A stretch of 64,000 bases of DNA, from the NCBI GenBank assembly GCA_047495785.1, contig JBLDXI010000011.1, positions 992,001-1,056,000 on the forward strand, in the 5' to 3' direction. A program made the translations under genes and the position numbers. This document shows, piece by piece, positions 1 to 64,000 of the stretch. Within the stretch, counting starts at the first letter, position 1. Each line of letters begins with the position of its first letter. This stretch comes from Lepidodermella squamata. Lineage: Eukaryota > Animalia > Gastrotricha. The notes under the pieces are model-generated. The model was not told the origin of the DNA, did no database searches, and saw only the letters and a list, made by a program, of their open reading frames with translations.

Positions 1-485
1 CTAGGCCTAGTAAGGTCGTTGTTTCTGCACCAGCGTGATCTACAGGATTTGGGTCTTCAGCTGTCTGACTTCTTGCGCTGCACCTAAAGCGTGGGTACGA
101 GAACGTGGTATCGATGCGCTTTTTTGGGTCCATCGACACCCGGTGCGACTGCGCCCACTCGGTTGCGTTTGCCTCTGCGATGTCGACGTTGGCCTGTGAT
201 GAGCTGCCGAAGTTAAAATCGTCGGCGAACGTGTAAGGCTCTGGTGGGTCGTAGTCGATTTCTTTATTCGGCCGGGTCACCGAGCGACTAATTCCACCAT
301 AGAATACGAGCCATAGCGATGGTCCTAGTGCGCTGCCCTGGCATATTCCTGCGGCTTCTGGACGATCACTTGATGCTGCACCCGCCACTAGTACGCGGAA
401 ACATCCATCAGTTAGGAATGATCGAATGAGGGCATGGACTTTTCCTCGGATGCCGGCTCTCCACAGTATTTCGAGCAGCAGCGTG
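1..485 (-). pseudogene. Non-LTR retrotransposon reverse transcriptase fragment, running off the window edge
   Basis: Manual minus-strand translation gives ...GIRGKVHALIRSFL...GICQGSALGPSLWLVF...YTFADDFNF, i.e. the LINE RT GxxQGSxLGP and FADD motifs. Confidence 0.8.
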
Positions 486-3400
486 CAGATCGATTCAATA
501 TCTGCGTATCGATTTTCGAATTCTAAGATTTCTTAATACATTTAATTGCTGAGGAGCGTACTCCCAGATTATTTATTCCAATCTCGAACAACTGGTGTCA
601 TCGCTCACTAAAACCTGCTAACTACCGATTACCAGCTTGGCGAGATGAATCCTGAATCCTTTCTGTTGTTGTCGATTTTCGGCTTGACAACGACGCTATG
701 GATTGTCGACGTGTCGATAATGGGGTCGTCTTCCAATGTTGCCCTCAATACTTGGACAAGTTTCAATGGAAAGACGAACACTATCATGCCACACGTGGCA
801 CGAGCTGAAAGCGTGTTGCCAATCACGTGTTGTCTACAACCGATCAAAACAACAACGACGGCTGCTACTGTGAAACCGGACCATACCCAACCTCACCCTC
901 GAGTGATAGTGGCCAGGACAGCACCGCCAAATGGCGAACATCTGCTCGTTTTCTTCACAACGATTCCGCGAAACCCATTCACAGCACCGGATTCTAGCTC
1001 ACGTAAAAACTTTCTTTGCTTATTTATGATGCTTCTACTCCGAAGTGGAGACATAAACTTAAATCCCGGTCCTGAAAACAAACTGGTTCTATTTACGGAA
1101 ATTACGAAATTAACTCGATCAAATGACTCATATTTTTCTATTCAATGCTTCAATCTGCGAGGACTACGTAGCAAAATATTTTATATGCTCTCATTTCTCG
1201 ATGTTATAAGGCCCGACGTTCTGATGTTTTGTGAAGTGAATATGCCTGACGTTAGCGAAGTAAGCAAAAATAGGCCTAGTGCGATTGCTAGCGACATTGA
1301 AGAAAATTTCCCCTCTCACAAAGGCTACTGGAAACTACGTCCGGCAACGGACAATGTGAATCAGAACGTGGGTGGTGGAGTTGGAATTCTTGTAAGCAAA
1401 TCGTACCTTGTGTTAGATGATGCCTCTATTCCTTGTGCTTACATTGAGAATGTCACTGTTCTTGTAAAGGCTGATAAAGGAGGAACCACTGCTATCACCT
1501 GTGTCTACAGACCAAAATTCACTGAACCAACCGACGATGATTACTTTTTACTTCATGATCTCTTTGCGAAAGTTAAGGCCCGTTTTCCGACTGCTCAAAA
1601 TAACGTTTTTGGGGGTGATTTTAACCTAAATCTCATGAATATTGACAATGAACACGACTTCAAGGGAGTTATCAGCCCGCTGGGACTAGAATTGAGCTTT
1701 ACAAGAACAATAACTAGGCCAGCTTCGAATACAATGCTCGACTACTTTTGTACAAATTTTAGTTCGAAAAAAATCGCGCTCACAGGAGCGACCGAAGGAG
1801 TTAGCGATCATCGAGGAATCGCCATGGTGGTAACAACAGAAAAACCAACGATTGCTGAGCAATTGAATTCCCTCGGCAAGGATTACTCAAAACTAAACAA
1901 ATACCGATTTGTGGACGGGCTGCGCAAACGACTAAACTACCCCTTTTCATCAGACAAGAGCGCTGAACAACTTCTTGAAGAATTGAATAGGGCGATTGTT
2001 GACACGATAGCGGAAACAGTGCCAGATCGGAAAACAGCTAGTAAGAAAAAGGTTGCGCCTAAGGAAACCTGCGAACGGGATATAAATGCACTATTATCGT
2101 CTCGCGAAAAACTGCGATGTGACCAAAGACACCGTCGCCGAGTAAGACGTGCAAGGTATTGCCGCCAGGTAGCTGAAGCGGGTAGAAATTCGGGAAAAAT
2201 GTGGAGGGTAATAGAAAATTTTAGGCCTCGGAAAAGCAAGGCGTCCAATTTCTCACATCTGGATACTGCCCAATCGATTTCAAAGGCTAACGAATTTAAT
2301 TCCTATTTCGCAAGCTTAGGGCAATTAACTGCTGAGTCTATCGATACACCTGAGAACACCAGTAGGAGACCTGCGCCAGATTCGCGTTTTCACTTTCAAA
2401 CGATACCAGTGGCTACCGTGAAGCAATGTTTAAACAACTTATCGACAACTAAGCCTACAACCGCCTCGGACGGAGTCCCTGAATGCGTTCTTAAATCGCT
2501 GGGAGATTTCTTAGCACCTCACCTCGCTCTAATATTCAACAAAATTCTGATCGAACGTAGGATACCGAATGCTTGGAAAACCGCTACTGTCACTCCGATA
2601 CACAAAGATGGACCTAAAAACTTAGTCAGCAACTACAGGCCTATTTCCATTCTATCACCACTACTCCGCACTTTCGAGCGATGTCTGTCAATTCAAATTA
2701 AGACGTATCTTCATAGGATCGACTTTCTGTCGCAATCACAATTCGGGTTTAGAAAATTTCATTCCACTGATACCTGCTTAGCTAAAATGACAACAGACTG
2801 GCGTACCGCCCTGGACAATGGACTTACTACAGCAGTAATTAGCATAGACATGAGCAAGGCTTTTGATACTTTGAGTACTGTTGGGATCCTAAACTCTCTG
2901 GTAAGCGCAGGATTCGACCAATCAGCTATCGACCTCATAACTAGCTACCTCTCTGACCGCCAGCAAATAACCAAAATAAACAAGCAATACTCAGAAACTG
3001 CTACGCTCAGACATGGCGTTCCCCAGGGCTCTGTGCTTGGGCCGCTACTGTTTATCATCTATATTAATGAACTCCCGAGTGCTTCCGAAAAATCGTACGT
3101 GGTACAGTACGCAGACGACACAACAATATATTTTTCCGCAAAAAATGACTCCGAAGTCCAGGCCACACTGCAGAAGGACATAGACGAAGTTGTAAAATGG
3201 CTGGGCAGCAACTCACTGAAAGTAAACGGGAAAAAATCCCAATTGATGATTATCTCTTACAGTTCATCAGAACCAAAAATTGAAATCAAAATCGATGGGA
3301 AGAAAATCGATCAGACAAACTCGATGACATTGCTGGGCGTCATTTTAGATAACAAACTAATTTTCAATGACCATGTCGAAAAGGCATGTGCTAAGGCGAG

Positions 3401-4190
3401 AAAAGGGCTTTTCGCACTGAAATTAGCAGCGCAAAATGGCTTAAACCGAAATTGTCTCAAAGCCATGGCAAATGGGCTCATCTTTTCGCATCTGCATTAC
3501 TGCGACACAGTTGTCGGTGAGGCATGTGATACGTCTTTGCAAAGAATGCAAAGCCTTCAAGATAAGGCTGTCCGTATAATCATGAACGCCCCAGATCATG
3601 CCGACGCTAAGACCTTACGAAAAGAATTGGGATGGCTAGACCTAAAGGGCAAACGAGGCGTTCATTTAGCCACCTTAATGTATCGCTGTTTGGTCGACCA
3701 AGCCCCCAAGTCCGTACAATCTATTTTTTCAGCAAATCAGGCCATTCGGCAAACACGTGGTGCCCGACTGACATTCAAAATTCCCAACATGCGGCTGAAA
3801 ACGGGTCAGATTAGCCTCGCTTATCGGGGTCCTACTTTTTTTAACAAACTTCCTTTGTACATACATTGTCCTTACCATCGTCCTATTGATATTCTTGCTT
3901 ATACTGAATTACCTCCGGCTTGTACTTGTGGATTTAATGCTTGCCACAGCGCGAACGCGTGCCGTCAAATTGTTTATAAACACCTGATTTCAATAACGGA
4001 TGAACGTGTATATAGCAAGCTGCTGTCGATCTCAAATAATTGTTAATTTTTTGTACATCTACTTGACTCTTGAATTCTGAACAGGACCGAATAATCATGA
4101 CTTGTTGCTACCTTTTTTCTCATTGACAATTTTTTATAACCGAGCTCTCAACTGTGGGATAAATGCTCTTAAATAAATAAATAAATAAAT
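486..4190 (+). mobile_element. LINE A (CR1/L2-group-like), single ORF, (TAAA)n tail
   Basis: Intact APE-RT ORF, 3' stem-loop at 4142-4168 and (TAAA)n tail at 4170-4190. The 5' boundary is approximate and no TSD was seen. Confidence 0.85.
645..4046 (+). CDS. Leader peptide + 2A-like NPGP + APE endonuclease + reverse transcriptase (1133 aa)
   Basis: APE motifs (NLRGL, GDFN, SDH) and RT motifs (YRPIS, QFGF, DMSKAFD, GVPQGSVLGP, YADD). SGDINLNPG/P ends at nt 1073. Confidence 0.93.
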   Translation: MNPESFLLLSIFGLTTTLWIVDVSIMGSSSNVALNTWTSFNGKTNTIMPHVARAESVLPITCCLQPIKTTTTAATVKPDHTQPHPRVIVARTAPPNGEHLLVFFTTIPRNPFTAPDSSSRKNFLCLFMMLLLRSGDINLNPGPENKLVLFTEITKLTRSNDSYFSIQCFNLRGLRSKIFYMLSFLDVIRPDVLMFCEVNMPDVSEVSKNRPSAIASDIEENFPSHKGYWKLRPATDNVNQNVGGGVGILVSKSYLVLDDASIPCAYIENVTVLVKADKGGTTAITCVYRPKFTEPTDDDYFLLHDLFAKVKARFPTAQNNVFGGDFNLNLMNIDNEHDFKGVISPLGLELSFTRTITRPASNTMLDYFCTNFSSKKIALTGATEGVSDHRGIAMVVTTEKPTIAEQLNSLGKDYSKLNKYRFVDGLRKRLNYPFSSDKSAEQLLEELNRAIVDTIAETVPDRKTASKKKVAPKETCERDINALLSSREKLRCDQRHRRRVRRARYCRQVAEAGRNSGKMWRVIENFRPRKSKASNFSHLDTAQSISKANEFNSYFASLGQLTAESIDTPENTSRRPAPDSRFHFQTIPVATVKQCLNNLSTTKPTTASDGVPECVLKSLGDFLAPHLALIFNKILIERRIPNAWKTATVTPIHKDGPKNLVSNYRPISILSPLLRTFERCLSIQIKTYLHRIDFLSQSQFGFRKFHSTDTCLAKMTTDWRTALDNGLTTAVISIDMSKAFDTLSTVGILNSLVSAGFDQSAIDLITSYLSDRQQITKINKQYSETATLRHGVPQGSVLGPLLFIIYINELPSASEKSYVVQYADDTTIYFSAKNDSEVQATLQKDIDEVVKWLGSNSLKVNGKKSQLMIISYSSSEPKIEIKIDGKKIDQTNSMTLLGVILDNKLIFNDHVEKACAKARKGLFALKLAAQNGLNRNCLKAMANGLIFSHLHYCDTVVGEACDTSLQRMQSLQDKAVRIIMNAPDHADAKTLRKELGWLDLKGKRGVHLATLMYRCLVDQAPKSVQSIFSANQAIRQTRGARLTFKIPNMRLKTGQISLAYRGPTFFNKLPLYIHCPYHRPIDILAYTELPPACTCGFNACHSANACRQIVYKHLISITDERVYSKLLSISNNC

Positions 4191-4429
4191 CAATGCGTCG
4201 CTCGCCTGGATTTTCAGCTTACGCTAGGCTAATCTTGTCTAATAATTTTGATTATCTTGTTAATTGCAATGAGACACATTACTGCTTTTTTCTCGCCTAT
4301 ACCGAAACAAACTTTTCACGTGACAAGAGAAGATGCCCCGACCGTACCGTTGACTTCATTAACTGCTGCGAACGCGGCTATTTCTGAAAACATCGACAAT
4401 TTCGGCACGCCCATCACTACTAGCAACCG

Positions 4430-5050
4430 CGTCGGCAAGAAATATATCTGGCTGACTGAAGAGCAATGATTCCAGATCGCGAAAGTAGCGGCCGAAGACG
4501 GGCCGGCCACAGCCGCCTGCAAGTTTTCGCCAATTGTCGGCTCGCGGCTAAACGAGTCAACGTGTCGCAGCATTAGGGACCAGTATCGTGCGCGCCTCAA
4601 AGCTACTGCCGCTAACGAAATTCCTGAAGAAGTGACTAGCCTTCCCAAGGAATTCGGTGCTTCTCTTATGTTGCCTGATTCGACAGATCAGCACATTCAG
4701 GAGGTAAGACGCTGTTATTACCAATTATCACCGAGTTTCGCCAGACAATTCGCCGCCTCGCACTCGAAAACGGCGTTCCGCCGGAGCTTGTTATCAATTT
4801 CGACCAGATGGGCTGTAAACTCGTTCCTGTTGGTGATTGGACAATGGTCGATTGGACAACTGTCGAATCACGCGAAGAAACAACTCGCTGAGTGCTATCG
4901 TCTATCGTCCGCACATCGATGCGGACGGTTTCATAACCGTATTTATTACTTCTTGCTCTCGTCAAATTAATTCCAATGACTGCGGCCTTTATGTAATCGC
5001 TAATTTAGCCGAAATTGCCCATGATCGCCATCCATCTACATTGTGTGACC
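4430..5050 (+). pseudogene. Internally deleted pogo/DDE_1-type transposase fragments plus a Ulp1 (C48) protease fragment
   Basis: HTH-like IAKVAAEDGPATAACKF...LNESTCRSI; DDE_1-like VPPELVINFDQMGCKLVPVGDWTM (4775-4846); Ulp1-like QINSNDCGLYVIA (4963-5001). Confidence 0.65.
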
Positions 5051-5867
5051 ACAACACAATGGAAACCGGGCAGAGGGTGTGGCAAGGTCATTTTTTTCAT
5101 AAATATAAAATAATTTATTAGTGGATCGCACGACGGAAATGTTTCATTCCGGAGTCATTAGCAACGATAAATTGACCAATCAGCGTGCGCGCCAAGGTTC
5201 AACTTAGCAGTGGTTCCACAATGTAATGTAAATTTTAATCCGTCCAAGATTCGTTTTTTTGCAAAAAATTGTTTCGCAAACAAATCTCTTAGCTTATTTC
5301 CCAGCACGTCAATCATTGCGCATCCGCCCGCTTTCCCTCTGAAAATCGAGGTTCCACGAAATTTAATTGTACGAAATAATGCCTTTATTATTGCGGTGTT
5401 TTATCTACGTCGTATCTTTCATGTTTTAGCCTCGATTTTGTAACATTTGTGCACACAAGCCTCAGCCTGTTGCGTAATTACGCCACGCTTCAAATATGGG
5501 GCTTTTTGGTTCCTTCAAAACTGCAGTAAGTTTCGAAAAAAGATGAAAATGACAGTAAACGGCGTTTTCAGGCAGTTTCCTGCAATTACCACTGGAACTT
5601 CGCAGTATTTCGCAAAAAACGTGCACTTAATGCTCAGGGTATGATTGTACGGTATCCAGCATCCAGCCGTAGTTGATAGTACGGCTTGCAGTATATATGA
5701 TAACACAGCATAGTACTGTTGTACAAAGTACTGTCAGACATATGAAAATGCTGCTAAACTGATATCTCTTTGTCGACGCATCCCATATCTAATGCACTGT
5801 TGGGGATTTTCTTTGAAATCAAAATCAAAATCAAATCCACCGCCCTCTAAAATAATCTCCTGATCCC

Positions 5868-6333
5868 TGTCGTAGTCTAATAAGCAATTTAGTTGGATTG
5901 GGAATCCAACTAGTTTTTTGCCAATTTGCTCAAAAAACTAGTTGAATATCCTGTAATAATGAATCCTATACCAAGCATTTGGCTCAAATGTCAAACTATT
6001 ATGCAACTTCGCGAAAATGTAGAGAACTCAGCCCTGAAGACGATCGGGAGTGGTTTTCTTGGCTGTTCTGTCACTTGTATTTCGCTGAGAGTGCAATAAC
6101 TCCACCTTAAAGAATTTAATTTTCCTGAATGAAATATGGCGCAAAAATACCTAAAAATGCATTTCCAACACTGTTGGACGCTATCAATCTAGTGGGTTGT
6201 TAAAAACCTCAGCCCCCTACAGGGAGGTAATGTTTTACGCAATAAATGTGTTTCATTGCATTATAAACTGGTTTTTGAAAGGTTTGCCTATTAAACTCCA
6301 ATCCAACTAAATTGCTTATATTAGACCACGACA
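5868..6333. mobile_element. MITE with ~35-bp TIRs (TGT...ACA termini)
   Basis: TGTCGTAGTCTAATAAGCAATTTAGTTGGATTGG at the left and its near-perfect reverse complement at 6298-6333. No TSD seen. Confidence 0.7.
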
Positions 6334-6467
6334 TATGCTAGATGCTAGAATCAACCCCAAAAACGCGGGAAAACATGTCCAAGAAACTTGCTGCCCGAAA
6401 TCTAGCATTGGGCTTCATTGTTATCAAGTTTTAACTCGTATCACAGATCATTTCAACTCGAAATTTC

Positions 6468-6597
6468 CAGGGCTGCAAAACCTGCGCACTTTCTCAAAAT
6501 GTTGACCCATTTCAGCAAATCTTTCGGCAATTTACGGTAATTTTTCAAAAATTTCCCGCACGCCAAGTGCGCTATTTTCGCATGTTTTGCATCCCTG
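6468..6597. mobile_element. 130-bp hAT-type MITE
   Basis: TIRs CAGGGCTGCAAAAC / CAGGGATGCAAAAC with a perfect 8-bp TSD GAAATTTC. Confidence 0.85.
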
Positions 6598-6942
6598 GAA
6601 ATTTCTGATGAATTTCTGTATGTTTGCACATACGGGTCACTTTCCCCATAATGTTTATTGCCGGAATCCCTAAAATCAAGCTTTGTTGCCCCATCAAATC
6701 TTTATTCTTCAAAATCCATCCCTGAACTAAAATCACAGCCAAAAAACGGTAAAATAAAATCTGCCGCCCTAACAGGTAAAAGTTCGCCCTCGTTTAATCT
6801 CAGCCCTCATTTAATAATAGCGCGCCCTCGTTTTGAAGAGGCGCGCCCTCAAAGTAAACAAAGTCGCTCTCGTTGGTTCACCACCACCGCCCAATTTCAT
6901 TTATTCAACTTGGGCGGCTTTTAGCTCATTTTTCATTTAAAT

Positions 6943-7153
6943 CAGTTCTCCGCAAACTCGGATTTTTTTCCGGCCGCGGCTGGCTGGGCAGTTTCTCAAA
7001 TAATTGCTGGAACGCGGCCGGATGCCTTAGTTTCGCATGATCAAAACCCGACAATCAGCTTGTTTTGCACTATTTTCAGCCAAAATTGTGGCCGGAGTTA
7101 AGGCTTTCCGGCCGCCAAAAATGCCGATGGTGAAAAACGTTTGCGAAGCACTG
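6943..7153. mobile_element. Degenerate hAT-type MITE
   Basis: Imperfect TIRs CAGTTCTCCGCAAAC / CAGTGCTTCGCAAAC; the TSD is degraded. Confidence 0.45.
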
Positions 7154-7201
7154 ATATCAAATATGAAATGTTCGAATAAGACGTTGATGATAGCAGCTGA
7201 T

Positions 7202-8013
7202 CAGTGCTGTTGATTTGATTTGATTTGATTTGACCATTATTTTCTGGAGTATAGATTTGATTTGATTTGATTTGAGAAATTGTACCCTTGATTTGATTTG
7301 ATTTTGTGTGGACACTTTTTCATTAAATCAATGCTATATAGGCAACGAACGCGGATGTACGAAATTGGCATTAGTGCGCCTGCGTCTATTGGCTCGTCGC
7401 ACGTGAACCTATGCTCGGCCGCACGTGAACCAACAGTTGATGTCCATCATGATTAGCTGTAACGCGATTGGTTGCTCATGTGGGGACTCACTAATATTTC
7501 CTAAATATGAAATCTGCCGCGCCATTGGCTGGATAGCTCATGTTTACCTGTTAACAAGTTAAAAATTGCGCTGCTGCTGTCTCAACGCTATCAGTTGATG
7601 CCCGTAAACAAATTGTAACGACAATCTATTGGCTATCAAGTTTTCCTAAGTAAATAAGCTACCCTTACTACACGTGTGTGCAGGTGTATCGTAACGCTAT
7701 TGGCGGAATGGTTGGCTCGCAATCGCACACGCACCGCGCGTTAATGCTATCCCAAACTAAGGCCTCAATAATTAAAGTCTAATATCAGTCCTAAGACCGC
7801 ATAAGCTCTTTCGCCATTTTCTTCAAAGAAAACAGCTTTAATTTGATTTGATTTGATTTGAATGGGAATGATTTGAAGCTAAAACTAATGGTGGTGATTT
7901 GATTTGATTTGATTTGACTTTTTAACATGTGAGATTTCATTTGATTTTGATTTGAAAAACCTGAGACGAAAATAGAAGATTTGATTGCTAATCAAATCAA
8001 TTCAACAGCACTG
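7202..8013. mobile_element. Non-autonomous hAT element with (GATTT)n subterminal arrays
   Basis: TIRs CAGTGCTGTTGA... and a perfect 8-bp TSD CAGCTGAT (7194-7201, 8014-8021). Confidence 0.9.
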
Positions 8014-8275
8014 CAGCTGATGGGCGATAGTACCTAATAGCACGGTCTACCATAGCACTTGGAGTAATAGTACATTCCTCCAAGCTTATAACACTACACG
8101 TTATAGCTTGGAGTAATAGTGTCTATTCCTCCAAGCGTTATAGGTTAGTTGTTGAGCGATCTGATAGCGATCGCTATTCGTAATTGGTCTTAGCTCTTAA
8201 ATAGCATTATTATTCTAATAGCTGTTAGACAAACTGAACAGCCAAGTTAGTTCCTATTTATTACAGGTAGTAACT

Positions 8276-11200
8276 GCATGTTGCGCGTTGTGATCTTAGC
8301 GGCCCAGTTTAGTGACCGGACATCGAGTCCTTCAAACGTAGCTGATCCGGCGTGTAAACACTCGAACGCAGATAATTCCTTGATCCCCGGCAAGTCGCTT
8401 TAACGCGGCGAGCTTGCAACAACCTTCGACAGGCGTGCGAGGGGCGCAGCGGGTGTGTGAACTTCAACGCGGTGTGCAAGTAGTAATAAAATGCTTGAAG
8501 AGACAATATCTGCGATTGAATATTAAATTTTCTGAGGGGACGGCTCTGACCGTTGACGATTAAATATTGTATATACTTCTCGAAACTAACATCGACTACG
8601 TCAACTACGGCAAGCGAAGTTGTGGATCGGCTGCCTGGCAATCAATCGAAGATGAGGCAGCTTCCATCCAACCCTAATAGGTTGGCTCTCGTGACAACGC
8701 TGTCATTTTTGCTGGCTTTCCTATCAGTCGTCACCTCTTCGGCAGTGATTCCTCCCCCCTCGGTACAGACCGGGCTCGAGGTTGCCCTGGTTTCCGAGAC
8801 AGCGGCAAGTCAAAATCCAGGTCAGACGGACAATTTTGAATTTTTGAATTTCATATCGGTTATGACGCCATTCGTAAACAACACCGAGGCCAAGCACGTG
8901 CCGCTCATGAAAATAATTCTTCTACTCGAAAGGATGCATCAGCTTGAAATTTGTTGCCCCATCAGTGTGCTTCCTAGCAACGGCGTGCTCAGATACGGCG
9001 TCACTAGCAACAGCGGCCCATCGGCCACTACTATCCACGACGGTAGAACAACGGAAACGCTAACTCAGGAATGGCTTTCAATATTCTTCTGCTTCGCTGC
9101 GCGTGACCCCTTCCGCCAAGTTACTCGCCAGCGAGGTTTCATTTTGTTGATGTTGCTAATCTCGGGACTGTCACCGAACCCGGGACCGACTCAACCAGCT
9201 CAACTGGTACCGCCAACAATGGATCACCAGGAACTAGTTGGATCGCGCTTTGCTCCGAACCTGCACTGCTTCGTGCAAGCAAATCTCAATGGCTTATTAA
9301 CAAAAGACAAGCTTCCGAACCTAGCAGAGTTTGCGGAAGTAGTCCGTCCAACAGCAATCTTTCTTGGCGAGGTCAAAGTGCTGGATGGCTGCATGCCAAA
9401 ATATGTTGACGACGCATTTGCAGAGAACTTCAGCGTTCCTGAGGACCCATATTTCGGCTACGAATGTTTTTGGAAAGGTCGAGCGCATTCGGGTGGTGGA
9501 GGCGTCGGCTTACTGGTCTACAAAACACACGCGGTGGTTGTCGAACGATCGCTGTCATCGAAAGTCTTTGAAAATTATCAATGCGTTGTAACACTACCAT
9601 CCGGGAAAATTCTTTCTATGACCTCGATCTACAGGCGACCCAAGGGCTCCAGCGACGAGTTCAATAACAACGATGCCGACGATTTAGAGGAATTTCTTCT
9701 TCTCTGCAAAGACATCACGGCTGACTACCACATCATCGGCGGAGACTTCAACTGGAACCTACGTGACGTAAATGTTGCTAGCGCGATGACTAAAGTGTTT
9801 GCTGACTTCGATCTACGACCAGCCTACACCCAACTAGTAACCCGACCCGCGTCTGAGAAATGCCTAGATCACTTCTGGACCAACATTCCTCAGGCCGAAA
9901 TAGCGCAAACTGGCACGATCATGGGTCTCAGCGACCACTACGCGACATCGTTGGTTCTTGATAACGACGGCGAGGAAAAATCAAAACCCCCGACAAATTC
10001 AAAATTTCGCGACTACAACAGTGTTGATACTGAACGACTCAATCAACTACTACAGGAGAAACTTGCGACGGTCAACGAGTCGGACGATTGCGAAACTTTA
10101 TGGTCTCAAATCAAACTCCGGCTTCTAGCAGTGATGGACGAAGTGGCCCCGTTGATCGACAAAGAACAAGCTAAAAAGCGAAATCGCCAAGCCAAGAAGA
10201 AGCATTTTGATCCAACGCTCACGCGGCGACAACGTCAACGACAACGACGCAAGGCGCGCCGTGCTGGATATCGTCGACGAGTTAAGGAGGCTGGCAACGA
10301 CCCGCGAAAATTGTGGCGAATCGTCAAAGATTTCCGTCCCAAGCCAAAGAACCGCAACGTCTGGACGCAGCTATCAAGAGATGAGTCATTGCAAAAGGCC
10401 ACCAATTTTAATCTGTTCTTCTCACAAGCAGGAAAAATCGTGGCCGAAAGTCTCGGAGGCTGTCTGAACTTCGCAAGACGTAAACGAAGCTCAACGCCGT
10501 TTACGTTTCGACCTGTCTCGGTCACCGATGTCGAAAAAGCGATCGACAAACTGAGTTACAAGGCTACGACCGGGTTCGACGGCATTCCCGAGTGCATCGT
10601 GAAGATGGCAAAGCCTTCAATTGCTCGGCATCTCACAGAGCTCTTCAACTTGGCCATTCGAGATGGTGTCTTCATCAGTGATTGGAAAACGGCTATTGTC
10701 ACACCGCTGCATAAGTCCGGATCAAAGGCTGAGGTTGGGAATTTTAGGCCGATTTCGATCACTTCACCGCTAGCTCGTACGTTCGAGCGTTGCCTGGCAA
10801 CACAGCTGAAATATCATTTGCGAGCGATCAAATTCTTAACACCGGCACAACACGGATTTCGTCAATACCATTCGACTGACACCTGCGTGGCATCGTTCAC
10901 CGAACGCTGGCGACATCTACTTGACAAAGGAAACGTGGTTGGAGCCGTGTCGATCGACTTATCCAAAGCCTTCGACACGCTCCACCACGATGGGATTATC
11001 GAATCTCTCCGATCCGCTGGTGTAACGGAAAAGTCAATTCGCCTATTGATAAACTACTCGAGCAATCGCCGCCAAACCACGAAAATCAACGGCGAAGCAT
11101 CCCCGTTCGAGTCAATTGATTGCGGTGTGCCACAAGGATCGGTCCTTGGGCCACTCATGTTTACAATTTATGTAAACGACCTGCCTTTGATTTTAAGGAG

Positions 11201-12252
11201 ATGCGGTATAGCACAATACGCCGACGACATTACAATTTTTTACGGATCGAAGAACATCAACGAACTCCACTCAGTTCTGCAACTGGAACTTGACAGGGTA
11301 TGCGCATGGCTAAAACAGAACAGCCTCGCAGTAAATGGGAAAAAATCGCAATTCATGCTTCTCAAACCACACCTCTCGACAGCGCCCGATTTCAAGGTCA
11401 CAATCGGAGGAGTTGCGATAAAGCCGTCAGAAATCATGGATACCCTTGGTTTCAAAATTGACAACAAGCTACAATTCGATGAGCACGTCGAGATGGCCAA
11501 AGGCAAAGCCCGAAAAGGCCTGTTTGCTCTCAAACAAGCTGTCAACGCTGGAATCGATCGCAAAACTGCTGTTATGATGACAAATGGCCTCGTCGTCAGC
11601 CATCTGAATTATGGCGACCTCACCCTCGGACAGGCCTCAAAATCGACTCGCGACAAACTGCAATCGTCGCAGGATCGAGCTATCAAAATCATATACGGCG
11701 CTCATCCATTGGCGGATCCGGCCCCGCTGCGGCATCGACTTGGGTGGCTAACAGTCGGCCAGAAGCATGCGATGCACCTATGTACATTCATGTGGAAGAG
11801 CCTGAACAAGATGGCGCCGGATGAATTCACGTTGATGTTTAAGCTGAACGATCGCAGCCACGGCTACAGCTGCCGTAATTTCGAACCCATGTTAAAACCG
11901 ACCTACACATCCGAGCGAGGCCAACTAAGCATGTCGTACCGTGGCCCGCACTTGTGGAATCAAATGCCTTCGAGCGTTCACGAAGCGGAGTCAGCGAAGG
12001 CGTGTCGCCAAGCGGCTTATCTACACTACTACAACATTAATGCCGCTCTGCTCTGATTGTTGAATATTCATATATTTTCATATTTTTCATGTTATGTTGA
12101 TCATTGCATTGATTTCGATAGTGATCCCGATCAGTCTACTATTTATGCTATTTCGATTTTCAATTTTGTTGTTGTCTTTACTTTTCTATTGATCACTTGT
12201 CTGAGCTGTCCTCTTCTGGGCGTTATGGCTCTTTAAATAAATAAATAAAATA
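8276..12252 (+). mobile_element. LINE B (same group as LINE A, divergent family), probably full length
   Basis: Intact ORF, 3' stem-loop, (TAAA)n tail at 12234-12252; possible TSD TAACT (8271-8275 / 12251-12255). Confidence 0.85.
8652..12056 (+). CDS. Signal-peptide leader + 2A-like NPGP + APE + RT (first ATG at 8652)
   Basis: Hydrophobic N-terminus LALVTTLSFLLAFLSVVTSSA; LLISGLSPNPG/P ends at 9188; APE GDFN/SDH; RT GVPQGSVLGP and YADD. Confidence 0.93.
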   Translation: MRQLPSNPNRLALVTTLSFLLAFLSVVTSSAVIPPPSVQTGLEVALVSETAASQNPGQTDNFEFLNFISVMTPFVNNTEAKHVPLMKIILLLERMHQLEICCPISVLPSNGVLRYGVTSNSGPSATTIHDGRTTETLTQEWLSIFFCFAARDPFRQVTRQRGFILLMLLISGLSPNPGPTQPAQLVPPTMDHQELVGSRFAPNLHCFVQANLNGLLTKDKLPNLAEFAEVVRPTAIFLGEVKVLDGCMPKYVDDAFAENFSVPEDPYFGYECFWKGRAHSGGGGVGLLVYKTHAVVVERSLSSKVFENYQCVVTLPSGKILSMTSIYRRPKGSSDEFNNNDADDLEEFLLLCKDITADYHIIGGDFNWNLRDVNVASAMTKVFADFDLRPAYTQLVTRPASEKCLDHFWTNIPQAEIAQTGTIMGLSDHYATSLVLDNDGEEKSKPPTNSKFRDYNSVDTERLNQLLQEKLATVNESDDCETLWSQIKLRLLAVMDEVAPLIDKEQAKKRNRQAKKKHFDPTLTRRQRQRQRRKARRAGYRRRVKEAGNDPRKLWRIVKDFRPKPKNRNVWTQLSRDESLQKATNFNLFFSQAGKIVAESLGGCLNFARRKRSSTPFTFRPVSVTDVEKAIDKLSYKATTGFDGIPECIVKMAKPSIARHLTELFNLAIRDGVFISDWKTAIVTPLHKSGSKAEVGNFRPISITSPLARTFERCLATQLKYHLRAIKFLTPAQHGFRQYHSTDTCVASFTERWRHLLDKGNVVGAVSIDLSKAFDTLHHDGIIESLRSAGVTEKSIRLLINYSSNRRQTTKINGEASPFESIDCGVPQGSVLGPLMFTIYVNDLPLILRRCGIAQYADDITIFYGSKNINELHSVLQLELDRVCAWLKQNSLAVNGKKSQFMLLKPHLSTAPDFKVTIGGVAIKPSEIMDTLGFKIDNKLQFDEHVEMAKGKARKGLFALKQAVNAGIDRKTAVMMTNGLVVSHLNYGDLTLGQASKSTRDKLQSSQDRAIKIIYGAHPLADPAPLRHRLGWLTVGQKHAMHLCTFMWKSLNKMAPDEFTLMFKLNDRSHGYSCRNFEPMLKPTYTSERGQLSMSYRGPHLWNQMPSSVHEAESAKACRQAAYLHYYNINAALL

Positions 12253-12992
12253 ACTACCAAAGCTTCCACGTTTTGTTCGGCTTGTAATAAGCATGCCTTG
12301 AACATAAAGCCGCCCCAAAACCTGGCCGGTGGACGATTGGTAAGTGTCTTATGTCCTAATAATATGACATATTATGTCCCCGCTCAAGCATTAGAGGCTA
12401 TTGCTTTTACGGCTATTGCTTTACTACTCAGATAGCCAAAGTGTCCCAATAAATCGTCCGCGCTGATACCCAGGTGATAGGTATTTTGGTTCAAATACCG
12501 GTTCAGGCGATGTTATACTGATACCAAATGAAGGAATAGAGGTGCGGCTAATAGGCATCATCATCACATTTGCGATTTTCGTATTTTAACGGGGCGACGT
12601 TTTATATTTCAAGGCGACTGATTATCAGTCAGGTGCAGCCTTTCGCCTTAAGGGGCGGATTAAGGTGGATTAGTGCAGCGATCTCGCAATGAGGGCGACT
12701 TTATTTATTTTTGGGCGACACAAATGGGGCGAACTTTTACCTTTTTGGGCGACAGGTTTTACCTCACCCGCCAAAAAAGGTCAAAAATCGTACAAATGAA
12801 AATATGAAAAGGCAAGTCCCCAAAAACAAAGTCCCCGCTGACATGACGGCAAAATTGAACTCAAGGTTTTTTTACATAATCTTTCGCGGGCGTACTGATT
12901 AATATAACGACATCCTAGTTCGTTCATGTAGCATCTGAACAGGTCATTTTCGATGAATTCAACAGAATCGAGAAATCGGAAATAAGCTGATA

Positions 12993-13120
12993 CCGGACTG
13001 CCCGAAAAAATGTCGGCCTCGAATAAATGGCAGCCTCAATTTAGTGTCAGGGGTTAGAGGTGATACGAAAAAATGAATTGAAAAAAATAAATGCCATGGT
13101 CTTTGTTCCGGGCAGTACGG
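12993..13120. mobile_element. Tc1/pogo-type MITE
   Basis: TA|CCGGACTGCCCG ... CGGGCAGTACGG|TA inverted termini with TA flanks. Confidence 0.65.
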
Positions 13121-14012
13121 TAGCTTGTTAGCGGAAACTTGGATCCAAATCTTGCTTTCAATTCTGCCATAAGGTGTGGCGTATTGACAACAAATATCAG
13201 CACTGACGATTCAATAGCACACTAATATTGGTCAATCAATCATTGAATCAGTCCATCAAATACCATTTATAATTCACTGATTCGGATAAGGACAAAAGAA
13301 TGACGTGATAAAAGAAATGTCTTTACGCTATTATAATGATATGCGTCCCGCTAGATCATTTGTCGCCGCCGTACGATGAGCATATAAGCTTTATACAAAC
13401 GCGTTCATTACACATGACCTATCGATTTAGCCCTATACTTTTACATTTATCCCACGGTTTTCACTGTACAGCCACTACTGTAATTAACCGTAGATTGCGG
13501 TACAGCAGCCCAGCTGTACATGTTATGTACAGTTATATGAGTTATTCGCCGTACATAAATGTACAGTGCACTCGACAGTACTAATAACTACGAACTTTGG
13601 CAGTACTCATCAGTGCAGTATGATTACAGTATGCCAATGTACGGCCGGGATTTACTGTACAAATACTACTGCTGTCTGCCGTACAAAAAAATACTGTCGA
13701 GATGCGCTGTAAAAATACAGTCAAAGAAGCTGTACATGACAGCACTGTAATCAGAAAAAAAACCAAAGTGCGAGTTCTTCCGCGACGTGAACGTATTGTG
13801 ACTAGTTAGTGAGTGCGTTAGCGGAAACACTTTTAAATTGCAATTACAACAATGGGCGCTACAAAAGTCACAATGTGTCCCAGAAGCCGAGGCTTTTTTG
13901 CAGTATTTCCGTTACGAGTGGCTTAACAACAAATGGCAAAATACTTCAAACGTCAAACGCGTCAAACGCGTCAAAAGCGCTATTGTTTAAACTTCGGGCG
14001 CGCCTTGTGAAA

Positions 14013-14447
14013 GGAAATCTTGTAGTGCGGCCTGGCACGCGATCAACGTCATTCATTAGAACTTTCTAGTAGCCTCACAGTCGCGTGCCAGGAAACCCTT
14101 CCCGCCAAACTCACCATTTATAAGCAACCGTTTTACGTCTACTATTTGGCTCAATAAACAGCTAATTCATAAATACGCCTTTTTTTATTACTACATACTA
14201 CAATCTAAACGTTGGACAACGTCGGATGCTCGTCGGACGCATTTGTGAAAGCACCATGAAAACACGTGGCAGCGGCACGTGGTGCATGAGCTCAACGTGG
14301 CACTTTTTCTGCGATTTCGTTTATTATCAGCATGTATCATTTTATTTCGTGAATTATAAAATGGGTTTGCTCAGAGAGTATGTTAGTGATGAAGAAGAGA
14401 ATGAGGAGCAGTTATTGCAAGACCTCTCTGGTGTAAACGATGTAAAC
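14013..14447 (+). repeat. 435-bp direct repeat (8 bp flank + LTR + 245 bp flank); second copy at 19675-20109
   Basis: Direct sequence identity at an offset of 5662 bp. Confidence 0.92.
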
Positions 14448-14609
14448 CATTTATAAGCAACCGTTTTACGTCTACTATTTGGCTCAATAAACAGCTAATT
14501 CATAAATACGCCTTTTGTATTACCACTACATTTTGGTGGCCACTGGCCTGAACTCCGCTTCTATTTTTTTACTCTTGTTGTTTCTTGTTGTTGCTTTTTC
14601 TCACCTCCG

Positions 14610-15947
14610 ATGGTTACCCGTCGCGTTGCCGCTGGTAGGGGTAGGGGGCGCCGTGCCCCAGTTGTCGTGGCTGCTCCCGTTGACCCTGATGCCGTTGTGG
14701 CCCCGGTCGCCGCTGGCCCACCGCCGCCGCCCGTTCGCCGCGGTCGCCGTGCCGCCGCTGCTGCTGCTGGTCTGGCTGCTGGGCACCCGCCTGTTGCTGC
14801 GGACCCGCTTGAGGCTGGCGTCGTTGCTGTTGTTGAGCCCCTGGCCGCGCCTGTTGCCGCTGCTGCGGCCGCGCCGGTCCGCCTGCGGAAGCCGCCGAAG
14901 TTCCAGCCCGGCACTGATCTGAAGTTGTACTTCGACCAATTTCGATGCTGGGCGACCTCCGTCTATGATGATGCGCCGATGATGCTCGCAAGATCGACGA
15001 ACTCTTGACAGCTGTTGATCCGCCGACCTTCCGAGTCCTCGATTCTATTTACCGGCATGAGCATGCCATCACTCTCCGTCGTCTCTGCCATCAGGCCCTG
15101 ATGGATCTGGGCCTTGTCCGTCAAGCTGCCATCGAGCGCGCCCACTTTCGTCGCATGGTTCAGCAACCTGGTCAATCAATCCCAGCCTACGTCATGGCGC
15201 TTGAGGAGAAGGCTGAGCTGGCATTCCCCGATCAGACCAGTCCTGTTCGTCGCCAGCATGTTCTGGAGCAGTTCCTCGACGGCCTGTCAGACGGAACAGT
15301 TCGTGTGCAGTTGCACCGTCAGCGACCTGCCTCGTTGCCTGAGGCCGTGACAATTGCCCGTCACGAAACTGACGCTCTCGCCGCTGCCGCCTTGGGGCCG
15401 AGCCAAGCCGTCCTACCCGTGCTCGCTGCCGCGCCTGTCGTTACGCCCGTTGTTGCCCCGACACCGGTCACTGTTGCCGCTCCGCCTGCGTCGTCTTCGA
15501 CTTCGACGGCTACCCTGGTCCCGACGGCTTCGACGACGTCTGTCGCTGCACCGCCGGTTGCTAATGGCGAGTCCCATCAACAAGTCCGCGCCTTTGGCCA
15601 CGGCCGCAACGGTCGAGGCCAGGGTTCCCGGGGTCGTCGCGGTATGGCACCCGCGTACGGCTCCCGGGGCAGGTATGTGCCTTGTAGCCATTCGTGTTGC
15701 CATCATAATAACGATTATTCTTCTCACGCGCCACGCAACGGCTATCAACCGCCTGATCACGCCGCCCACGATTCAGCCGCGCCCAATCGCCGATCCGACC
15801 CGCAACGAGGCGGCCTGTCCCGGCTCCCGGTACAACTACGGTGTCGATCGATCTGGTCGCCGGCCCGACTACCATGCTTGCTACCGATGTGGACTCACTG
15901 GTCACTACGCCCGCAGCTGCCCAAATGGGGGCGGCTGGCGGCAATGA
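14610..15947 (+). CDS. gag: Gypsy gag (two apparent 1-bp frameshifts, near 14980 and 15820)
   Basis: KPPKFQPG, MHR-like QQPGQSIPAYVMALEEKA, QFLDGL and CCHC knuckle CYRCGLTGHYARSC. Confidence 0.8.
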
Positions 15948-18900
15948 CGCCCCTGCCCCAGCCGATCGAGTTCCTGGGGGCGAAGGCAGTCGATGGGCCC
16001 TCAACATTGGCACGCCAGCTTTACGACTGCCGCGTCAAGATCACCATCGCTGGCGTCCCGTTCCTTGCTCTTATTGATACCGGTGCCACCACTTCGACAG
16101 TTTCTTCCCAACTTATCGACTCGTTACACTTGTCCAGTTCGCCATCTCAGTCACCTTTCATCGCCACCGTCGACGGCTCCGTCGTCCCTGTAAACGGTAA
16201 GGTCAATTTAACTTTCAATATTGCTGGCTTACCGTTTACACACGACTTTCTTTCTGTTTCCGAATTTTCGCCTGACGTCATTCTTGGTTACGACTTCCTC
16301 GCGCGCCACTCCGTGCTGATTGACTGCCAGCACCAATGCCTGTATCTGGAAGGCCGCTGCGCTCCGATTATTCAGCCTGCCCCACGCCGGTCACGACCAC
16401 TGTTCGAACTTGCCGAGAAGTTACGCGCCGCTTCTTTCCAGGCCGTTCACTCTGATCTTACGCCCGATCAGGCCACATCACGCGATCAGCTCCTCGCCGA
16501 TTTCGCCGACTTGTTTGACGGCACGATTGGTCGCACGAACCTGGTTGCTCATCGGATCGAAACTGGTAACGCAGCACCAGTGAAGGCCTATCGCCGCCAT
16601 TTCAGCCCGCTCGAGCTGGCCGAGATCAACCGCCAGATTGACGAGATGCTAGCCGCTGGCATTATCGAGCCGAGTAACAGCGCCTGGTCGTCTCAGATCT
16701 GCCTCACCGACAAGGCTGATGGCACCAAGCGCTTCGCCATCGACTACCGCTGGCTCAACGCCGTCACCAAGAAGGATGTCAACCCGTTGCCGTTGCAGTC
16801 GGAGATATTCGACTTCTTCGCCGGATGCAACTTCTACTCGGTCATCGACCTGAAGTCGGGCTACTGGCAGTGTCCGGTCGCCGATGAAGACCGTCCGAAG
16901 ACAGCGTTCACGTCACATCGAGGCCTGTTCCAGTTCCGTATGCTCCCATTTGGCCTGTGCAACGCCCCGGCGACTTTCCAGCGTCTAATGGAGCAGGTCA
17001 TCGGCCCGGATTTGCTCTACCGGAACGTCATCGCCTACCTGGACGATGTCATTATCTTCGCGAGGACTTTCGACGAACATGTTCAGGTCCTTCGCGGAGT
17101 TTTGAATCGTCTCAGGAAATCTGGTCTGAAATTACACCCTAAGAAGACTAATCTGTTTTGCTCCTCTGTCCGCTTTTAGGGCGCATTCTAGGCCGTAGTG
17201 GCGCTGTTTCCGCCGATCCTGTCAAGGTTTCGGCTATCGTCAACTTCCCGCCGCCGATGGACGCCTCCGAGTTTCGCCGCTTCTACGGCATGGCCAGCTA
17301 CTTGCGGTCCTTCGTGCCGCACTTCGCCGCGATCTCGAACGACCTCACCGAGCTGCTGAACGCGGACGTGTTCCAGTGGAACGATCGACACCAGGCGAGT
17401 TTCACGGCTCTGAAGAAAGCGATCGCCGCCGAAACGGTGTTGCAGAGCCCACGTTTCGACCGCCCGTTCCGCATCTCGGCTGACGCGTCCGATTTCGCTC
17501 TTGGCGCCATGTTGTCACAACTCGACGACGACGGCAACGACTGCCCTGTAGCCTTCGCTAGCCGCAAGATGACGCCCGCTGAGACTCGGTACCCGACAAC
17601 CGAGAAGGAATGCCTCGCATTGGTCTGGGCAACTCAGCAGTGGCGTTCCTACATCTGCGGCCAGCATGTGGCGTTGCTATCGGACCACAAGCCGCTCTCT
17701 TTCCTTCAAACAGTGCGTGAACCGTCGCGAAGACTGCAAAGGTGGATCATCTGGTTAAGCCAATTCAACTTCGCTATCGAGTATGTCCCTGGGAAACTGC
17801 AGCTCGTCGCCGACGCCCTTTCTCGTGCGCCGACCTCCTCGCCCTGCGACGATGTGATTGACGAGTACGCCTTTCCGCCGATCGTTCGCGCCATTGACCT
17901 CACCGCCGAGTACAAGTTGGAGGTCGAGACTGTGCGCCAGCTTCAACTCGATGACCCCGTCATGGGACCTACGCTGCGCGCTTTGGCCGCCGATCCGCAT
18001 CGCCGACCGCGAATTACCGGCTGCACTCGACGATCACGGGCCTTCAGCAACAGTTGGCACCGCATCGTCGAGCTCAACGGTATATTTTATTTCATTGTTG
18101 GCGGAAAAAGATTGCTGTTGCTTCCCGGAGCATTACGCTCCGAGATTCTATTTGTTTTGCATAGCTCACCGACCGCCGGCCACCTTGGGATCAAGACTAC
18201 GACAGACCGCGTTCGTGCCGCCTTCTACTGGCCAGGTATGGGTGACGACATCCGCCGATTCTGTCTGGCATGCGAGCCGTGTTGTCGCGCCAAAGCGTCG
18301 AACCGCAAGACCACCGCGCCGCTTCAACGAGTCACGGCGAGCTACCCTTTCGAAGTCGTGGCAATGGATATTCTGAAGTTACCGCCGACCAACCGAGGAT
18401 ACAACGCCGTCCTCGTTGTGACCGACCTTTTCACGAAATGGGCTGAGGTTTACCCGCTTCGCGATCAGTCTGCCGCCTCTGTCGCTCCACGCATCGTCGA
18501 CTTCGTCTGTCGCTACGGCATCCCGTCGAGCTTGCTGACTGACCAGGGCGGGCAATTCGAATCCGAGCTGACCAGCCGGCTGTACCAGAACCTGGCGCTG
18601 AAGAAGATAAGGACCGCGGGTTATCATCCCAAAACAGATGGGTTTTGCGAGCGTTTTAACCGAATTTTGTTAACTATGTTACGATGTTTCGCAGATGCGG
18701 AGTCGAACTGGGACCTCTACCTGTCGCCGTTGTTGTTTGCCTACAGGTCCGCTACTCAGGCGTCCACTGGTTTCTCGCCCTACGAGATGCTGTACGGTCG
18801 GTTGCCCGTCCTGCCTGGTCATCTGCTCGTCGGCGAGGTCGTCTTCACGCGGCTACGCCACAGGCCGCACGTTTCCGCGTTACGGAGGTTGTTGCGTCAA

Positions 18901-19566
18901 GTTTGGGACGAGGCCGCAGCCAATATGGATGAAGCCCACCGCCGCGAGAAAGCGTACTACGACCGATTCACTGCTACGTCTCGCTTCGAAGTCGGCGACC
19001 TTGTCTGGCTGAAATCGCCACCGCGTCGCCCGAAACTTTCACCTCGCTTCACTGGGCCATACACCGTTGTCGATTGCCTACCGAACGGCGTCAATTACCG
19101 AATTCGGCGATCCGACTCAGACCCCCCGTTTGTTGTCAATGTCGACCGGTTGAAACCCGCCGCCCAGATTGAAGAGTGGATGCTGCCGCCTGCTCCGTCT
19201 GCTGCGCCGGAACAGCCATCCGCCTCCGCCCAGGCGCCAGCGATCCAGCCGCCGGACACACCGCAAAAACCACAACGCCCTGCTCGTGAACGCCGCGAAC
19301 CCGACCGGTACGGCACCGTTGTCCCTTCAAGCCAAATCGAGGCTCCGCCGTCGCCATCGACGTTGAGTTCGGCGTCAGACGCGACCTGGTCACCAAAGGT
19401 TCGCCGCGTCCTCGACAACAGTTCTCAACTCTTCAACCGCCTCTCTGAAGCATTCCAGCGCCCTTCGCCAGAATCTACTATTTTTATTTTTATTCTCGCT
19501 TTTTCAATTGTTTTATTTTTCTGTCTATGTTTTATGGTCCTGGCGTTTTTAGCTGTGGTATTTTAA
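15920..19566 (+). CDS. pol: Gypsy pol: protease-RT-RNase H-integrase (one frameshift near 17175)
   Basis: ALIDTGA, YLDD, DASDFALG, HHCC zinc motif, D..D35E, GPY/F module RFTGPY. Confidence 0.9.
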
Positions 19567-21866
19567 GCCGATGTAACCTTCTCACTCGTTTGTTGTTTGC
19601 TGCTTAAAAATTCTGTTTAAATACCATTTTGTTGTTTGCTTTAATATTTGTAACTGCCTATTCTTTTAAAAGGGGGAAATCTTGTAGTGCGGCCTGGCAC
19701 GCGATCAACGTCATTCATTAGAACTTTCTAGTAGCCTCACAGTCGCGTGCCAGGAAACCCTTCCCGCCAAACTCACCATTTATAAGCAACCGTTTTACGT
19801 CTACTATTTGGCTCAATAAACAGCTAATTCATAAATACGCCTTTTTTTATTACTACATACTACAATCTAAACGTTGGACAACGTCGGATGCTCGTCGGAC
19901 GCATTTGTGAAAGCACCATGAAAACACGTGGCAGCGGCACGTGGTGCATGAGCTCAACGTGGCACTTTTTCTGCGATTTCGTTTATTATCAGCATGTATC
20001 ATTTTATTTCGTGAATTATAAAATGGGTTTGCTCAGAGAGTATGTTAGTGATGAAGAAGAGAATGAGGAGCAGTTATTGCAAGACCTCTCTGGTGTAAAC
20101 GATGTAAACGATGACCAAATCGTTGATCCTGAAAATGATGAGCCCGCGTCAACGACGAGAAAACGAGATCACAGGCAAGTTTTGTCGCTGATTGGTATCG
20201 CCCAGGGCATGGTTTAGGCGAAGAACGTGCTTTCGGTCATGGCAAGTCGCCGTGGTTCTAAGCTGTATTCGCTCAGACGTTCTGCTCAAAAGTGAGGCAA
20301 GCGAGCAAAGCGATCACCCAACCTATCTCTACAGCAACTAGAAAATGCCTACAAAACTTATGTCGTCGTCGGCGCGTCAAAATCCCACTCGCGATCCTGA
20401 ACTTCATTCGCGAAATTCTTGCTTATAATAATTCCGAATCAAATGAAAAATATTCAGAAATGATTAAAATAAAATAATGAAATTTTTAAATATATGTTTT
20501 TTCATTTAATTGACCTTCACATTATTTTTGCGGGGTTTGCAGCCCGACGGTTTTTGGCGGTTTGGCGGTTTGGCGGTTTTCGGCATAAACCTTAACCTGT
20601 CCGCTGTTCGCTGTTGTTAGAAGTTGTTGCTGTTACCTTCTTGAGCATTTTGCTACGACATGACAGTCACTTAAAGACCAGATAAGCTATCTCGTAGTGA
20701 AAATTGCTGTTTCCAGTTACTGATTACTAACATCTTGCTTTGGCCGATGGATGGAAGCAGCATTTTGATAGCGCTTGGTTCAGATATCGTTCATCTCGCT
20801 TGATCAATACTGAAGTGCTTTTTGTGCAAGTAGCTACGTGTCAGCGATTATACTAAACGCTTGTTTCTCAGCCTGGGAATGTCTTCAATTGCTGGTATCA
20901 CTAATATCGGCTTTTGCGCCCAAGCTTGGCCATCAGCATTATCACCATTGTCATTGTTTAATTGGTTTTGCTTCAATAAAGGCAAACCAGCTTGCAGAAG
21001 TCTGAGCTAGGAAGTGTTAATGGCTGCGGGCATTTTGTTTTTCATCTAGCAAAGCCAGGGTGATAGACTGCTGCTATTAGAAACTTGAATACTCAATTAA
21101 CCTGTATGGCATCTATCATGCGTTTCAACTTGATTCTTTCAATGTTCTGTAATACTGCTTCTCTATTAACCTTCTCAATGACCAGAGTCAACTATCAACT
21201 ATCAACAGTTAGTGATAGTTGAATGTCATTTGAACTCAATCTAAAACCAGGTTTAACTGATCAAAATCTTGTTTTGCTTGGAAGAAGACTTGATCTCACT
21301 TAGATCCACAAAGATTGGTGCGCATTGTTGTCTTTCTTGATGAACAATGACTTACTCGCGAGACTTATTGCCATCAACCGGAATGGAATCTGCATCGTAA
21401 TGATTGAAGAGTATGGATTTTCAATGGGGTCCTGTTGCCTTGTCCCTAAACCCTGCTCCTTGCGTTGATTAAATCATTTTTATTAATATTGAAAATCAAA
21501 TATTTAGATGAACGCGTTTAAACCACTGTGTTTAATTGTTTTATTCTTCGGCGCCGTCTCGGCGGCCGTGTTTTGTATTGATAAAACAGGTTATTTCATT
21601 CCGTTACTTCTCCACAAATGTTAATCTATATCGGTTTTTAGAGGAGAACCTGGCCGCCTGTGCTGTGGGCGAGGGCCCTTGTGGGCCTTGGTGCCTAACT
21701 GCTTCTGCAACCACTTCACCTAGTGCAACTACTGCTGCAACCACTGTACGTAGTGAAACTACTTCTGCAACGCATTAATTCACGGGATTCGCCGGATTCA
21801 GTATGTTTACTTTCTTAACGGTCGAATTCGAATTTATTTGGAATGTATCAATTATAGAGATCCGAC

Positions 21867-22501
21867 ATGATTTGGTCGATTTGCTCGAGCTCCTCCTGAC
21901 CGCCGTCTCCCTGTTAATTTTTGGATTCGCAATTGTCATCGGCGCCATCACCGGCGTAAAAGCCTGGTGGGACGGGCGGCGAGCGGCGGGCCAGCTCGTT
22001 GCCGCCGCAACTTCGGGAGCACTGCAGGCAGTCGAAGCGGTGCAACCACTCATCGACCGAATCTCTATTCCTGTCGAGGCGATCGCTGCCATGCAGCCCC
22101 AGCTGGAGCGTGTGCTATCTACGCAGCCGAAGTTGAACAAAGAGCTCTCCAATCTCCTGCTAAGCCAAGTCAACCACGGCGGCAGTACGCCCCACCTCCG
22201 TGGGCGAACGGAAGTCGTATCAGTCCCGCTACTTGGCCAATCCCGCTCTTCTAGAAGCGGCTGGAAAATAGTAAGCTTTATTGCCTAGTTTTTATCGCAT
22301 GTTTGCATGTGCATGTCATTTTCAAGTCGAACACTTCGCAAACTGTTCGCTGAAGAAATACGAAAATTGAAAATACGAATTACGAAGATGAGAGATCCAA
22401 AGATGAGAGTGAAAGATCCAAAGAAGATTGATTCGATTGATCCAAAGACGTTTGATTCGAAGAAGATTGATTTGAAGAATGAAAGATTTTCAAGACGATG
22501 A
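21867..22501 (+). pseudogene. Small membrane protein (N-terminal TM, helical middle, DPK repeats), frameshifted
   Basis: TM LLLTAVSLLIFGFAIVIGAITGV; candidate intron GTAAGC..TTTTCAAG (22271-22326); C-terminal DPKxx repeats. Needs two 1-bp corrections. Confidence 0.4.
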
Positions 22502-23292
22502 AATGATGCACCAAACTAATGCTGTTTTCTCTTTATAGGTTTCTTGACTACTTATTCTGAAAGTAAGTATTTGAAATTTAATTGATGCAGCCAGGCATGG
22601 TTGAAGCTTTGTCGATGCAGCCAGGGAAGTTTTTAACATCAGCGCTTGTGTACTAATGCTGGGTTTTTTTAATTTTAATCACGTGCAGTTGTAGAAATTA
22701 ATTGTCGTTTTAGATGATATTATTTTACTTATTTTTTCTATAACGCTGAGGCGAATAATCTGGATTTACTCATCGGATTCGGCGCATTGATTGCGGTTGC
22801 TTTGTGTTGCTTGAAGGGTGTAAATTTCTGGATCAGGCTGATAAATTAGTATTCGGATTTATTTGGAGTGTATCAATTATATACATCCGAAACGAGCCCC
22901 AATATCGGTGCAACACAGTGGTTCGTTGTCTATTAATCTGATAGCGAGGCGATGTAACGTATTGCCGTTTTTTAGAAACAAATTTCTGATTGTCTTGCAC
23001 GAGAGCCAGTGGTACCCGCGAGAAAGGGCGATGAAACGCGCTGCTCAACCGATCTAGTATGCCGGGGTTCACTCCGGATTTCACTGTTTCAACTGATCTC
23101 ATTCATGGTAATCTGCCGTGATTACAATTTTCTGATTACAATTGTAACATTTTTTGTTCGCCTAGATCATCAAAGCCACGTTGGGCAACTGCTTGGTTAC
23201 GGGACAACTGGAATTTTATGACCTATCGTACTTCTTCTCATTGATTTTAAGCTGTTATTTACAATGAAAACAACGGAAGTGATCAAATAAAG

Positions 23293-24848
23293 TTAATTTA
23301 TTGATTCAAATTCGTCCTTATCTTCGTCGCTTGAATCATCGTCGCTTAAATCATTCACAATATCAAAAATGACAGCTCGTTCGTCAAATCTATTGAGATC
23401 ATTTCCAAGCACATCACGCCGAATCGGGTTTACAAAGCGACAAAATTGTAGAGGGTGACCAAGTTGTTGAAACAATGTAAATTTGTCAACAGCTTCAGTT
23501 TTGACAAAACACTTGAGATTTTCGAGAGATATTTGAGCATTCAGGCGGCCGCGTTCATGGTACTCATCACTAGTCATCACTTGCCCGCATCCTGAATGAA
23601 AACTGCTGAAACAAGCTGGGTCTGATATTACAAATTGAGCTTTCGAAGGATTCGAGTTGGCATTTTCAACCCGAGAATTTTCTTTTATTGCATGCTTTCG
23701 AACAGGCACGCTCATCGTAGCATATTTTCTAACGGAATAAATAATTTTCAGTAGCAAGTTGTTAGCCACATCCAGAACAAGTAGAGAGATTGCTCCAAGT
23801 AACTTCACTACGTACTTGAAAAGAAAGCTCAAAATCAACAGCAGGAATAGTAAAGCTGTAAGGTACAAACTTTTGTGGCCACCGCTGGTGTATACGATAA
23901 GAAATCCGGCAATGCGCAAATATACACCCATCAAGCATGAAAATCTAGTGTTTTCAATCGGCTTCGAAAGATAGAATAATGTAAAACCCACGAATGCCGA
24001 TAAGATCAGTGAAATGAACACAAAATTGACACAAATTTGTCGAATGTAAGCAGCTAATCGGTGCAAAGCTAGAGTTGAGCTTAAAATAGTTGCTATGAAC
24101 GCTGATGGCTTATTGTTTCTGTAGCTCGAAGAAAAAAATCTAACAGAGCAAAAAACGAAAGCGATTATCGACGCTAGTACGGCCAAGATGGAACCAGTTG
24201 AATAAAAAAAGAAGGGCCTCTCCGCCAGGTAAGGTGAGAAAAATACTAGTGCTGAACCGATCAAAATGAAAGCTATAAAAGAGCGAGAGAAGGGCATGAA
24301 TGTGTAGGAGATTTTGTATTTCGAATCAAAGAAGCAGACGGCAAATTGAACTCGGCGGTATGGGTCAACAGCAAACTTCGAGTTTCCCAACAAACGGTCG
24401 AACATTATTGATTTCGAATAGTCCAGGACTGTATCCATAACGTTCGAAATTGAGCGCGTGGCATTTAAACAACTGACAGTAATAAATTCGTCAGTATCTT
24501 CTGCCACCGAGATCACGACTGGTTGGGGAGATGCATGCGAAGAATCTAGGCGAATAAACTGAACCTAAATGAGGAAGTTATTTCAAATTTAGACTCGAAT
24601 TAAATCTTCAATAGATAACTAACTTGACCATGCTGCCCGAAATCCAACAGTTCGTCCTGTTTGACAGGATTGAAAACGAAAACGTCAATGCTGTTAATCC
24701 CTGGCTCGATGACGGCTGACAACGAATCGGAAGAGCCAATTTCATAGCGATTGATTGAAACAAGCCCTAGAACTGGTTCGCCAAGGCACGAGAGAAACAA
24801 CAACAGCGACATGACTAGGAGCTGAGAACTGTGACTATAGGCTGACAT
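23293..24848 (-). CDS. NEMP/TMEM194-family nuclear envelope integral membrane protein homolog (2 exons: 24848-24624, 24564-23293; ~498 aa)
   Basis: Signal peptide and multiple TMs. FFFYSTGSILAVLASII matches the NEMP FYYSTGxxxGxxASLL motif; MTSDEYHERG...SLENL...HPLQFCRFV matches the NEMP C-terminal LTEEEY..QG..ALEEL..SPKRFADFV. In-frame 59-bp GT-AG intron. Confidence 0.85.
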
Positions 24849-25134
24849 CCAGGGTCTCCAAATTGCGTACGGGTCGATAAATCGAATAAAAATTGCGTAA
24901 ATTCGAGCGAATTCGTATTGCTTTCGATCGATAGAAGGCGCAAATGAACGACGCCAAAACTATCACTCCGATAGCCAGTAGAATTGACACAACGACCCAG
25001 TAGTTGGGAGTTGGGAGTGATAACGGTAGTGACGAGTCAGATTTGACCGATGAAGTAGGGTGGATTTGCGCCTTTGGATTGCCCTTGTTGAACAGAAACC
25101 AGTTTTCAAACGAAAAATCCGGGGATGAATTCAT
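24835..25134 (-). CDS. 99-aa single-pass membrane protein with a basic tail
   Basis: TM WVVVSILLAIGVIVLASFICAFY followed by an R/K-rich tail with YxxPhi (YRPV). Overlaps the NEMP start by 14 bp. Confidence 0.55.
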   Translation of the reverse strand: MNSSPDFSFENWFLFNKGNPKAQIHPTSSVKSDSSLPLSLPTPNYWVVVSILLAIGVIVLASFICAFYRSKAIRIRSNLRNFYSIYRPVRNLETLDVSL

Positions 25135-25485
25135 TTGAAGCGATAAAATTAATTAAAAAGCCATGGTAATGCATTCAAATCTAGATTCTAGAAAATTGAT
25201 AAAAAATTGAGAAATTAGCCCATTGAAGAGAAATAAATTTAATCAAGTCACACGACAATGACGAATATAATTTTGATAAATAATAAATAATTTTTTTTGA
25301 GGTCTGCAAAACAATAATAAACAAATGGCCACAATAAATTTCTTTGAGCTCTGTCCAAGAATTATAAATTATTATCACTTCCGTTCTGTGAAGCTATCCT
25401 GATATTCGTGGAAAGCTGATTTTTATCGAACAAGCGTCGAAGTTCAGATCAGCGCCATCGGATGCTTTGTGAGAGTTCATCATCA

Positions 25486-28400
25486 TCATTCGTCGTCGCC
25501 GAAGTGGTCATCGTCATCGTCATCATCGGCGTCTTCAACATCATTAACATTCGCCCCCAGCATTAGATATTTCTGTCGAACGTCGGCTTTTCTCTTTTCA
25601 ATCTCAGGCTTCTTCATTTTTGAAGGAATCTCGCCAATTTTGTCGAGATAGGGCAAAGGTATAGCACCTACAAATCAAATTTAAATACATTTCGGAGACA
25701 GAAATATAAATGACCAAGCGCTGAATGAAATTCGATGAAAATAGGCAGACTCAGAATTAATTAGCCGAAAGATTTCAATCAAATAACCGATTTCTTGCTG
25801 TTCCAAATTTCGCAAAGTTCGCCTAATACCATGTTCCTATTGCTAGGATTTGTGCTCAAGATCAAATTCGACCTTAACTACTAATTTGGGAGAAATTTCA
25901 ACTCACCTTCTTTCACCCATTTGAACATGTCCTGCATTTTCTTGGAAGTGAGACGGAGTTCACTAGCCACTTTAGGCGGATAGGCCATGGTTTTCTTATA
26001 GGTGAACTTCTTATTGGAATCCGTGGCGTGAAACGCTTCGTAAGGCGTTTTGTAGTCCCAATCTTGCTTACCTTCGAGCAAGTTGTAATTATCGGTATAC
26101 CTATACCAGGAGAAGCGATTAAAAAGTCCACGTTGGCCTTTCGCGACAGGTAGATCGAATCTTTCTGTATAACTGGGCCCGTGTTTCGCGTTATGAAATT
26201 GACCGTGCTTCATTTCGCGAATGATGAAAGGCGGATCGCCGGCAATCGATGCACCCAAAATGGCGTCTAAAAAAATACAATTTGAAAAATAATCGAAAAA
26301 ATCCCGACGAATTTAGCAAACAACTATCTAAAAATTTTCAATGATCACGAATCTGTAAATCAAGGCGAGCGAGCGATCTAAGAACTAAGAGTCGACAATT
26401 CTATTCGATACAACGATGGATTCTACCTCCAGAAAGAATCTTTTTAGTTAAGTGAACACCTGAAGTAATCCGGGACAAATACAAGTAGTTATGCCCGTGA
26501 AGACGAGCAAGAATCAGCGGTGATCTATGTCCAGGCAAGATTGTTGCTAGCTATGGCTGCTGTTCTGTTGGCTACGGCATGATTGATCACCAGGTGAAAG
26601 AGTACGAAGTCCCTGTCGCCGACGACGGCCTGTGCATCCTCGAGTATGAATTGCAGCTGCAGACACGGCGATTACGCCACGGCTGTTATGTACGGACTAG
26701 TCATAACTTCCAGACTCGCCTTTTGGCATGAAGAACAATGAAGCACGGGCAAAGGAACGTGAAAGAAACGAATCAGATTCGCGGCCAAATTGCATTCTCA
26801 GTCGATTCAATCCGTGTTTTAATCGAAATTCTTATCTTTACCATCCTTATCCGGCTTCGATTTAGCCAACGAGGGTAAGAGAGGTAACCATTTCAGAAGA
26901 AGGAAGCGAATAGCCCAGCTGTTAAATTCGCCGGTCTCAACTCGGAAACGTGAAGTCAAAGCAATTTCGCTAAAATATCCCGAAAAATTAAGGCGGATTA
27001 CGTGACAAACGGCCGCAAAAATTCTCGAATATTCGCCGATTTTCGAAAGTTGAATAACTGATCGAATTTCATCGATAATTCCGATTTAAATTCCGAGTGC
27101 AGTTTTCCGATTTCCGAAAAGACGCTTTCATCAGATTAGAACAAGTTCAACATTTCAGACCGGAAATTAGAATGAACAATCGGTTCGGTTTCTGCCAAAC
27201 GGTAGTCAGTGAAACGCATTCTTCTGTTTATTGCGAGGAAGTTGAGCAGGGGGTTCGGCGGCAGGGTTAATTTGCAAGCGACGCGCCTCCGGTGTTAATT
27301 AAGATCATGATAACAGCCTGGATAAACCTTTTACGCCCTAGGTCATCAGGTTCGAACAACTCACTCGGCGTCAGGAATGAATTGAGTTAAGGATTAATTC
27401 CGCTGTCAAGCTACTATTCAAGCTACTATGAACTTCTATGATCAACGATTCAATTTCGAATAATTTCGATAATCCTTAATTATTGGCTTGAATTCAACAA
27501 TAACTTCAAGTTCAGAATTACTTCTCCAGTCGGTTGGGAATGCCAAGGTGCGAATTCGTCGCGCATTCCGTTCAACGGCGCTATGAATTGTGTCGCAGGG
27601 TTGCTGAGAATGTCCGACCTAAAGGCAGGTACAATAAAAGCATGTTTTAATAGAATAAGCACGATTCACTCATCTCTCCCGCACTTGAAATAGCCAGGTG
27701 CCACGTACAGGTGCTAACTATGTACTAATATTGGTGGCAAGTTGCGGATCATTTCCGGATCAGAACTCGGTTAATTTCCCAGCAAAAATATTGAATTAAT
27801 CATCGGCCTCCTTTTTAAAGCAGGTCCAAACTTAAAAGTTCCCACAGAAAGCCTAGGACAACCTACCTAAATAAGTCAAAACCAAGTTGCACTATAATTG
27901 AAGGGGACCTTGATATTTTCTACTAAACATAACGTCACAAGAAAGTGCTTGCTTGCTTACCACAAAAAAGCGATGTTCAACTGTTCGCAAGGCTCTTCCA
28001 GATGCTTTGGCCTCTTGAATGGCCAAATACAGAAAATTCGGAAAATAAGAGTTCTTGTTTTGACCTAAAAAAATTCAGAAAGTGCAAAATCTCAACGAAA
28101 AATTGAGCTAGCTCCAACCTCCAGCGCTATCTGACCACAAGTAGACATGTTCGACATCAGGACTCAAGGTCTCCGTTAAATACCTAAAAGGAAAGCAGAA
28201 TAATTTTGCGCTCAAGCCATTAACACCTACTTTAGAATGCAAGTTCCAACTTCAGATACGCCTTTTTTCCTAGAAAAATATAAGCGCTTGATGAAATCTC
28301 GCTTAATTGTAATTCCAATTACCCTTCATACTCCTCGAATAAATAGTGAACGGCTTCGCGGGTTACCACATTTAAAACGGTAATATCCCGAGTCTGGAGC

Positions 28401-29504
28401 TTCGAGTGATACCTAAAAAACATAATGATTCAAGCATTTTGAGAATCGAACTATTGAAACTTGCTTAAATTGACAGCAGGGAGTTTCGAGATTTTTCATG
28501 AAATCAAAATTGATGACAGCTATTTTGCCGCCACTATTCTTCGCTCTTTCCACATCCTGAGCTAAAATCCTCCTAGCGCGATGCTTTCGCTTCATGTGCT
28601 TCTCCAGCAGCTTTTTCAGCCGTTCCTGGTTCGGCTTCGAGTCTGTTTTCGATAGGGATTCAAGGCGCGCGCAAAATTTGCATTTATCAACCTGTGCCAA
28701 CAGAATGAGTTAAATAATTTACCCCATTTATAAATAATCAATTAAAGAAACCTTTGGTCTTTGGAAAGCGAGTTTCGGAAAACATCGTTTGAAGATCTGT
28801 TTGAAGGTCGTAAGTGAAACGGGCTGATGCACATGCGACTTGCTAGATGTCGGCGCAGTGCTAGCGAACTCTCTTTGCAGCTTTTCTTCCTGCTCAACGT
28901 ATTCGCGATGAAGAGAAGCTAAAGAATGAAAGGAATCGATGTAGTCCTTGTCCGAAGAAGCTCTTTTGTAGTGCGATGGAAGCTTCTCAATGCTCATAAT
29001 GAATGAAGTAGCGGAATCAAGACGTTCTTTAGAGATCTTCCCAACGCCTTTTTTCTTCCCGCGGCCATCCGGAGCAATAACAGCTCGAAACTTTGTTTGC
29101 TTATTCATCAAGGTGTAATTAATGACATCGAAGGAGATTTGCAGCGCATTTGTAAAAAAGTAACGGCAAACCTATAACCGAAAGCTTTAAATATAAAATG
29201 TAGGAATGATCACTATACCGACCGGCTCGTCATAGGGCCTGTTATGCATTGTCTTGTCCAAGGCAGCTTCTGATGGCAGTCGGTACCGGTAATAGCAACG
29301 CTGTTTACCGTTCTTCACTGTCATTTGCGAAGGAATTGACACAAAGCGAGCGATGAATTGCCTGCGATCTTTGATGTCACCTGAACGCCAGAATTCCTTG
29401 CACAGCTTTTTGATTGCTTCGTCTGTGAACTTGGTGTAGCATTTTTCCGGACACTTGCAAACATTGTAGTCCGGCTTTGCAGGGTCAAAGTCCATTTTAT
29501 TCAT
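25486..29504 (-). CDS. Sola1-type DDD transposase, 10 exons (~620 aa)
   Basis: Hand-spliced exons 29504-29223, 29171-28752, 28691-~28465, 28412-28323, 28269-28231, 28183-28119, 28064-27961, 27618-27522, 26266-25907, 25667-25486 give CKCPEKC..FW..VC..DGRG..PSHY..PKVDKC..FDFMK..SDSAGGQNKN..GHSQQPCDTIH. Phases are consistent if intron 3 uses a GC donor (AA|GCAAGT). Confidence 0.85.
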
Positions 29505-29838
29505 CACGTGTGTTTTTATCGTTTATATAATGTGCCACTGGTGGTGCGGTCGTGAGGTGGCGAGGTGGTATTTTTTTGTACTCTTGCCTCACTGTTGTCA
29601 AATGATTTGCCCCATTTATGCACAATAATAATCGCGCCTTGCCGTATGTGTACCATAAAAGTCCGCCCCACATTCATACTGACCTGAGCTATCGCAAATG
29701 ATAATGGGCTTTTATAATCAAAACAACGCAAGTCGCGTCTTCTAATTACCCCTGATGTGACACAAAAAGCAGTTGCGACGACAGGAATACGATATATATG
29801 ATATAAAATGGGTAAACTGTGTGTTTTCGTTTTGTAAA

Positions 29839-31809
29839 ATGCCCGCTGCTTACAGTTTTGAGGTGAGCGTTGACTTGGACTCGATAAAGCACCGTTTGGA
29901 GCGGATGCCAGCTTCGATTACTGATGTGCAGATTCGAACTCGTAGAGCGCGAGCTGAATTGGCGCAGACTCTTGCTTTGAAGACGCTACCTTCTACATGG
30001 CCATTTTCGCAGATAATGAATGGGGCCATTATGAAATCGGCCAAATTAACCATCGAGTATGATGACATTGGGGTTGTGGAAATCGAAGTACCCAGCGAAA
30101 AGCCAGCTAAATCTAGGGAAAGCGCAAACAATCGTGCTAAAAGGTTATAGAAATTGTCAAGTTATCGCATTTTATTAAATATTTTTTACTCTAGTCTCGT
30201 GATTCTGGGATTGCGTTACGGAATTAACGCCAGCAAGTTGCTAGCAATGCGTCGTTCCATTGGTTTCGAGTCAGTGTCAAAAGATTTATTCTATAAAGTT
30301 AGGAACGAGCTGGCTGTTTTGCACCCTATAAGCACGATAAGCGACGGAAAGGCGGCTTTCCGATCGGTATTTTCGCTTGCCAGTACTTGGGCCCGTAAAG
30401 GTGAGTTGAAACCGTCGGTCACTAACGACATTCGACTCCAGGTATAAATAAATTAAAATTCGAGGTAGAATTGAAACTTTATAAGTAACTGTTTAAGGTG
30501 GATGGGATGGCGAGCCGGACGAATTACGCTGACCCCCTTGTCACCGCCTATGTCTGTGTGGCGAGCAGGAAAAGGAAAGCCGGGATCGATAATGAAGACC
30601 AATTGGCTGTCTATAATGATAACGAGTCAGCGAGTAATTTTCGAGAATATTTACAACCCCCTGTCGACGAGCTTGTAAAACTGGTCGAGCAAGGCATAAC
30701 AGTCGACGGAAAAAGCTACAGTTTCAGACTGCTGACCTGCTGTGATTACCCGGCGCTGGTAAAAATATTTGGCTGTGGTCATCAGTCGAGTGAAAATCGT
30801 TGTGTTATTTGCGAGATGAGCGTCCGAAACCCAACTTTGCCAGCTAAAAGACGCAAGTTCGATGAATATTCGGCCGAAATGGCTGGGAAGCTGGGGTGGT
30901 CGGAAGATTTCGGGCCTATGATTCGGCTAAGCGAGGACAAATTGCTGATAATACCGGACTTCTTCCATCTTCAAGTCAATATTGCGAAACCACTGATTAC
31001 CCAGGTTAGCATAGCAAGCGGAAAACTCTTCGAAAAGACATTTCATCCGAAAAATAACTTTAGGTTCTCGGAAAGTTGAGAGCGTTCAGTCAACGCGAAG
31101 CAATCAAAAAAGTCATCGAATTCTTGAAGATTGGGTCGAAATAAAAATCATCAGCGGCTTCTTCAAGACGGATCAAGCGAACTCCGAAAAACTCGAAGCT
31201 GTCTATTGACGTCCGCCGAACTTTGAAGGGGAAAGTCAAAGTCAGCATTAAAAATTCGAATCACTACGGCGTTGTTCAGGTAGAATTGTGGTAGAGTGAA
31301 AATAAAACTTAATTTTGGATTTAAAATTTCAGGCATTCAAGCGATTTACTGAACATATGAGCCAAAATTCGTTGACTGATGCGTTTTTCTTGCCAAAAAA
31401 TTGGCAGAGAAAGAAAGTTTTCGGAAAAGTGAAGTCATCTGCCCGAATCAAAGAAAACGACTTTCTTACTTCTTTAGCCGGTCTTCGGAAGCTTTGCATC
31501 GCATCATGTGCCGCGTTTGACGATATCAAGGAAAATCGGAAAAAAGGAAAGGGCAAGTTCTTCATGCCGCGTTATGCATCGCTCTGGAAGACGCATGTTG
31601 GTCCTGTCACGTCATACGCACATCTCCATTCGAGCCACACATACGAGCTGTTGAAACGAAATATTAATCTGGCCGCTTTGTCCGCTGAAAGCATCGAACT
31701 ACTCATCAAAGAGCTGCGCGCAACAGTTAGCAGTCAAACTTCTAATTTCTGGCCGTTGTCTTCTCAGCTCATGAGAATTCAGAACATGAAAGACAATCTG
31801 AAAATTTGA
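29839..31809 (+). CDS. RAG1-core/Transib-like DDE transposase, 5 exons; in-frame TAA at 31142 (or a compensating frameshift pair)
   Basis: Exons 29839-30143, 30195-30441, 30498-31004, 31064-31279, 31333-31809. Motifs VDGM, CCDYPAL, CVIC, PDFFH, YAHLHSSH and SAESIE parallel RAG1 CDGMG, YDEK, CTLC, DALH, YFHKTLAH and SEGNE. Confidence 0.75.
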
Positions 31810-31943
31810 TACTTCAATTTTGTCAGCTTTACTTCTCATTTCAAGTTTTAATTTTTAAAAGTAAAATTCGAAAATGTAGAAAGAATGTTTTTTATTCAGC
31901 CTCTACTCTTGAACTCATCATCATCAGATAACACGGTAAAATA

Positions 31944-32674
31944 TCATCTTTTCGTGTACACATACTCATCTCGAGCTCGATCGAAATGCAATTCATATTT
32001 ATCTTGTGCGGACCAGACGAAAGAAAAAAGCCCGGCTCGGCAGAGCTCATCGAGTTTCGAAATTTGCCGGCAGATTGCGTTTTGGCTTCTGCCAAGTTCA
32101 GCATCAAGGTTTTTATCGGACAGAGTAATCCGCATCCAGAATTTTAATAAGCTTTTGGGAGCAGTCGCCAATTTACCGCGTTTCGTGTAGAAGGCGAACA
32201 CATGTCGCAATCGATTCCGGTCGCTAAAGGTCCACTCAACGCGTGAATTCGCGGCATGAACTATATAAATTCGGACTATTTAGGACTCTCAGTGTCAAGC
32301 ATTTCCAGATACTAACCTTTGTCAAACCGCTTTGACACCGCCCTGATGTAGTTCCAAGAGCCATAACTTGCCGTAGAAACCGAAGAGTCGAGCGTTGTAT
32401 CGCTGATTTCGATGGGCTCGATTTGCTCGGCTTGATGCGCGCCTGCTTGTTCCTGCTGTCCAAATTCCTCATGAAGAAACGATTCATCGCCTTCATTTTC
32501 CGATAAACCGGTTTCAGACTGCTGATTATTTTTCGATTTGGCGAACATTGATCGAATATCGGCCTGTTTTTCAAAGCGATTGTGCTGTTGTTGCTGATGA
32601 TGAGCAGCTCTGCGCTCACTCCTGCGCTGCCTTTTTCGCCGATTGCGTGATCGCGATTTCGCAGTTTCACTCAT
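31944..32674 (-). CDS. Myb/SANT-like protein with an Arg-rich N-terminus (2 exons)
   Basis: A phase-1 intron (G|GTTAGT..ATATAG|TT) joins MSETAKSRSRNRRKRQRR.. to EWTFSDRNRL...AELGRSQNAICRQISKL, a Myb helix-3-like LGRS..AI motif. Confidence 0.6.
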
Positions 32675-32848
32675 TTTATTCAGATGAATTTCGCAAATAG
32701 CTCGAAAAACGAATGGCTTTACGACTGATAAAAATAACAAGTGAACGACTGCACGACCTCACCACCGCACCACCAGCGCGCATAGCTAAACATAAGACTA
32801 CTACACACATGATATATAGCAATAATAATTGCACATGAATCATCTAGG

Positions 32849-33143
32849 TCACTCTGCAAAACCCGGACTTGTATGAATAACACGCTTCCCAATCTTAGCC
32901 CGAACCATCTTGGCAGGCCGAATAATTGTGCCATCTCGCGATTTCTGAGCTCGCTTGAGGAACTGCTTTCCACTGTTTCTCAGCTTGAACTCGCGGTCTC
33001 TATTACGGGACTAGAAATGCAATAATGACAAGAGATACAAATTGCTGGAAATTCAAGCTTACCTTTCTCACTCGTGGATCGACATGAGAGGGAAGCTTCG
33101 GTTTAGCCAATTCGCGTAAATGTCGTGGCAAAGACGGTGCCAT
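32849..33143 (-). CDS. 80-aa basic ORF resembling the N-terminal module of Sola1 transposases (2 exons)
   Basis: Intron 33011-33062; KLRNSGKQF..G....PAKM resembles the RNxGKxY..G..V.AK motif that precedes CxCxxxC in Sola1 proteins (family motif recalled, not searched). Confidence 0.55.
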
Positions 33144-33510
33144 ATCGACGCCTGCATTTAATAAATTTCCTACAAAATACAACAACACAAATTTATATTT
33201 ATTGAACATTCGGCATTGAGATGTCGGTTATTGAGAAATACTTTCCATTAAGTTCCATGAGAATAATAACAAGAAAGCGATAAATCTGTTCTTGAGCTAA
33301 AACAGGTTGGCATCCATGATGATTGAAAGGATCTATCGTTATCAGAGATCAGTTGATCAGAAAGCCAATGATAAAAAAATTTATTATAAGAAACGAAAGG
33401 CAAGATTTTAAAGTGACTAAAACGCAAGCAAGACGACAGCCAAATTATTTTCAAAACAGGCAAGAGAAACGTGATTGGCGGTGAAGGTAGCTGCTAGCTG
33501 CGAGACTGGA

Positions 33511-35591
33511 TTAAGCGCGCCTCTGTCTCGTCGATCTGATGGGAAAGTTGGCGAGGTCTTTGGCCAACTGATCGGTCTGAGCATACTTCCGAGGATTATT
33601 CTCCTTATCGGTAAGAGCATAGACCATCAGATCGTTCTCCTGATTTACCTCGACCGGTGTAGGAGCAGTAGCGACCTTGCCTGACAAGAAAGCTGGCCAT
33701 TTCAGCCATATTGGGCGGCGAAATAAAGCAGCCATGGCTTCCTCACGCTTGCAAGCCCAATATGCATACGCTAGAAGTACATAACGCACAATCAGCACAA
33801 TTAGATGAGCGTCAAGGCCAGCATCGCTGATCGCCTCAGAGGATTGCGTAATGTACCATTCTATCGCTGCCATGGGGAAGAAGCTAGACGTGAGCAGGCA
33901 ACGTTTGAAGGTAGCGGAAAAGAAAAACAGCGACCAATAAAACAACGTTTGGGTCTCAAAAAAATCCTCAGTGAAGACTGGAAACACTTGCGATAACGCG
34001 GATTTAACAGCCGCCGTTTCAAAAGAGCTCTCGAGGGCTTTTTGGGCCGATTGGTAAGACTGAAGTACGGACTTTTTGAAGAGCAAGTCGACAAAAAAGT
34101 GTTGAGTGTACTCGCTTACAATCTAAATGAGAATTATAAAGCAAATAAGTACAATTTATCCGTCAGAATTTAATACACACTAACCGGGGTCCAGGGCGAT
34201 TTCGTGTAGTTGAGGTAGCAGCAGACGGCGCTTGCATCGCTATAAGCTTCAAGGAGAGAGCTCAAAGCTTCATGATTTCCGCTAACCTTTGGCAGCAGCT
34301 TAGCTATAGTTGGTTTTAGTGGCAGTTTGTCATCGGCCTTGGCTTGGTAACAATTATACAGCATCGAGGCTAAATGGGTCCGGCTGTCTTCAGGCAAAGG
34401 CCATTTGCAGCCATCAGAGGCAGTGAAGGTCAGCCAAGCCTCGACACAAGCCTTGCCGGTGCCTTTGTATTTTTTAAGGCGATCCATCGACCGAGAACCA
34501 GGCTCTTTGTCGCGAAAAGTGCAGCCCTTGAGTTTATCATCGACCTCCTCCGACTTGACACCATCAAACACAGAGACGGATGACGGTTTCATTGATGGTA
34601 ACTCGGCTATTTCATCATTATCATTATCCCCCGAGGGCTCAAGTCTTCCTGCTCCCGGCTCCGCCTTCTCAAACTTAGCGAGAACAGCATTGACAGTGGA
34701 TAACACATCCTTGTTGTCTTTGTCATGCTTAAGAACAGCTGCCAGGGTTTCCAGCACATTGAGCGCGCTCTGAGTGTTTGTAGCAGCTGTGGTGGTCTTA
34801 GTCCTAGCTACAGAAGTTGACGATCTGGACGGGGATGGAGTGACGCTGGCTCCGACGACGATGGAAGACGGAATAGTCGTATCTGTTTTTACCAATGGTT
34901 CGGTAAACCAATTGGCGCGCTTGAACAGTTGCTTTGCATTTGGATGAAGAGCAAAGCAGCACAAATACTCGGACTCTCCGTACAACCAAGTGAATGTCGG
35001 AAATGAAACTTCGTCGACTTTCGCTGCGCAAGACTTTAGGGTATCCGCCTTAGGGCTGCAGGTCCCCTTGCTGTAGCAGTCGAACAAAGACAGTGCCCTG
35101 ACAACGCGGAGCGAAGTTTCACCTGAGCAACCACAGACGCCGGCGGTGCTTTCCATTAACTTCAACTGTTCAGTAAGGCAGGACCTGAGGTTAGCGTCCT
35201 TCAGCTGAGCAACCTTTTCGTAGAAGCGATGGCCATGCGAATACAGCAACTGCCAATCGGTCGCAATGGAAGTGGCAGGTGCTGCAGTTGACGCCAACTT
35301 GGTCGGTTTGGTTGCTGATGCCGTGGCGGACTTGCTGCTGGTTGCTTGCGTAGAAGTCGACGGGGATAACGTACTAACTGTCGTGTCAGCTGTAGCCGAC
35401 CCATCGTCTTCGTTATCAGCTTCATCACGTCCATCATCGCCGTCAGGTTGACCGTTTTCCTGTTCTTGCGGCTTTTGATCTCGCTTTAGGCGGATATGAC
35501 TGCGGAGCAAGATCGACTCAGGGACGGACTCTGAGGCGTCCTGTGCAATCAACCCAAAGATGAGCAGCACGGCAAGCGGAATAACTTGCAT
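33511..35591 (-). CDS. 672-aa membrane glycoprotein: signal peptide, RLKR furin site, Ser/Thr stalks, two Cys-rich repeats, C-terminal TM segments (2 exons)
   Basis: The 492-aa and 191-aa ORFs join in frame through a 62-bp GT-AG intron at 34123-34184 (CCG|GTTAGT...CATTTAG|ATT). Confidence 0.75.
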
Positions 35592-36519
35592 ATCAATAAA
35601 TTTAGCCGATAAATCTATAAAAGTGGAAAATAACGACACAAGTATCAATTGTTTTATGCCTGCAAGATATAATGTTGCTGGCCAGGCTTCTTAAGACTTG
35701 TAAAGTGAGGGAGCGAGATAGCAAGCATCTGCCGACTGCTTAGCTAGTAAATGATTGAGGGATACTTCTGATCCATCTACTGTAATGAAAGCATCCAGCA
35801 GTTGGCCATGATGTCAATGCGCTACTACGATAGTTTCCCATCGTCGGGGCAATGTTTGCTTGGCATCCCAACTTTCTAATAATAATAATAATTTCGTTTT
35901 CAAAGCGAACTTCAAGGACCAGAAGGGCATGCCACTTGCTCTAACGCTAGGTCTTAACGTAAGTGAGAGATATGAACATCGTAAGACTGAGTTTGACTGG
36001 TGCAGTCTAGCTGACACTCCCAGGTTCCCAATTTACTATTTTGTAACGCCATTGATTGGTAACACCACCGATGGAGACTCGATCCTGGTTCCATCACTAG
36101 GACTTGAACCCAGTCCCGAGCGATATCCCCTCAGATACACAGTTGCTCATCGACCCAACTAAGCCACCGTGCCTCTTATTCTACCTACTCATCTCTGGCA
36201 CGAGTATTGAACTCCCAACTTGTAGGTATGGAATTGATTGTTATGGGAATTGGTTTCATTGTCATCGATTTCTGGCTAATTCAGCTGCAATTGCCAAGTG
36301 CCAAATGCTGCTATAAAACCAGACTGCAAAAACGATAACTGTAAAAATTTGCATGTTTGCATATTCTCGCCTCATCTGGGACGCCATCTTGGATTTTGCC
36401 TCTTTTTTGTTCCCTGTGAAGGTTAAAAGCCAGGATTTCATTTTATTTTTATTTTATCAAACATTTAAATATAAATTCACTCATTATTAATTATTTCTGT
36501 TTAAATTTGTTTTCGCGTG

Positions 36520-37060
36520 GTTTTCAGGCAGAAATTTGCGAGTGGGATTTTGACGCGCCGACGACGATGTGCTACCCTTTATCGAATTCGGTATGGTCCC
36601 GTACACGTTTGCGGCCTCAGAGAGTGTCCTCGAGAAGCTGAATGCGGTGCAACAACGATTCTGCTCAGCGACAGGGGCGAAACTTGTGCCACTGGGAAAA
36701 AGAAGATTCGTAGGAGTCATGACCTACCTATATAAAATGGTCGTGGCAGGTCGAGGGACCAAACAAGTCCGCTCAAAATTCAGGCGAATATTCAACAAGC
36801 GTGGTGTAACTCGAGCCGCAAAATCGAAGCATCAATATCAACTGATCCTGACAAAGCCGTCCACGCTTCGGTCCAACATCCAACCGATGGAAAGAATAAA
36901 CAAAATCATTCAAAAGTGGAATGAAATCCCGAAAGATTGTTTCCCGGCCACTGTCGACATTGAACATTGAACATTTTAAACTAATCTACTAATGATGAAT
37001 GACCTAGGGTTGTCGCTATGAACATCAGTGCGTGCCCGAAAGCTCATGTAAATAAAAAAA
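36520..37060 (+). mobile_element. 5'-truncated LINE (RT C-terminal end + A tail)
   Basis: LPFIEFG...KLNAVQQRF...YLYKM...WNEIP; AATAAAAAAAA at ~37050. Confidence 0.7.
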
Positions 37061-37089
37061 ATGTTCACTATCGATTTTATCGATTTTCA

Positions 37090-37680
37090 CGAGACATTCG
37101 AAGAAATCGCCGGTGATGATCAAGCTTTTTCTCTCGCCGTTGAGACTTCGCCCGAAACAGCTACCCAAACACAGAGTTTTGGGATCGTCTATCAACCCCG
37201 AGACTTATCTGGCACCTGGGGCATGGTGGTCCCGTACACATAGACGGCTCCTACAAAGCTGAATTGGTCCGGCTTCCCAGTGTTGGTTATGGTGCAAGCG
37301 ACAAACAAAACTAATGAAATGAAACAAATGAAATGTTTTATTTTTCGTCCTCCTCGGCTGTAAACGTCCGCGCCAAGGTACAAGCGACAAGGAACGTAAA
37401 TATCGCCCTGTTGCGGTAGCCGTTACTGGAGGAGAGAGGCGGGAGGATTACCGTTTTGTCTTGAAGAGTATTAAGGATGCTTATCTGCGAGTGTGCGGTA
37501 AGTGTGTGTCCTTAATCCGCCTTAATATCCTGAACTCCACTTCATCATAGGTGTAGAGCAACCTAAGCCGCCTGTTGTCGTGCGCGATGGTGCGCCGGCT
37601 TTAGCAGGTGCTATCTGCTATCGAGGACGTGTACGACGCGGACTTTCTGCAGCAAATGTGTTACGCACTTGTTTACTAAG
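37090..37680 (+). pseudogene. MULE/Mutator transposase remnant
   Basis: VHIDGSYK(fs)LNWSGFPVLVM...PVAVAVTGGERREDYRFVL...VVRDGAPALAGAI...MCY, with introns. Confidence 0.75.
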
Positions 37681-38649
37681 TCACAAAAGCACTTTGTTTA
37701 CTGATGGCGAGTTATATTAAGGATAACAATAGCATAAGCTATGTTGAGACGGGTATCTATTGTATTATTGAAAGGCTCTCTATTAGACAAAACACGCATT
37801 TGTGCTGTTTCTCAATTCTCTGAGTGGTTCTACATGTTTACTTGGAAATAATTCCTCTTTAATCTCAAAGTTGCAAGACAATAGCACGAACGGTATTTTC
37901 GAAATGAAAAACTTGCTTAAGTAAGGTCTCAAATAATTAATCAAGTTGCGTTGACAAGCAACGCCAATTAACTTCAATGGAGCAATATATTACTATTACT
38001 ATTGTAATTAGCTATTGAAGTATAGAGAATAGATGAGAACATCTATTATGAACCTTGTTCATGTCAGGTTCTCAAATTAAGATGAAAGCTGTGTTTTCAA
38101 CCGTTTCCAACCGGACAGACTAAATGGGAAAGACGAGATGTTACTGGGGTTCCACGCAATAAGACACAACGGCAAAAGGGGCCATGCCGAATGGACCTCA
38201 TTCCGACAGGCCATGGCAGGAGATGACATGCGGCTATAGGTGAAGGCAAGCAAGGTCAAGTCGCGTCAGCCCCACTAGTCTGATATGCATGAGACATGCC
38301 GCTTTTTGAAACGCGCAGCATAGGCCGGATTAACGCATAGAAGGCACGTGCCCAAAGGCCGTCAGTAAAAAGGGCCGCCTAAAAGTGGTGAATTGTTCGC
38401 TATTACTAAAAATTCCCGGAAGTTTTGCGGGCCTTTATTAGATCGTCATGCTTTGCAGTTGAGAGCCTTTCCAACTGATTTCAACTGTTATATTTCGACA
38501 ATTTATTTCATCGATACTACCCCTAATTCGGAGGATAAAACAACGCAAAATGATTACAACTTGTTGATAAGTGATGAAAATTCTTTATTAGCTGACGGTG
38601 AGCGATCGGATGATGACGACAAGGTACCGTAAATATTCAGTCCAGACCT

Positions 38650-39057
38650 TTTCGCGATCGATCAGGTCGGCACCGTCAGACCCAGCAGGGAGCGAGCGCT
38701 TGCCCGTAGCAGACGCATCGGAGCCACCCGGCATGGTGACCATATCCCGGGGTTCCAGGACGACGGGGGGTTCAGCAGAGTGGAACTGGGGGGGGGGGGG
38801 GGGGCACCGCGGTGCGGCCACCTCTGCCACCACCCCGGACAGGGTGTGAGGACGTGGTCTTACGAGACGGAGCGGCAGGGCCGGGGGGCAGAAAAGGGGG
38901 GGGAGGCGACCGGAGGAGGCCATGAGAAACGACGCAGGGAGGGAAAGCACAGACACAAGAGAGGCGCGTTCTAGGTAGCACAACAGGATTGGCGAGGATA
39001 CTAACCTCAGAATGAAAAAAGCAACAAAAGCGCGTTCTAGTTGGCTACAACCGAACG
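38650..39057 (-). mobile_element. Probable 5' UTR and ORF1 start of a GC-rich LINE, head-to-head with the next LINE
   Basis: Pyrimidine-rich leader and Pro-rich MASSGR.. start, with composition like the neighbouring LINE. No diagnostic domain. Confidence 0.3.
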
Positions 39058-42000
39058 AAAATTGATACGAACCTCAGAAAAGGCAAAATTCAATCGCAGT
39101 CGTAGGCCTTCTCCAGGTCAATAAAAACGTCTTTTTGCAGGTTTTTTTACTTGGCCACCTTTTTTTAGCCTGGCCACCTCGCTGCACCCGTCTGCGTTGC
39201 TTCACTCTGATCTGTCTTTGTCCGACTCGTCGGGTGACGAGCACTGTCCCCCTGCTGATGCCTGTGATGTTGATGTTGATGCTTATGCTGGCGCTTGGGC
39301 CACGCTCACGCACGCCTCCTCCCACGCCCTTGTGGACACCTTGTCCTGGTCTGCTGACGACCTGTCTGCTTCAGGAGATGGAGGTTGATAGCTCCGTCGT
39401 GCCCCCCGCCTCTGGCCCCTCTAGCCCATCTGCTGCCGACCCCTCGGACGGCTTCACGGTCGTCACTGGCCGCTCCCCCCGCTACCAGCGGTTGGTCATG
39501 TTGGACAATGTCGGCCCTGAATTCAACTCCCTGCTTCTTGTTGTGCGCGAGCTCCAGCGCGTCGCGCCTTCCGTCGCCTTTCTGCGGTCTTGGATCTGCC
39601 GTCGCGGCGGCTTCGGTATCCTGTGCCGCGATGAAGCCAGCACGACCGCCCTGCTCACCCGCGCCGGCTGGCCCCGTGACGCCTTTGGTGGTAATGTTCG
39701 AGTCCATCGCCCGTCCAGCATTGACTTTCAAGAGTTCAACCCCCTCATTCGTGAGGCCCTCGAAGCCCAGGCTCGTGGGGCGGAGGCGCAGCGTTCAGCG
39801 GTTCGCTCCCAGCGTGCGTGCGCGGACTCCCGCAAGGCGCTACTGTTCAACCTGTTCGAGGGTGTGACGCCCGCCGATGTCCTCGAGTGGGGCGGCCTCG
39901 TCGAAGAGGCCTGGGCTGTCGAGCCACGTCGCGGTGATGCTACTCTGATCGGCGTTTGTTGCAAGACCCGCGAGGGTGCCACGCGCCTCATTGCGCAGGG
40001 GCGCCCGTTCCTTGGACTCCTCGCTCTCGCGCGGCGCTGGCGCGCCCAGCCGCGTCCCAACATCTGCGCCCGTTGCTGCCGCATCGGCCAGGTGGCCGCC
40101 CGCTGTGCGCTCCCGGTTCCCTGTGGCACGTGTGGTGTGTTCGGTCATGTCACCAAGCGATGTCCCACTCCTGCCGCCAAGTGTTGCGTCCGCTGTAATG
40201 CTGGCCACTCCAGCTTCTTCCGTGGCTGCGAGGTCTATCGTGACGGTTGGCTGACGAAGCCGCTGCCCAGTCGTATCACTCCGGCGATGCCGCGGTCCGT
40301 CCTGGTGTCTGCGTCGGCGTCTGGCTCGTTGGCGCCCCCTGCTGGTGCCGCCTCCGCCTCTGCGCCCGCCCGTGGCCCATCGGTGCCCCCCGCTCATCCG
40401 ACTGGTCGGCAACCGCCGCCGCCGCCGCCCGCGTTTCTTGCCCTGCAGGCCTCCGTCTCGGCTCGAGGCGAAATGTTGCGTTCGCTCTGCGACGACGTTG
40501 CCCGCCTGGCTGATCGCCCGCCTGCCGCCGCTAGCGCCGCCCAGCCGCCGTCGCCGTCCGCCGGTCAGCAGGTGACGCCTGAGGTCCTCGCCCTGCAGTC
40601 CACCGTCTCGGCCCACGACACCATGTTGCGGTTTGTGCTTCCCTCGCCAAGCTGACCGAGAACGTGTCTGCCCTCTCCAGCTCCGTCGTTCGGTCGCAGG
40701 AGGAACTCTCCGCGAGATTCGGTTCGCAGATCGAACGGCTTGCCGCAGCCATCACCGGTGTGCGCTTTGGCGGCCTGCCTCAATTCGCGTCGAACCAGGC
40801 CCTTCCCTCGTATCCCGGCCTTCAGCCGGCCCAGTTCACTGATCCCGTCGCTCTGTTCGGCGGCCTGTTCGGCGCTGTGTCGGGCGCCCCTCCTCCTGGC
40901 TCTCCGATGGCCCTGCAGCCGCCGCTCCCGTCTGGCTCACCTCGTCCCGCCCATCATCATGTCTAGGTTCCTCTCGCTCCGCGTGTTGCAGTGGAACGCG
41001 GAGGGTATCCTCCGCGAGGAGTTCGAGCTGGCCTACCTCATCGAGAAGTATAAGCCTGATGTCATACTGTTGAACGAGTCTCACCTGCGCGAAGGCAATA
41101 CGTTCTCCGTCCCTGGTTTCTTTGTGCTCCGCCCAGTCGAACGCGGGTCACATTTTGAAATGAAAAAGTTATATAAATGTCATATGTCGGCAACATGCCA
41201 AATTTTTTGACACGTTTTTTTCATGTAATTTTCATGTGACATTAAATTGCGGCATTTTCAGCTATATTTTAACAATATGATTTTCATACTCAGTTTTAAA
41301 CATGATTAGGAACTTGACGATTATATACGTTAGAAATATGATTATAATACACATTTGTAAGCTACCATTTACTGTTAACTTTTCGAGTTTCGAGGCCTTT
41401 ATTGATGCTGAGTGTAATTTTACTCTCGGAAATCTGCATTTTGAAAACGTAGCTAATCAATTTCCCCAATCATTTTATGGAATGAATTTTCGATAAATAG
41501 AAACAGGCTCGCAGTATTAAAGTCAGCGATGTGTACCCGGAAAATGTATAGTGAATTTTCCTACCTCGACCATCAAGGCTGCAGCTTTTGCCATATGAGC
41601 TGGCGCTTTTCCATCTCGACGTGCCAAGTTGGCGACCACTGGGTTTTAAGTTCAGCAACAAAGTCTCCTTACTCGGCGATGATAACTGAAAACATAGACA
41701 AAAGTCTCGATATTGGAAAACATCGCACGACAAAAAGAGTCGTCAATAGAAATTGCAATTATCCGCGGATGAGTAAAAAGTCGAATAAATTAGAAGTATT
41801 CACGATATTTATTTCTAAGTTAATTTTTAGCTAGCAGTACTTAACGTAATAATGCTCACGTGCCACAAGGAACATTTCAATCTCTTCGCAACGGACCGGA
41901 GAAAACGAATTAAAAGATACAGTATAAGCAATGAGCAATTTTCGTGATACTTTCAGATGGCGATGAGGCAATCATCATTATAACTGAAAACCGGGAGATT

Positions 42001-44625
42001 TTTTTCCGAATTTCTTGGATTTCCGAGAATCGAAAAGGTACACTTATATGTCACCACAGCACAATAAAATTTAATGAAATATAAGAAGGATTGTTAATTT
42101 AATCATTATTTGATTCATCGCTCTCTTCGTACCAAGCATCACCAAGCTGCCGCTTTCAATGTAACCGAGACTAGATTGGCTAGATTTGGCAGGCATGCCA
42201 GCTTTCTCGTCAGACTCGATGACAGCTTGATTCATCAGTACCATGAATGACACGGCTGCGTGCGTTTCAGCGGAACCGGCGTTTCTGGCTCCGGTGTGGC
42301 TGAGATCATGGCTATCGACGTTTTTCCGGCAGCTATTTTAATTGGAAAAATTAATTAACAAAACAGTTACAATCCAGAATTTGATGCGCTTTCCTCACCT
42401 TTTGATCTTGTTTTTGCGATGAAGCACGGAGTAAATCCATGGTCAGGTAAATAAAGTCTAGTGGCATTTATTCTGGAAAGAAATTTCGCGATAAAATGAT
42501 CGCAATTTTTTCGGAAAATTACCGTTCTTTGAAAAGCCGAATTCGGAGTGACTATCGAGAAGTAATCGGGAGCTATCGGTAGGCAGGATTTTCGTCGTCA
42601 TTCTAAAGTGATAAATAAGCAAGTTATCAACTTGGAATTGTAATTTCTCGAACAAGAATTACTTTTGCTGGAAAAAATTTAGACTGGTTTCGTTAACTTT
42701 GATTAATGTAAATTACTATCGGAAATTGTCATCTGCAACTATAGAAGAATACTCGTATCCTTTTCATGCGAGTGTCGAATTGTGATTCGCAATCGCAATT
42801 GTAATTTCTAAACTACTTTTATATTTACAACTTCGGGCCAACTAATTAGAATGCCAACTTGGAATGACATCTAGCGTTTTTTATACGCTTCATAGTTTTC
42901 TCCATTATATACATGGAGGAGAGCATAGCCGACAGGCAGCCGCGAACTTAGATCAATTGTTTTGAGGAGAAGCCGCTAGTCAACGGCAAGAGTACCACCT
43001 CGGCTGATTTGGCTGCTTTTTCAACGGATCACGTAGATTCAGCTTTAGATTCAGTCTAACGCAGTATAATCCCTGAACAAGTTCTCAAATTTCGAGGGAA
43101 GACGTTGCCTTTAAAATAGCGACGCTGAAACTGCAGCCAGAGCATTTCCTATGGAGAGATTTAGGAATGCATTCAAACTGAATTCACCCGGTGATATATC
43201 GAAAGGTAGAATTTCAAATCACCAAGCTCCGGTTAGTACTCTACAAGCTCCAGACCTTTTCCGCCCGGCCTATAATTAGGCTGCTAAAAGCTTTGGAGGT
43301 TATGAAAATTCCTATTACTGTAAGTAAAACCGTTTTTTCACTGATCATAATTAGACTGTATTCTTATTGAACACCCTGCCGCGAATAATCGTTTGGTCGC
43401 GAACGATGGACAACAGAATGAAGAAATCCCGAACGCTTTCTTTGCCGTAACAATTTCCGAAATAATCTGAAAAGTCAGACAGGCCGATTTCAGTCTTAGA
43501 TGTGAACGCTTTTCTTGACGAAATCATAGCTGAAGCCCAATTTAAATTCGCAACGTAACCGGTCGATTTAACACGGATTTAACGGATTTAAGACATACTC
43601 TTTCGCTATCATCGCCTCACCCCTCGATGTTGAAGAGTCAAGATAGAGCCGTTTACGATGCTTTGATTTACAGTGTGCAGAAGAAATGATTCGAACATTC
43701 GCCCAACATATCACTCAAAAGCGACTGAGATGGTTAATTTCACTGAGGAAGTTGGTATTGAAGGAGCTGCAAAGAGTACTAGTCATATTTTTCTCCACAT
43801 AATTTTCTTAGTTTCTCGTGGTTTTTATCACAAGAAGTGCGGTTTATCTCGATTGAGCTGTATTGAGCTCGATTTGCGCTATGAGTGCTCAGTTTTGCGA
43901 CTTTTAATCTGGTTTGTCGTTTCTAAACAGACTTATTCCAAAATCACAAATTCGCAATAATATTTGGAATAATAATGAAAAATAGCTGATATTAAAATAG
44001 CGAAATTGAAGCATGGACGATCCTTAAAACCACTGCGAGGGCGGAGATGTTCTCTCGACTCAAGTATAACACAATTTTTCCCGAAACTTCAACCAAACCT
44101 ACTGTCTGTTTCTGAATCTCAGATAGTCAACTTCTTAACTGAAACTTATCAAGGTGGATTCCACGTTCATTCGAATTTTGAGAATAATAGTGACATTTTC
44201 TTACTTCATAGCTTTTGGAGATCGCTCGATTCCGCTCAGATCCGCTCAATTTGTTGTCTGGTATTTTCAAGTCTACGGGTGAAAACAGTTAAAATAATTT
44301 CACCAAAGGCCATTGAATTATTCTCCTACCAGATCAAGTGCATGGAATTGTCAGGCGGAACGGCAGGTAATTCGAGGTATCAGCAGGTATTAGCCTGTGT
44401 AGTCATGCGTAGTTAAAACCTACATTACATCAGAAATACATTTTGCAATTGTAAAAACTCGGAGTAAAATTGTTCATAACTTCGACGTAGAAAAATATCA
44501 ATGCAGGAAATCTGTGAGAAGCCGACGACAATTTCATCTCAACCTGTATGAAAAACATATTTCAATTATTCAATCAATATCATAATAATATTCAATGATA
44601 TCAACATCAGTCTTTCATTTAATCA

Positions 44626-44793
44626 TTTTGGGCCCACTTTTGCTACTTTGGGCCCACTTTTACTACTTTGGGCCCACTTTTGCTACTTTGGGCCCACTTT
44701 TACTACTTTGGGCCCACGCAACTTTGGGCCCACTTTTGCTACTTTGGGCCCACTTTTGCTACTTTGGGCCCACGCAACTTTGGGCCCACTTTT
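44626..44793. repeat. Minisatellite, 18-21-bp unit TTTGGGCCCACTTTT(G/A)CTAC, about 8-9 copies
   Basis: Seen directly. Confidence 0.95.
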
Positions 44794-44802
44794 TAAATTA
44801 TC

Positions 44803-45075
44803 TCATCGAAACAACAGAACAAATTTCAACTTACAATACACTCGATTCTCTCGATGATAGGAAACAGCGCAGTTTCTAACACTCGGGTGGCATAACCCAG
44901 GTCGAGGTGGGCAAGCTATGCAGCTGTAATAGGTGTGGCGCCTGCAAACCTGACATTTGCTTCGCATGAATCTTTTACCTCGCTTGATTTCATTGGGTTT
45001 CAGCAAATGACCAGGGAGGCCCGGTACGCTGGTTTCAATCCTTGTATTTTTTGTTGAAATTTTTCGTCCAGGCAT
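44803..45075 (-). CDS. Stand-alone piggyBac-type C-terminal cysteine-rich zinc domain (90 aa)
   Basis: H-x..R..CQVC...T.Y.CIAC...PGLC....RNC...YH pattern. Confidence 0.65.
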   Translation of the reverse strand: MPGRKISTKNTRIETSVPGLPGHLLKPNEIKRGKRFMRSKCQVCRRHTYYSCIACPPRPGLCHPSVRNCAVSYHRENRVYCKLKFVLLFR

Positions 45076-45125
45076 TTTCGTAATAAGATCTAAAAACATC
45101 TAAACATTAGCATATTTTCTCAGCT

Positions 45126-47739
45126 CTAATTAATATCAATCAATTCTTGTAAATTCGGAACTTCGGCTACATAAGCCAAGGTATCAACCTCAAAGCAGAA
45201 ACAAGGAAATAATGGTTTACGATATAAATCGAAAATCACAGTTTCGGAATAAATTGATTGAACCATTTTGTAGTGTTTCGAATTGGGGTTAGATGAAGTC
45301 TTCAATTGATTGATAGCAGCATAAACGCGATCTTGGCTCGGGTGAATAAAGAAATAGGCTAATTTTCCGAAGCAATCCTTGTCGAATCGAACAACCATGT
45401 CCTTGGCGTAAGTTAGACGCTTAGAGGCACGCGTCACTTGAACCTTGATTTTCGGAAAAACCGTGAGGGTCATTCTGATCACAGGAACAGTTTTCTTCTC
45501 TTGCTGACCGAAAAGCACTGCTGTGCCTGTATCATCTTCAGAGGTGTGGACGACAGCCGTCGCCGGTACCTGGCAATCAGTGCCCATTAGATAAGCCACG
45601 AATAATTTCGTAGAGCGAAGCGACCAGCCGATAGTTGCGTTTTCTTGCACTAGCCAGTCGGAATTACACCAATTGCGGAGAAAATCAAGTGCTGCAAACC
45701 GATTAGCGAGCTGCATCGGAATGGTATTAGCAGACTGAAGTTGTCTGGTAACGACCCCGAGGTACGATTCAAAGGTAAACGATGAATATCTGTACATCGG
45801 GCCGTGCTCTTCGACGCACTCCCAAGCGTGATGACCAAATACGTGGACATTATAAGTCATAACGTCTACACCATAGAGATCTTCGTAAGAATGCACCCAT
45901 TTAAGTCCCATAGTTTTTATCACTCTGGCGTCGATTTTTGCCACGTTTTCCGTATTTTCGTATTTGTCTGATAGACATTCGAAAAGAAGGTCTTGAAGCA
46001 TTTGAAAGTTATCTGCTTGCTCAGGTGTCAGGAATTGTCTCATTACTATCGGGCCATAACCGAGGATGAAAGTGCGATAATCCTGAGCATGCCAGTCTTT
46101 GTTCAGATTGCCATTTTTGCAGATAGGCGGGACCTGCCTCGTCGGATCACGGCCATTCGAAACCAAACTGTTGATGTGGGAGTCAATTTCGCGCCACTTT
46201 TTCACGTAGAATGGACTGCTCGCCTTGAACCACAACTCATGCATTTGATATTTAACGATGCCTAGGCATACCTGAAAGTTGTTTCCCATTTCCCAGTTAA
46301 TTTAGCTCACCAGAATTCTTTTCAAATTACTATAAAAAACTTACAGCATGCATATAGTCGATAGGCAGCCCGCGGACCGCGTGAAAGTTTGGTATACCCA
46401 AAATGAGAGCTTCATCCTTGACACCTTGAACAACAGTGTTTGTTTGACGAGCCTGCGCTGCCATCGCCCGAAATGACTCGTCCGTTCGCTTTTCATATTG
46501 TTGCCGATTTTTCTTGTTAGGATAGACCGTCTTTCCTCCTTTGCCATCTTCATCGGCTTCATGACGAATGCCTTCAATCAGACAAAACGGGCAAGCGAAA
46601 TACCCCCCGTGATGTTTAATCATCAAGGCCATAGCTTTGGCAGGGGTATCACAGACGCCGTAATGATGCTCCAAAATAACTCTAACTCCGTTAGCAAGCA
46701 GAATTCCATTTCTAGCGTACGACTGCATTTGAGATACGAAATGACGTAAAACAAATTTTGTTGGATGTGTCGTTCCAACCCAAATTGTGTGAACGAATTT
46801 TAGAGGAATTGTATCAAATCGTATCAACAGCAACCAAACTTGTCTCGCATACGGCGATATTCCGTCATAAAACCATTGCACTTTCATGACCGCCTGTTTT
46901 CCTGTAAACTTTATATGCCGGGATAGCATGTTAACGAATTGAGAGAAGTCGAACGACAGGCCGTATCCGATTTTATTGGTGGGTTTACACTTGTCGCATT
47001 TTGAAACCGCATCGAAATTAGCCTTGTCAGACATAGAAGCGAATTTGTTGCATTTGCAAGTAACGAATCGGTATATCTTTTTCTGGTCGACAATGCGTCG
47101 GAGAATTCGGCCTTTGGAGGCAAGAGTATCCTCAAAAAAATTCGAACCGACCAGGCCATCGATGACTTTCAAAATGTCGATAACAGCCCCCCAAGGCAGT
47201 TTGTACTTCCAGAACACCCCAAGAATCAAGACAAAGACCGACAAGTAAGTCACGCGCCCACCTTTGAACACGGGCTTGTCAATCGATGACCAGTCAAAAT
47301 TGGAAAATGTGCTATCATTCGCAGTCGTACTGTCGTCGTTACCATCGTATTCAGAAGCATTAACATATTCAGAAGCATCATAGTAATCCTCTTCGACCTC
47401 ATCAAGATCAGCGAATGGTTCATATGGGGGTGGTGAATCTTCTTGTTCTGCATCGACTTCAATCGCGGCTGCTACATTATTAAGAAACTCGGCATCTGGT
47501 CGTACTTCTTCTCCCTCGGGAGACAGGTAACGATCTATGCTCCTAGCATTCGATTCGATAGCACTCTGCTTAGAAGTAGATGGGCCATCATCATCGTCAA
47601 GATATCTCGAAGGCACTTTGAGTCGAGACATAAGCATTGCTGCAGCAGATGGTGGGCGAGAATCTTCTTTGGCCTTATCTCTTTCTTTCTGCCTCTTACA
47701 TAGATCTCGAACGACCTTTTCACGTTCATCAGAATCCAT
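45126..47739 (-). CDS. EnSpm/CACTA transposase (2 exons, intron 46272-46344, ~846 aa, intact)
   Basis: YDGIS, CDTPAKA..HHGGYFACPFC, DYMHA|VCLG, TYNVH, HGP...SF.FES motifs. Confidence 0.9.
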
Positions 47740-48275
47740 CGAGCAGGGAAAGAATCAAGGTAGGATCAATCTGTAACACCTAGTTAGAAACGATGCAAAG
47801 CGTATTATGAAAATCGGCATTTACAAAATTCAGACCATGATGACACTTTGTAAAGCAATTAATATCAACGCTTAAAAATAGGTATAACATAATGGACAAC
47901 GAGAGATCAGCATCTTACAGGTAACATATGAAGAAGCGCCATAAACATGTCAAGTCGAGTAGAAGGCATAAAATATATTCCGTTTCAATTTTGATGGATA
48001 TTAAAATTAATTTATACAAAAACGTCCTTCCGATGTTATAAAACTTCGACCTTAAAAATTAACGAAACAATTTAAATTTCGCGCTAGTGAGCACGCCGGC
48101 TGACCGATATCTAACGGTTCCCAGCAGCGACATGTCTTTTTTCGCTTTATATCATCAGAACTCTGCTAATAAACTTTCTCCGTTTGACCTGTACTTTTTA
48201 GAATGCATTGACCAAACTGGAAAGGCTTTCACCCTTGTTATTTCATCCTTTAGGAATTATACATTTTCAAATAAA

Positions 48276-49835
48276 ATGAGTTTTCACGTTATGCATGTTG
48301 TCGACAAAAAGTACTTCTGCTTTATTGACAACAACCTACTTGTTGGTGCTCCTAAGAAGCTCAGAAAGGGCGCCACTTACAGTTTCAAATGGCCAAACAA
48401 GTGCGCTGACGGTTTTTTACCAGATTTAATCGATGGAAAACTTGTCCAGAGCTGTAAGTCACTTCGCTTGTTCTACTTTTCGGTATTAAATATTTCATGT
48501 CTGCTTTTTACTATCAGTCAAGACAGCGGCTTTGGCTAACGATGAACGGAAGAGGTTACACGCAGAAACTTACGGCTCTCCTGAAAACATAATACCAGCT
48601 GATGTACCTTCTAAGAACAAATCGAAACCCTTGTCATCAGTTCCCGCTGTCAAAGGCGCCCGCAAGATTAAGATGACTGACGATGCTAATGGTAACCTTC
48701 CTGAAATCCCTGAACCAGAAATTGTGTCACCGCCCGTTAAATCAACTGGTACTGTCGTGCTTTCTGATCGTGGCAACGAGACGACTACTACTGCGGCAAC
48801 AAGCAATTCTTCGACTACTGAAGATCGCAGCAGGACCCCGGCAAACTCTGAAGTATCATCGCTGGTTGGTGAGGGATCGACTAAATCGCCGACTAAAGGT
48901 GACCATCATGGCACTGCTAAGGACAATCCTAATGGAAAACAGAGCCCGATAAAATCGCCTGCGACGAAGCGTTATTGCGACAACCCTTCACAAGAAAGGT
49001 TAGTTTTCTTTCGCGTACCTGATCGGCCCGAATTAGATTTTTTTTAACAACAAACAGAACCTCTAAACTGGATGAACTGAAGACCAAGATGTGAGTCTGT
49101 TATAACAATGCTGGCTTTTTCCCTCATTTTCATATTTACAGGGAAATAAGGCAAAAGGTAATGGAAGAGATTCTTGACCAGATGGATGACGATCCACAGG
49201 AGCTGACAAAACCGGTTGCCTTAAAGTTGCTGAAGCGTCTCGTCATTCAGTCGGGTGCCCAGATGACTGTGACCCACCATTTGGAGACGTTGAATTCTGG
49301 TTCTGCAGCTCCGGTTCTCCCCACATTTGACGATGCGCAAATTGAAGTGAGTTGTTGAAAGAATTTGATTTTGATGTGAATTTGTGTTTCTCTGCTTCAA
49401 GGACCCTAAAATCGGCGGAAAGAGTTGGACGACTGATCAGATGGCGCTGTTCAGGAAGCTTTACAAGGCTGCGGTGAGGAATAATCAGCGGCCTAACCGC
49501 TTCGCAATTGGCAGTTATGTTATCCATTTTGGCGAGACCAAACTAGCTCAACCTGATGTGACAAAATCGAAACTTCCAGCGGGTGAAACGGCTGACCTTG
49601 ACAGTAAGCAGTTGTTTTCATGATATCACTGCCTTATCTCTACCATTTGATCACAGATCTGGTTAAAAGGGTATTTCCTGTACTCGAGGACGCCAGCCGA
49701 TTCGAGAGTGTCATGGAGTCAGTACGCCGTCTAATTCGCCGCCTCCGTAAAAAGCATGCCAAAGGCGGGGCAACGGCCGATGAATTGGGTCACATCCTTT
49801 GCGGCGGCGGCCCCGAAGACGAGAGCGATGATTGA
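48276..49835 (+). CDS. EnSpm accessory (TnpA-like, possibly BEN-like C-terminus) multi-exon gene
   Basis: Chain of short-intron ORFs divergent from the transposase; S/T-rich middle and helical basic C-terminus ..RRLIRRLRKK. Confidence 0.55.
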
Positions 49836-52800
49836 GCGACGACTGTGCTGGTGCTGGTGCTGGCTACCACGCCACCTTTTTCACCTGACTTTTTTCATTG
49901 CATTTGACTGATTTAAATATCCACTACTGTTCAAATTTGTGTTGGCTTTTTTGACTTCGACTGGTTAATTTCTGGCCTTGTTAATTCCTTGCCACTGACA
50001 TTTTTTCTATTAATTCCTGACATGCATTCGGTCTTCGGTGCCTTATATACTCGTGCCAATATACTCTTAAATAAATATACTCTACTGATATCAATATGTG
50101 TCTGTTTGTAATAAGGCGTCCTGGGTGGCCGAGTGGCCTAGCTACGGGCGCGGGTAGCTTCTGAGTCAAAGTCATATGAAGATCATATGCCGGTTATATA
50201 ACCATCGATGTGACATTTTCTTCAAAAGTTAGCTACAAAGAACGACATTTCCTATATTGCAATCACATGTGACTAGTAATATGATGGAATCGCTGAAAAT
50301 TATATAACTTTCATATGACCCGCGTTCGACTGGGCGGGTCGACCGTGTTCAACTGTCGTCCAACGGCGGTCACGGCGGCGTTGTGATCCTTGTCTCGTCC
50401 AAAGTCCTTGTCCTCGACTGCGCCACCATTCTGCACGCACCCGGTGTCTTCGGTGAATGGCTCGCCCAGGAGCTGGTTCTTGGCGACGCCGCAGCCTCAG
50501 CCCGCGTGACGATAGCGACTGGCTACAACCCCAGCTCTCTCAGCGACTCCTTCGATCCAGTGTTCCTCACGCGTGTTCTGTGTGCTGCCGCGCCTGATGC
50601 GTACGTGCTGTTTGCAGGAGACCTGGACGCCTGGTGCCCCGAGCTTGGGACCGCGCAGTGGAACGACTATGGCCGCATACTCAGCCCGCTGCTGGCGCTC
50701 CCCGGTGTTGCCCTCCTCAGCTCACCCAGCGCCCCCACCCGCTGGCGTGCGGGTCACGTTCCCCGTGTCTTAGACGTTTGGATGAGCTCGCCCGCGCTCG
50801 CCGCCTGTGTCGCCAGGCCCCCGCTGGTCGGAGAGCAGTTCGGCTCAGATCACGCCGTCACGTTTTGCGACTTCTCTGTGCCGCTACGCAACCCCTGGAA
50901 CGCACCTCCCTCTGGCAACCTTCCCCGCCCGCAGCCCTTACGTTTAGATTTTTCCCGGGCCGATTGGCCGACGTATGAACGTGAATGCGACTCCCGTCTG
51001 CCCGCCGTTGTTGGCCCCAAGGGTGGCGACCCGGTCGTTGTGCTGGACCGTTTCTCCGACGCCTTGGTCAAGATCATGCTCGACAGCGCGGCAATCGCGA
51101 TTCCACGGGTCCCCGTTGGTCGGCTACCACGGCTCCAGCTGAATGCAGCCGCCAGGCGGGCGATCGAGTATCGCACCCTCTGTGAAGACCGAAACCGCCA
51201 CGAAACTCACGAACGCTGGTGCTGGCGGTTAGCGATCAACCCCGCCTAGTGCGAATATGTCGCCTTCGGAGCCGATGCCGATGTCACCGCCGGCCGCCTC
51301 GTCATCGGTGGCGCCTCCATCCCGCGATGCCAGGAAGTGCGGTACCTTGGCCTGTGGCTCGCGAAGCACCTGAACTGGAAGAGCCACGTGGAGCACGTTC
51401 GCGCTAACACCGTGCCGCGGATCGCCTCTCTCCATCGGGCGAAGATGACTGCCCACCCCCGCCTTGGTCTCCTCTTCTACAAAGCCCTCATCCGTCCGCT
51501 GCCAGAGTTTGGCTGCCCGGCCTTTATCAGTCTACCGCCGCACCACCTCGATCAGCTGCTTGCAATCGAGCGCAGGTCTCTACGCACGGTCCTTGGGCTA
51601 CCACGTGACACCCCTGATGCCACCTACCGCGCCCGCGTCGATGCTACCTTCCCTGGCTTTCAACACCTGGAATCGCGTCTCGGTGACCTGGCCTTTCGTT
51701 TTTTCAATCGAGCACTCGAGGCCGGCAGCCCCGTTGGCGACCTGATCCGCCACGCAAGAACCCACACATCTCCCGGCAGCAAGAGTCCTTTTCGCTTTTT
51801 CCTTGACCGCCTGCTCGGCGCTGGCCCACTTCCGGATGTGCGACCCCCGGCGCCCTCCTATCCCGTTCTCCTGTCGCCGGCACCAGCACCGGCACCTGCA
51901 CCTGGCACCGGATAGCTGCTCCTCCTGGCCTCCTCGCCGCCCTACAGGTACTCTGTAAACGCATTCCCCTGCCCGCCCTCTGTTGTACTGCTTTTCTGCT
52001 TTTCCCTAGGTCTCTCATGACTCCTGTGTTCCTGCTGGGCCACGGGTGGCGGCGCGTGTAAACGGCGGCAGACCCGCCTGGTCCTGCACATTGACTTTGC
52101 TGCTCGGCCCTGTGCACACCTGTCTGTGCCTGCGTGTCTGGCACTTTTCGTAAATGTGTCGCTGTGCCTGTGTATGTCTGTGTCGTTGCTATATCTGTAT
52201 TTACCACTGTGTCCCCCTGTGTCTCTGTCTCTGTAACTGTAACTGTAAATGTGACTGTGTCTGTATCCTATATACCTATGTGCCGGTGCTCGCTCTCGCT
52301 GTCCCGTTCGCCCAGCCTTCGCGCTGCTGCTAGCCTGCACCCCTGTCTCAGGTGGTTTGCAGTTTGTTGTAAAATACGTTAGCTGTTACTGTTAGGCAAC
52401 TCACAGTAACTCTCAGTGGCCCGGCCCAGTTAACCTACGGGTTGGGGCCTTGTGTATTTTTCGAATTTTCCGACAAATAAACCATTTCATTAGACCTTTT
52501 CCATCGTAATCACGTGATCTAACAATGTGTCCTAAATATCTTAAACGTTGTTTTTCTACTATGCGACTCACTTCAATGAGCCCTCCGCATAGAGCCAGCC
52601 TAATATCGATATTTGGAATGTAGTCCATTAGGTGGACACCTACTATAGATCGAAGCCATCGATACTCTATTGTATTTAGCCTATTTTCTTGGACTATCGA
52701 GATGTTCCAGGATTCACAGGCGTAAATGATGGTAGGTATTATCACGCAACTTAGGACCTTTAATTTTGTTGATATGGAAACCTGATTTTTGTTGCACATA

Positions 52801-53185
52801 AACTTATTCATAGCCCCGAATACACTACCAGCCTTAGAAATCCTATAATTTAGTTCCTCGTCAATTTTGCCATCGCTGGTGATAATACTGCCTAAATATT
52901 TGAATTTGGTAACTTTTTCAAGTTTTTTATCATTTATTTCTAATTCGTATTTGCAGGTTGCTGTCTCGTCCTTAGCGATAATCATATATTGGGTTTCAGC
53001 AACATTAATTTTAAGTCCTAATTCGGTGCCTGCTAAAACAAATATTTTTAGCAACCGTGAGATTTTGTCATGATTCATGCCCAATAGAGTTCCATCGTCC
53101 GCGAACGCAAGTAAATTCAGAAAATCCTCGTCACTAATTGGAAAACCGACTTTTTCCTCCGATAATTGTTCGCAGATTTTGTTAA

Positions 53186-54472
53186 CACACTGGCTCCTGG
53201 GGGTTTTGCAAAAATGCACTTTTCAGACACCCCCCCCCTCCCTATTTTTTTTTCTTAATCGATAGAGGACATCAATACAAAAGTTTTGGCACATATCAAA
53301 AAATCCGGATCGTCACGGTTATTACGTAATAACGATTTTTGTAAATACACACATGTGTGTATATGGCGTATGCTAGACGATACACACATGTGTGTGTATG
53401 GTGTACATGGATGTTTGTGTGAATTACACACATGTGTGTATGTGGTGAGCCGACATATGTTGCAATGAACGTTTTCTAGAATATTATTCACACAAGTGTG
53501 AATTCAAATTTTGATTTGAAATTCGTATCATTGTTGTCAATCAATCAATGTCAACAGCTAAACAAACAAAGCGTGCGCGGGATTTCTCGCCGCCCCCTTC
53601 TTCATCTTCCGACACTGATACAGATTCGGAATATAATCCGGACAGTGATTCTGATTTGGAATCCAACGGTAGCGATTCATCTCGGGTGAAAACGCAGTTG
53701 AATCGGCAAAGAGGCCGGCCAGAGGGTAGTGGCAGAAAAAGAAAGACAAGCGTAGTGGTTGAAGAGGAAGTTTTAGATGACGATGAGTTAGGTCTTGAAC
53801 CAAACATCTCCCAGGTTAAGCGTCCTAGAGGTCGCCCAAGAGGCAGTGGCCGCCGCGGACGAGGTCGCGGACGGGGCAGGGGCGCAGTTAGCAGGGCTGA
53901 AACAAGACTTTCGAATTTCCTCGAAGGAAGCGCGTCCGTTTTGTTGAAGCCAATGAAAATGTCAATAATTTGAGAGAAGGGAAGCGCCATATAAGGAAGG
54001 TGAAAGAAGAACGAGGACCTGATGGCCGAAGAAAACGAACAGATTGTCAGCTTTGTAAAAGACTCGGCCTAAGAAAAGCCTAGCCGTCTGTAAAAAATGC
54101 TGGATAAAACATCAGCTTGAAAAGTGACGATTTTTTCTCTGAATGGAATTTTGTTTAATTGTTGATCATTCACCTGTTTTAAGTAAAATCGAATATGCTC
54201 TTTCCAGTGGTGATAATTAAAAAAATCGGAAAAATTGTTTTGGTATCGAAATCGATATCGATAATTATCGATTTTTAAAATCACCTATTTCTGTGAGTGA
54301 TGGTCCGAATCTGATGGCAGATTATTGATCTAACCAAAAATTAGGTAAACCTGTCAATTTGACTCATCCCACCCTCATGGTAATGGAGATAGCGATCTAT
54401 ACACACATGTGTGTATATGGGGCACTATATAGTAAACTTATACACACATGTGTGTATATAACAGTCAATGTG
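53186..54472 (+). mobile_element. Internally deleted piggyBac-type element
   Basis: TTAA TSD (53182-85, 54473-76); TIRs CACACTGGCT / CACATTGACT; acidic N-terminal ORF at 53548-53973; excision restores RTE TFN|KICEQ. Confidence 0.85.
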
Positions 54473-54872
54473 TTAAAAGTTGCAATAAATAATAAAGGCG
54501 ACAGCGGACATACTTGCCTCAGGCTTCTAGTTACATAGAAAAAATCTGAGAGTTCAGAGTCAACCTTAACTGCTACTTTGTTCACCCTATAAAGACTTTG
54601 TATGGCTTCAATTAGATTGGAATCCACACCCATGTTTTTGAGGGCGGTCCAAACCTTTTCTCTGTCGACCAGATCATAGGCCTTTTCGAGGTCGATAAAA
54701 CCTAAATGCAATTTTTTTTAAAATTTTTTCTTTAATTTGTCGAAGAACAAATATGCAGTCTCTAGTGCCCTTTAGAGGTTGAAAACCGAATTGTAGTTTC
54801 GAGATTTTTGATCCTATCAATGCTCTCAATTTTCTTTCCAGAATAATGGCATAAAGTTTACCTACTGCACTT

Positions 54873-57800
54873 TGTAACTCCACATGTCGCCAGCAACCAA
54901 GAAAATTAACAAGAAAAGCAAGAGCAAGAATCAGGAGCACGATGCTAATATGATGCAGCCAATTGTCGGCATCGAAAGACTCGACTGTTCTAATTTCGAA
55001 TGCAATTGCTGTCAGCAACTTACTTCATCCGACGATCGATTTCGCTGTTCTGAATGCAACAAGCCGTATCATGGTGCATGTACAGGTTTCGGAAAATCAA
55101 TTTTGAAAGGCTTGAAAAACCAAAAAGACTCAGCTATGTTTTTGCATTTCACGTGTTTCAGTTGTAAAGAAAAATCGCTAAATGAAAAATCGCAAATTTC
55201 AAAAAAGCTGATTTGATGCTTATATGTGACTGTTGTGGAACCAGTTATTCTTCTAAATCGCCTCTGAAGCTCTGTTTAAATTCTAAAGTTAATTATTTCA
55301 AGTATCCTACTGCCAGATGTTTCTACAACTCGCCAGTTTTCGCCGCTTGTACAAAAAACCGTCTACCTGGTGAACTACATTGTTTCGATCACTTCATTCA
55401 CGACTGCAATTGTGAGAGTATCAGTGATACTAATAATGACATCCTTTCTGAATCTTGTATGAATTCTTCTCACGATGAAAGATATGATTGTGACTTACGA
55501 ATGCCTATGGTACCGGACTTCAATACCTTCCTTCACAATATTTCGCCTAGAATGGCCCAGGTAATCGAGCTTCCATTTATGATGCCTAGACCTCAGCCTT
55601 CTAAGTTTGCACCACCTTTCTCCGATTTTCTCTCTAGTCTTGCCGAGTTGGGTCTTGACATCAACAATCTCTTAGCACCGCATCCGTCTGTTATTAATTG
55701 CTCATGTGATGTCCTATGTGAGAATTTTAGGCATTAGGTATTGGGCGTCCCTGTAGATCTCATCAACTTTAAACCAATTTATATTTGTTACTTGAATGCT
55801 AGATGTCTTTATACTAAATTCGACGATCTCTTCTTAAGGATCTCTAACTTAGAAAACATGCCTCTTGTTATTATTGTTACTGAAACTTGGCTTAGAGACT
55901 CAGATTCTGAAATCGACTTGAACACTTTAAAGAATGCTGGCTTTGAATTCATTTGTAGACAGGATCGCCGAGTCGCTAAGGGTAAACGTGGCTCTGGTGG
56001 TGCCTTGATTGCTGTTCATAACTCATAATGCGCTAAGGAGTTAGCAAAATTTGATGACGATTTCACAGAGGCGGTCGTTTGTCAATTGCTTATTAATGAT
56101 AGCACTAAAATTAACATTGCTAGCGTATACAGATCACCTTATACTTCAGATGATTCCCCGGATAAACTGTGCAGCTTTCTTTCAGAGTTCGTTGATGAGT
56201 CCTCGATTATCGTTGGGGATATCAATCTGCCCGATTTTGACTGGTCTTTAAACACATTTTACTCTTTCGAGTTGCTGAATACCTTCTATGATTTCATCAC
56301 TATAAATAATCTCTCTCAGCTCGTCGATGTTCCTACGCGTGATAAAAACATATTAGACCTGATTATTGCGAATAATCCGCTTCTTGTTTCGAACATAGAC
56401 GTTCAAGCGCCTCTTGCTAAATGTGATCACTGTTTGATATCATTTGAAATCAACGCAATGATTTTGGCTAAGACCTCTGCTTTCAATAATATTTGGTCGA
56501 AATATGATATTTTGAAATGTGACTATTCGGCATTCAATGATTACGTGGCCAGTCATGATTGGTTGGCTCTGTTCGCTGACTGTGAAGTAGATGTATAGTC
56601 GTTTTCTATGCGTTTTGTTCAATGGCATCCAACAATTCTGTCCCTTGAAGTCGTCTAGAAGTGATAAGCATTTCGCCTTCAGGAAACCACCTTGGTTCAA
56701 TGCTACGCTAAGAAGGCTCGAAAACCGTAAAACTAGGCATTATAAATATTATAAACGTGGCATTGTATCATTGGAAGATTATCGTGCAATCGAAAATGAG
56801 TATGTATCAGAGCTGAAATTTCAACGGAAGTCTTTTGAGGAGAAAATTGTTACTGACAAGGACCCACGTCAACTTTTTAAAAATATGAATAGTAAGATGA
56901 AAAATAGAGGCTTGGTTCCGACTGTTATTGATAAAGATGGTGTGAATTACACCAGGGTATTCGGTTTAAACTCAAACCAGTTCCTACCAGTTTACACCGG
57001 TGCCGGTATAAACCGGTTTTTTTCAAGTTCAATAAAAACCGCGGTTTTAAGTAAACCGACAAATCCGACGGTTAGATTGTAATACATCACCAGGAATATG
57101 TCTTCCTAGTTGGAAGTGTTGGCAAAAAATTGAGCTACAAGATCAGGAGTTGCATTAGTAATGATAATCAGCTTTGATTCTTAGCGTGAAGGTTCATTTG
57201 CCAAGTAAGATTCGGTAAGAGCCAAGTAAGAGTGACACTGGCGATAACAGCCCCGTCCATAACTTTACCAAGATTGGTTTCATTGAGAGTTTTTATTAAA
57301 ATGAGCTGATGCTTTTCCGCTCGAGTCCGAACACTTCTTTTGTTCATCCCAATCACAGTCGCCGATCTGGGACGCGAACTTCTAATCTCATCATTGATCT
57401 CGGCATTATTGATGGGCACCAAATAACTCAGCGGCATTACCTAATAAATCAATTTATCAAATTTATAATTTATAATATATAAAATTTATCAAAACCTGAG
57501 CGGAAAATCGACGCTTCAAATCTAGCTTGCAATAAAATGCGAAATAATTTAAAAATTACAATTGAAAACAACGACACTGATTTTCAAATTTTTATTTTGT
57601 TTTATTTTGTGATGCTCATTGATAAAACTTTATTTATAACACGCTTTTCAATTTTTTTTCAACAAAAATCAATAAGTATAATTTCACTATTGTGAAGAAA
57701 TGAAGAATTGAAGAAATAACGAAATGACGGAGAAAACAAAACAAAAGCACGCGTTAACTGAAGCACTGCTGTTGACGCTGTTGATCACATGGTTGAACTT

Positions 57801-59526
57801 TGACCTGCAAAGCGGGAGTATAATGGATGTGGATAAGGCTAATGTATTCAAAAGTGAGTTCAGCAAAATTTTTTGTAATTCGTCACCCAACTATGTTAAA
57901 AAATATCGCACTATTAATGATTGTTTGCAATCTGGGCAATTTGATGTCAATACGGTATCGTCCATGTTAAAAATGCTCAAGTGCAAATTCGGCGCCGGAC
58001 CGGACATGATTCCGCAGTATCTGCTCAAGATGATTCATCACACAGCTTGTCTACCGCTCAGCCTGATTTTCGAAGCTACTTTCGTTCAAGGATCAATTCC
58101 AGAAGTTTGGAAGCAGGCCCTGGTCGTGCCTATCTACAAAAGATCGGGTGCGGTAAATGTCGCAGCCAACTACAGACCAATCAGCCTGACAAGTATTATC
58201 TGCAAGGTTCAGGAAAAAATTATTCGCGCTGCTCTGTTCAATTACCTGAAACGTAACAATCTCATTCCTAAGAATCAATTCGGGTTTTTGCCTCGGAAAT
58301 CCTGCGAGCTTCAGCTGTTGACGTGTTTAACGGGGGACTGGAGCCGTGCTCTTACGGTCGACATCATTTATCTGGACTTGGCTAAAGCATTTCACTCCGT
58401 ACCTATTCATATATTAATTAACAAGCTTGAAGAGATTAATTGTGTGGTAATCTCATCAACTGGCTGAAAAGTTACCTATACGGCAGGAGTTTTAAAGTTC
58501 TGATAAACAACTCGGTATCTAGCAAATTTGATATTCCATCTGGAGTGCCACAGGGCTCCGTCCTTGGACCCTTGCTGTTCGTTGTGTACTTGCTATTCAC
58601 TGATGACTGCATAAGGACTTCTTTAACTAAGTACTTCGCCGACGACACTAAGATCTATAATAAGATATCTTGTGTGGAAGATTGTCACAGTCTTCAAGCT
58701 GATTTGAACAATATCGTCGAATGCTTTGCCGACAATGGGCTTAATATTAATAGCCAAAAATGTTTTGTTCTCCGCCTCAACGGCAAGAAAATCTGCTGAA
58801 GTTGCTAATTTCAAGTACTCAATAAATGGTCACGAGATCGAGTTTGTTAAATCGATCCGAGGACTCGGAATTGAGGTAGACGAGAATCTAAATTTTAAAT
58901 CGCACTGCTCTAAAATTATTGCCAAGTGCAACAGGATTTCGGGATTCATTTTGCGAACTTTCAAATCGAATAGTCTACGACTTAAGGCTTTTAATGTCTA
59001 TGTAATGCCACACCTCGACTATGCTTCCACTGTGTATTCTCCATATCTGCTAACAGTAATCAGTCGGCTCGAATCAGTTCTGCATAATTTCCTGAAAAGG
59101 ATGACAGGTTACAGGGTGACTGACTACAAAGTCCTACTCCAAATGTTCAGCATGGAAACTCTCGAAAATAGACGTTGTCATCGTGACTTGATGTTAATGT
59201 TCAAATTATATCGTGGTTTTGTTGATGTTGATTTTGATTTATTTTTTAACAAATCCAGCAACAAATATGCTGACACGCACAGGCTCTCATTGCCTATGTG
59301 CCACAGAGACTGCTTTAAGTTCTCTTTTCTTAGAAGGTATGTAATATTATGGAACAAGCTGCCTATAGACATTGTTAATGGCTCTTTAGCTAATTTTAAA
59401 TTGTTTGTTGATAATTTGGATAATACGAAGTTTTTGATATCTACAGTGAGGCGCCTTTGATTGCTAATAATCCTTGAGATTGATTGCAAGCCGGTTTAAA
59501 ATAAAATAAAATAAAATAAAATAAAA
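54873..59526 (+). mobile_element. CR1-group LINE (PHD ORF1, degenerate APE-RT ORF2, (TAAAA)n tail)
   Basis: PHD at 54884-55216; TETWL, GDIN, CDH, YRPISLT, GVPQGSVLGP and FADD motifs; several stops and frameshifts. Confidence 0.88.
56953..57815 (-). mobile_element. hAT transposon end fragment nested in CR1
   Basis: CAGGGTATTCGG terminus with AACCG subterminal motifs; hATC-like YLVPINNAE..KRS. The other end was not resolved. Confidence 0.6.
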
Positions 59527-60603
59527 TTAGTAGACTAATACCTCGGTAATTTTGACACTTACATTTCCCGCCCTTATTTTTGTAAATTGGGGTAATTATG
59601 GCATTTGACCATTCCTTTTTCGTCGATTTCGTCGATTCCATTGGTAAGGGTGCCGTCCTCTTTTTCAAGTGGGTGGGCTTCACTTTTTTCCTTATTTTCT
59701 CCCCTCAGCCTTTTGATTTCCAACCAGAATTTTTTGATATTTTCATAGTCCAACGGATTTTCAATCAGTTTGTCTAATTCAGAAAATTCAGATTGATCCT
59801 TCAATACCTTTAAATGTTCAAGGGCATGATTTTTTCATTTCTAGCAATGGTATACTGTTCTCGGTCTATGTGGCCCTTGGTATAATTTTTGAAGTTTACT
59901 TTACCTTTTTGGATGATTTGGTTTGCTAATGGGGTCCACCAGGCGGGTTTTTCACTTACGGTACCTATTTTTCGTTCCCCACAGGTGGTTCTAGTGGCAT
60001 CTAGCAGGTTAGATTTAGTGTTTACCCAGGTATCATCTATTGATTTGGGCTTATTTTCGCTGCTCGAGGCTATCGTTGTCAAATTACTGTTAAAATCTTC
60101 AATGTATTCCTCTTTCCTCAGCAGTTGATGTTTTATAGATTTTTTGACTTCAACTCGTTTTCTATTCAGATTTGGGCAGTTTATAACACCTCGAACGAGC
60201 CTATGATCTGAGTCTAGGATGGGATTTTCTTGTATGTCACAATTCAGAAACTTGTCTTTATCCTCTTTATCTACCAAAATGTAGTCTAAAAAGGACCTAC
60301 GCTCTGTCTTGCCGCTGCCCCTTTGCCAGGTGTGACCAACATTTGGAAAAAATGTGTTGACAAAGCATAGATTATTGCTATTTGCAAATTCCAGCCATAA
60401 ATTGCCTTTATCGTTTCCGATAATGTCGCTGTATGGGCCTACAGATTTGGAATTTTTCGCACTCAAAATTCGGTCGTTCAAATCACCCATTATAATAGTA
60501 GTTCCTTTTTTCGAGTTTAAACGCGAGTATTCTTGTTGCAGGACTTGGAGGAAAACGTCTAGAGATTTAGTACAACTATTTGCTGGTGCGTAGACAGATA
60601 TTA

Positions 60604-60785
60604 CAGTAAAATCTCCATAATTTAGACACCTTCCGTAGAGGCCTAAAACTGTCTAATAGTGGAGCTGTCTAAGATACGGAAATTCCGAACAATAGTTGTC
60701 TTTGCGGTTCGTCGCCGAGAAAAAGTGTCTAATCATGGAGGTGTCTAATATATATATAGACATCTAATTTATGGAGGTTTTACTG
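60604..60785. mobile_element. pogo/Tigger-type MITE
   Basis: TA|CAGTAAAATCTCCATAA ... TTATGGAGGTTTTACTG|CA; removal restores RTE YNIISVYAP. Confidence 0.85.
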
Positions 60786-61489
60786 CATATTATACATATT
60801 GCGATTTACTTTTAGTCGAGCCGATATAATGCGTTCATTGATGTTTTTAACCTCGATTACAAGTACGTGTTTACGCCGACGCACATAAATGCCTGTTCCT
60901 GATTGAGCCCTACCATCATTTACGCCGCTATAGTAAAGTGTACCATGTCTAAGATTTATATGGCCTTGGCCTTTTAAGCAGAGCTCTTGCACAGCCACTG
61001 CGTCATATAAACAAAATTCGTGATTCGCCTCTTCCTGTTTCTTATTTGAGGTGGTTGTATTTATAGTGCAAATTTTAAAATGAATAGAATTTTGAATAGA
61101 ATTTTCATCCGTAATTTTTGACTGGCGCAGGATTGTTTTACTCTTACGTTTTTGCCGATTCTTTAGTATTTTCTTGCCCTTCTTCGCGTTGCCTTCGCCC
61201 TCTTCATGAGTTTCATCACAGCTAGTAGAAAGCACAAGTAGATCGTCATCATTTAGGTCTGTCAGCAGTTCATATCGGTTTTTGCATGAGGGTGGGTTCC
61301 GGTCCTACCAACGCCTGCCGCCTTGGCCGCCGCCTTGCCCGGCGTATCCCCATCCGCCGCGGCCTTGATTGTTGTAGTTGCCGTTGTAGCCATTGGTGTT
61401 GTTCCGGTAATTGCCGTTACTGGAGTAATTGCGGTTGTTCGGTCGGTACTGCTGTTGGTGGTGGTTCCGTTGGTGGAGATACTCGCCGT

Positions 61490-61582
61490 CTTCTGAAAGT
61501 TTTTAAATGTGTGGTTATTCCTACCGTAACCTACGCCTGTGAAACCTGGAACCTAACTACCACGCAGGAACAAAGGTTAAAT
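61490..61582 (+). pseudogene. Short RTE RT C-terminal fragment
   Basis: LKVFKCVVIPTVTYACETWNLT. Confidence 0.65.
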
Positions 61583-61667
61583 ATTGGCTTAGAACCATTA
61601 TGGGTTGTTTGGAACAGATATTCCATGAGAAGTGCAAGAAGGCTAATCAATGGCTAATCGGATCATA

Positions 61668-61800
61668 GGGTCAATACATATAAAATTCGATTAATATAAA
61701 GAAAGTACTACATTAATAAAGGAAAAAGCACGTAGAGAACATTTTCTATTATTAGTGTAGCACTTTCTTTACATCAATCGAATTTTATATGTATTAACCC
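61668..61800. repeat. ~50-bp-arm inverted repeat (Penelope-like inverted pseudo-LTR or foldback)
   Basis: GGGTCAATACATATAAAATTCGAT...ATCGAATTTTATATGTATTAACCC. Confidence 0.75.
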
Positions 61801-61875
61801 ATAATTTCAATATGTTCAAAAACATCAACCTTAATTATTATTTCAACTTCAAATTTCGATTTAATTTCTTGACTA

Positions 61876-61917
61876 ATTCCTGAAGATGGTTATCCAGTAT
61901 AACCGAAACGTTGGAAT
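61876..61917 (+). ncRNA. Minimal type I hammerhead ribozyme (Penelope-like element type)
   Basis: CTGAAGA core, stem II GGTTAT/ATAACC, GAAAC, palindromic AACGTT stem III, then AATAAA. Confidence 0.8.
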
Positions 61918-62626
61918 AAATGCGTTACGTTTTACGTTTCGTAAACAACATTTACTCAAAGAAACTTGTAATGCGTTAATTCATTTTGAACAAGCGTTAA
62001 CTCATTTAGAAAAATGAATGGGATTGGAATTCTCTTGCCGCAATGTTGTTACTCTATCAAAATGAAACAGGACAAGCATTCTGCGTGAGAAAAATGTTTT
62101 TCAGGAATATTCTTGGAATGGTGACAAGTGAAAATATTCCAAAGTTGCGATTGAGACAACTAAACAGCGCTAATATAAACTAACTTATTTAATTCTCGAG
62201 CACATCTCAATTTTATTGTCCTAAATTAAGAAAATTGATAGGTTTCTATTCGTTTTATTACGATCTATCAAAAACATTGGCCGATAGATTCACCAGTAAG
62301 ACCAGCCAGTAATACGTGTCGTCACGAGGAACAGATGACGATTATTCATAGAAGAATGTTTCTTTTGAAATGTTGAGAGAGTAAAGAATGATAGAGCAAG
62401 GAAATGAATGAAATTTACCTCTTCAAAGAATCACATTTAACGTAGTCTATGATAAAGTTTATTTTGCAAGAAAAAAAGGACGCGAGAAGTTTAAAAGCAA
62501 AAGTACCATATTATCTTGTCAGCATTGGAAATGTAAAACTTATTGATCTTCTCATTCGTTCGTTTAAAAGACCAATCTTGCCATTGCGAAATAACGGCTT
62601 TTTGGCAATATTTCGAGTTATTAGCA

Positions 62627-63580
62627 CTAGGAATTGTTCCCTGTGCATTTTTCGACTGTTAGTCCGTAGACACTGACAGTTGAGGTTGCCGGCACCGCGC
62701 TCGCTGGAGTAGAACCGAGAGCCTGGCAACAGGCGCCGTAATTGGCAAAAGAATAGGTTGTGGGCGAAACCTTGATTGTCTGTTTAAAGTTTCACGGTCA
62801 TACAGAGCTGTATTGTAAATTGCATATTATGATCTTACCACACCGCTTGTTAGAAGGACGTCAGATGAACCACTAGCTGTATGGGGAAAACGGACGCAGT
62901 TGCCGGTCGTGGCCGTGGCAGATGTCCCAGTAACCAGATAGGGCGTCGAGGAAGCGGCACCGATGCAAACCGTTGCATAGGCTACCGGTGGGCCCGTGAT
63001 AACAGCTTGCTCGTACATAATGTTCGCGGTTGTTGGAGTTGTCGCGGCACAGCATAGGGCAAAGGTAGTGTACGTGTTCGGGGTTGGTGTTACTTGCTGG
63101 AAAATGCATTAATATGTCAAAGAGAATGCGATCTTGGTGTGTCCATACTGTTGCGCCAGTTAATTGGGTACAGGCTCCCGCGTTATCGATGCAGAATTTC
63201 AAATTCGTCTGGCTGGTACCTGAACCGCCTTGGGTCGTTATTTGACAAAGATTGTAGACGGGCTAGATAATACGATTGAAATTAGCGTTTCACAACAACG
63301 ACATCCAATTAGGGGAAGGAATAAATACATAATCCGCCATGGCACAAATAATGAATGCGAAATAAATTACAGTTGTTAAGCAGCTTTTAGTGCTATCGGT
63401 ACACGCCTGGGTTGAGGTAACGCATTGGTTCGGAGATGAGCAAGTCGAAGTTGAAGCTGCGCATGATTGACCGGAAGGGCAAGATGACGAGCCGGTTGGG
63501 CACGGAGTTGAAGTTGATGCAGGGCATGCGTTTGCTGCAGCAATAACAATCGCAAATATCACCCCTCCTGAGATAACCAT
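62627..63580 (-). CDS. Secreted Cys/Thr-rich protein, 4 exons (63580-63371, 63262-63149, 63096-62839, 62779-62627), 244 aa
   Basis: Signal peptide MVISGGVIFAIVIAAANA; all introns are GT-AG phase 0; the frame is open to TAG. Confidence 0.85.
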
Positions 63581-63648
63581 TTTATATTGAGAGCTGAAGT
63601 GATTGAAATGAAAATGAAATCGTGAGAATAAAGCTGCAAGGATCGCGA

Positions 63649-63656
63649 TTTATATA
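63649..63656 (-). promoter_or_regulatory. TATA box of the secreted-protein gene
   Basis: TATATAAA about 70 bp upstream of the ATG. Confidence 0.5.
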
Positions 63657-64000
63657 CTATAACTGGGGTTGTCGGCCGTGTCGAACCGTCACTGCAGAAA
63701 CTGAAGTGAAGAATTATTGCTGAGATTTGAGGAGACGCTTTAATTCATAAAAATTAGCGTTGCTCTTAGTCAGGACAGAAAGAGACCACAGGACTGATAA
63801 ATCTTGGCGTGCATGTCAGAAGTAGATCTTGAAGAAACGCTCACGTCAGACTGCCGAAGAACAAAAGTGGGATGCATCTGGGTTGGATGTAGATCAGAAG
63901 TTTATGTCATGTAGCTGTGAAATAGACGCGTCAGACATGTAGTGAAGATGCATCTTTCCTATTCAATAGTTTCAAGTATTTTGGATGAAAGATGAATCCT

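Follow-up and report, generated by a model that had tools for sequence, protein, structure and literature searches.

A leader with a hydrophobic N-terminal helix precedes a 2A-like NPGP motif in ORF1-less LINEs of Lepidodermella squamata

LINEs without ORF1 that carry a 2A sequence 5' of the APE domain are already known (Odon 2013, PMC3708506). In Rex1, L2, CR1, Crack and Ingi/L1Tc (PMC3708506, PMC3894237), a single ORF places a Leu-rich helix and NPGP before APE. There the 2A and the N-terminus are 40-80 aa apart, and the peptide upstream of the 2A is left undiscussed. Luke 2013 proposed that 2A in ORF1-less LINEs acts as a translational throttle, replacing the damping by ORF1 (PMC3894237). 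In algal LINE ORF2p with DUB/PPR domains, 2A joins an extra N-terminal product (bioRxiv 2026, PMC13405545). The "2A-like signal sequences" of sea-urchin NLRs couple an ER signal to StopGo, such that the downstream protein is cytosolic if skipped and enters the exocytic pathway if not (Roulston 2016, PMC4981915). StopGo sequences have been sorted into classes by their cores and upstream motifs (Li 2026, PMC12846837; Rao 2025, PMC12338488).

We compared these systems with two elements, A and D, in a window of 64,000 nucleotides from L. squamata. Like Rex1 and its counterparts, both have one ORF, no ORF1, and a Leu-rich helix with NPGP before APE. Unlike them, their lineages have leaders of 124-178 aa with a conserved transmembrane (TM)-like helix and a 33-aa block, a spliced-leader 5' end and, set against those families as a whole, no Glu at its usual core position (p14) in any of ~9 lineages. 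The algal add-ons are recognisable soluble domains, whereas here a membrane-style helix and a disordered linker belong to no known family. The sea-urchin coupling is the one proposed here; there one peptide is both signal and 2A, whereas here the two are separate, 100-150 residues apart, and the cargo is a retrotransposon enzyme. In terms of the StopGo classes, lineages A and B have the D-type core, preceded by L-L-L-R-S-G. Lineages C-F have the G-type core, in which p11-p12 are S-G, p13 is V/I and p15 is Pro; it follows a Leu-rich helix, as in the published Leu-rich motifs 2, 5 and 6. They depart from these classes in having N, S, Q or A in place of Glu at p14 and, in D, Leu at p13; class B is excluded by the lack of Trp at position -16.

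Structure and relatives of the two elements

Elements A (497-4189) and D (8505-12249) are intact single-ORF APE-RT LINEs (Table 1). From the start of each element up to its long ORF, the element strand contained no second ORF of at least 100 aa that could be an ORF1. Pfam matches were Exo_endo_phos (aa 169-371; 4.3e-6) and RVT_1 (aa 654-900; 1.1e-33) in A, and RVT_1 (aa 692-935; 1.1e-32) with a weak APE match, Exo_endo_phos_2, in D. By BLASTP, the proteins were 36% identical from A aa 98 and D aa 140 through to the end. This span aligned the two APE regions and covered the block E-x-L-x-[VI]-FF-x4-R-[ND]-PF, basic residues, the Leu-rich helix and NPGP. The initial annotation had described two divergent LINEs of this layout, sharing this block, basic stretch and helix; coordinates, domains and alignment agreed with it, and its leader boundaries were exact to the base. 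The solved structures nearest to the downstream product of A were the R2 and LINE-1 ORF2p reverse transcriptases (E ~1e-10).

Table 1. Features of elements A and D (positions in the window)
Feature	Positions	Strand	Details
A 5' end, 31-nt spliced-leader copy (variant 2)	497-527	+	exact 30-37-nt match
A 5' UTR	528-644	+	no ATG; hairpin-like GGAG-loop-CTCC within 551-567
A long ORF	645-4046	+	1133 aa
A leader	645-1070	+	142 aa, ends NPG; predicted upstream StopGo product
A H1, TM-like helix	657-725	+	aa 5-27; Kyte-Doolittle 19-residue maximum 1.85
A pre-2A block	897-1010	+	aa 85-122; E-H-L-L-V-F-F ... R-N-P-F, basic end
A 2A-like module	1011-1073	+	Leu-rich helix, R-S-G, D-I-N-L-N-P-G/P; predicted skip 1070/1071
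A downstream product Pro-APE-RT	1071-4046	+	APE ~1149-1757, RT ~2604-3344; includes stop codon
A 3' UTR	4047-4189	+	terminates in (TAAA)5, 4170-4189
D 5' end, 32-nt spliced-leader copy (variant 1)	8505-8536	+	from copy starts and genome matches
D 5' UTR	8537-8651	+	no ATG
D long ORF	8652-12056	+	counted from ATG, 1134 aa
D leader	8652-9185	+	178 aa, ends NPG
D H1	8679-8750	+	aa 10-33; Kyte-Doolittle 19-residue maximum 2.11
D pre-2A block	9036-9134	+	aa 129-161, 33 aa
D 2A-like module	9135-9188	+	Leu-rich helix, S-G, L-S-P-N-P-G/P; predicted skip 9185/9186
D downstream product Pro-APE-RT	9186-12056	+	RT ~10725-11456; includes stop codon
D 3' UTR	12057-12249	+	terminates in (TAAA)4, 12234-12249

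The A 5' end recurs as exact 30-37-nt matches at more than 15 further genomic places, and element E is headed by the same spliced-leader sequence. The D 5' end has many exact 32-36-nt matches across the genome, and the alignments of two other D copies begin at 8505 and 8508. In sequencing runs X1 and X2, depth over 8505-8536 was 100-1000 times that over the D leader, and contigs diverged into many different sequences past 8536-8540. The element mRNA is probably capped by spliced-leader trans-splicing, with the spliced leader copied into every new insertion. The GGAG-loop-CTCC motif of the A 5' UTR was also found in B, in F (two copies) and at L057. The 3' ends of A and D are similar, and the D copies on C15 and C42 stay aligned as far as 12249.

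The leader-NPGP-APE-RT layout occurs in at least six lineages (A-F) of the 121-Mb genome, each with open leader-APE-RT frames, alongside several decayed copies. B is the closest relative of A, while A and C share 38% identity over APE-RT. Near-identical copies exist for C and D (99-100%); those of the D leader were 100% (C42) and 99% (C15) identical. The family is young and low in copy number, yet deeply diversified. Outside this genome, a related copy was found only in run X2 (organism B), and the leader homology search proposed in the initial annotation returned none from the protein and metagenome libraries searched.

The leader and its parts

NPGP occupies aa 140-143 in A and aa 176-179 in D. 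In five lineages (A, C, D, E and F) no other ATG separates the spliced leader from the ATG that opens the leader frame. The sole Met codons before the constrained block lie at or within H1, the N-terminal hydrophobic helix, in three of them (C, E and F). On these grounds we conclude that the leader, including H1, is translated from the first AUG. It might instead be non-coding, with translation starting near NPGP and the open frame and hydrophobic start reflecting a T-rich 5' region or constraint on the RNA. Consistent with this, the 5' UTR behind the spliced leader is conserved above coding sequence (84% identity between A 521-586 and the lineage C 5' UTR), and pS drops slightly, to 0.53-0.65, over the first 45 codons. 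We consider a non-coding leader highly improbable given the first position of its ATG in five lineages and frames that run 124-178 codons without a stop in every intact lineage (140 random codons would be stop-free with a chance of ~(61/64)^140, ~0.001). The block that precedes all internal Mets in C, E and F also combines low pN/pS (0.24-0.30) with saturated pS.

Four parts were recognised in the leader: H1; a disordered linker of varying length; the 33-aa block; and a Leu-rich helix with [GD][VIL]x[LP]NPG/P. H1 was scored by the Kyte-Doolittle heuristic. Within the N-terminal 45 aa, the 19-residue maximum reached 1.79-2.24 in five lineages and only 1.43 in the sixth, B. Shuffling reached the observed value in 63 of 2000 leader shuffles for A and 42 of 2000 for D. 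Windows of at least 1.6 were essentially absent from the ~950-aa APE-RT of each lineage (none in the 990 aa of A). H1 measures 17-25 residues, and its hydrophobic character was kept in all lineages at sequence identities down to 9-12%, in line with the signal-like N-terminus first annotated. N-terminal pN/pS was 0.6-0.75, weakly below 1, with synonymous sites saturated between lineages. Flanking charges favour an N-in, C-out orientation in all six lineages; in D, H1 is preceded by a basic N-terminus, then T-S-S-A. A cleavable signal peptide would be expected to be shorter than H1, and E and F have no clear (-3,-1) cleavage sites.

AlphaFold2 modelling of the A leader, which had been proposed as a check, gave a model that is poor overall (mean pLDDT 44.6). 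It returned the N-terminal helix (residues 3-40, pLDDT ~75) and a second helix (118-134), and left the remainder mostly disordered (residues 30-120 below 50). No fold was recognised from this model or by searches. The linker is likewise predicted to be disordered, and its pN/pS of 0.7-1.06 places the middle of the leader close to neutrality; the proposed check of substitution rates found strong constraint in the block and the last 17 aa. The Thr-rich spacer, annotated as conserved, falls within this linker. A (aa 62-63), D (aa 101-102) and E have the CC pair and B, C and F lack it, so its supposed conservation fails even in B, which has S-P instead. What had looked like a conserved secreted or membrane protein thus reduces to the last ~50 aa and to H1, of which only the hydrophobic character is conserved.

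The initial annotation also raised vesicular spread, in which the leader would be a secreted or vesicle-associated factor enabling the element to pass from cell to cell. The signal-like H1 and its predicted lumenal orientation are all that speak for this. The searches revealed no capsid-, envelope- or fusogen-like domain, fold or conserved ectodomain, and the lumenal part would be the fastest-evolving piece of the element. We regard such a function as very improbable.

Conservation was concentrated in the block. Between A and B it showed 52% aa identity (pN/pS 0.38, p=2e-6). The D block was 54-69% identical to those of C, E and F, compared with 39-59% for the APE-RT parts, and had pN/pS of 0.24-0.30 with pS of 0.74-1.0. 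By these values the 33 aa are more strongly constrained than the enzyme domains. The constraint acts on protein, not RNA, because pN/pS is 0.24-0.38 while pS is 0.74-1.0.

The 2A-like module and what the leader may do

N-P-G-P is invariant among lineages, and the last 17 leader aa are strongly constrained (pN/pS 0.13-0.29; 0.13 for A and B). That at least six lineages have NPGP behind a Leu-rich helix at the same position 5' of APE appears to exceed chance, with the limit that the lineages are homologous and not independent trials. The cores DINLNPGP (A) and GLSPNPGP (D) lack Glu, as annotated, and the ~9 lineages seen have N, S, Q or A at p14. The absence is less unusual than was claimed, since the entire Crack clade lacks Glu (PMC3708506). 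Glu-to-Asn (STR-197_SP), Gln and Asp changes retained low activity, while non-conservative changes at p14 left little or no activity in rabbit reticulocyte lysate (PMC3708506). His is a rare functional variant, the only one reported in viruses, and the G-type core is associated with p15 Pro and with a Leu-rich (A/G/S)G motif (PMC12846837). At most two-fifths of functionally active eukaryotic 2A-like peptides have the standard core (PMC13405545). Canonical D[VI]ExNPGP occurred at 13 sites in this genome and none in the control. Of 12 contexts fetched, 11 were readable, all within three other transposon families (the twelfth, L065, has a 77-aa frame). Canonical Glu cores are thus in use here, and the host ribosome needs no odd core. 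These three families carry 2-6 TM-like segments before their 2A, spanning up to 415 aa.

Skipping may not occur at all, which was the second option in the initial annotation. The bond would then form for want of Glu, and the leader would tether full-length APE-RT to a membrane, with NPGP and the helix as structural parts. The free variation of p14 and the poor in vitro activity of non-conservative substitutions fit this. We find it unlikely, considering the invariant N-P-G-P, the constrained 17 aa before it, a class-A/G-type layout with (S/A)G and p15 Pro (PMC12846837) and the documented functional p14 variants (Asn, Gln, Asp and His). An N-in, C-out leader would also strand the unskipped enzyme in the ER lumen, where it could not reach DNA. 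The hydrophobic helix beside NPGP is the standard Leu-rich part of a class-A 2A and no membrane span of its own; at 11-13 residues it is too short for a stop-transfer span.

A second possibility, less probable than our preferred reading but well ahead of the others, keeps only the throttle of Luke 2013. The Leu-rich helix and NPGP would form a stall helix which, with the long leader, cuts APE-RT yield. The leader would be a spacer or decoy without a destination, its hydrophobic start exposing the released peptide to rapid removal by cytosolic quality control. In a 2026 screen, 59% of tested ORF2p-associated 2A-like peptides lowered protein abundance, in correlation with Leu at -19 to -10 (PMC13405545), and the near-neutral, disordered linker and the lack of a leader fold or homolog agree with such a role. 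It leaves unexplained, however, why a TM-like helix is kept in every lineage despite sequence turnover, why TM-like segments precede 2A in three unrelated transposon families, and why the best-conserved part of the protein lies 20-50 residues before the skip.

The reading we prefer, to which we give an even chance, joins intact ORF1-less LINEs, a translated leader, an extended StopGo and H1 as ER signal or anchor. The last ~50 leader residues would work jointly as an extended StopGo/2A element, in whose context p14 may be free to vary. The leader would be released at Gly-Pro, and the ribosome would continue to make Pro-APE-RT as a separate protein. H1, exposed ~100-150 codons before the skip, could act as a signal or signal-anchor with its N-terminus cytosolic. 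This would keep the ribosome and its LINE mRNA at the ER, a membrane that runs on into the nuclear envelope, with APE-RT made on the cytosolic side. Short 2As can be inhibited by an ER signal upstream of them, an effect that longer native context relieves (PMC2978324). The three canonical-2A transposon families, the active p14 substitutions and the rarity of the standard core among active peptides also favour this reading. Against it stand the p14 residues N, S, Q and A, given the lysate results; the canonical Glu cores used elsewhere in this genome; the length of H1, its unclear cleavage sites in E and F and its low score in B; and the cost to the element if inefficient skipping dragged unskipped APE-RT into the ER lumen.

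A 2A 5' of APE in ORF1-less LINEs was known before; an H1-bearing leader was described in none of the papers on 2A/StopGo and LINEs that we consulted. In these elements it may be neither an enzyme nor a folded protein, and would serve as a disposable targeting or dosage module in place of ORF1.

Two LINEs with 2A-like leaders and their relatives

Elements A (497-4189) and D (8505-12249) are APE-type non-LTR retrotransposons (LINEs), each with APE and RT domains in a single ORF and with dispersed copies that share common ends and tails. APE of A matched Pfam PF03372 (residues 169-371, E 4.3e-6), while D gave a weak PF14529 match and aligned with A across the whole domain. RT was found downstream of APE in the same frame (PF00078; E 1e-33 in A and 1e-32 in D), and its closest solved structures were R2 and LINE-1 ORF2p. 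Three copies of D, 99-100% identical, had a common 5' end at 8505-8508 and a common 3' end at 12249, with internal deletions in two of the three. Both elements were closed by (TAAA)n tails, A at 4189 and D at 12249. A check for target-site duplications gave a possible 5-nt repeat (TCAAT) flanking A and no clear repeat flanking D. A word-indexed search with the whole ORF returned only unnamed relatives of at most 26% identity, none with an NPGP leader. Feature coordinates are collected in the table, together with three other sequences of the window: a gypsy-type pol, a LINE APE fragment, and an ORF of the NEMP (nuclear envelope integral membrane protein) family.

Coordinates of the LINEs, their 5' features and other elements (window positions unless a locus or contig is named)
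Feature	Location	Strand	Description
ORF of A	645-4046	+	1133 aa, intact
ORF of D	8652-12056	+	1134 aa, intact
Spliced leader copy, variant 2	497-527		heads A; ~31 nt
Spliced leader copy, variant 1	8505-8536		heads D; ~31 nt
Hairpin-like motif	551-567		5' UTR of A, directly behind the spliced leader
Ty3/gypsy-type LTR retrotransposon pol	15005-19566	+	GC-rich (~57%); two adjoining frames; aspartyl protease, RT, RNase H, integrase
NEMP-family ORF	23293-24516	-	407 aa; Pfam E 7e-19
LINE APE fragment	50383-51249	+	in GC-rich stretch
Frame upstream of lineage C copy	L029 301-1581		on C28; 427 aa; NPGP at residue 8
PHD-APE LINE	L068/L071, G000:C33:2002418 and C55:1993668	-	two near-identical copies
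Zinc-finger-RT element	L063/L064/L066/L061/L069 on C7, C10, C15, C2, C42		
Third family	L062/L067/L070/L072 and C64:691875		five copies

The initial annotation had described leaders of 142 aa (645-1070) in A and 178 aa (8652-9185) in D. Both are correct as peptides ending in NPG, since NPGP occupies residues 140-143 of A and 176-179 of D, and neither element has a separate ORF1, as had been proposed. The two proteins were 36% identical from residue 98 of A and residue 140 of D through the C-terminus, a span which takes in the E-x-L-x-[VI]-FF-x4-R-[ND]-PF block, a basic stretch, the Leu-rich helix, and NPGP.

Leader and profile searches of the 121-Mb assembly gave only ~23 matches. Among them were at least six lineages, deeply diverged from one another and each with an open leader-APE-RT frame (A, B, C, D, E, and F; lineage C in three identical copies), along with several 5'-truncated or decayed copies. 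Leader length ranged from 124 to 178 aa. A host gene was rejected as leader donor, as every leader-like match in the genome was itself a LINE copy or fragment. Outside the genome, a profile HMM search of 1.84 billion representative proteins brought up nothing but generic Leu-rich peptides with NPGP, a JGI metagenome scan gave no match to the leader, and Pfam, NCBIfam, and the ESM atlas returned nothing usable for it. Separately, a further LINE fragment, a long frame with its own NPGP, lies just upstream of one lineage C copy.

N-P-G-P at the leader end was invariant in the six aligned lineages and in further copies. The preceding residues fell into two types, G-D-[IV]-[NS]-L-NPGP in A and B and S-G-[VIL]-[QAS]-P-NPGP in C-F. 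Numbering positions within the 2A core, p12-p13 were D-I (A and B), D-V (locus L052), G-V (C and F), or G-I (E and locus L025). Lineage D, with G-L, was an exception at p13 to the D/G/C/N plus V/I rule. The usual Glu at p14 was replaced by Asn (A), Ser (B, D, L052, and L025), Gln (C and F), or Ala (E), such that the Glu-less cores first noted in A and D extend to every lineage. Upstream of the core was a run of 10-12 Leu, Ile, Phe, or Met residues ending in S/A-G or R-S-G. The helix adjoining NPGP has only 11-13 residues; it corresponds to the usual Leu-rich segment of class-A 2A peptides and does not span a membrane. Assignment to class B was rejected; the conserved Trp lies ~36 residues upstream rather than at -16.

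These cores can be placed against recent surveys. The StopGo core has been widened to (D/G/C/N)(V/I)ExNPGP with a rare functional His at p14, and Gly at p12 associates with Pro at p15 and with Leu-rich (A/G/S)G motifs upstream (Li et al. 2026, PMC12846837). The C-F cores fit this G-type core except at p14. In a 2026 screen, at most two-fifths of the eukaryotic 2A-like peptides that were functionally active had the standard core (PMC13405545). Changing Glu to Asn, Gln, or Asp retained low activity, and non-conservative changes left little or none (Odon et al. 2013, PMC3708506). We are highly confident that the leaders of A and D are of the LINE 2A type, and consider skipping at a useful rate in such elements somewhat favored. 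If no skipping occurred, the enzyme would stay tethered to the membrane by its leader, an option also raised in the initial annotation. The free variation at p14 lends itself to this alternative, and NPGP invariant across lineages does not; we judge it improbable.

Constraint along the leader and the N-terminal helix

A dN/dS analysis was attempted, but synonymous sites were saturated between lineages, and therefore only pN/pS proportions per sub-region are given. The 33-aa block preceding the Leu-rich helix showed 54-69% amino acid identity (pN/pS 0.24-0.38) in lineages whose APE-RT regions were 39-40% identical. The last 17 residues of the leader were 52-76% identical in C-F cross-comparisons (pN/pS 0.13-0.29). 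The first ~45 residues were 33-45% identical among A, C, and F and 9-12% identical to D (pN/pS 0.6-0.75). Between these ends lies a linker whose length differs between lineages, with about 20-33% identity and pN/pS of 0.7-1.06. As pS in the block was 0.74-1.0, it is the protein that is constrained there rather than the RNA.

The leader is thus kept at its two ends only and is not a conserved folded protein; the initial annotation had seen in it a conserved secreted or membrane protein. The CC pair, one of the features thought to be shared, was present in A, D, and E, replaced by S-P in B, and absent from C and F; it is patchy rather than conserved. The Thr-rich spacer sits in the neutrally evolving linker. 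AlphaFold2, run with the six-sequence alignment, placed a helix at residues 3-40 (pLDDT ~75), disorder at 30-120, and a second helix at 118-134, with no globular fold; mean pLDDT was 44.6, so only the helix and disorder calls were used. Pfam, NCBIfam, the atlas, and AlphaFold2 revealed no ORF1p-type domain or fold (RNA-binding, PHD, or esterase) in the leader.

The N-terminal helix, H1, is hydrophobic. Using Kyte-Doolittle hydropathy as a heuristic for membrane helices, the 19-residue maximum within the first 45 residues was 1.79-2.24 in A, C, D, E, and F and 1.43 in B. Essentially no window of the APE-RT parts (~950 aa each) reached 1.6. Shuffled leaders matched the observed N-terminal hydropathy in 0.45-6% of trials (20% for B). 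That this property persists despite only 9-12% identity between D and either C or F argues for selection on hydrophobicity itself.

Translation of H1 is indicated by the placement of start codons. No Met codon precedes the strongly constrained block in C, E, and F other than those at or inside H1, and the helix must therefore be translated. Set against this start-codon arrangement and the protein-level constraint in the block, a non-coding leader is hardly credible.

The N-terminal flank of H1 was at least as positive as the C-terminal flank in all six lineages, which favors a cytosolic N-terminus. Lineages A-D offered plausible small-residue (-3,-1) cleavage sites, with the picture unclear for E and F, and the hydrophobic core was longer than is usual for cleaved signals. 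Membrane targeting by H1 is a serious possibility to which we assign slightly less than an even chance. The vesicular spread once suggested for these LINEs would give the leader a role between cells, and we regard it as most improbable. Alternatively, the 2A site may act purely as a translational throttle with a disposable leader. Many LINE-associated 2A-like peptides do reduce protein abundance (PMC13405545), and a disposable leader would sit well with the neutral linker and poorly with selection on H1. We consider this throttle reading unlikely, if the strongest of the rivals.

Spliced leader copies and the 5' module

Both elements begin with a copy of a ~31-nt sequence which has many exact copies genome-wide. 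In X2, a public sequencing run, depth over this stretch was about a thousand-fold above the adjoining leader region, and the contigs then diverged into many different sequences. This excess of depth and the many different continuations identify it as a trans-spliced leader (SL), confirmed at contig level in sequencing runs. X2 is a 2015 data set labelled as a different organism (organism B), and its status as RNA is a guess. About 36% of sampled 31-mers of element D (8400-12150) were present in it; the related copy matched D throughout the covered part of the leader and showed several differences in the RT and 3' end. A literature search with both SL sequences found no paper.

Lineages C, E, and F and two decayed copies were headed by the same two SL variants. 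Each 5'-complete lineage opens with one or the other (A, D, and loci L029, L030, L031, L052, L055, L057, and L058). The SL copies at element heads therefore indicate reverse transcription from SL-capped mRNA. A direct consequence concerns initiation, with the leader ATG standing first behind the SL; this was the case in A, C, D, E, and F. The end of either variant is pyrimidine-rich (...CTGAG or ...CTAAG) and resembles a 3' splice site. If transcription enters a copy from outside, the RNA could thus receive a new SL cap at that junction, and LINEs of the A-F family may in this way dispense with a promoter of their own.

Different parts of A had different nearest relatives. Its 5' UTR was 84% identical to that of C over 66 nt, above any coding part, and its N-terminus was 45% identical to C and F at the amino acid level. 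Compared with B, A was 20% identical in the N-terminus and 59% in APE-RT. As the 5' UTR and N-terminus of A are nearer to C and F than to its APE-RT relative B, these comparisons suggest that the 5' module has been swapped between lineages. A hairpin-like motif (GGAG, a 4-nt loop, CTCC, then CAG) directly behind the SL was present in A, B, C, and F (L029, L031 twice, L032, and L057) and absent from D and E.

Membrane-like leaders in other transposons and a possible role

A pattern search for canonical [D/E/G][V/I/M]ExNPGP gave 13 sites in the genome versus 0 in a reversed control, and all 13 read D[VI]ExNPGP. Of the 12 sites fetched, 11 fell in three other transposon families, described here from 3-kb loci; this count leaves out L065 (a 77-aa open frame) and the C64 site. 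In the PHD-APE LINE, ~415 aa with 5-6 TM-like segments precede G-D-I-E-S-NPGP, a Cys-rich PHD-like region, and APE (Pfam 2.6e-12); the ESM atlas held no match for this polytopic leader, queried from L068. The zinc-finger-RT element has ~190 aa with 2-3 TM-like segments, then G-D-I-E-[TM]-NPGP, C2H2 fingers, and RT. No APE was seen between fingers and RT, and the element could be an R2/NeSL-like LINE (with a restriction-enzyme-like endonuclease) carrying a 2A. The third family has four TM-like segments before D-V-E-M-NPGP, followed within L067 by an ORF with a WRKY/FAR1-like zinc-finger DNA-binding domain; it probably encodes a DNA transposase behind a hydrophobic leader and 2A.

Two copies of the zinc-finger-RT element (L063 and L066) were 22% identical upstream and 90% identical in the 2A. 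As in the window LINEs, upstream sequence in these families turns over fast while hydrophobic segments and the 2A persist. A membrane-like product ahead of a 2A thus seems to be a habit of mobile elements in this genome, and this makes it more plausible from the outset that H1 is a genuine membrane signal.

A and D belong with known ORF1-less LINEs bearing a 2A. In Rex1, L2, CR1, Crack, and Ingi elements, 2A-like sequences lie 40-80 aa from the ORF2 N-terminus and correlate with loss of ORF1 (PMC3708506). No hydrophobic, signal, or membrane feature ahead of the 2A is mentioned there or in the accompanying commentary (PMC3894237), and our literature search found no description of a membrane-type leader in this position. 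In some algal ORF2 proteins the 2A is preceded by DUB or PPR domains (PMC13405545), and N-terminal 2A-like peptides can double as ER signals (Roulston et al. 2016, PMC4981915). The A/D family is distinguished by its membrane-style leader, extended conserved pre-skip block, Glu-less core in every lineage, and SL-capped 5' end.

A mechanism consistent with these features can be outlined. Long before the ribosome reaches the skip, H1 would engage the ER targeting machinery and hold ribosome and mRNA on the ER or nuclear-envelope membrane, where APE-RT would be synthesized on the cytosolic face. The final ~50 residues of the leader would act as an extended StopGo element, from which leader-NPG is released as the ribosome continues with Pro-APE-RT. 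A short 2A can be inhibited by an ER signal ahead of it, an inhibition cured by longer native context (De Felipe et al. 2010, PMC2978324). The conserved block may provide upstream context for skipping without Glu, or during translocation. The initial annotation had envisaged an ER-targeted protein released by StopGo; its underlying observation stands, and its interpretation is supported in part.

More broadly, unrelated transposon classes (the A/D LINEs, the PHD-APE LINE, the zinc-finger-RT LINE, and the likely DNA transposase) might each make a membrane protein via StopGo just before their enzyme on the same mRNA. The product would anchor the translating ribosome and RNA at the ER or nuclear envelope, such that the enzyme is born beside the nucleus on its own template, a membrane-based replacement for ORF1. 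We offer this as a tentative proposal that is rather less likely to be right than wrong. The habit may be the same as that of DNA transposons carrying nuclear-envelope genes.

The role of the peptide upstream of LINE 2A sequences, and how ORF1-less LINEs do without ORF1, have been open questions since 2013. The A-F family provides a natural test set, with six diverged lineages whose leaders retain nothing but a membrane-type helix and a module of ~50 residues ahead of the skip, and with p14, thought to be essential, varying freely. Sister transposon families in the same genome combine canonical cores with much larger membrane-like leaders. If the block does permit skipping without Glu or during translocation, it would have direct practical use, as polyprotein design is known to suffer from 2As that fail behind signal sequences (PMC2978324). 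If the leader does bring translating RNA to the ER or nuclear envelope, it would represent a new retrotransposon route to cis-preference and nuclear access.

Follow-up and report, generated by a model that had tools for sequence, protein, structure and literature searches.

The window, which is the whole stretch of 64,000 nt from Lepidodermella squamata that was analysed, contains a 16,203-bp mobile unit (positions 20364–36566). Its inverted ends match perfectly over 29 bp, and a 4-bp target duplication, ATGT, stands on either side. The whole 16.2-kb unit entered a LINE-like repeat in a single insertion. It is likely to be a cut-and-paste transposon of the Sola1 type, from a low-copy family, which carries membrane-protein genes as cargo and was inserted together with them. 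The original prediction, a single mobile Sola-type unit with membrane-targeted cargo, is supported by the terminal inverted repeats (TIRs), target-site duplication (TSD) and empty site, and by diverged copies in which some of the cargo is collinear. The features are listed in Table 1.

Table 1. Features of the mobile unit and its borders (positions in the window)
Feature	Position	Strand	Basis or remark
Left TSD, ATGT	20360..20363	+	Same four letters at 36567-36570; empty-site joint with four common letters
Left TIR, 29 bp, perfect	20364..20392	+	Weaker AT-rich similarity onward to about 20530
Degenerate stretch, many stops	20560..21480	.	Resembles a retroelement by eye only; parts found again in other contigs
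Small type I membrane gene, 3 modelled exons, about 218 codons	21508..22270	+	Predicted
Degenerate tandem duplicate of TM part and intron of small gene	22750..22950	+	Direct repeat D18; translation
NEMP-family gene, 498 aa, 2 exons, no stop	23293..24848	-	Pfam PF10225 E 8.6e-19, 68.6 bits vs cut-off 28.7
99-aa ORF, one strong predicted TM helix	24835..25134	-	Overlaps NEMP start by 14 bp
Sola-type DDD transposase gene, 3' part, 10 exons	25486..29459	-	Homology E 6e-42; E 7e-54
Decayed DM9-repeat fragment, antisense in 1,255-nt transposase intron	26490..26730	+	Pfam PF11901 E 7e-7
Nested CACTA/EnSpm-like DNA transposon, 3,414 bp	29462..32875	+	Imperfect inverted ends, 2-bp duplication AA
Nested 5-exon transposase	29839-31809	+	Interrupted by a single stop (31142-31144), which is a sense codon in the run's contig
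Nested second gene, 224 aa, convergent	32674-31944	-	
Same Sola-type transposase gene, 5' part, 72 codons up to nested element	32876..33143	-	Frame runs on past nested element, no stop
Orphan membrane protein, 672 aa, 2 exons, no stop	33511..35591	-	Predicted features
High-copy short repeat, bounds approximate	35980..36170	-	SINE-like by eye; summed depth about 1800
Right TIR, 29 bp	36538..36566	-	Repeat comparison
Right TSD, ATGT	36567..36570	+	Identical to left flank

The 29-bp TIR was matched twice in the window and in none of 100 shuffles, and had no exact match among metagenome contigs. A contig of the sequencing run that also holds the unit contained the exact empty site, in which position 20359 is joined to 36567 and the LINE-like reading frame is open across the joint; in the window, the interrupted frame resumes to the right of the unit and continues up to 36970. 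When this empty-site frame was compared with the LINE proteins of the window, the score obtained with one of the three was reached by seven of 500 shuffles. Two contigs carried the TIR with other flanks, loose and non-matching at 20364. The sequence ATGT on both sides fits AWDT, the target preference reported for a Sola1 family in the part of that account used here (PMC3845634), but not the strict AWWT. The 4-bp TSD and TIRs that had been sought were found, although not where a terminus had been proposed: the candidate at about 36400–36421, for which no partner on the left had been seen, is subterminal and was rejected in favour of the real ends at 20364 and 36566, the former being a perfect left TIR. 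That these are syntenic host genes lying next to a stray transposase, with inverted repeats arising by chance, is hardly credible; NEMP is normally a host gene, as stated in excerpts of PMC7455189, but the perfect TIRs and exact TSD contradict such a reading, and the exact empty site refutes it unless the window is misassembled.

The ‘N-terminal module’ (80 aa as read) and the ‘10-exon transposase’ of the original prediction proved to be one 678-aa gene with 11 exons in total, cut by the 3,414-bp CACTA-like element. The spliced DDD frame of 621 aa, with nine GT-AG or GC-AG introns, does stay open, but it cannot be called intact, since its ATG (29504) falls within the nested element, and what was read as the N module is the 5' portion cut off from it, which weakly matched profile positions 217–258, directly before the core at 269. 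With its transposase gene split by this insertion, the present copy is not an autonomous Sola1 element. In the 678-aa reading, an acidic triad lies near residues 354, 428 and 475, and all three residues aligned with those of DUF7869 (Sola-type) transposases, to which the DDD transposase could be aligned over the full length. With tblastn, every one of 18 metagenome loci selected by motif was matched, at a best E of 6e-42, and all five of their ORFs that were scanned matched DUF7869 above the cut-off, whilst the window's own transposase pieces gave no direct match to it. We take DUF7869 to be equivalent to Sola1, and the putative subgroup label is given on this homology. Word-based protein searches returned nothing for one transposase exon or for a three-exon read-through, but these searches were insensitive, as a motif search did afterwards find relatives; the transposase motif had no match in viral contigs.

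All four cargo ORFs possess predicted TM or signal segments. The 672-aa protein was predicted to comprise a signal peptide, Ser/Thr stalks, two diverged Cys-rich helical repeats and a C-terminal TM helix, the repeat being weak (global alignment score reached by 12 of 2000 shuffles) and missed by BLASTP. It is termed an orphan here, with no match among 1.84 billion representatives and none in viral contigs or PHROGs. Its secondary structure was predicted, at low confidence, to be all helical, and two structure predictions (mean pLDDT 40.6 and 49.7) did not reach the quality needed for a fold search. The label ‘glycoprotein’ would follow from the Ser/Thr-rich stalks, with just one N-glycosylation sequon found. 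The gene originally noticed at 21.9 kb is indeed a TM gene, but what had been seen was just the 3' part of a gene starting at 21508, with a predicted signal peptide, Cys cluster, Ser/Thr stalk, TM helix and tail. The window has a stop at 21776–21778, where the run's contig has a sense codon. This small gene was found in at least three contigs, and of the coding differences listed 16 of 19 were synonymous and 15 of 19 fell at third positions.

The NEMP domain covered profile positions 9–242 of 249, which places the protein in this family, and an N-terminal hydrophobic segment is accompanied by six more hydrophobic segments. No homologue of the 99-aa ORF was found in searches that included Pfam and PHROGs. 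The gene models and their order (672-aa ORF, 80-aa N module, 621-aa 10-exon frame, 99-aa ORF and 498-aa NEMP) stood as first read, as did the 14-bp overlap between the last two. The description of a co-oriented, tightly spaced array did not, since its middle is taken up by the 3.4-kb nested element, which has a transposase on the plus strand as well as a second gene, and the plus-strand DM9 fragment lies in the 1,255-nt intron. Unpaired acceptor-like sites were present upstream of two of three starts under a strict rule, too weak a signal to argue for operon-like or trans-spliced expression.

Related copies were examined in the contigs of one run, possibly from the window's source sample; a second run gave only 21–36-bp pieces and was left out. 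In a 30,476-bp contig, diverged pieces corresponded to the large membrane gene, to the N module and to the transposase core, arranged as in the unit. Diverged pieces were thus collinear for the large membrane gene plus transposase, and diverged copies of the small gene were also present; for NEMP and the 99-aa ORF, no further copy was seen at an identity of 80 % or above. A second copy of full length was not seen in these contigs; the sister pieces lay on different contigs, and no listed piece joined the TIR to cargo at a second locus. The depth of the unit was about the full single-copy level (bins of 101.5–108.7 over the NEMP/99-aa region), contig depth not being a strict copy number. The collinear linkage and the synonymous divergence of the small gene indicate old shared cargo, whilst NEMP and the 99-aa ORF, as far as seen confined to this copy, were probably captured.

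Alternatively, two Sola ends could have enclosed ordinary host genes, namely NEMP and a membrane-gene cluster, and moved them once, in which case the cargo would serve the host and NEMP would perhaps be its only copy. The intact, intron-containing NEMP gene lacking a second copy at that identity, and the single-copy depth, agree with such a one-off event. It is nevertheless unlikely, given that a second, diverged contig also links the large membrane gene with a Sola transposase, that the TIR also occurs with other flanks, and that NEMP has diverged strongly: among 7998 candidates, no E value of 0.001 or better was obtained in a word-based protein search, a search type that is insensitive. This divergence would be a better fit to a fast-evolving paralogue than to a sole essential gene.

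Later insertions account for part of the length of the unit, which is about 12.8 kb without the nested element. The imperfect ends of that element start with CAT, not CACTA, and a second ORF and a 2-bp TSD are present; its transposase matched Pfam Transposase_21 below the cut-off (E 2.5e-4) and had no PDB relative. An inverted pair at 29538/32776, first read as its ends, was rejected for 29462 and 32875. One contig begins at 29462, at a depth of 477 compared with about 100 for its neighbours. The DM9 fragment was covered by several other contigs of the run, no family was called for the short repeat at 35980..36170 by tRNA and Rfam scans, and the stretch at 20560..21480 had no tblastn match with the Gypsy and LINE proteins of the window. 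With at least three later insertions in the unit and a transposon-rich region around it, the extra genes might themselves have reached a plain Sola element later and independently, as did the nested element, the short repeat and the DM9 fragment. This could still apply to NEMP and the 99-aa ORF, but as an account of the cargo it is improbable, because the collinear gene pair in the diverged contig and the synonymous differences of the small gene imply old common cargo, no poly-A tract follows NEMP and there is no long inverted pair around the cargo genes.

Virus-like transfer, as originally proposed, would have the element move between cells by means of an envelope-type glycoprotein, and the large orphan type I membrane protein, which has a dibasic site after its signal peptide and adjoins the transposase, is the kind of gene that it calls for. 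No ORF in the unit is left for a capsid, polymerase, protease, packaging ATPase or integrase, however, and apart from a weak hydrophobic match of NEMP there was no relative in viral contigs or PHROGs; the low-confidence, all-helical prediction also counts against this proposal, which is very improbable.

For a Sola1-type transposon with membrane-protein cargo, the course of events would be as follows. A Sola transposase, either the unit's own before it was split or that of a sister acting in trans, would have recognized the 29-bp ends and mobilized the unit in full. Of the cargo, the large membrane gene and the small gene of the left arm would be old family cargo under purifying selection, and NEMP and the 99-aa ORF would have been captured, as known from this copy alone. 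The cargo may help the element to persist, most likely through a putative cell-surface or germline benefit to carriers that would keep it in the population after transposase damage. The NEMP copy would putatively act at the germline inner nuclear membrane; in excerpts of two reports, vertebrate and fly NEMP are inner nuclear membrane proteins that bind BAF, Ran or Emerin (PMC4422613; PMC7455189). It is quite unlikely that the Sola1 family is a selfish germline element forming a membrane-based drive or addiction module, in which the diverged NEMP remodels the germline nuclear envelope, or is the host's only NEMP and makes the element indispensable, whilst the orphan surface proteins, under purifying selection across copies, bias transmission. 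Nuclear-envelope access and drive, both raised in the original prediction, would be putative roles only. If the cargo were family-wide and germline-expressed, it would give a testable explanation of how transposons come to perform host-level functions or skew their own inheritance.

The following comparisons draw on parts of the published accounts. The unit is like ordinary Sola1 elements in its 4-bp duplication (AWWT/AWDT in that group), in TIRs close to 30 bp long and in the length of its transposase, about 630–800 aa in that group; those elements measure 1.5–2.8 kb in insects and 5.4 kb on average in bivalves, compared with 16.2 kb, an 11-exon transposase and cargo here (PMC3845634, PMC10294476). 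Dictyostelid Sola2-Fanzor chimeras, some of which are without most of the transposase, likewise have Sola ends and a 4-bp TSD around a captured gene, but they are Sola2 rather than Sola1 and their cargo is a nuclease (PMC3627910). Host or accessory genes between TIRs are also a feature of Pack-MULEs, giant EnSpm elements, Mavericks and Teratorn; they differ from this unit in that Pack-MULEs are 1–2 kb and carry gene fragments, and that genes for replication and virions, absent here, are found in Mavericks and Teratorn (PMC6431247). Maverick cargo is also the subject of a preprint (10.1101/2022.07.12.499685). In another animal, fertility-related host genes of the Takifugu mobile sex-determining supergene moved with a DDD/E transposon, being flanked by CACTA elements; that supergene is about 100 kb, with no TIRs found according to the part of the account used, whereas TIRs, TSD and empty site are exact here (PMC9191631). 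The present unit is a clean example of a eukaryotic cut-and-paste transposon in which several whole spliced genes were moved together, with ends, duplication and empty site all visible. A literature search found no report joining NEMP with capture by a transposon.

The original assumption that Sola elements are transposase-only is contradicted by these chimeras and by Sola1-1_Ec32 of Ectocarpus, a published 21.5-kb Sola1 with a ParB-methyltransferase accessory gene (PMC12477816, PMC3627910). The unit resembles Sola1-1_Ec32 and other Ectocarpus giants in being apparently Sola1-type and oversize, with an accessory gene and nested unrelated elements, and also in its damaged transposase; those giant DNA transposons often have a damaged transposase and are moved in trans (PMC12477816). 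The ParB-methyltransferase acts on DNA, whereas four predicted membrane proteins including NEMP are carried here (PMC12477816); since a giant Sola1 with an accessory gene has already been published, it is the NEMP and membrane cargo that is new.

When the whole window was searched for repeats, both ends of the candidate cargo-carrying Sola-type element at positions 20364–36566 of the window (the unit) were recovered as a perfect inverted pair (20363–20392 and 36538–36567). The 29-mer terminal inverted repeat (TIR) was matched twice in the window and in none of 100 shuffles, and an identical 4-base flank, ATGT, lay outside both 29-bp arms. The TIRs and 4-bp target-site duplication named by the original prediction as support were thus present; the terminus that it had placed at ~36400–36421, and for which it had seen no partner, was not the end, and lies at the inner edge of a zone of weaker AT-rich similarity extending ~160 bp inward of the TIRs.

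Empty sites were found in X1, a sequencing run whose contigs match the window; it was the only run containing the stretch (0.88 of its words) and is possibly the window's source. One X1 contig joined 20359 to 36567, with four letters fitting both sides, and a second joined 20360 to 36569 with one letter different. Because of the TIR pair, the ATGT flanks and these joints, the unit is recognized as 16,203 bp inserted as a single piece. Removal of the unit and one ATGT left an open frame resembling the C-terminus of a LINE reverse transcriptase. The window's three LINE proteins showed modest similarity to this frame (scores reached by 7/500, 121/500 and 287/500 shuffles); the X1 joints, whose contigs are probably other copies of this LINE, are the stronger evidence of insertion. 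In one contig the left TIR runs for its initial 19 bp (to 20382), after which come nine letters and the final 19 bp of the right TIR (from 36548); this contig may represent a minimal, 47-bp form derived from the element. The neighbouring Gypsy element, whose terminal LTRs are identical over 438 bp, is a recent insertion.

Coordinates of the unit's ends and of other features in the window
Feature	Position	Strand	Remark
Left TIR, 29 bp	20364–20392		Pair of right TIR; read from inverted pair
Right TIR, 29 bp	36538–36566		Pair of left TIR; read from inverted pair
GC-AG intron	28413–28464	−	Required to hold the transposase frame open
Lys/Asp repeat ORF	22389–22500	+	Short, low complexity; behind small membrane gene; also in other contigs
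Gypsy LTR retrotransposon	14013–20112		Immediately left of unit; gag-pol in two frames
Two long intact LINE ORF2 frames	612–4046, 8550–12056		1144 and 1168 aa; each with hydrophobic N-terminal extension
Tandem array	44605–44802		20-bp unit, GGGCCC core, ~9 copies
Two long ORFs	45126–47754	−	391 and 474 aa; resemble a further EnSpm/CACTA-type transposase on visual inspection; nothing matched in Pfam at E 0.1

The ten transposase exons originally predicted held, giving a spliced 621-aa frame free of stops; eight of its introns are GT-AG and one is GC-AG. Introns of the host, a eukaryote, were mostly 47–62 nt. Single exons and read-throughs were not recognized by Pfam. Scanning metagenome contigs for an 11-residue transposase motif yielded 18 loci, where single-exon DUF7869 transposases reach ~820 codons. 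The spliced core matched all 18 by tblastn (best E 6e-42, ~26 % identity, 446 residues), and since the loci were picked by the motif, the full-length alignments weigh more than the count. DUF7869 scored above cut-off in all five ORFs scanned, and a profile built from eight ORFs of these loci aligned with the core (E 7e-54), the three acidic motifs falling in register. DUF7869 presumably corresponds to Sola1.

The Sola-like N-terminal module (80 aa) and the intact transposase, predicted as separate, proved to be one gene split by a 3,414-bp CACTA/EnSpm-like block (29462–32875), which has inverted ends that match imperfectly and is flanked by AA left and right. Taking out the block and one AA joined module and core in a single 678-aa frame, and in the profile the module gave a weak match (positions 217–258) directly upstream of where the core begins (269). 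On its plus strand the block encodes a five-exon protein with a weak, below-cut-off match to Transposase_21 (E 2.5e-4), and it also holds a convergent 224-aa gene. An X1 contig starting exactly at 29462 had a depth of 477, against 100–124 for most neighbouring long contigs; contig depth is no strict copy number, and these data point to an independent multi-copy element. The ATG once assigned to the transposase (29504) belongs to this block; because it is in frame with the core, a predicted transposase lacking its 72 N-terminal residues could start there. A premature stop at 31144 is a sense codon in an X1 contig (new mutation, allele or assembly error).

Among the cargo, the NEMP gene comprises two exons encoding 498 aa without a stop (Pfam E 8.6e-19), and is overlapped by 14 bp by a 99-aa ORF with one strong predicted transmembrane (TM) helix. 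The 672-aa membrane protein has a predicted signal peptide, Ser/Thr stalks, a C-terminal TM helix and two diverged Cys-rich helical repeats (score reached by 12/2000 shuffles); its predicted folds were unreliable, and a search of 1.84 billion representatives found no homologue of its first exon. The predicted small TM gene at ~21.9 kb is present, but starts at 21508 and has a predicted signal peptide. Its stop at 21776–21778 in the window, a sense codon in an X1 contig, is a new mutation, an allele or an assembly error, and a degenerate duplicate lies downstream at ~22.8 kb. Three further components of the unit probably arrived later: a fragment of DM9, a short repeat of high copy number and an unassigned degenerate stretch.

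Copies in the same order, sought in X1 contigs, were found for the large membrane gene with the transposase and for the small gene, but not for NEMP or the 99-aa ORF. Pieces of a 30,476-bp contig (depth 56) matched the large membrane gene (33557–33666 and 33791–34125), and equal-depth joints, which skip the nested element and ~450 bp more, tied them to the N-terminal module (32914–32958) and to core sequence that ends at 29032. As these pieces and joints are collinear, a diverged, internally deleted relative keeps the order large membrane gene, module, core. The small gene is covered by at least three X1 contigs, and collinear joints lead from its first portion to the TM portion. Forty of its 62 differences were listed, and of the 19 of these that were classified (coding exons, other contigs only), 16 were synonymous and 15 fell at third positions (binomial P 6e-5 vs one third), a constraint somewhat overstated because a lower limit of 80 % identity selects for conserved pieces. 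Two X1 contigs carry the TIR with loose flanks ahead of 20364. In the X1 depth bins over NEMP and the 99-aa ORF, the unit's own contig stood alone (101.5, 101.5, 108.7), and no second locus with TIR and cargo together occurred among the X1 pieces listed. A family sharing the large and small membrane genes is likely; for NEMP, shared cargo is possible.

Insertion as a unit, the transposase family and the later split of the transposase being established, the unit would have moved by Sola-type cut-and-paste, using its own transposase or a sister's; genes would have been captured stepwise between the ends, and the cargo may have been retained by selection. NEMP proteins reside in the inner nuclear membrane, use a C-terminal region to bind Ran and BAF (excerpts of PMC4422613), and are required for fertility in four animal models (PMC7455189); because of this biology, the cargo's role would most likely be germline benefit or manipulation. 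The virus-like transfer originally suggested is unlikely, since no space is left in the unit for capsid, polymerase or packaging genes, and viral contigs and PHROGs yielded no relatives apart from a weak hydrophobic hit of NEMP.

The unit is a real, well-bounded element. Its ATGT fits AWDT, the target preference of a Rhodnius Sola1 family (in part of PMC3845634). Typical Sola1 elements measure 1.5–5.4 kb (in parts of PMC3845634 and PMC10294476), against 16,203 bp for the unit. Literature on giant, accessory or captured-gene Sola elements, judged by titles and opening lines, yielded no membrane cargo, and none was found on NEMP captured by a transposon. Sola2 carrying Fanzor is described in dictyostelids (excerpts of PMC3627910), and a giant Sola1 from Ectocarpus (excerpts of PMC12477816) resembles the unit in its accessory gene, nested insertions and damaged transposase. 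A giant Sola1 with an accessory gene is therefore known already; what is unusual in the unit is its cargo.
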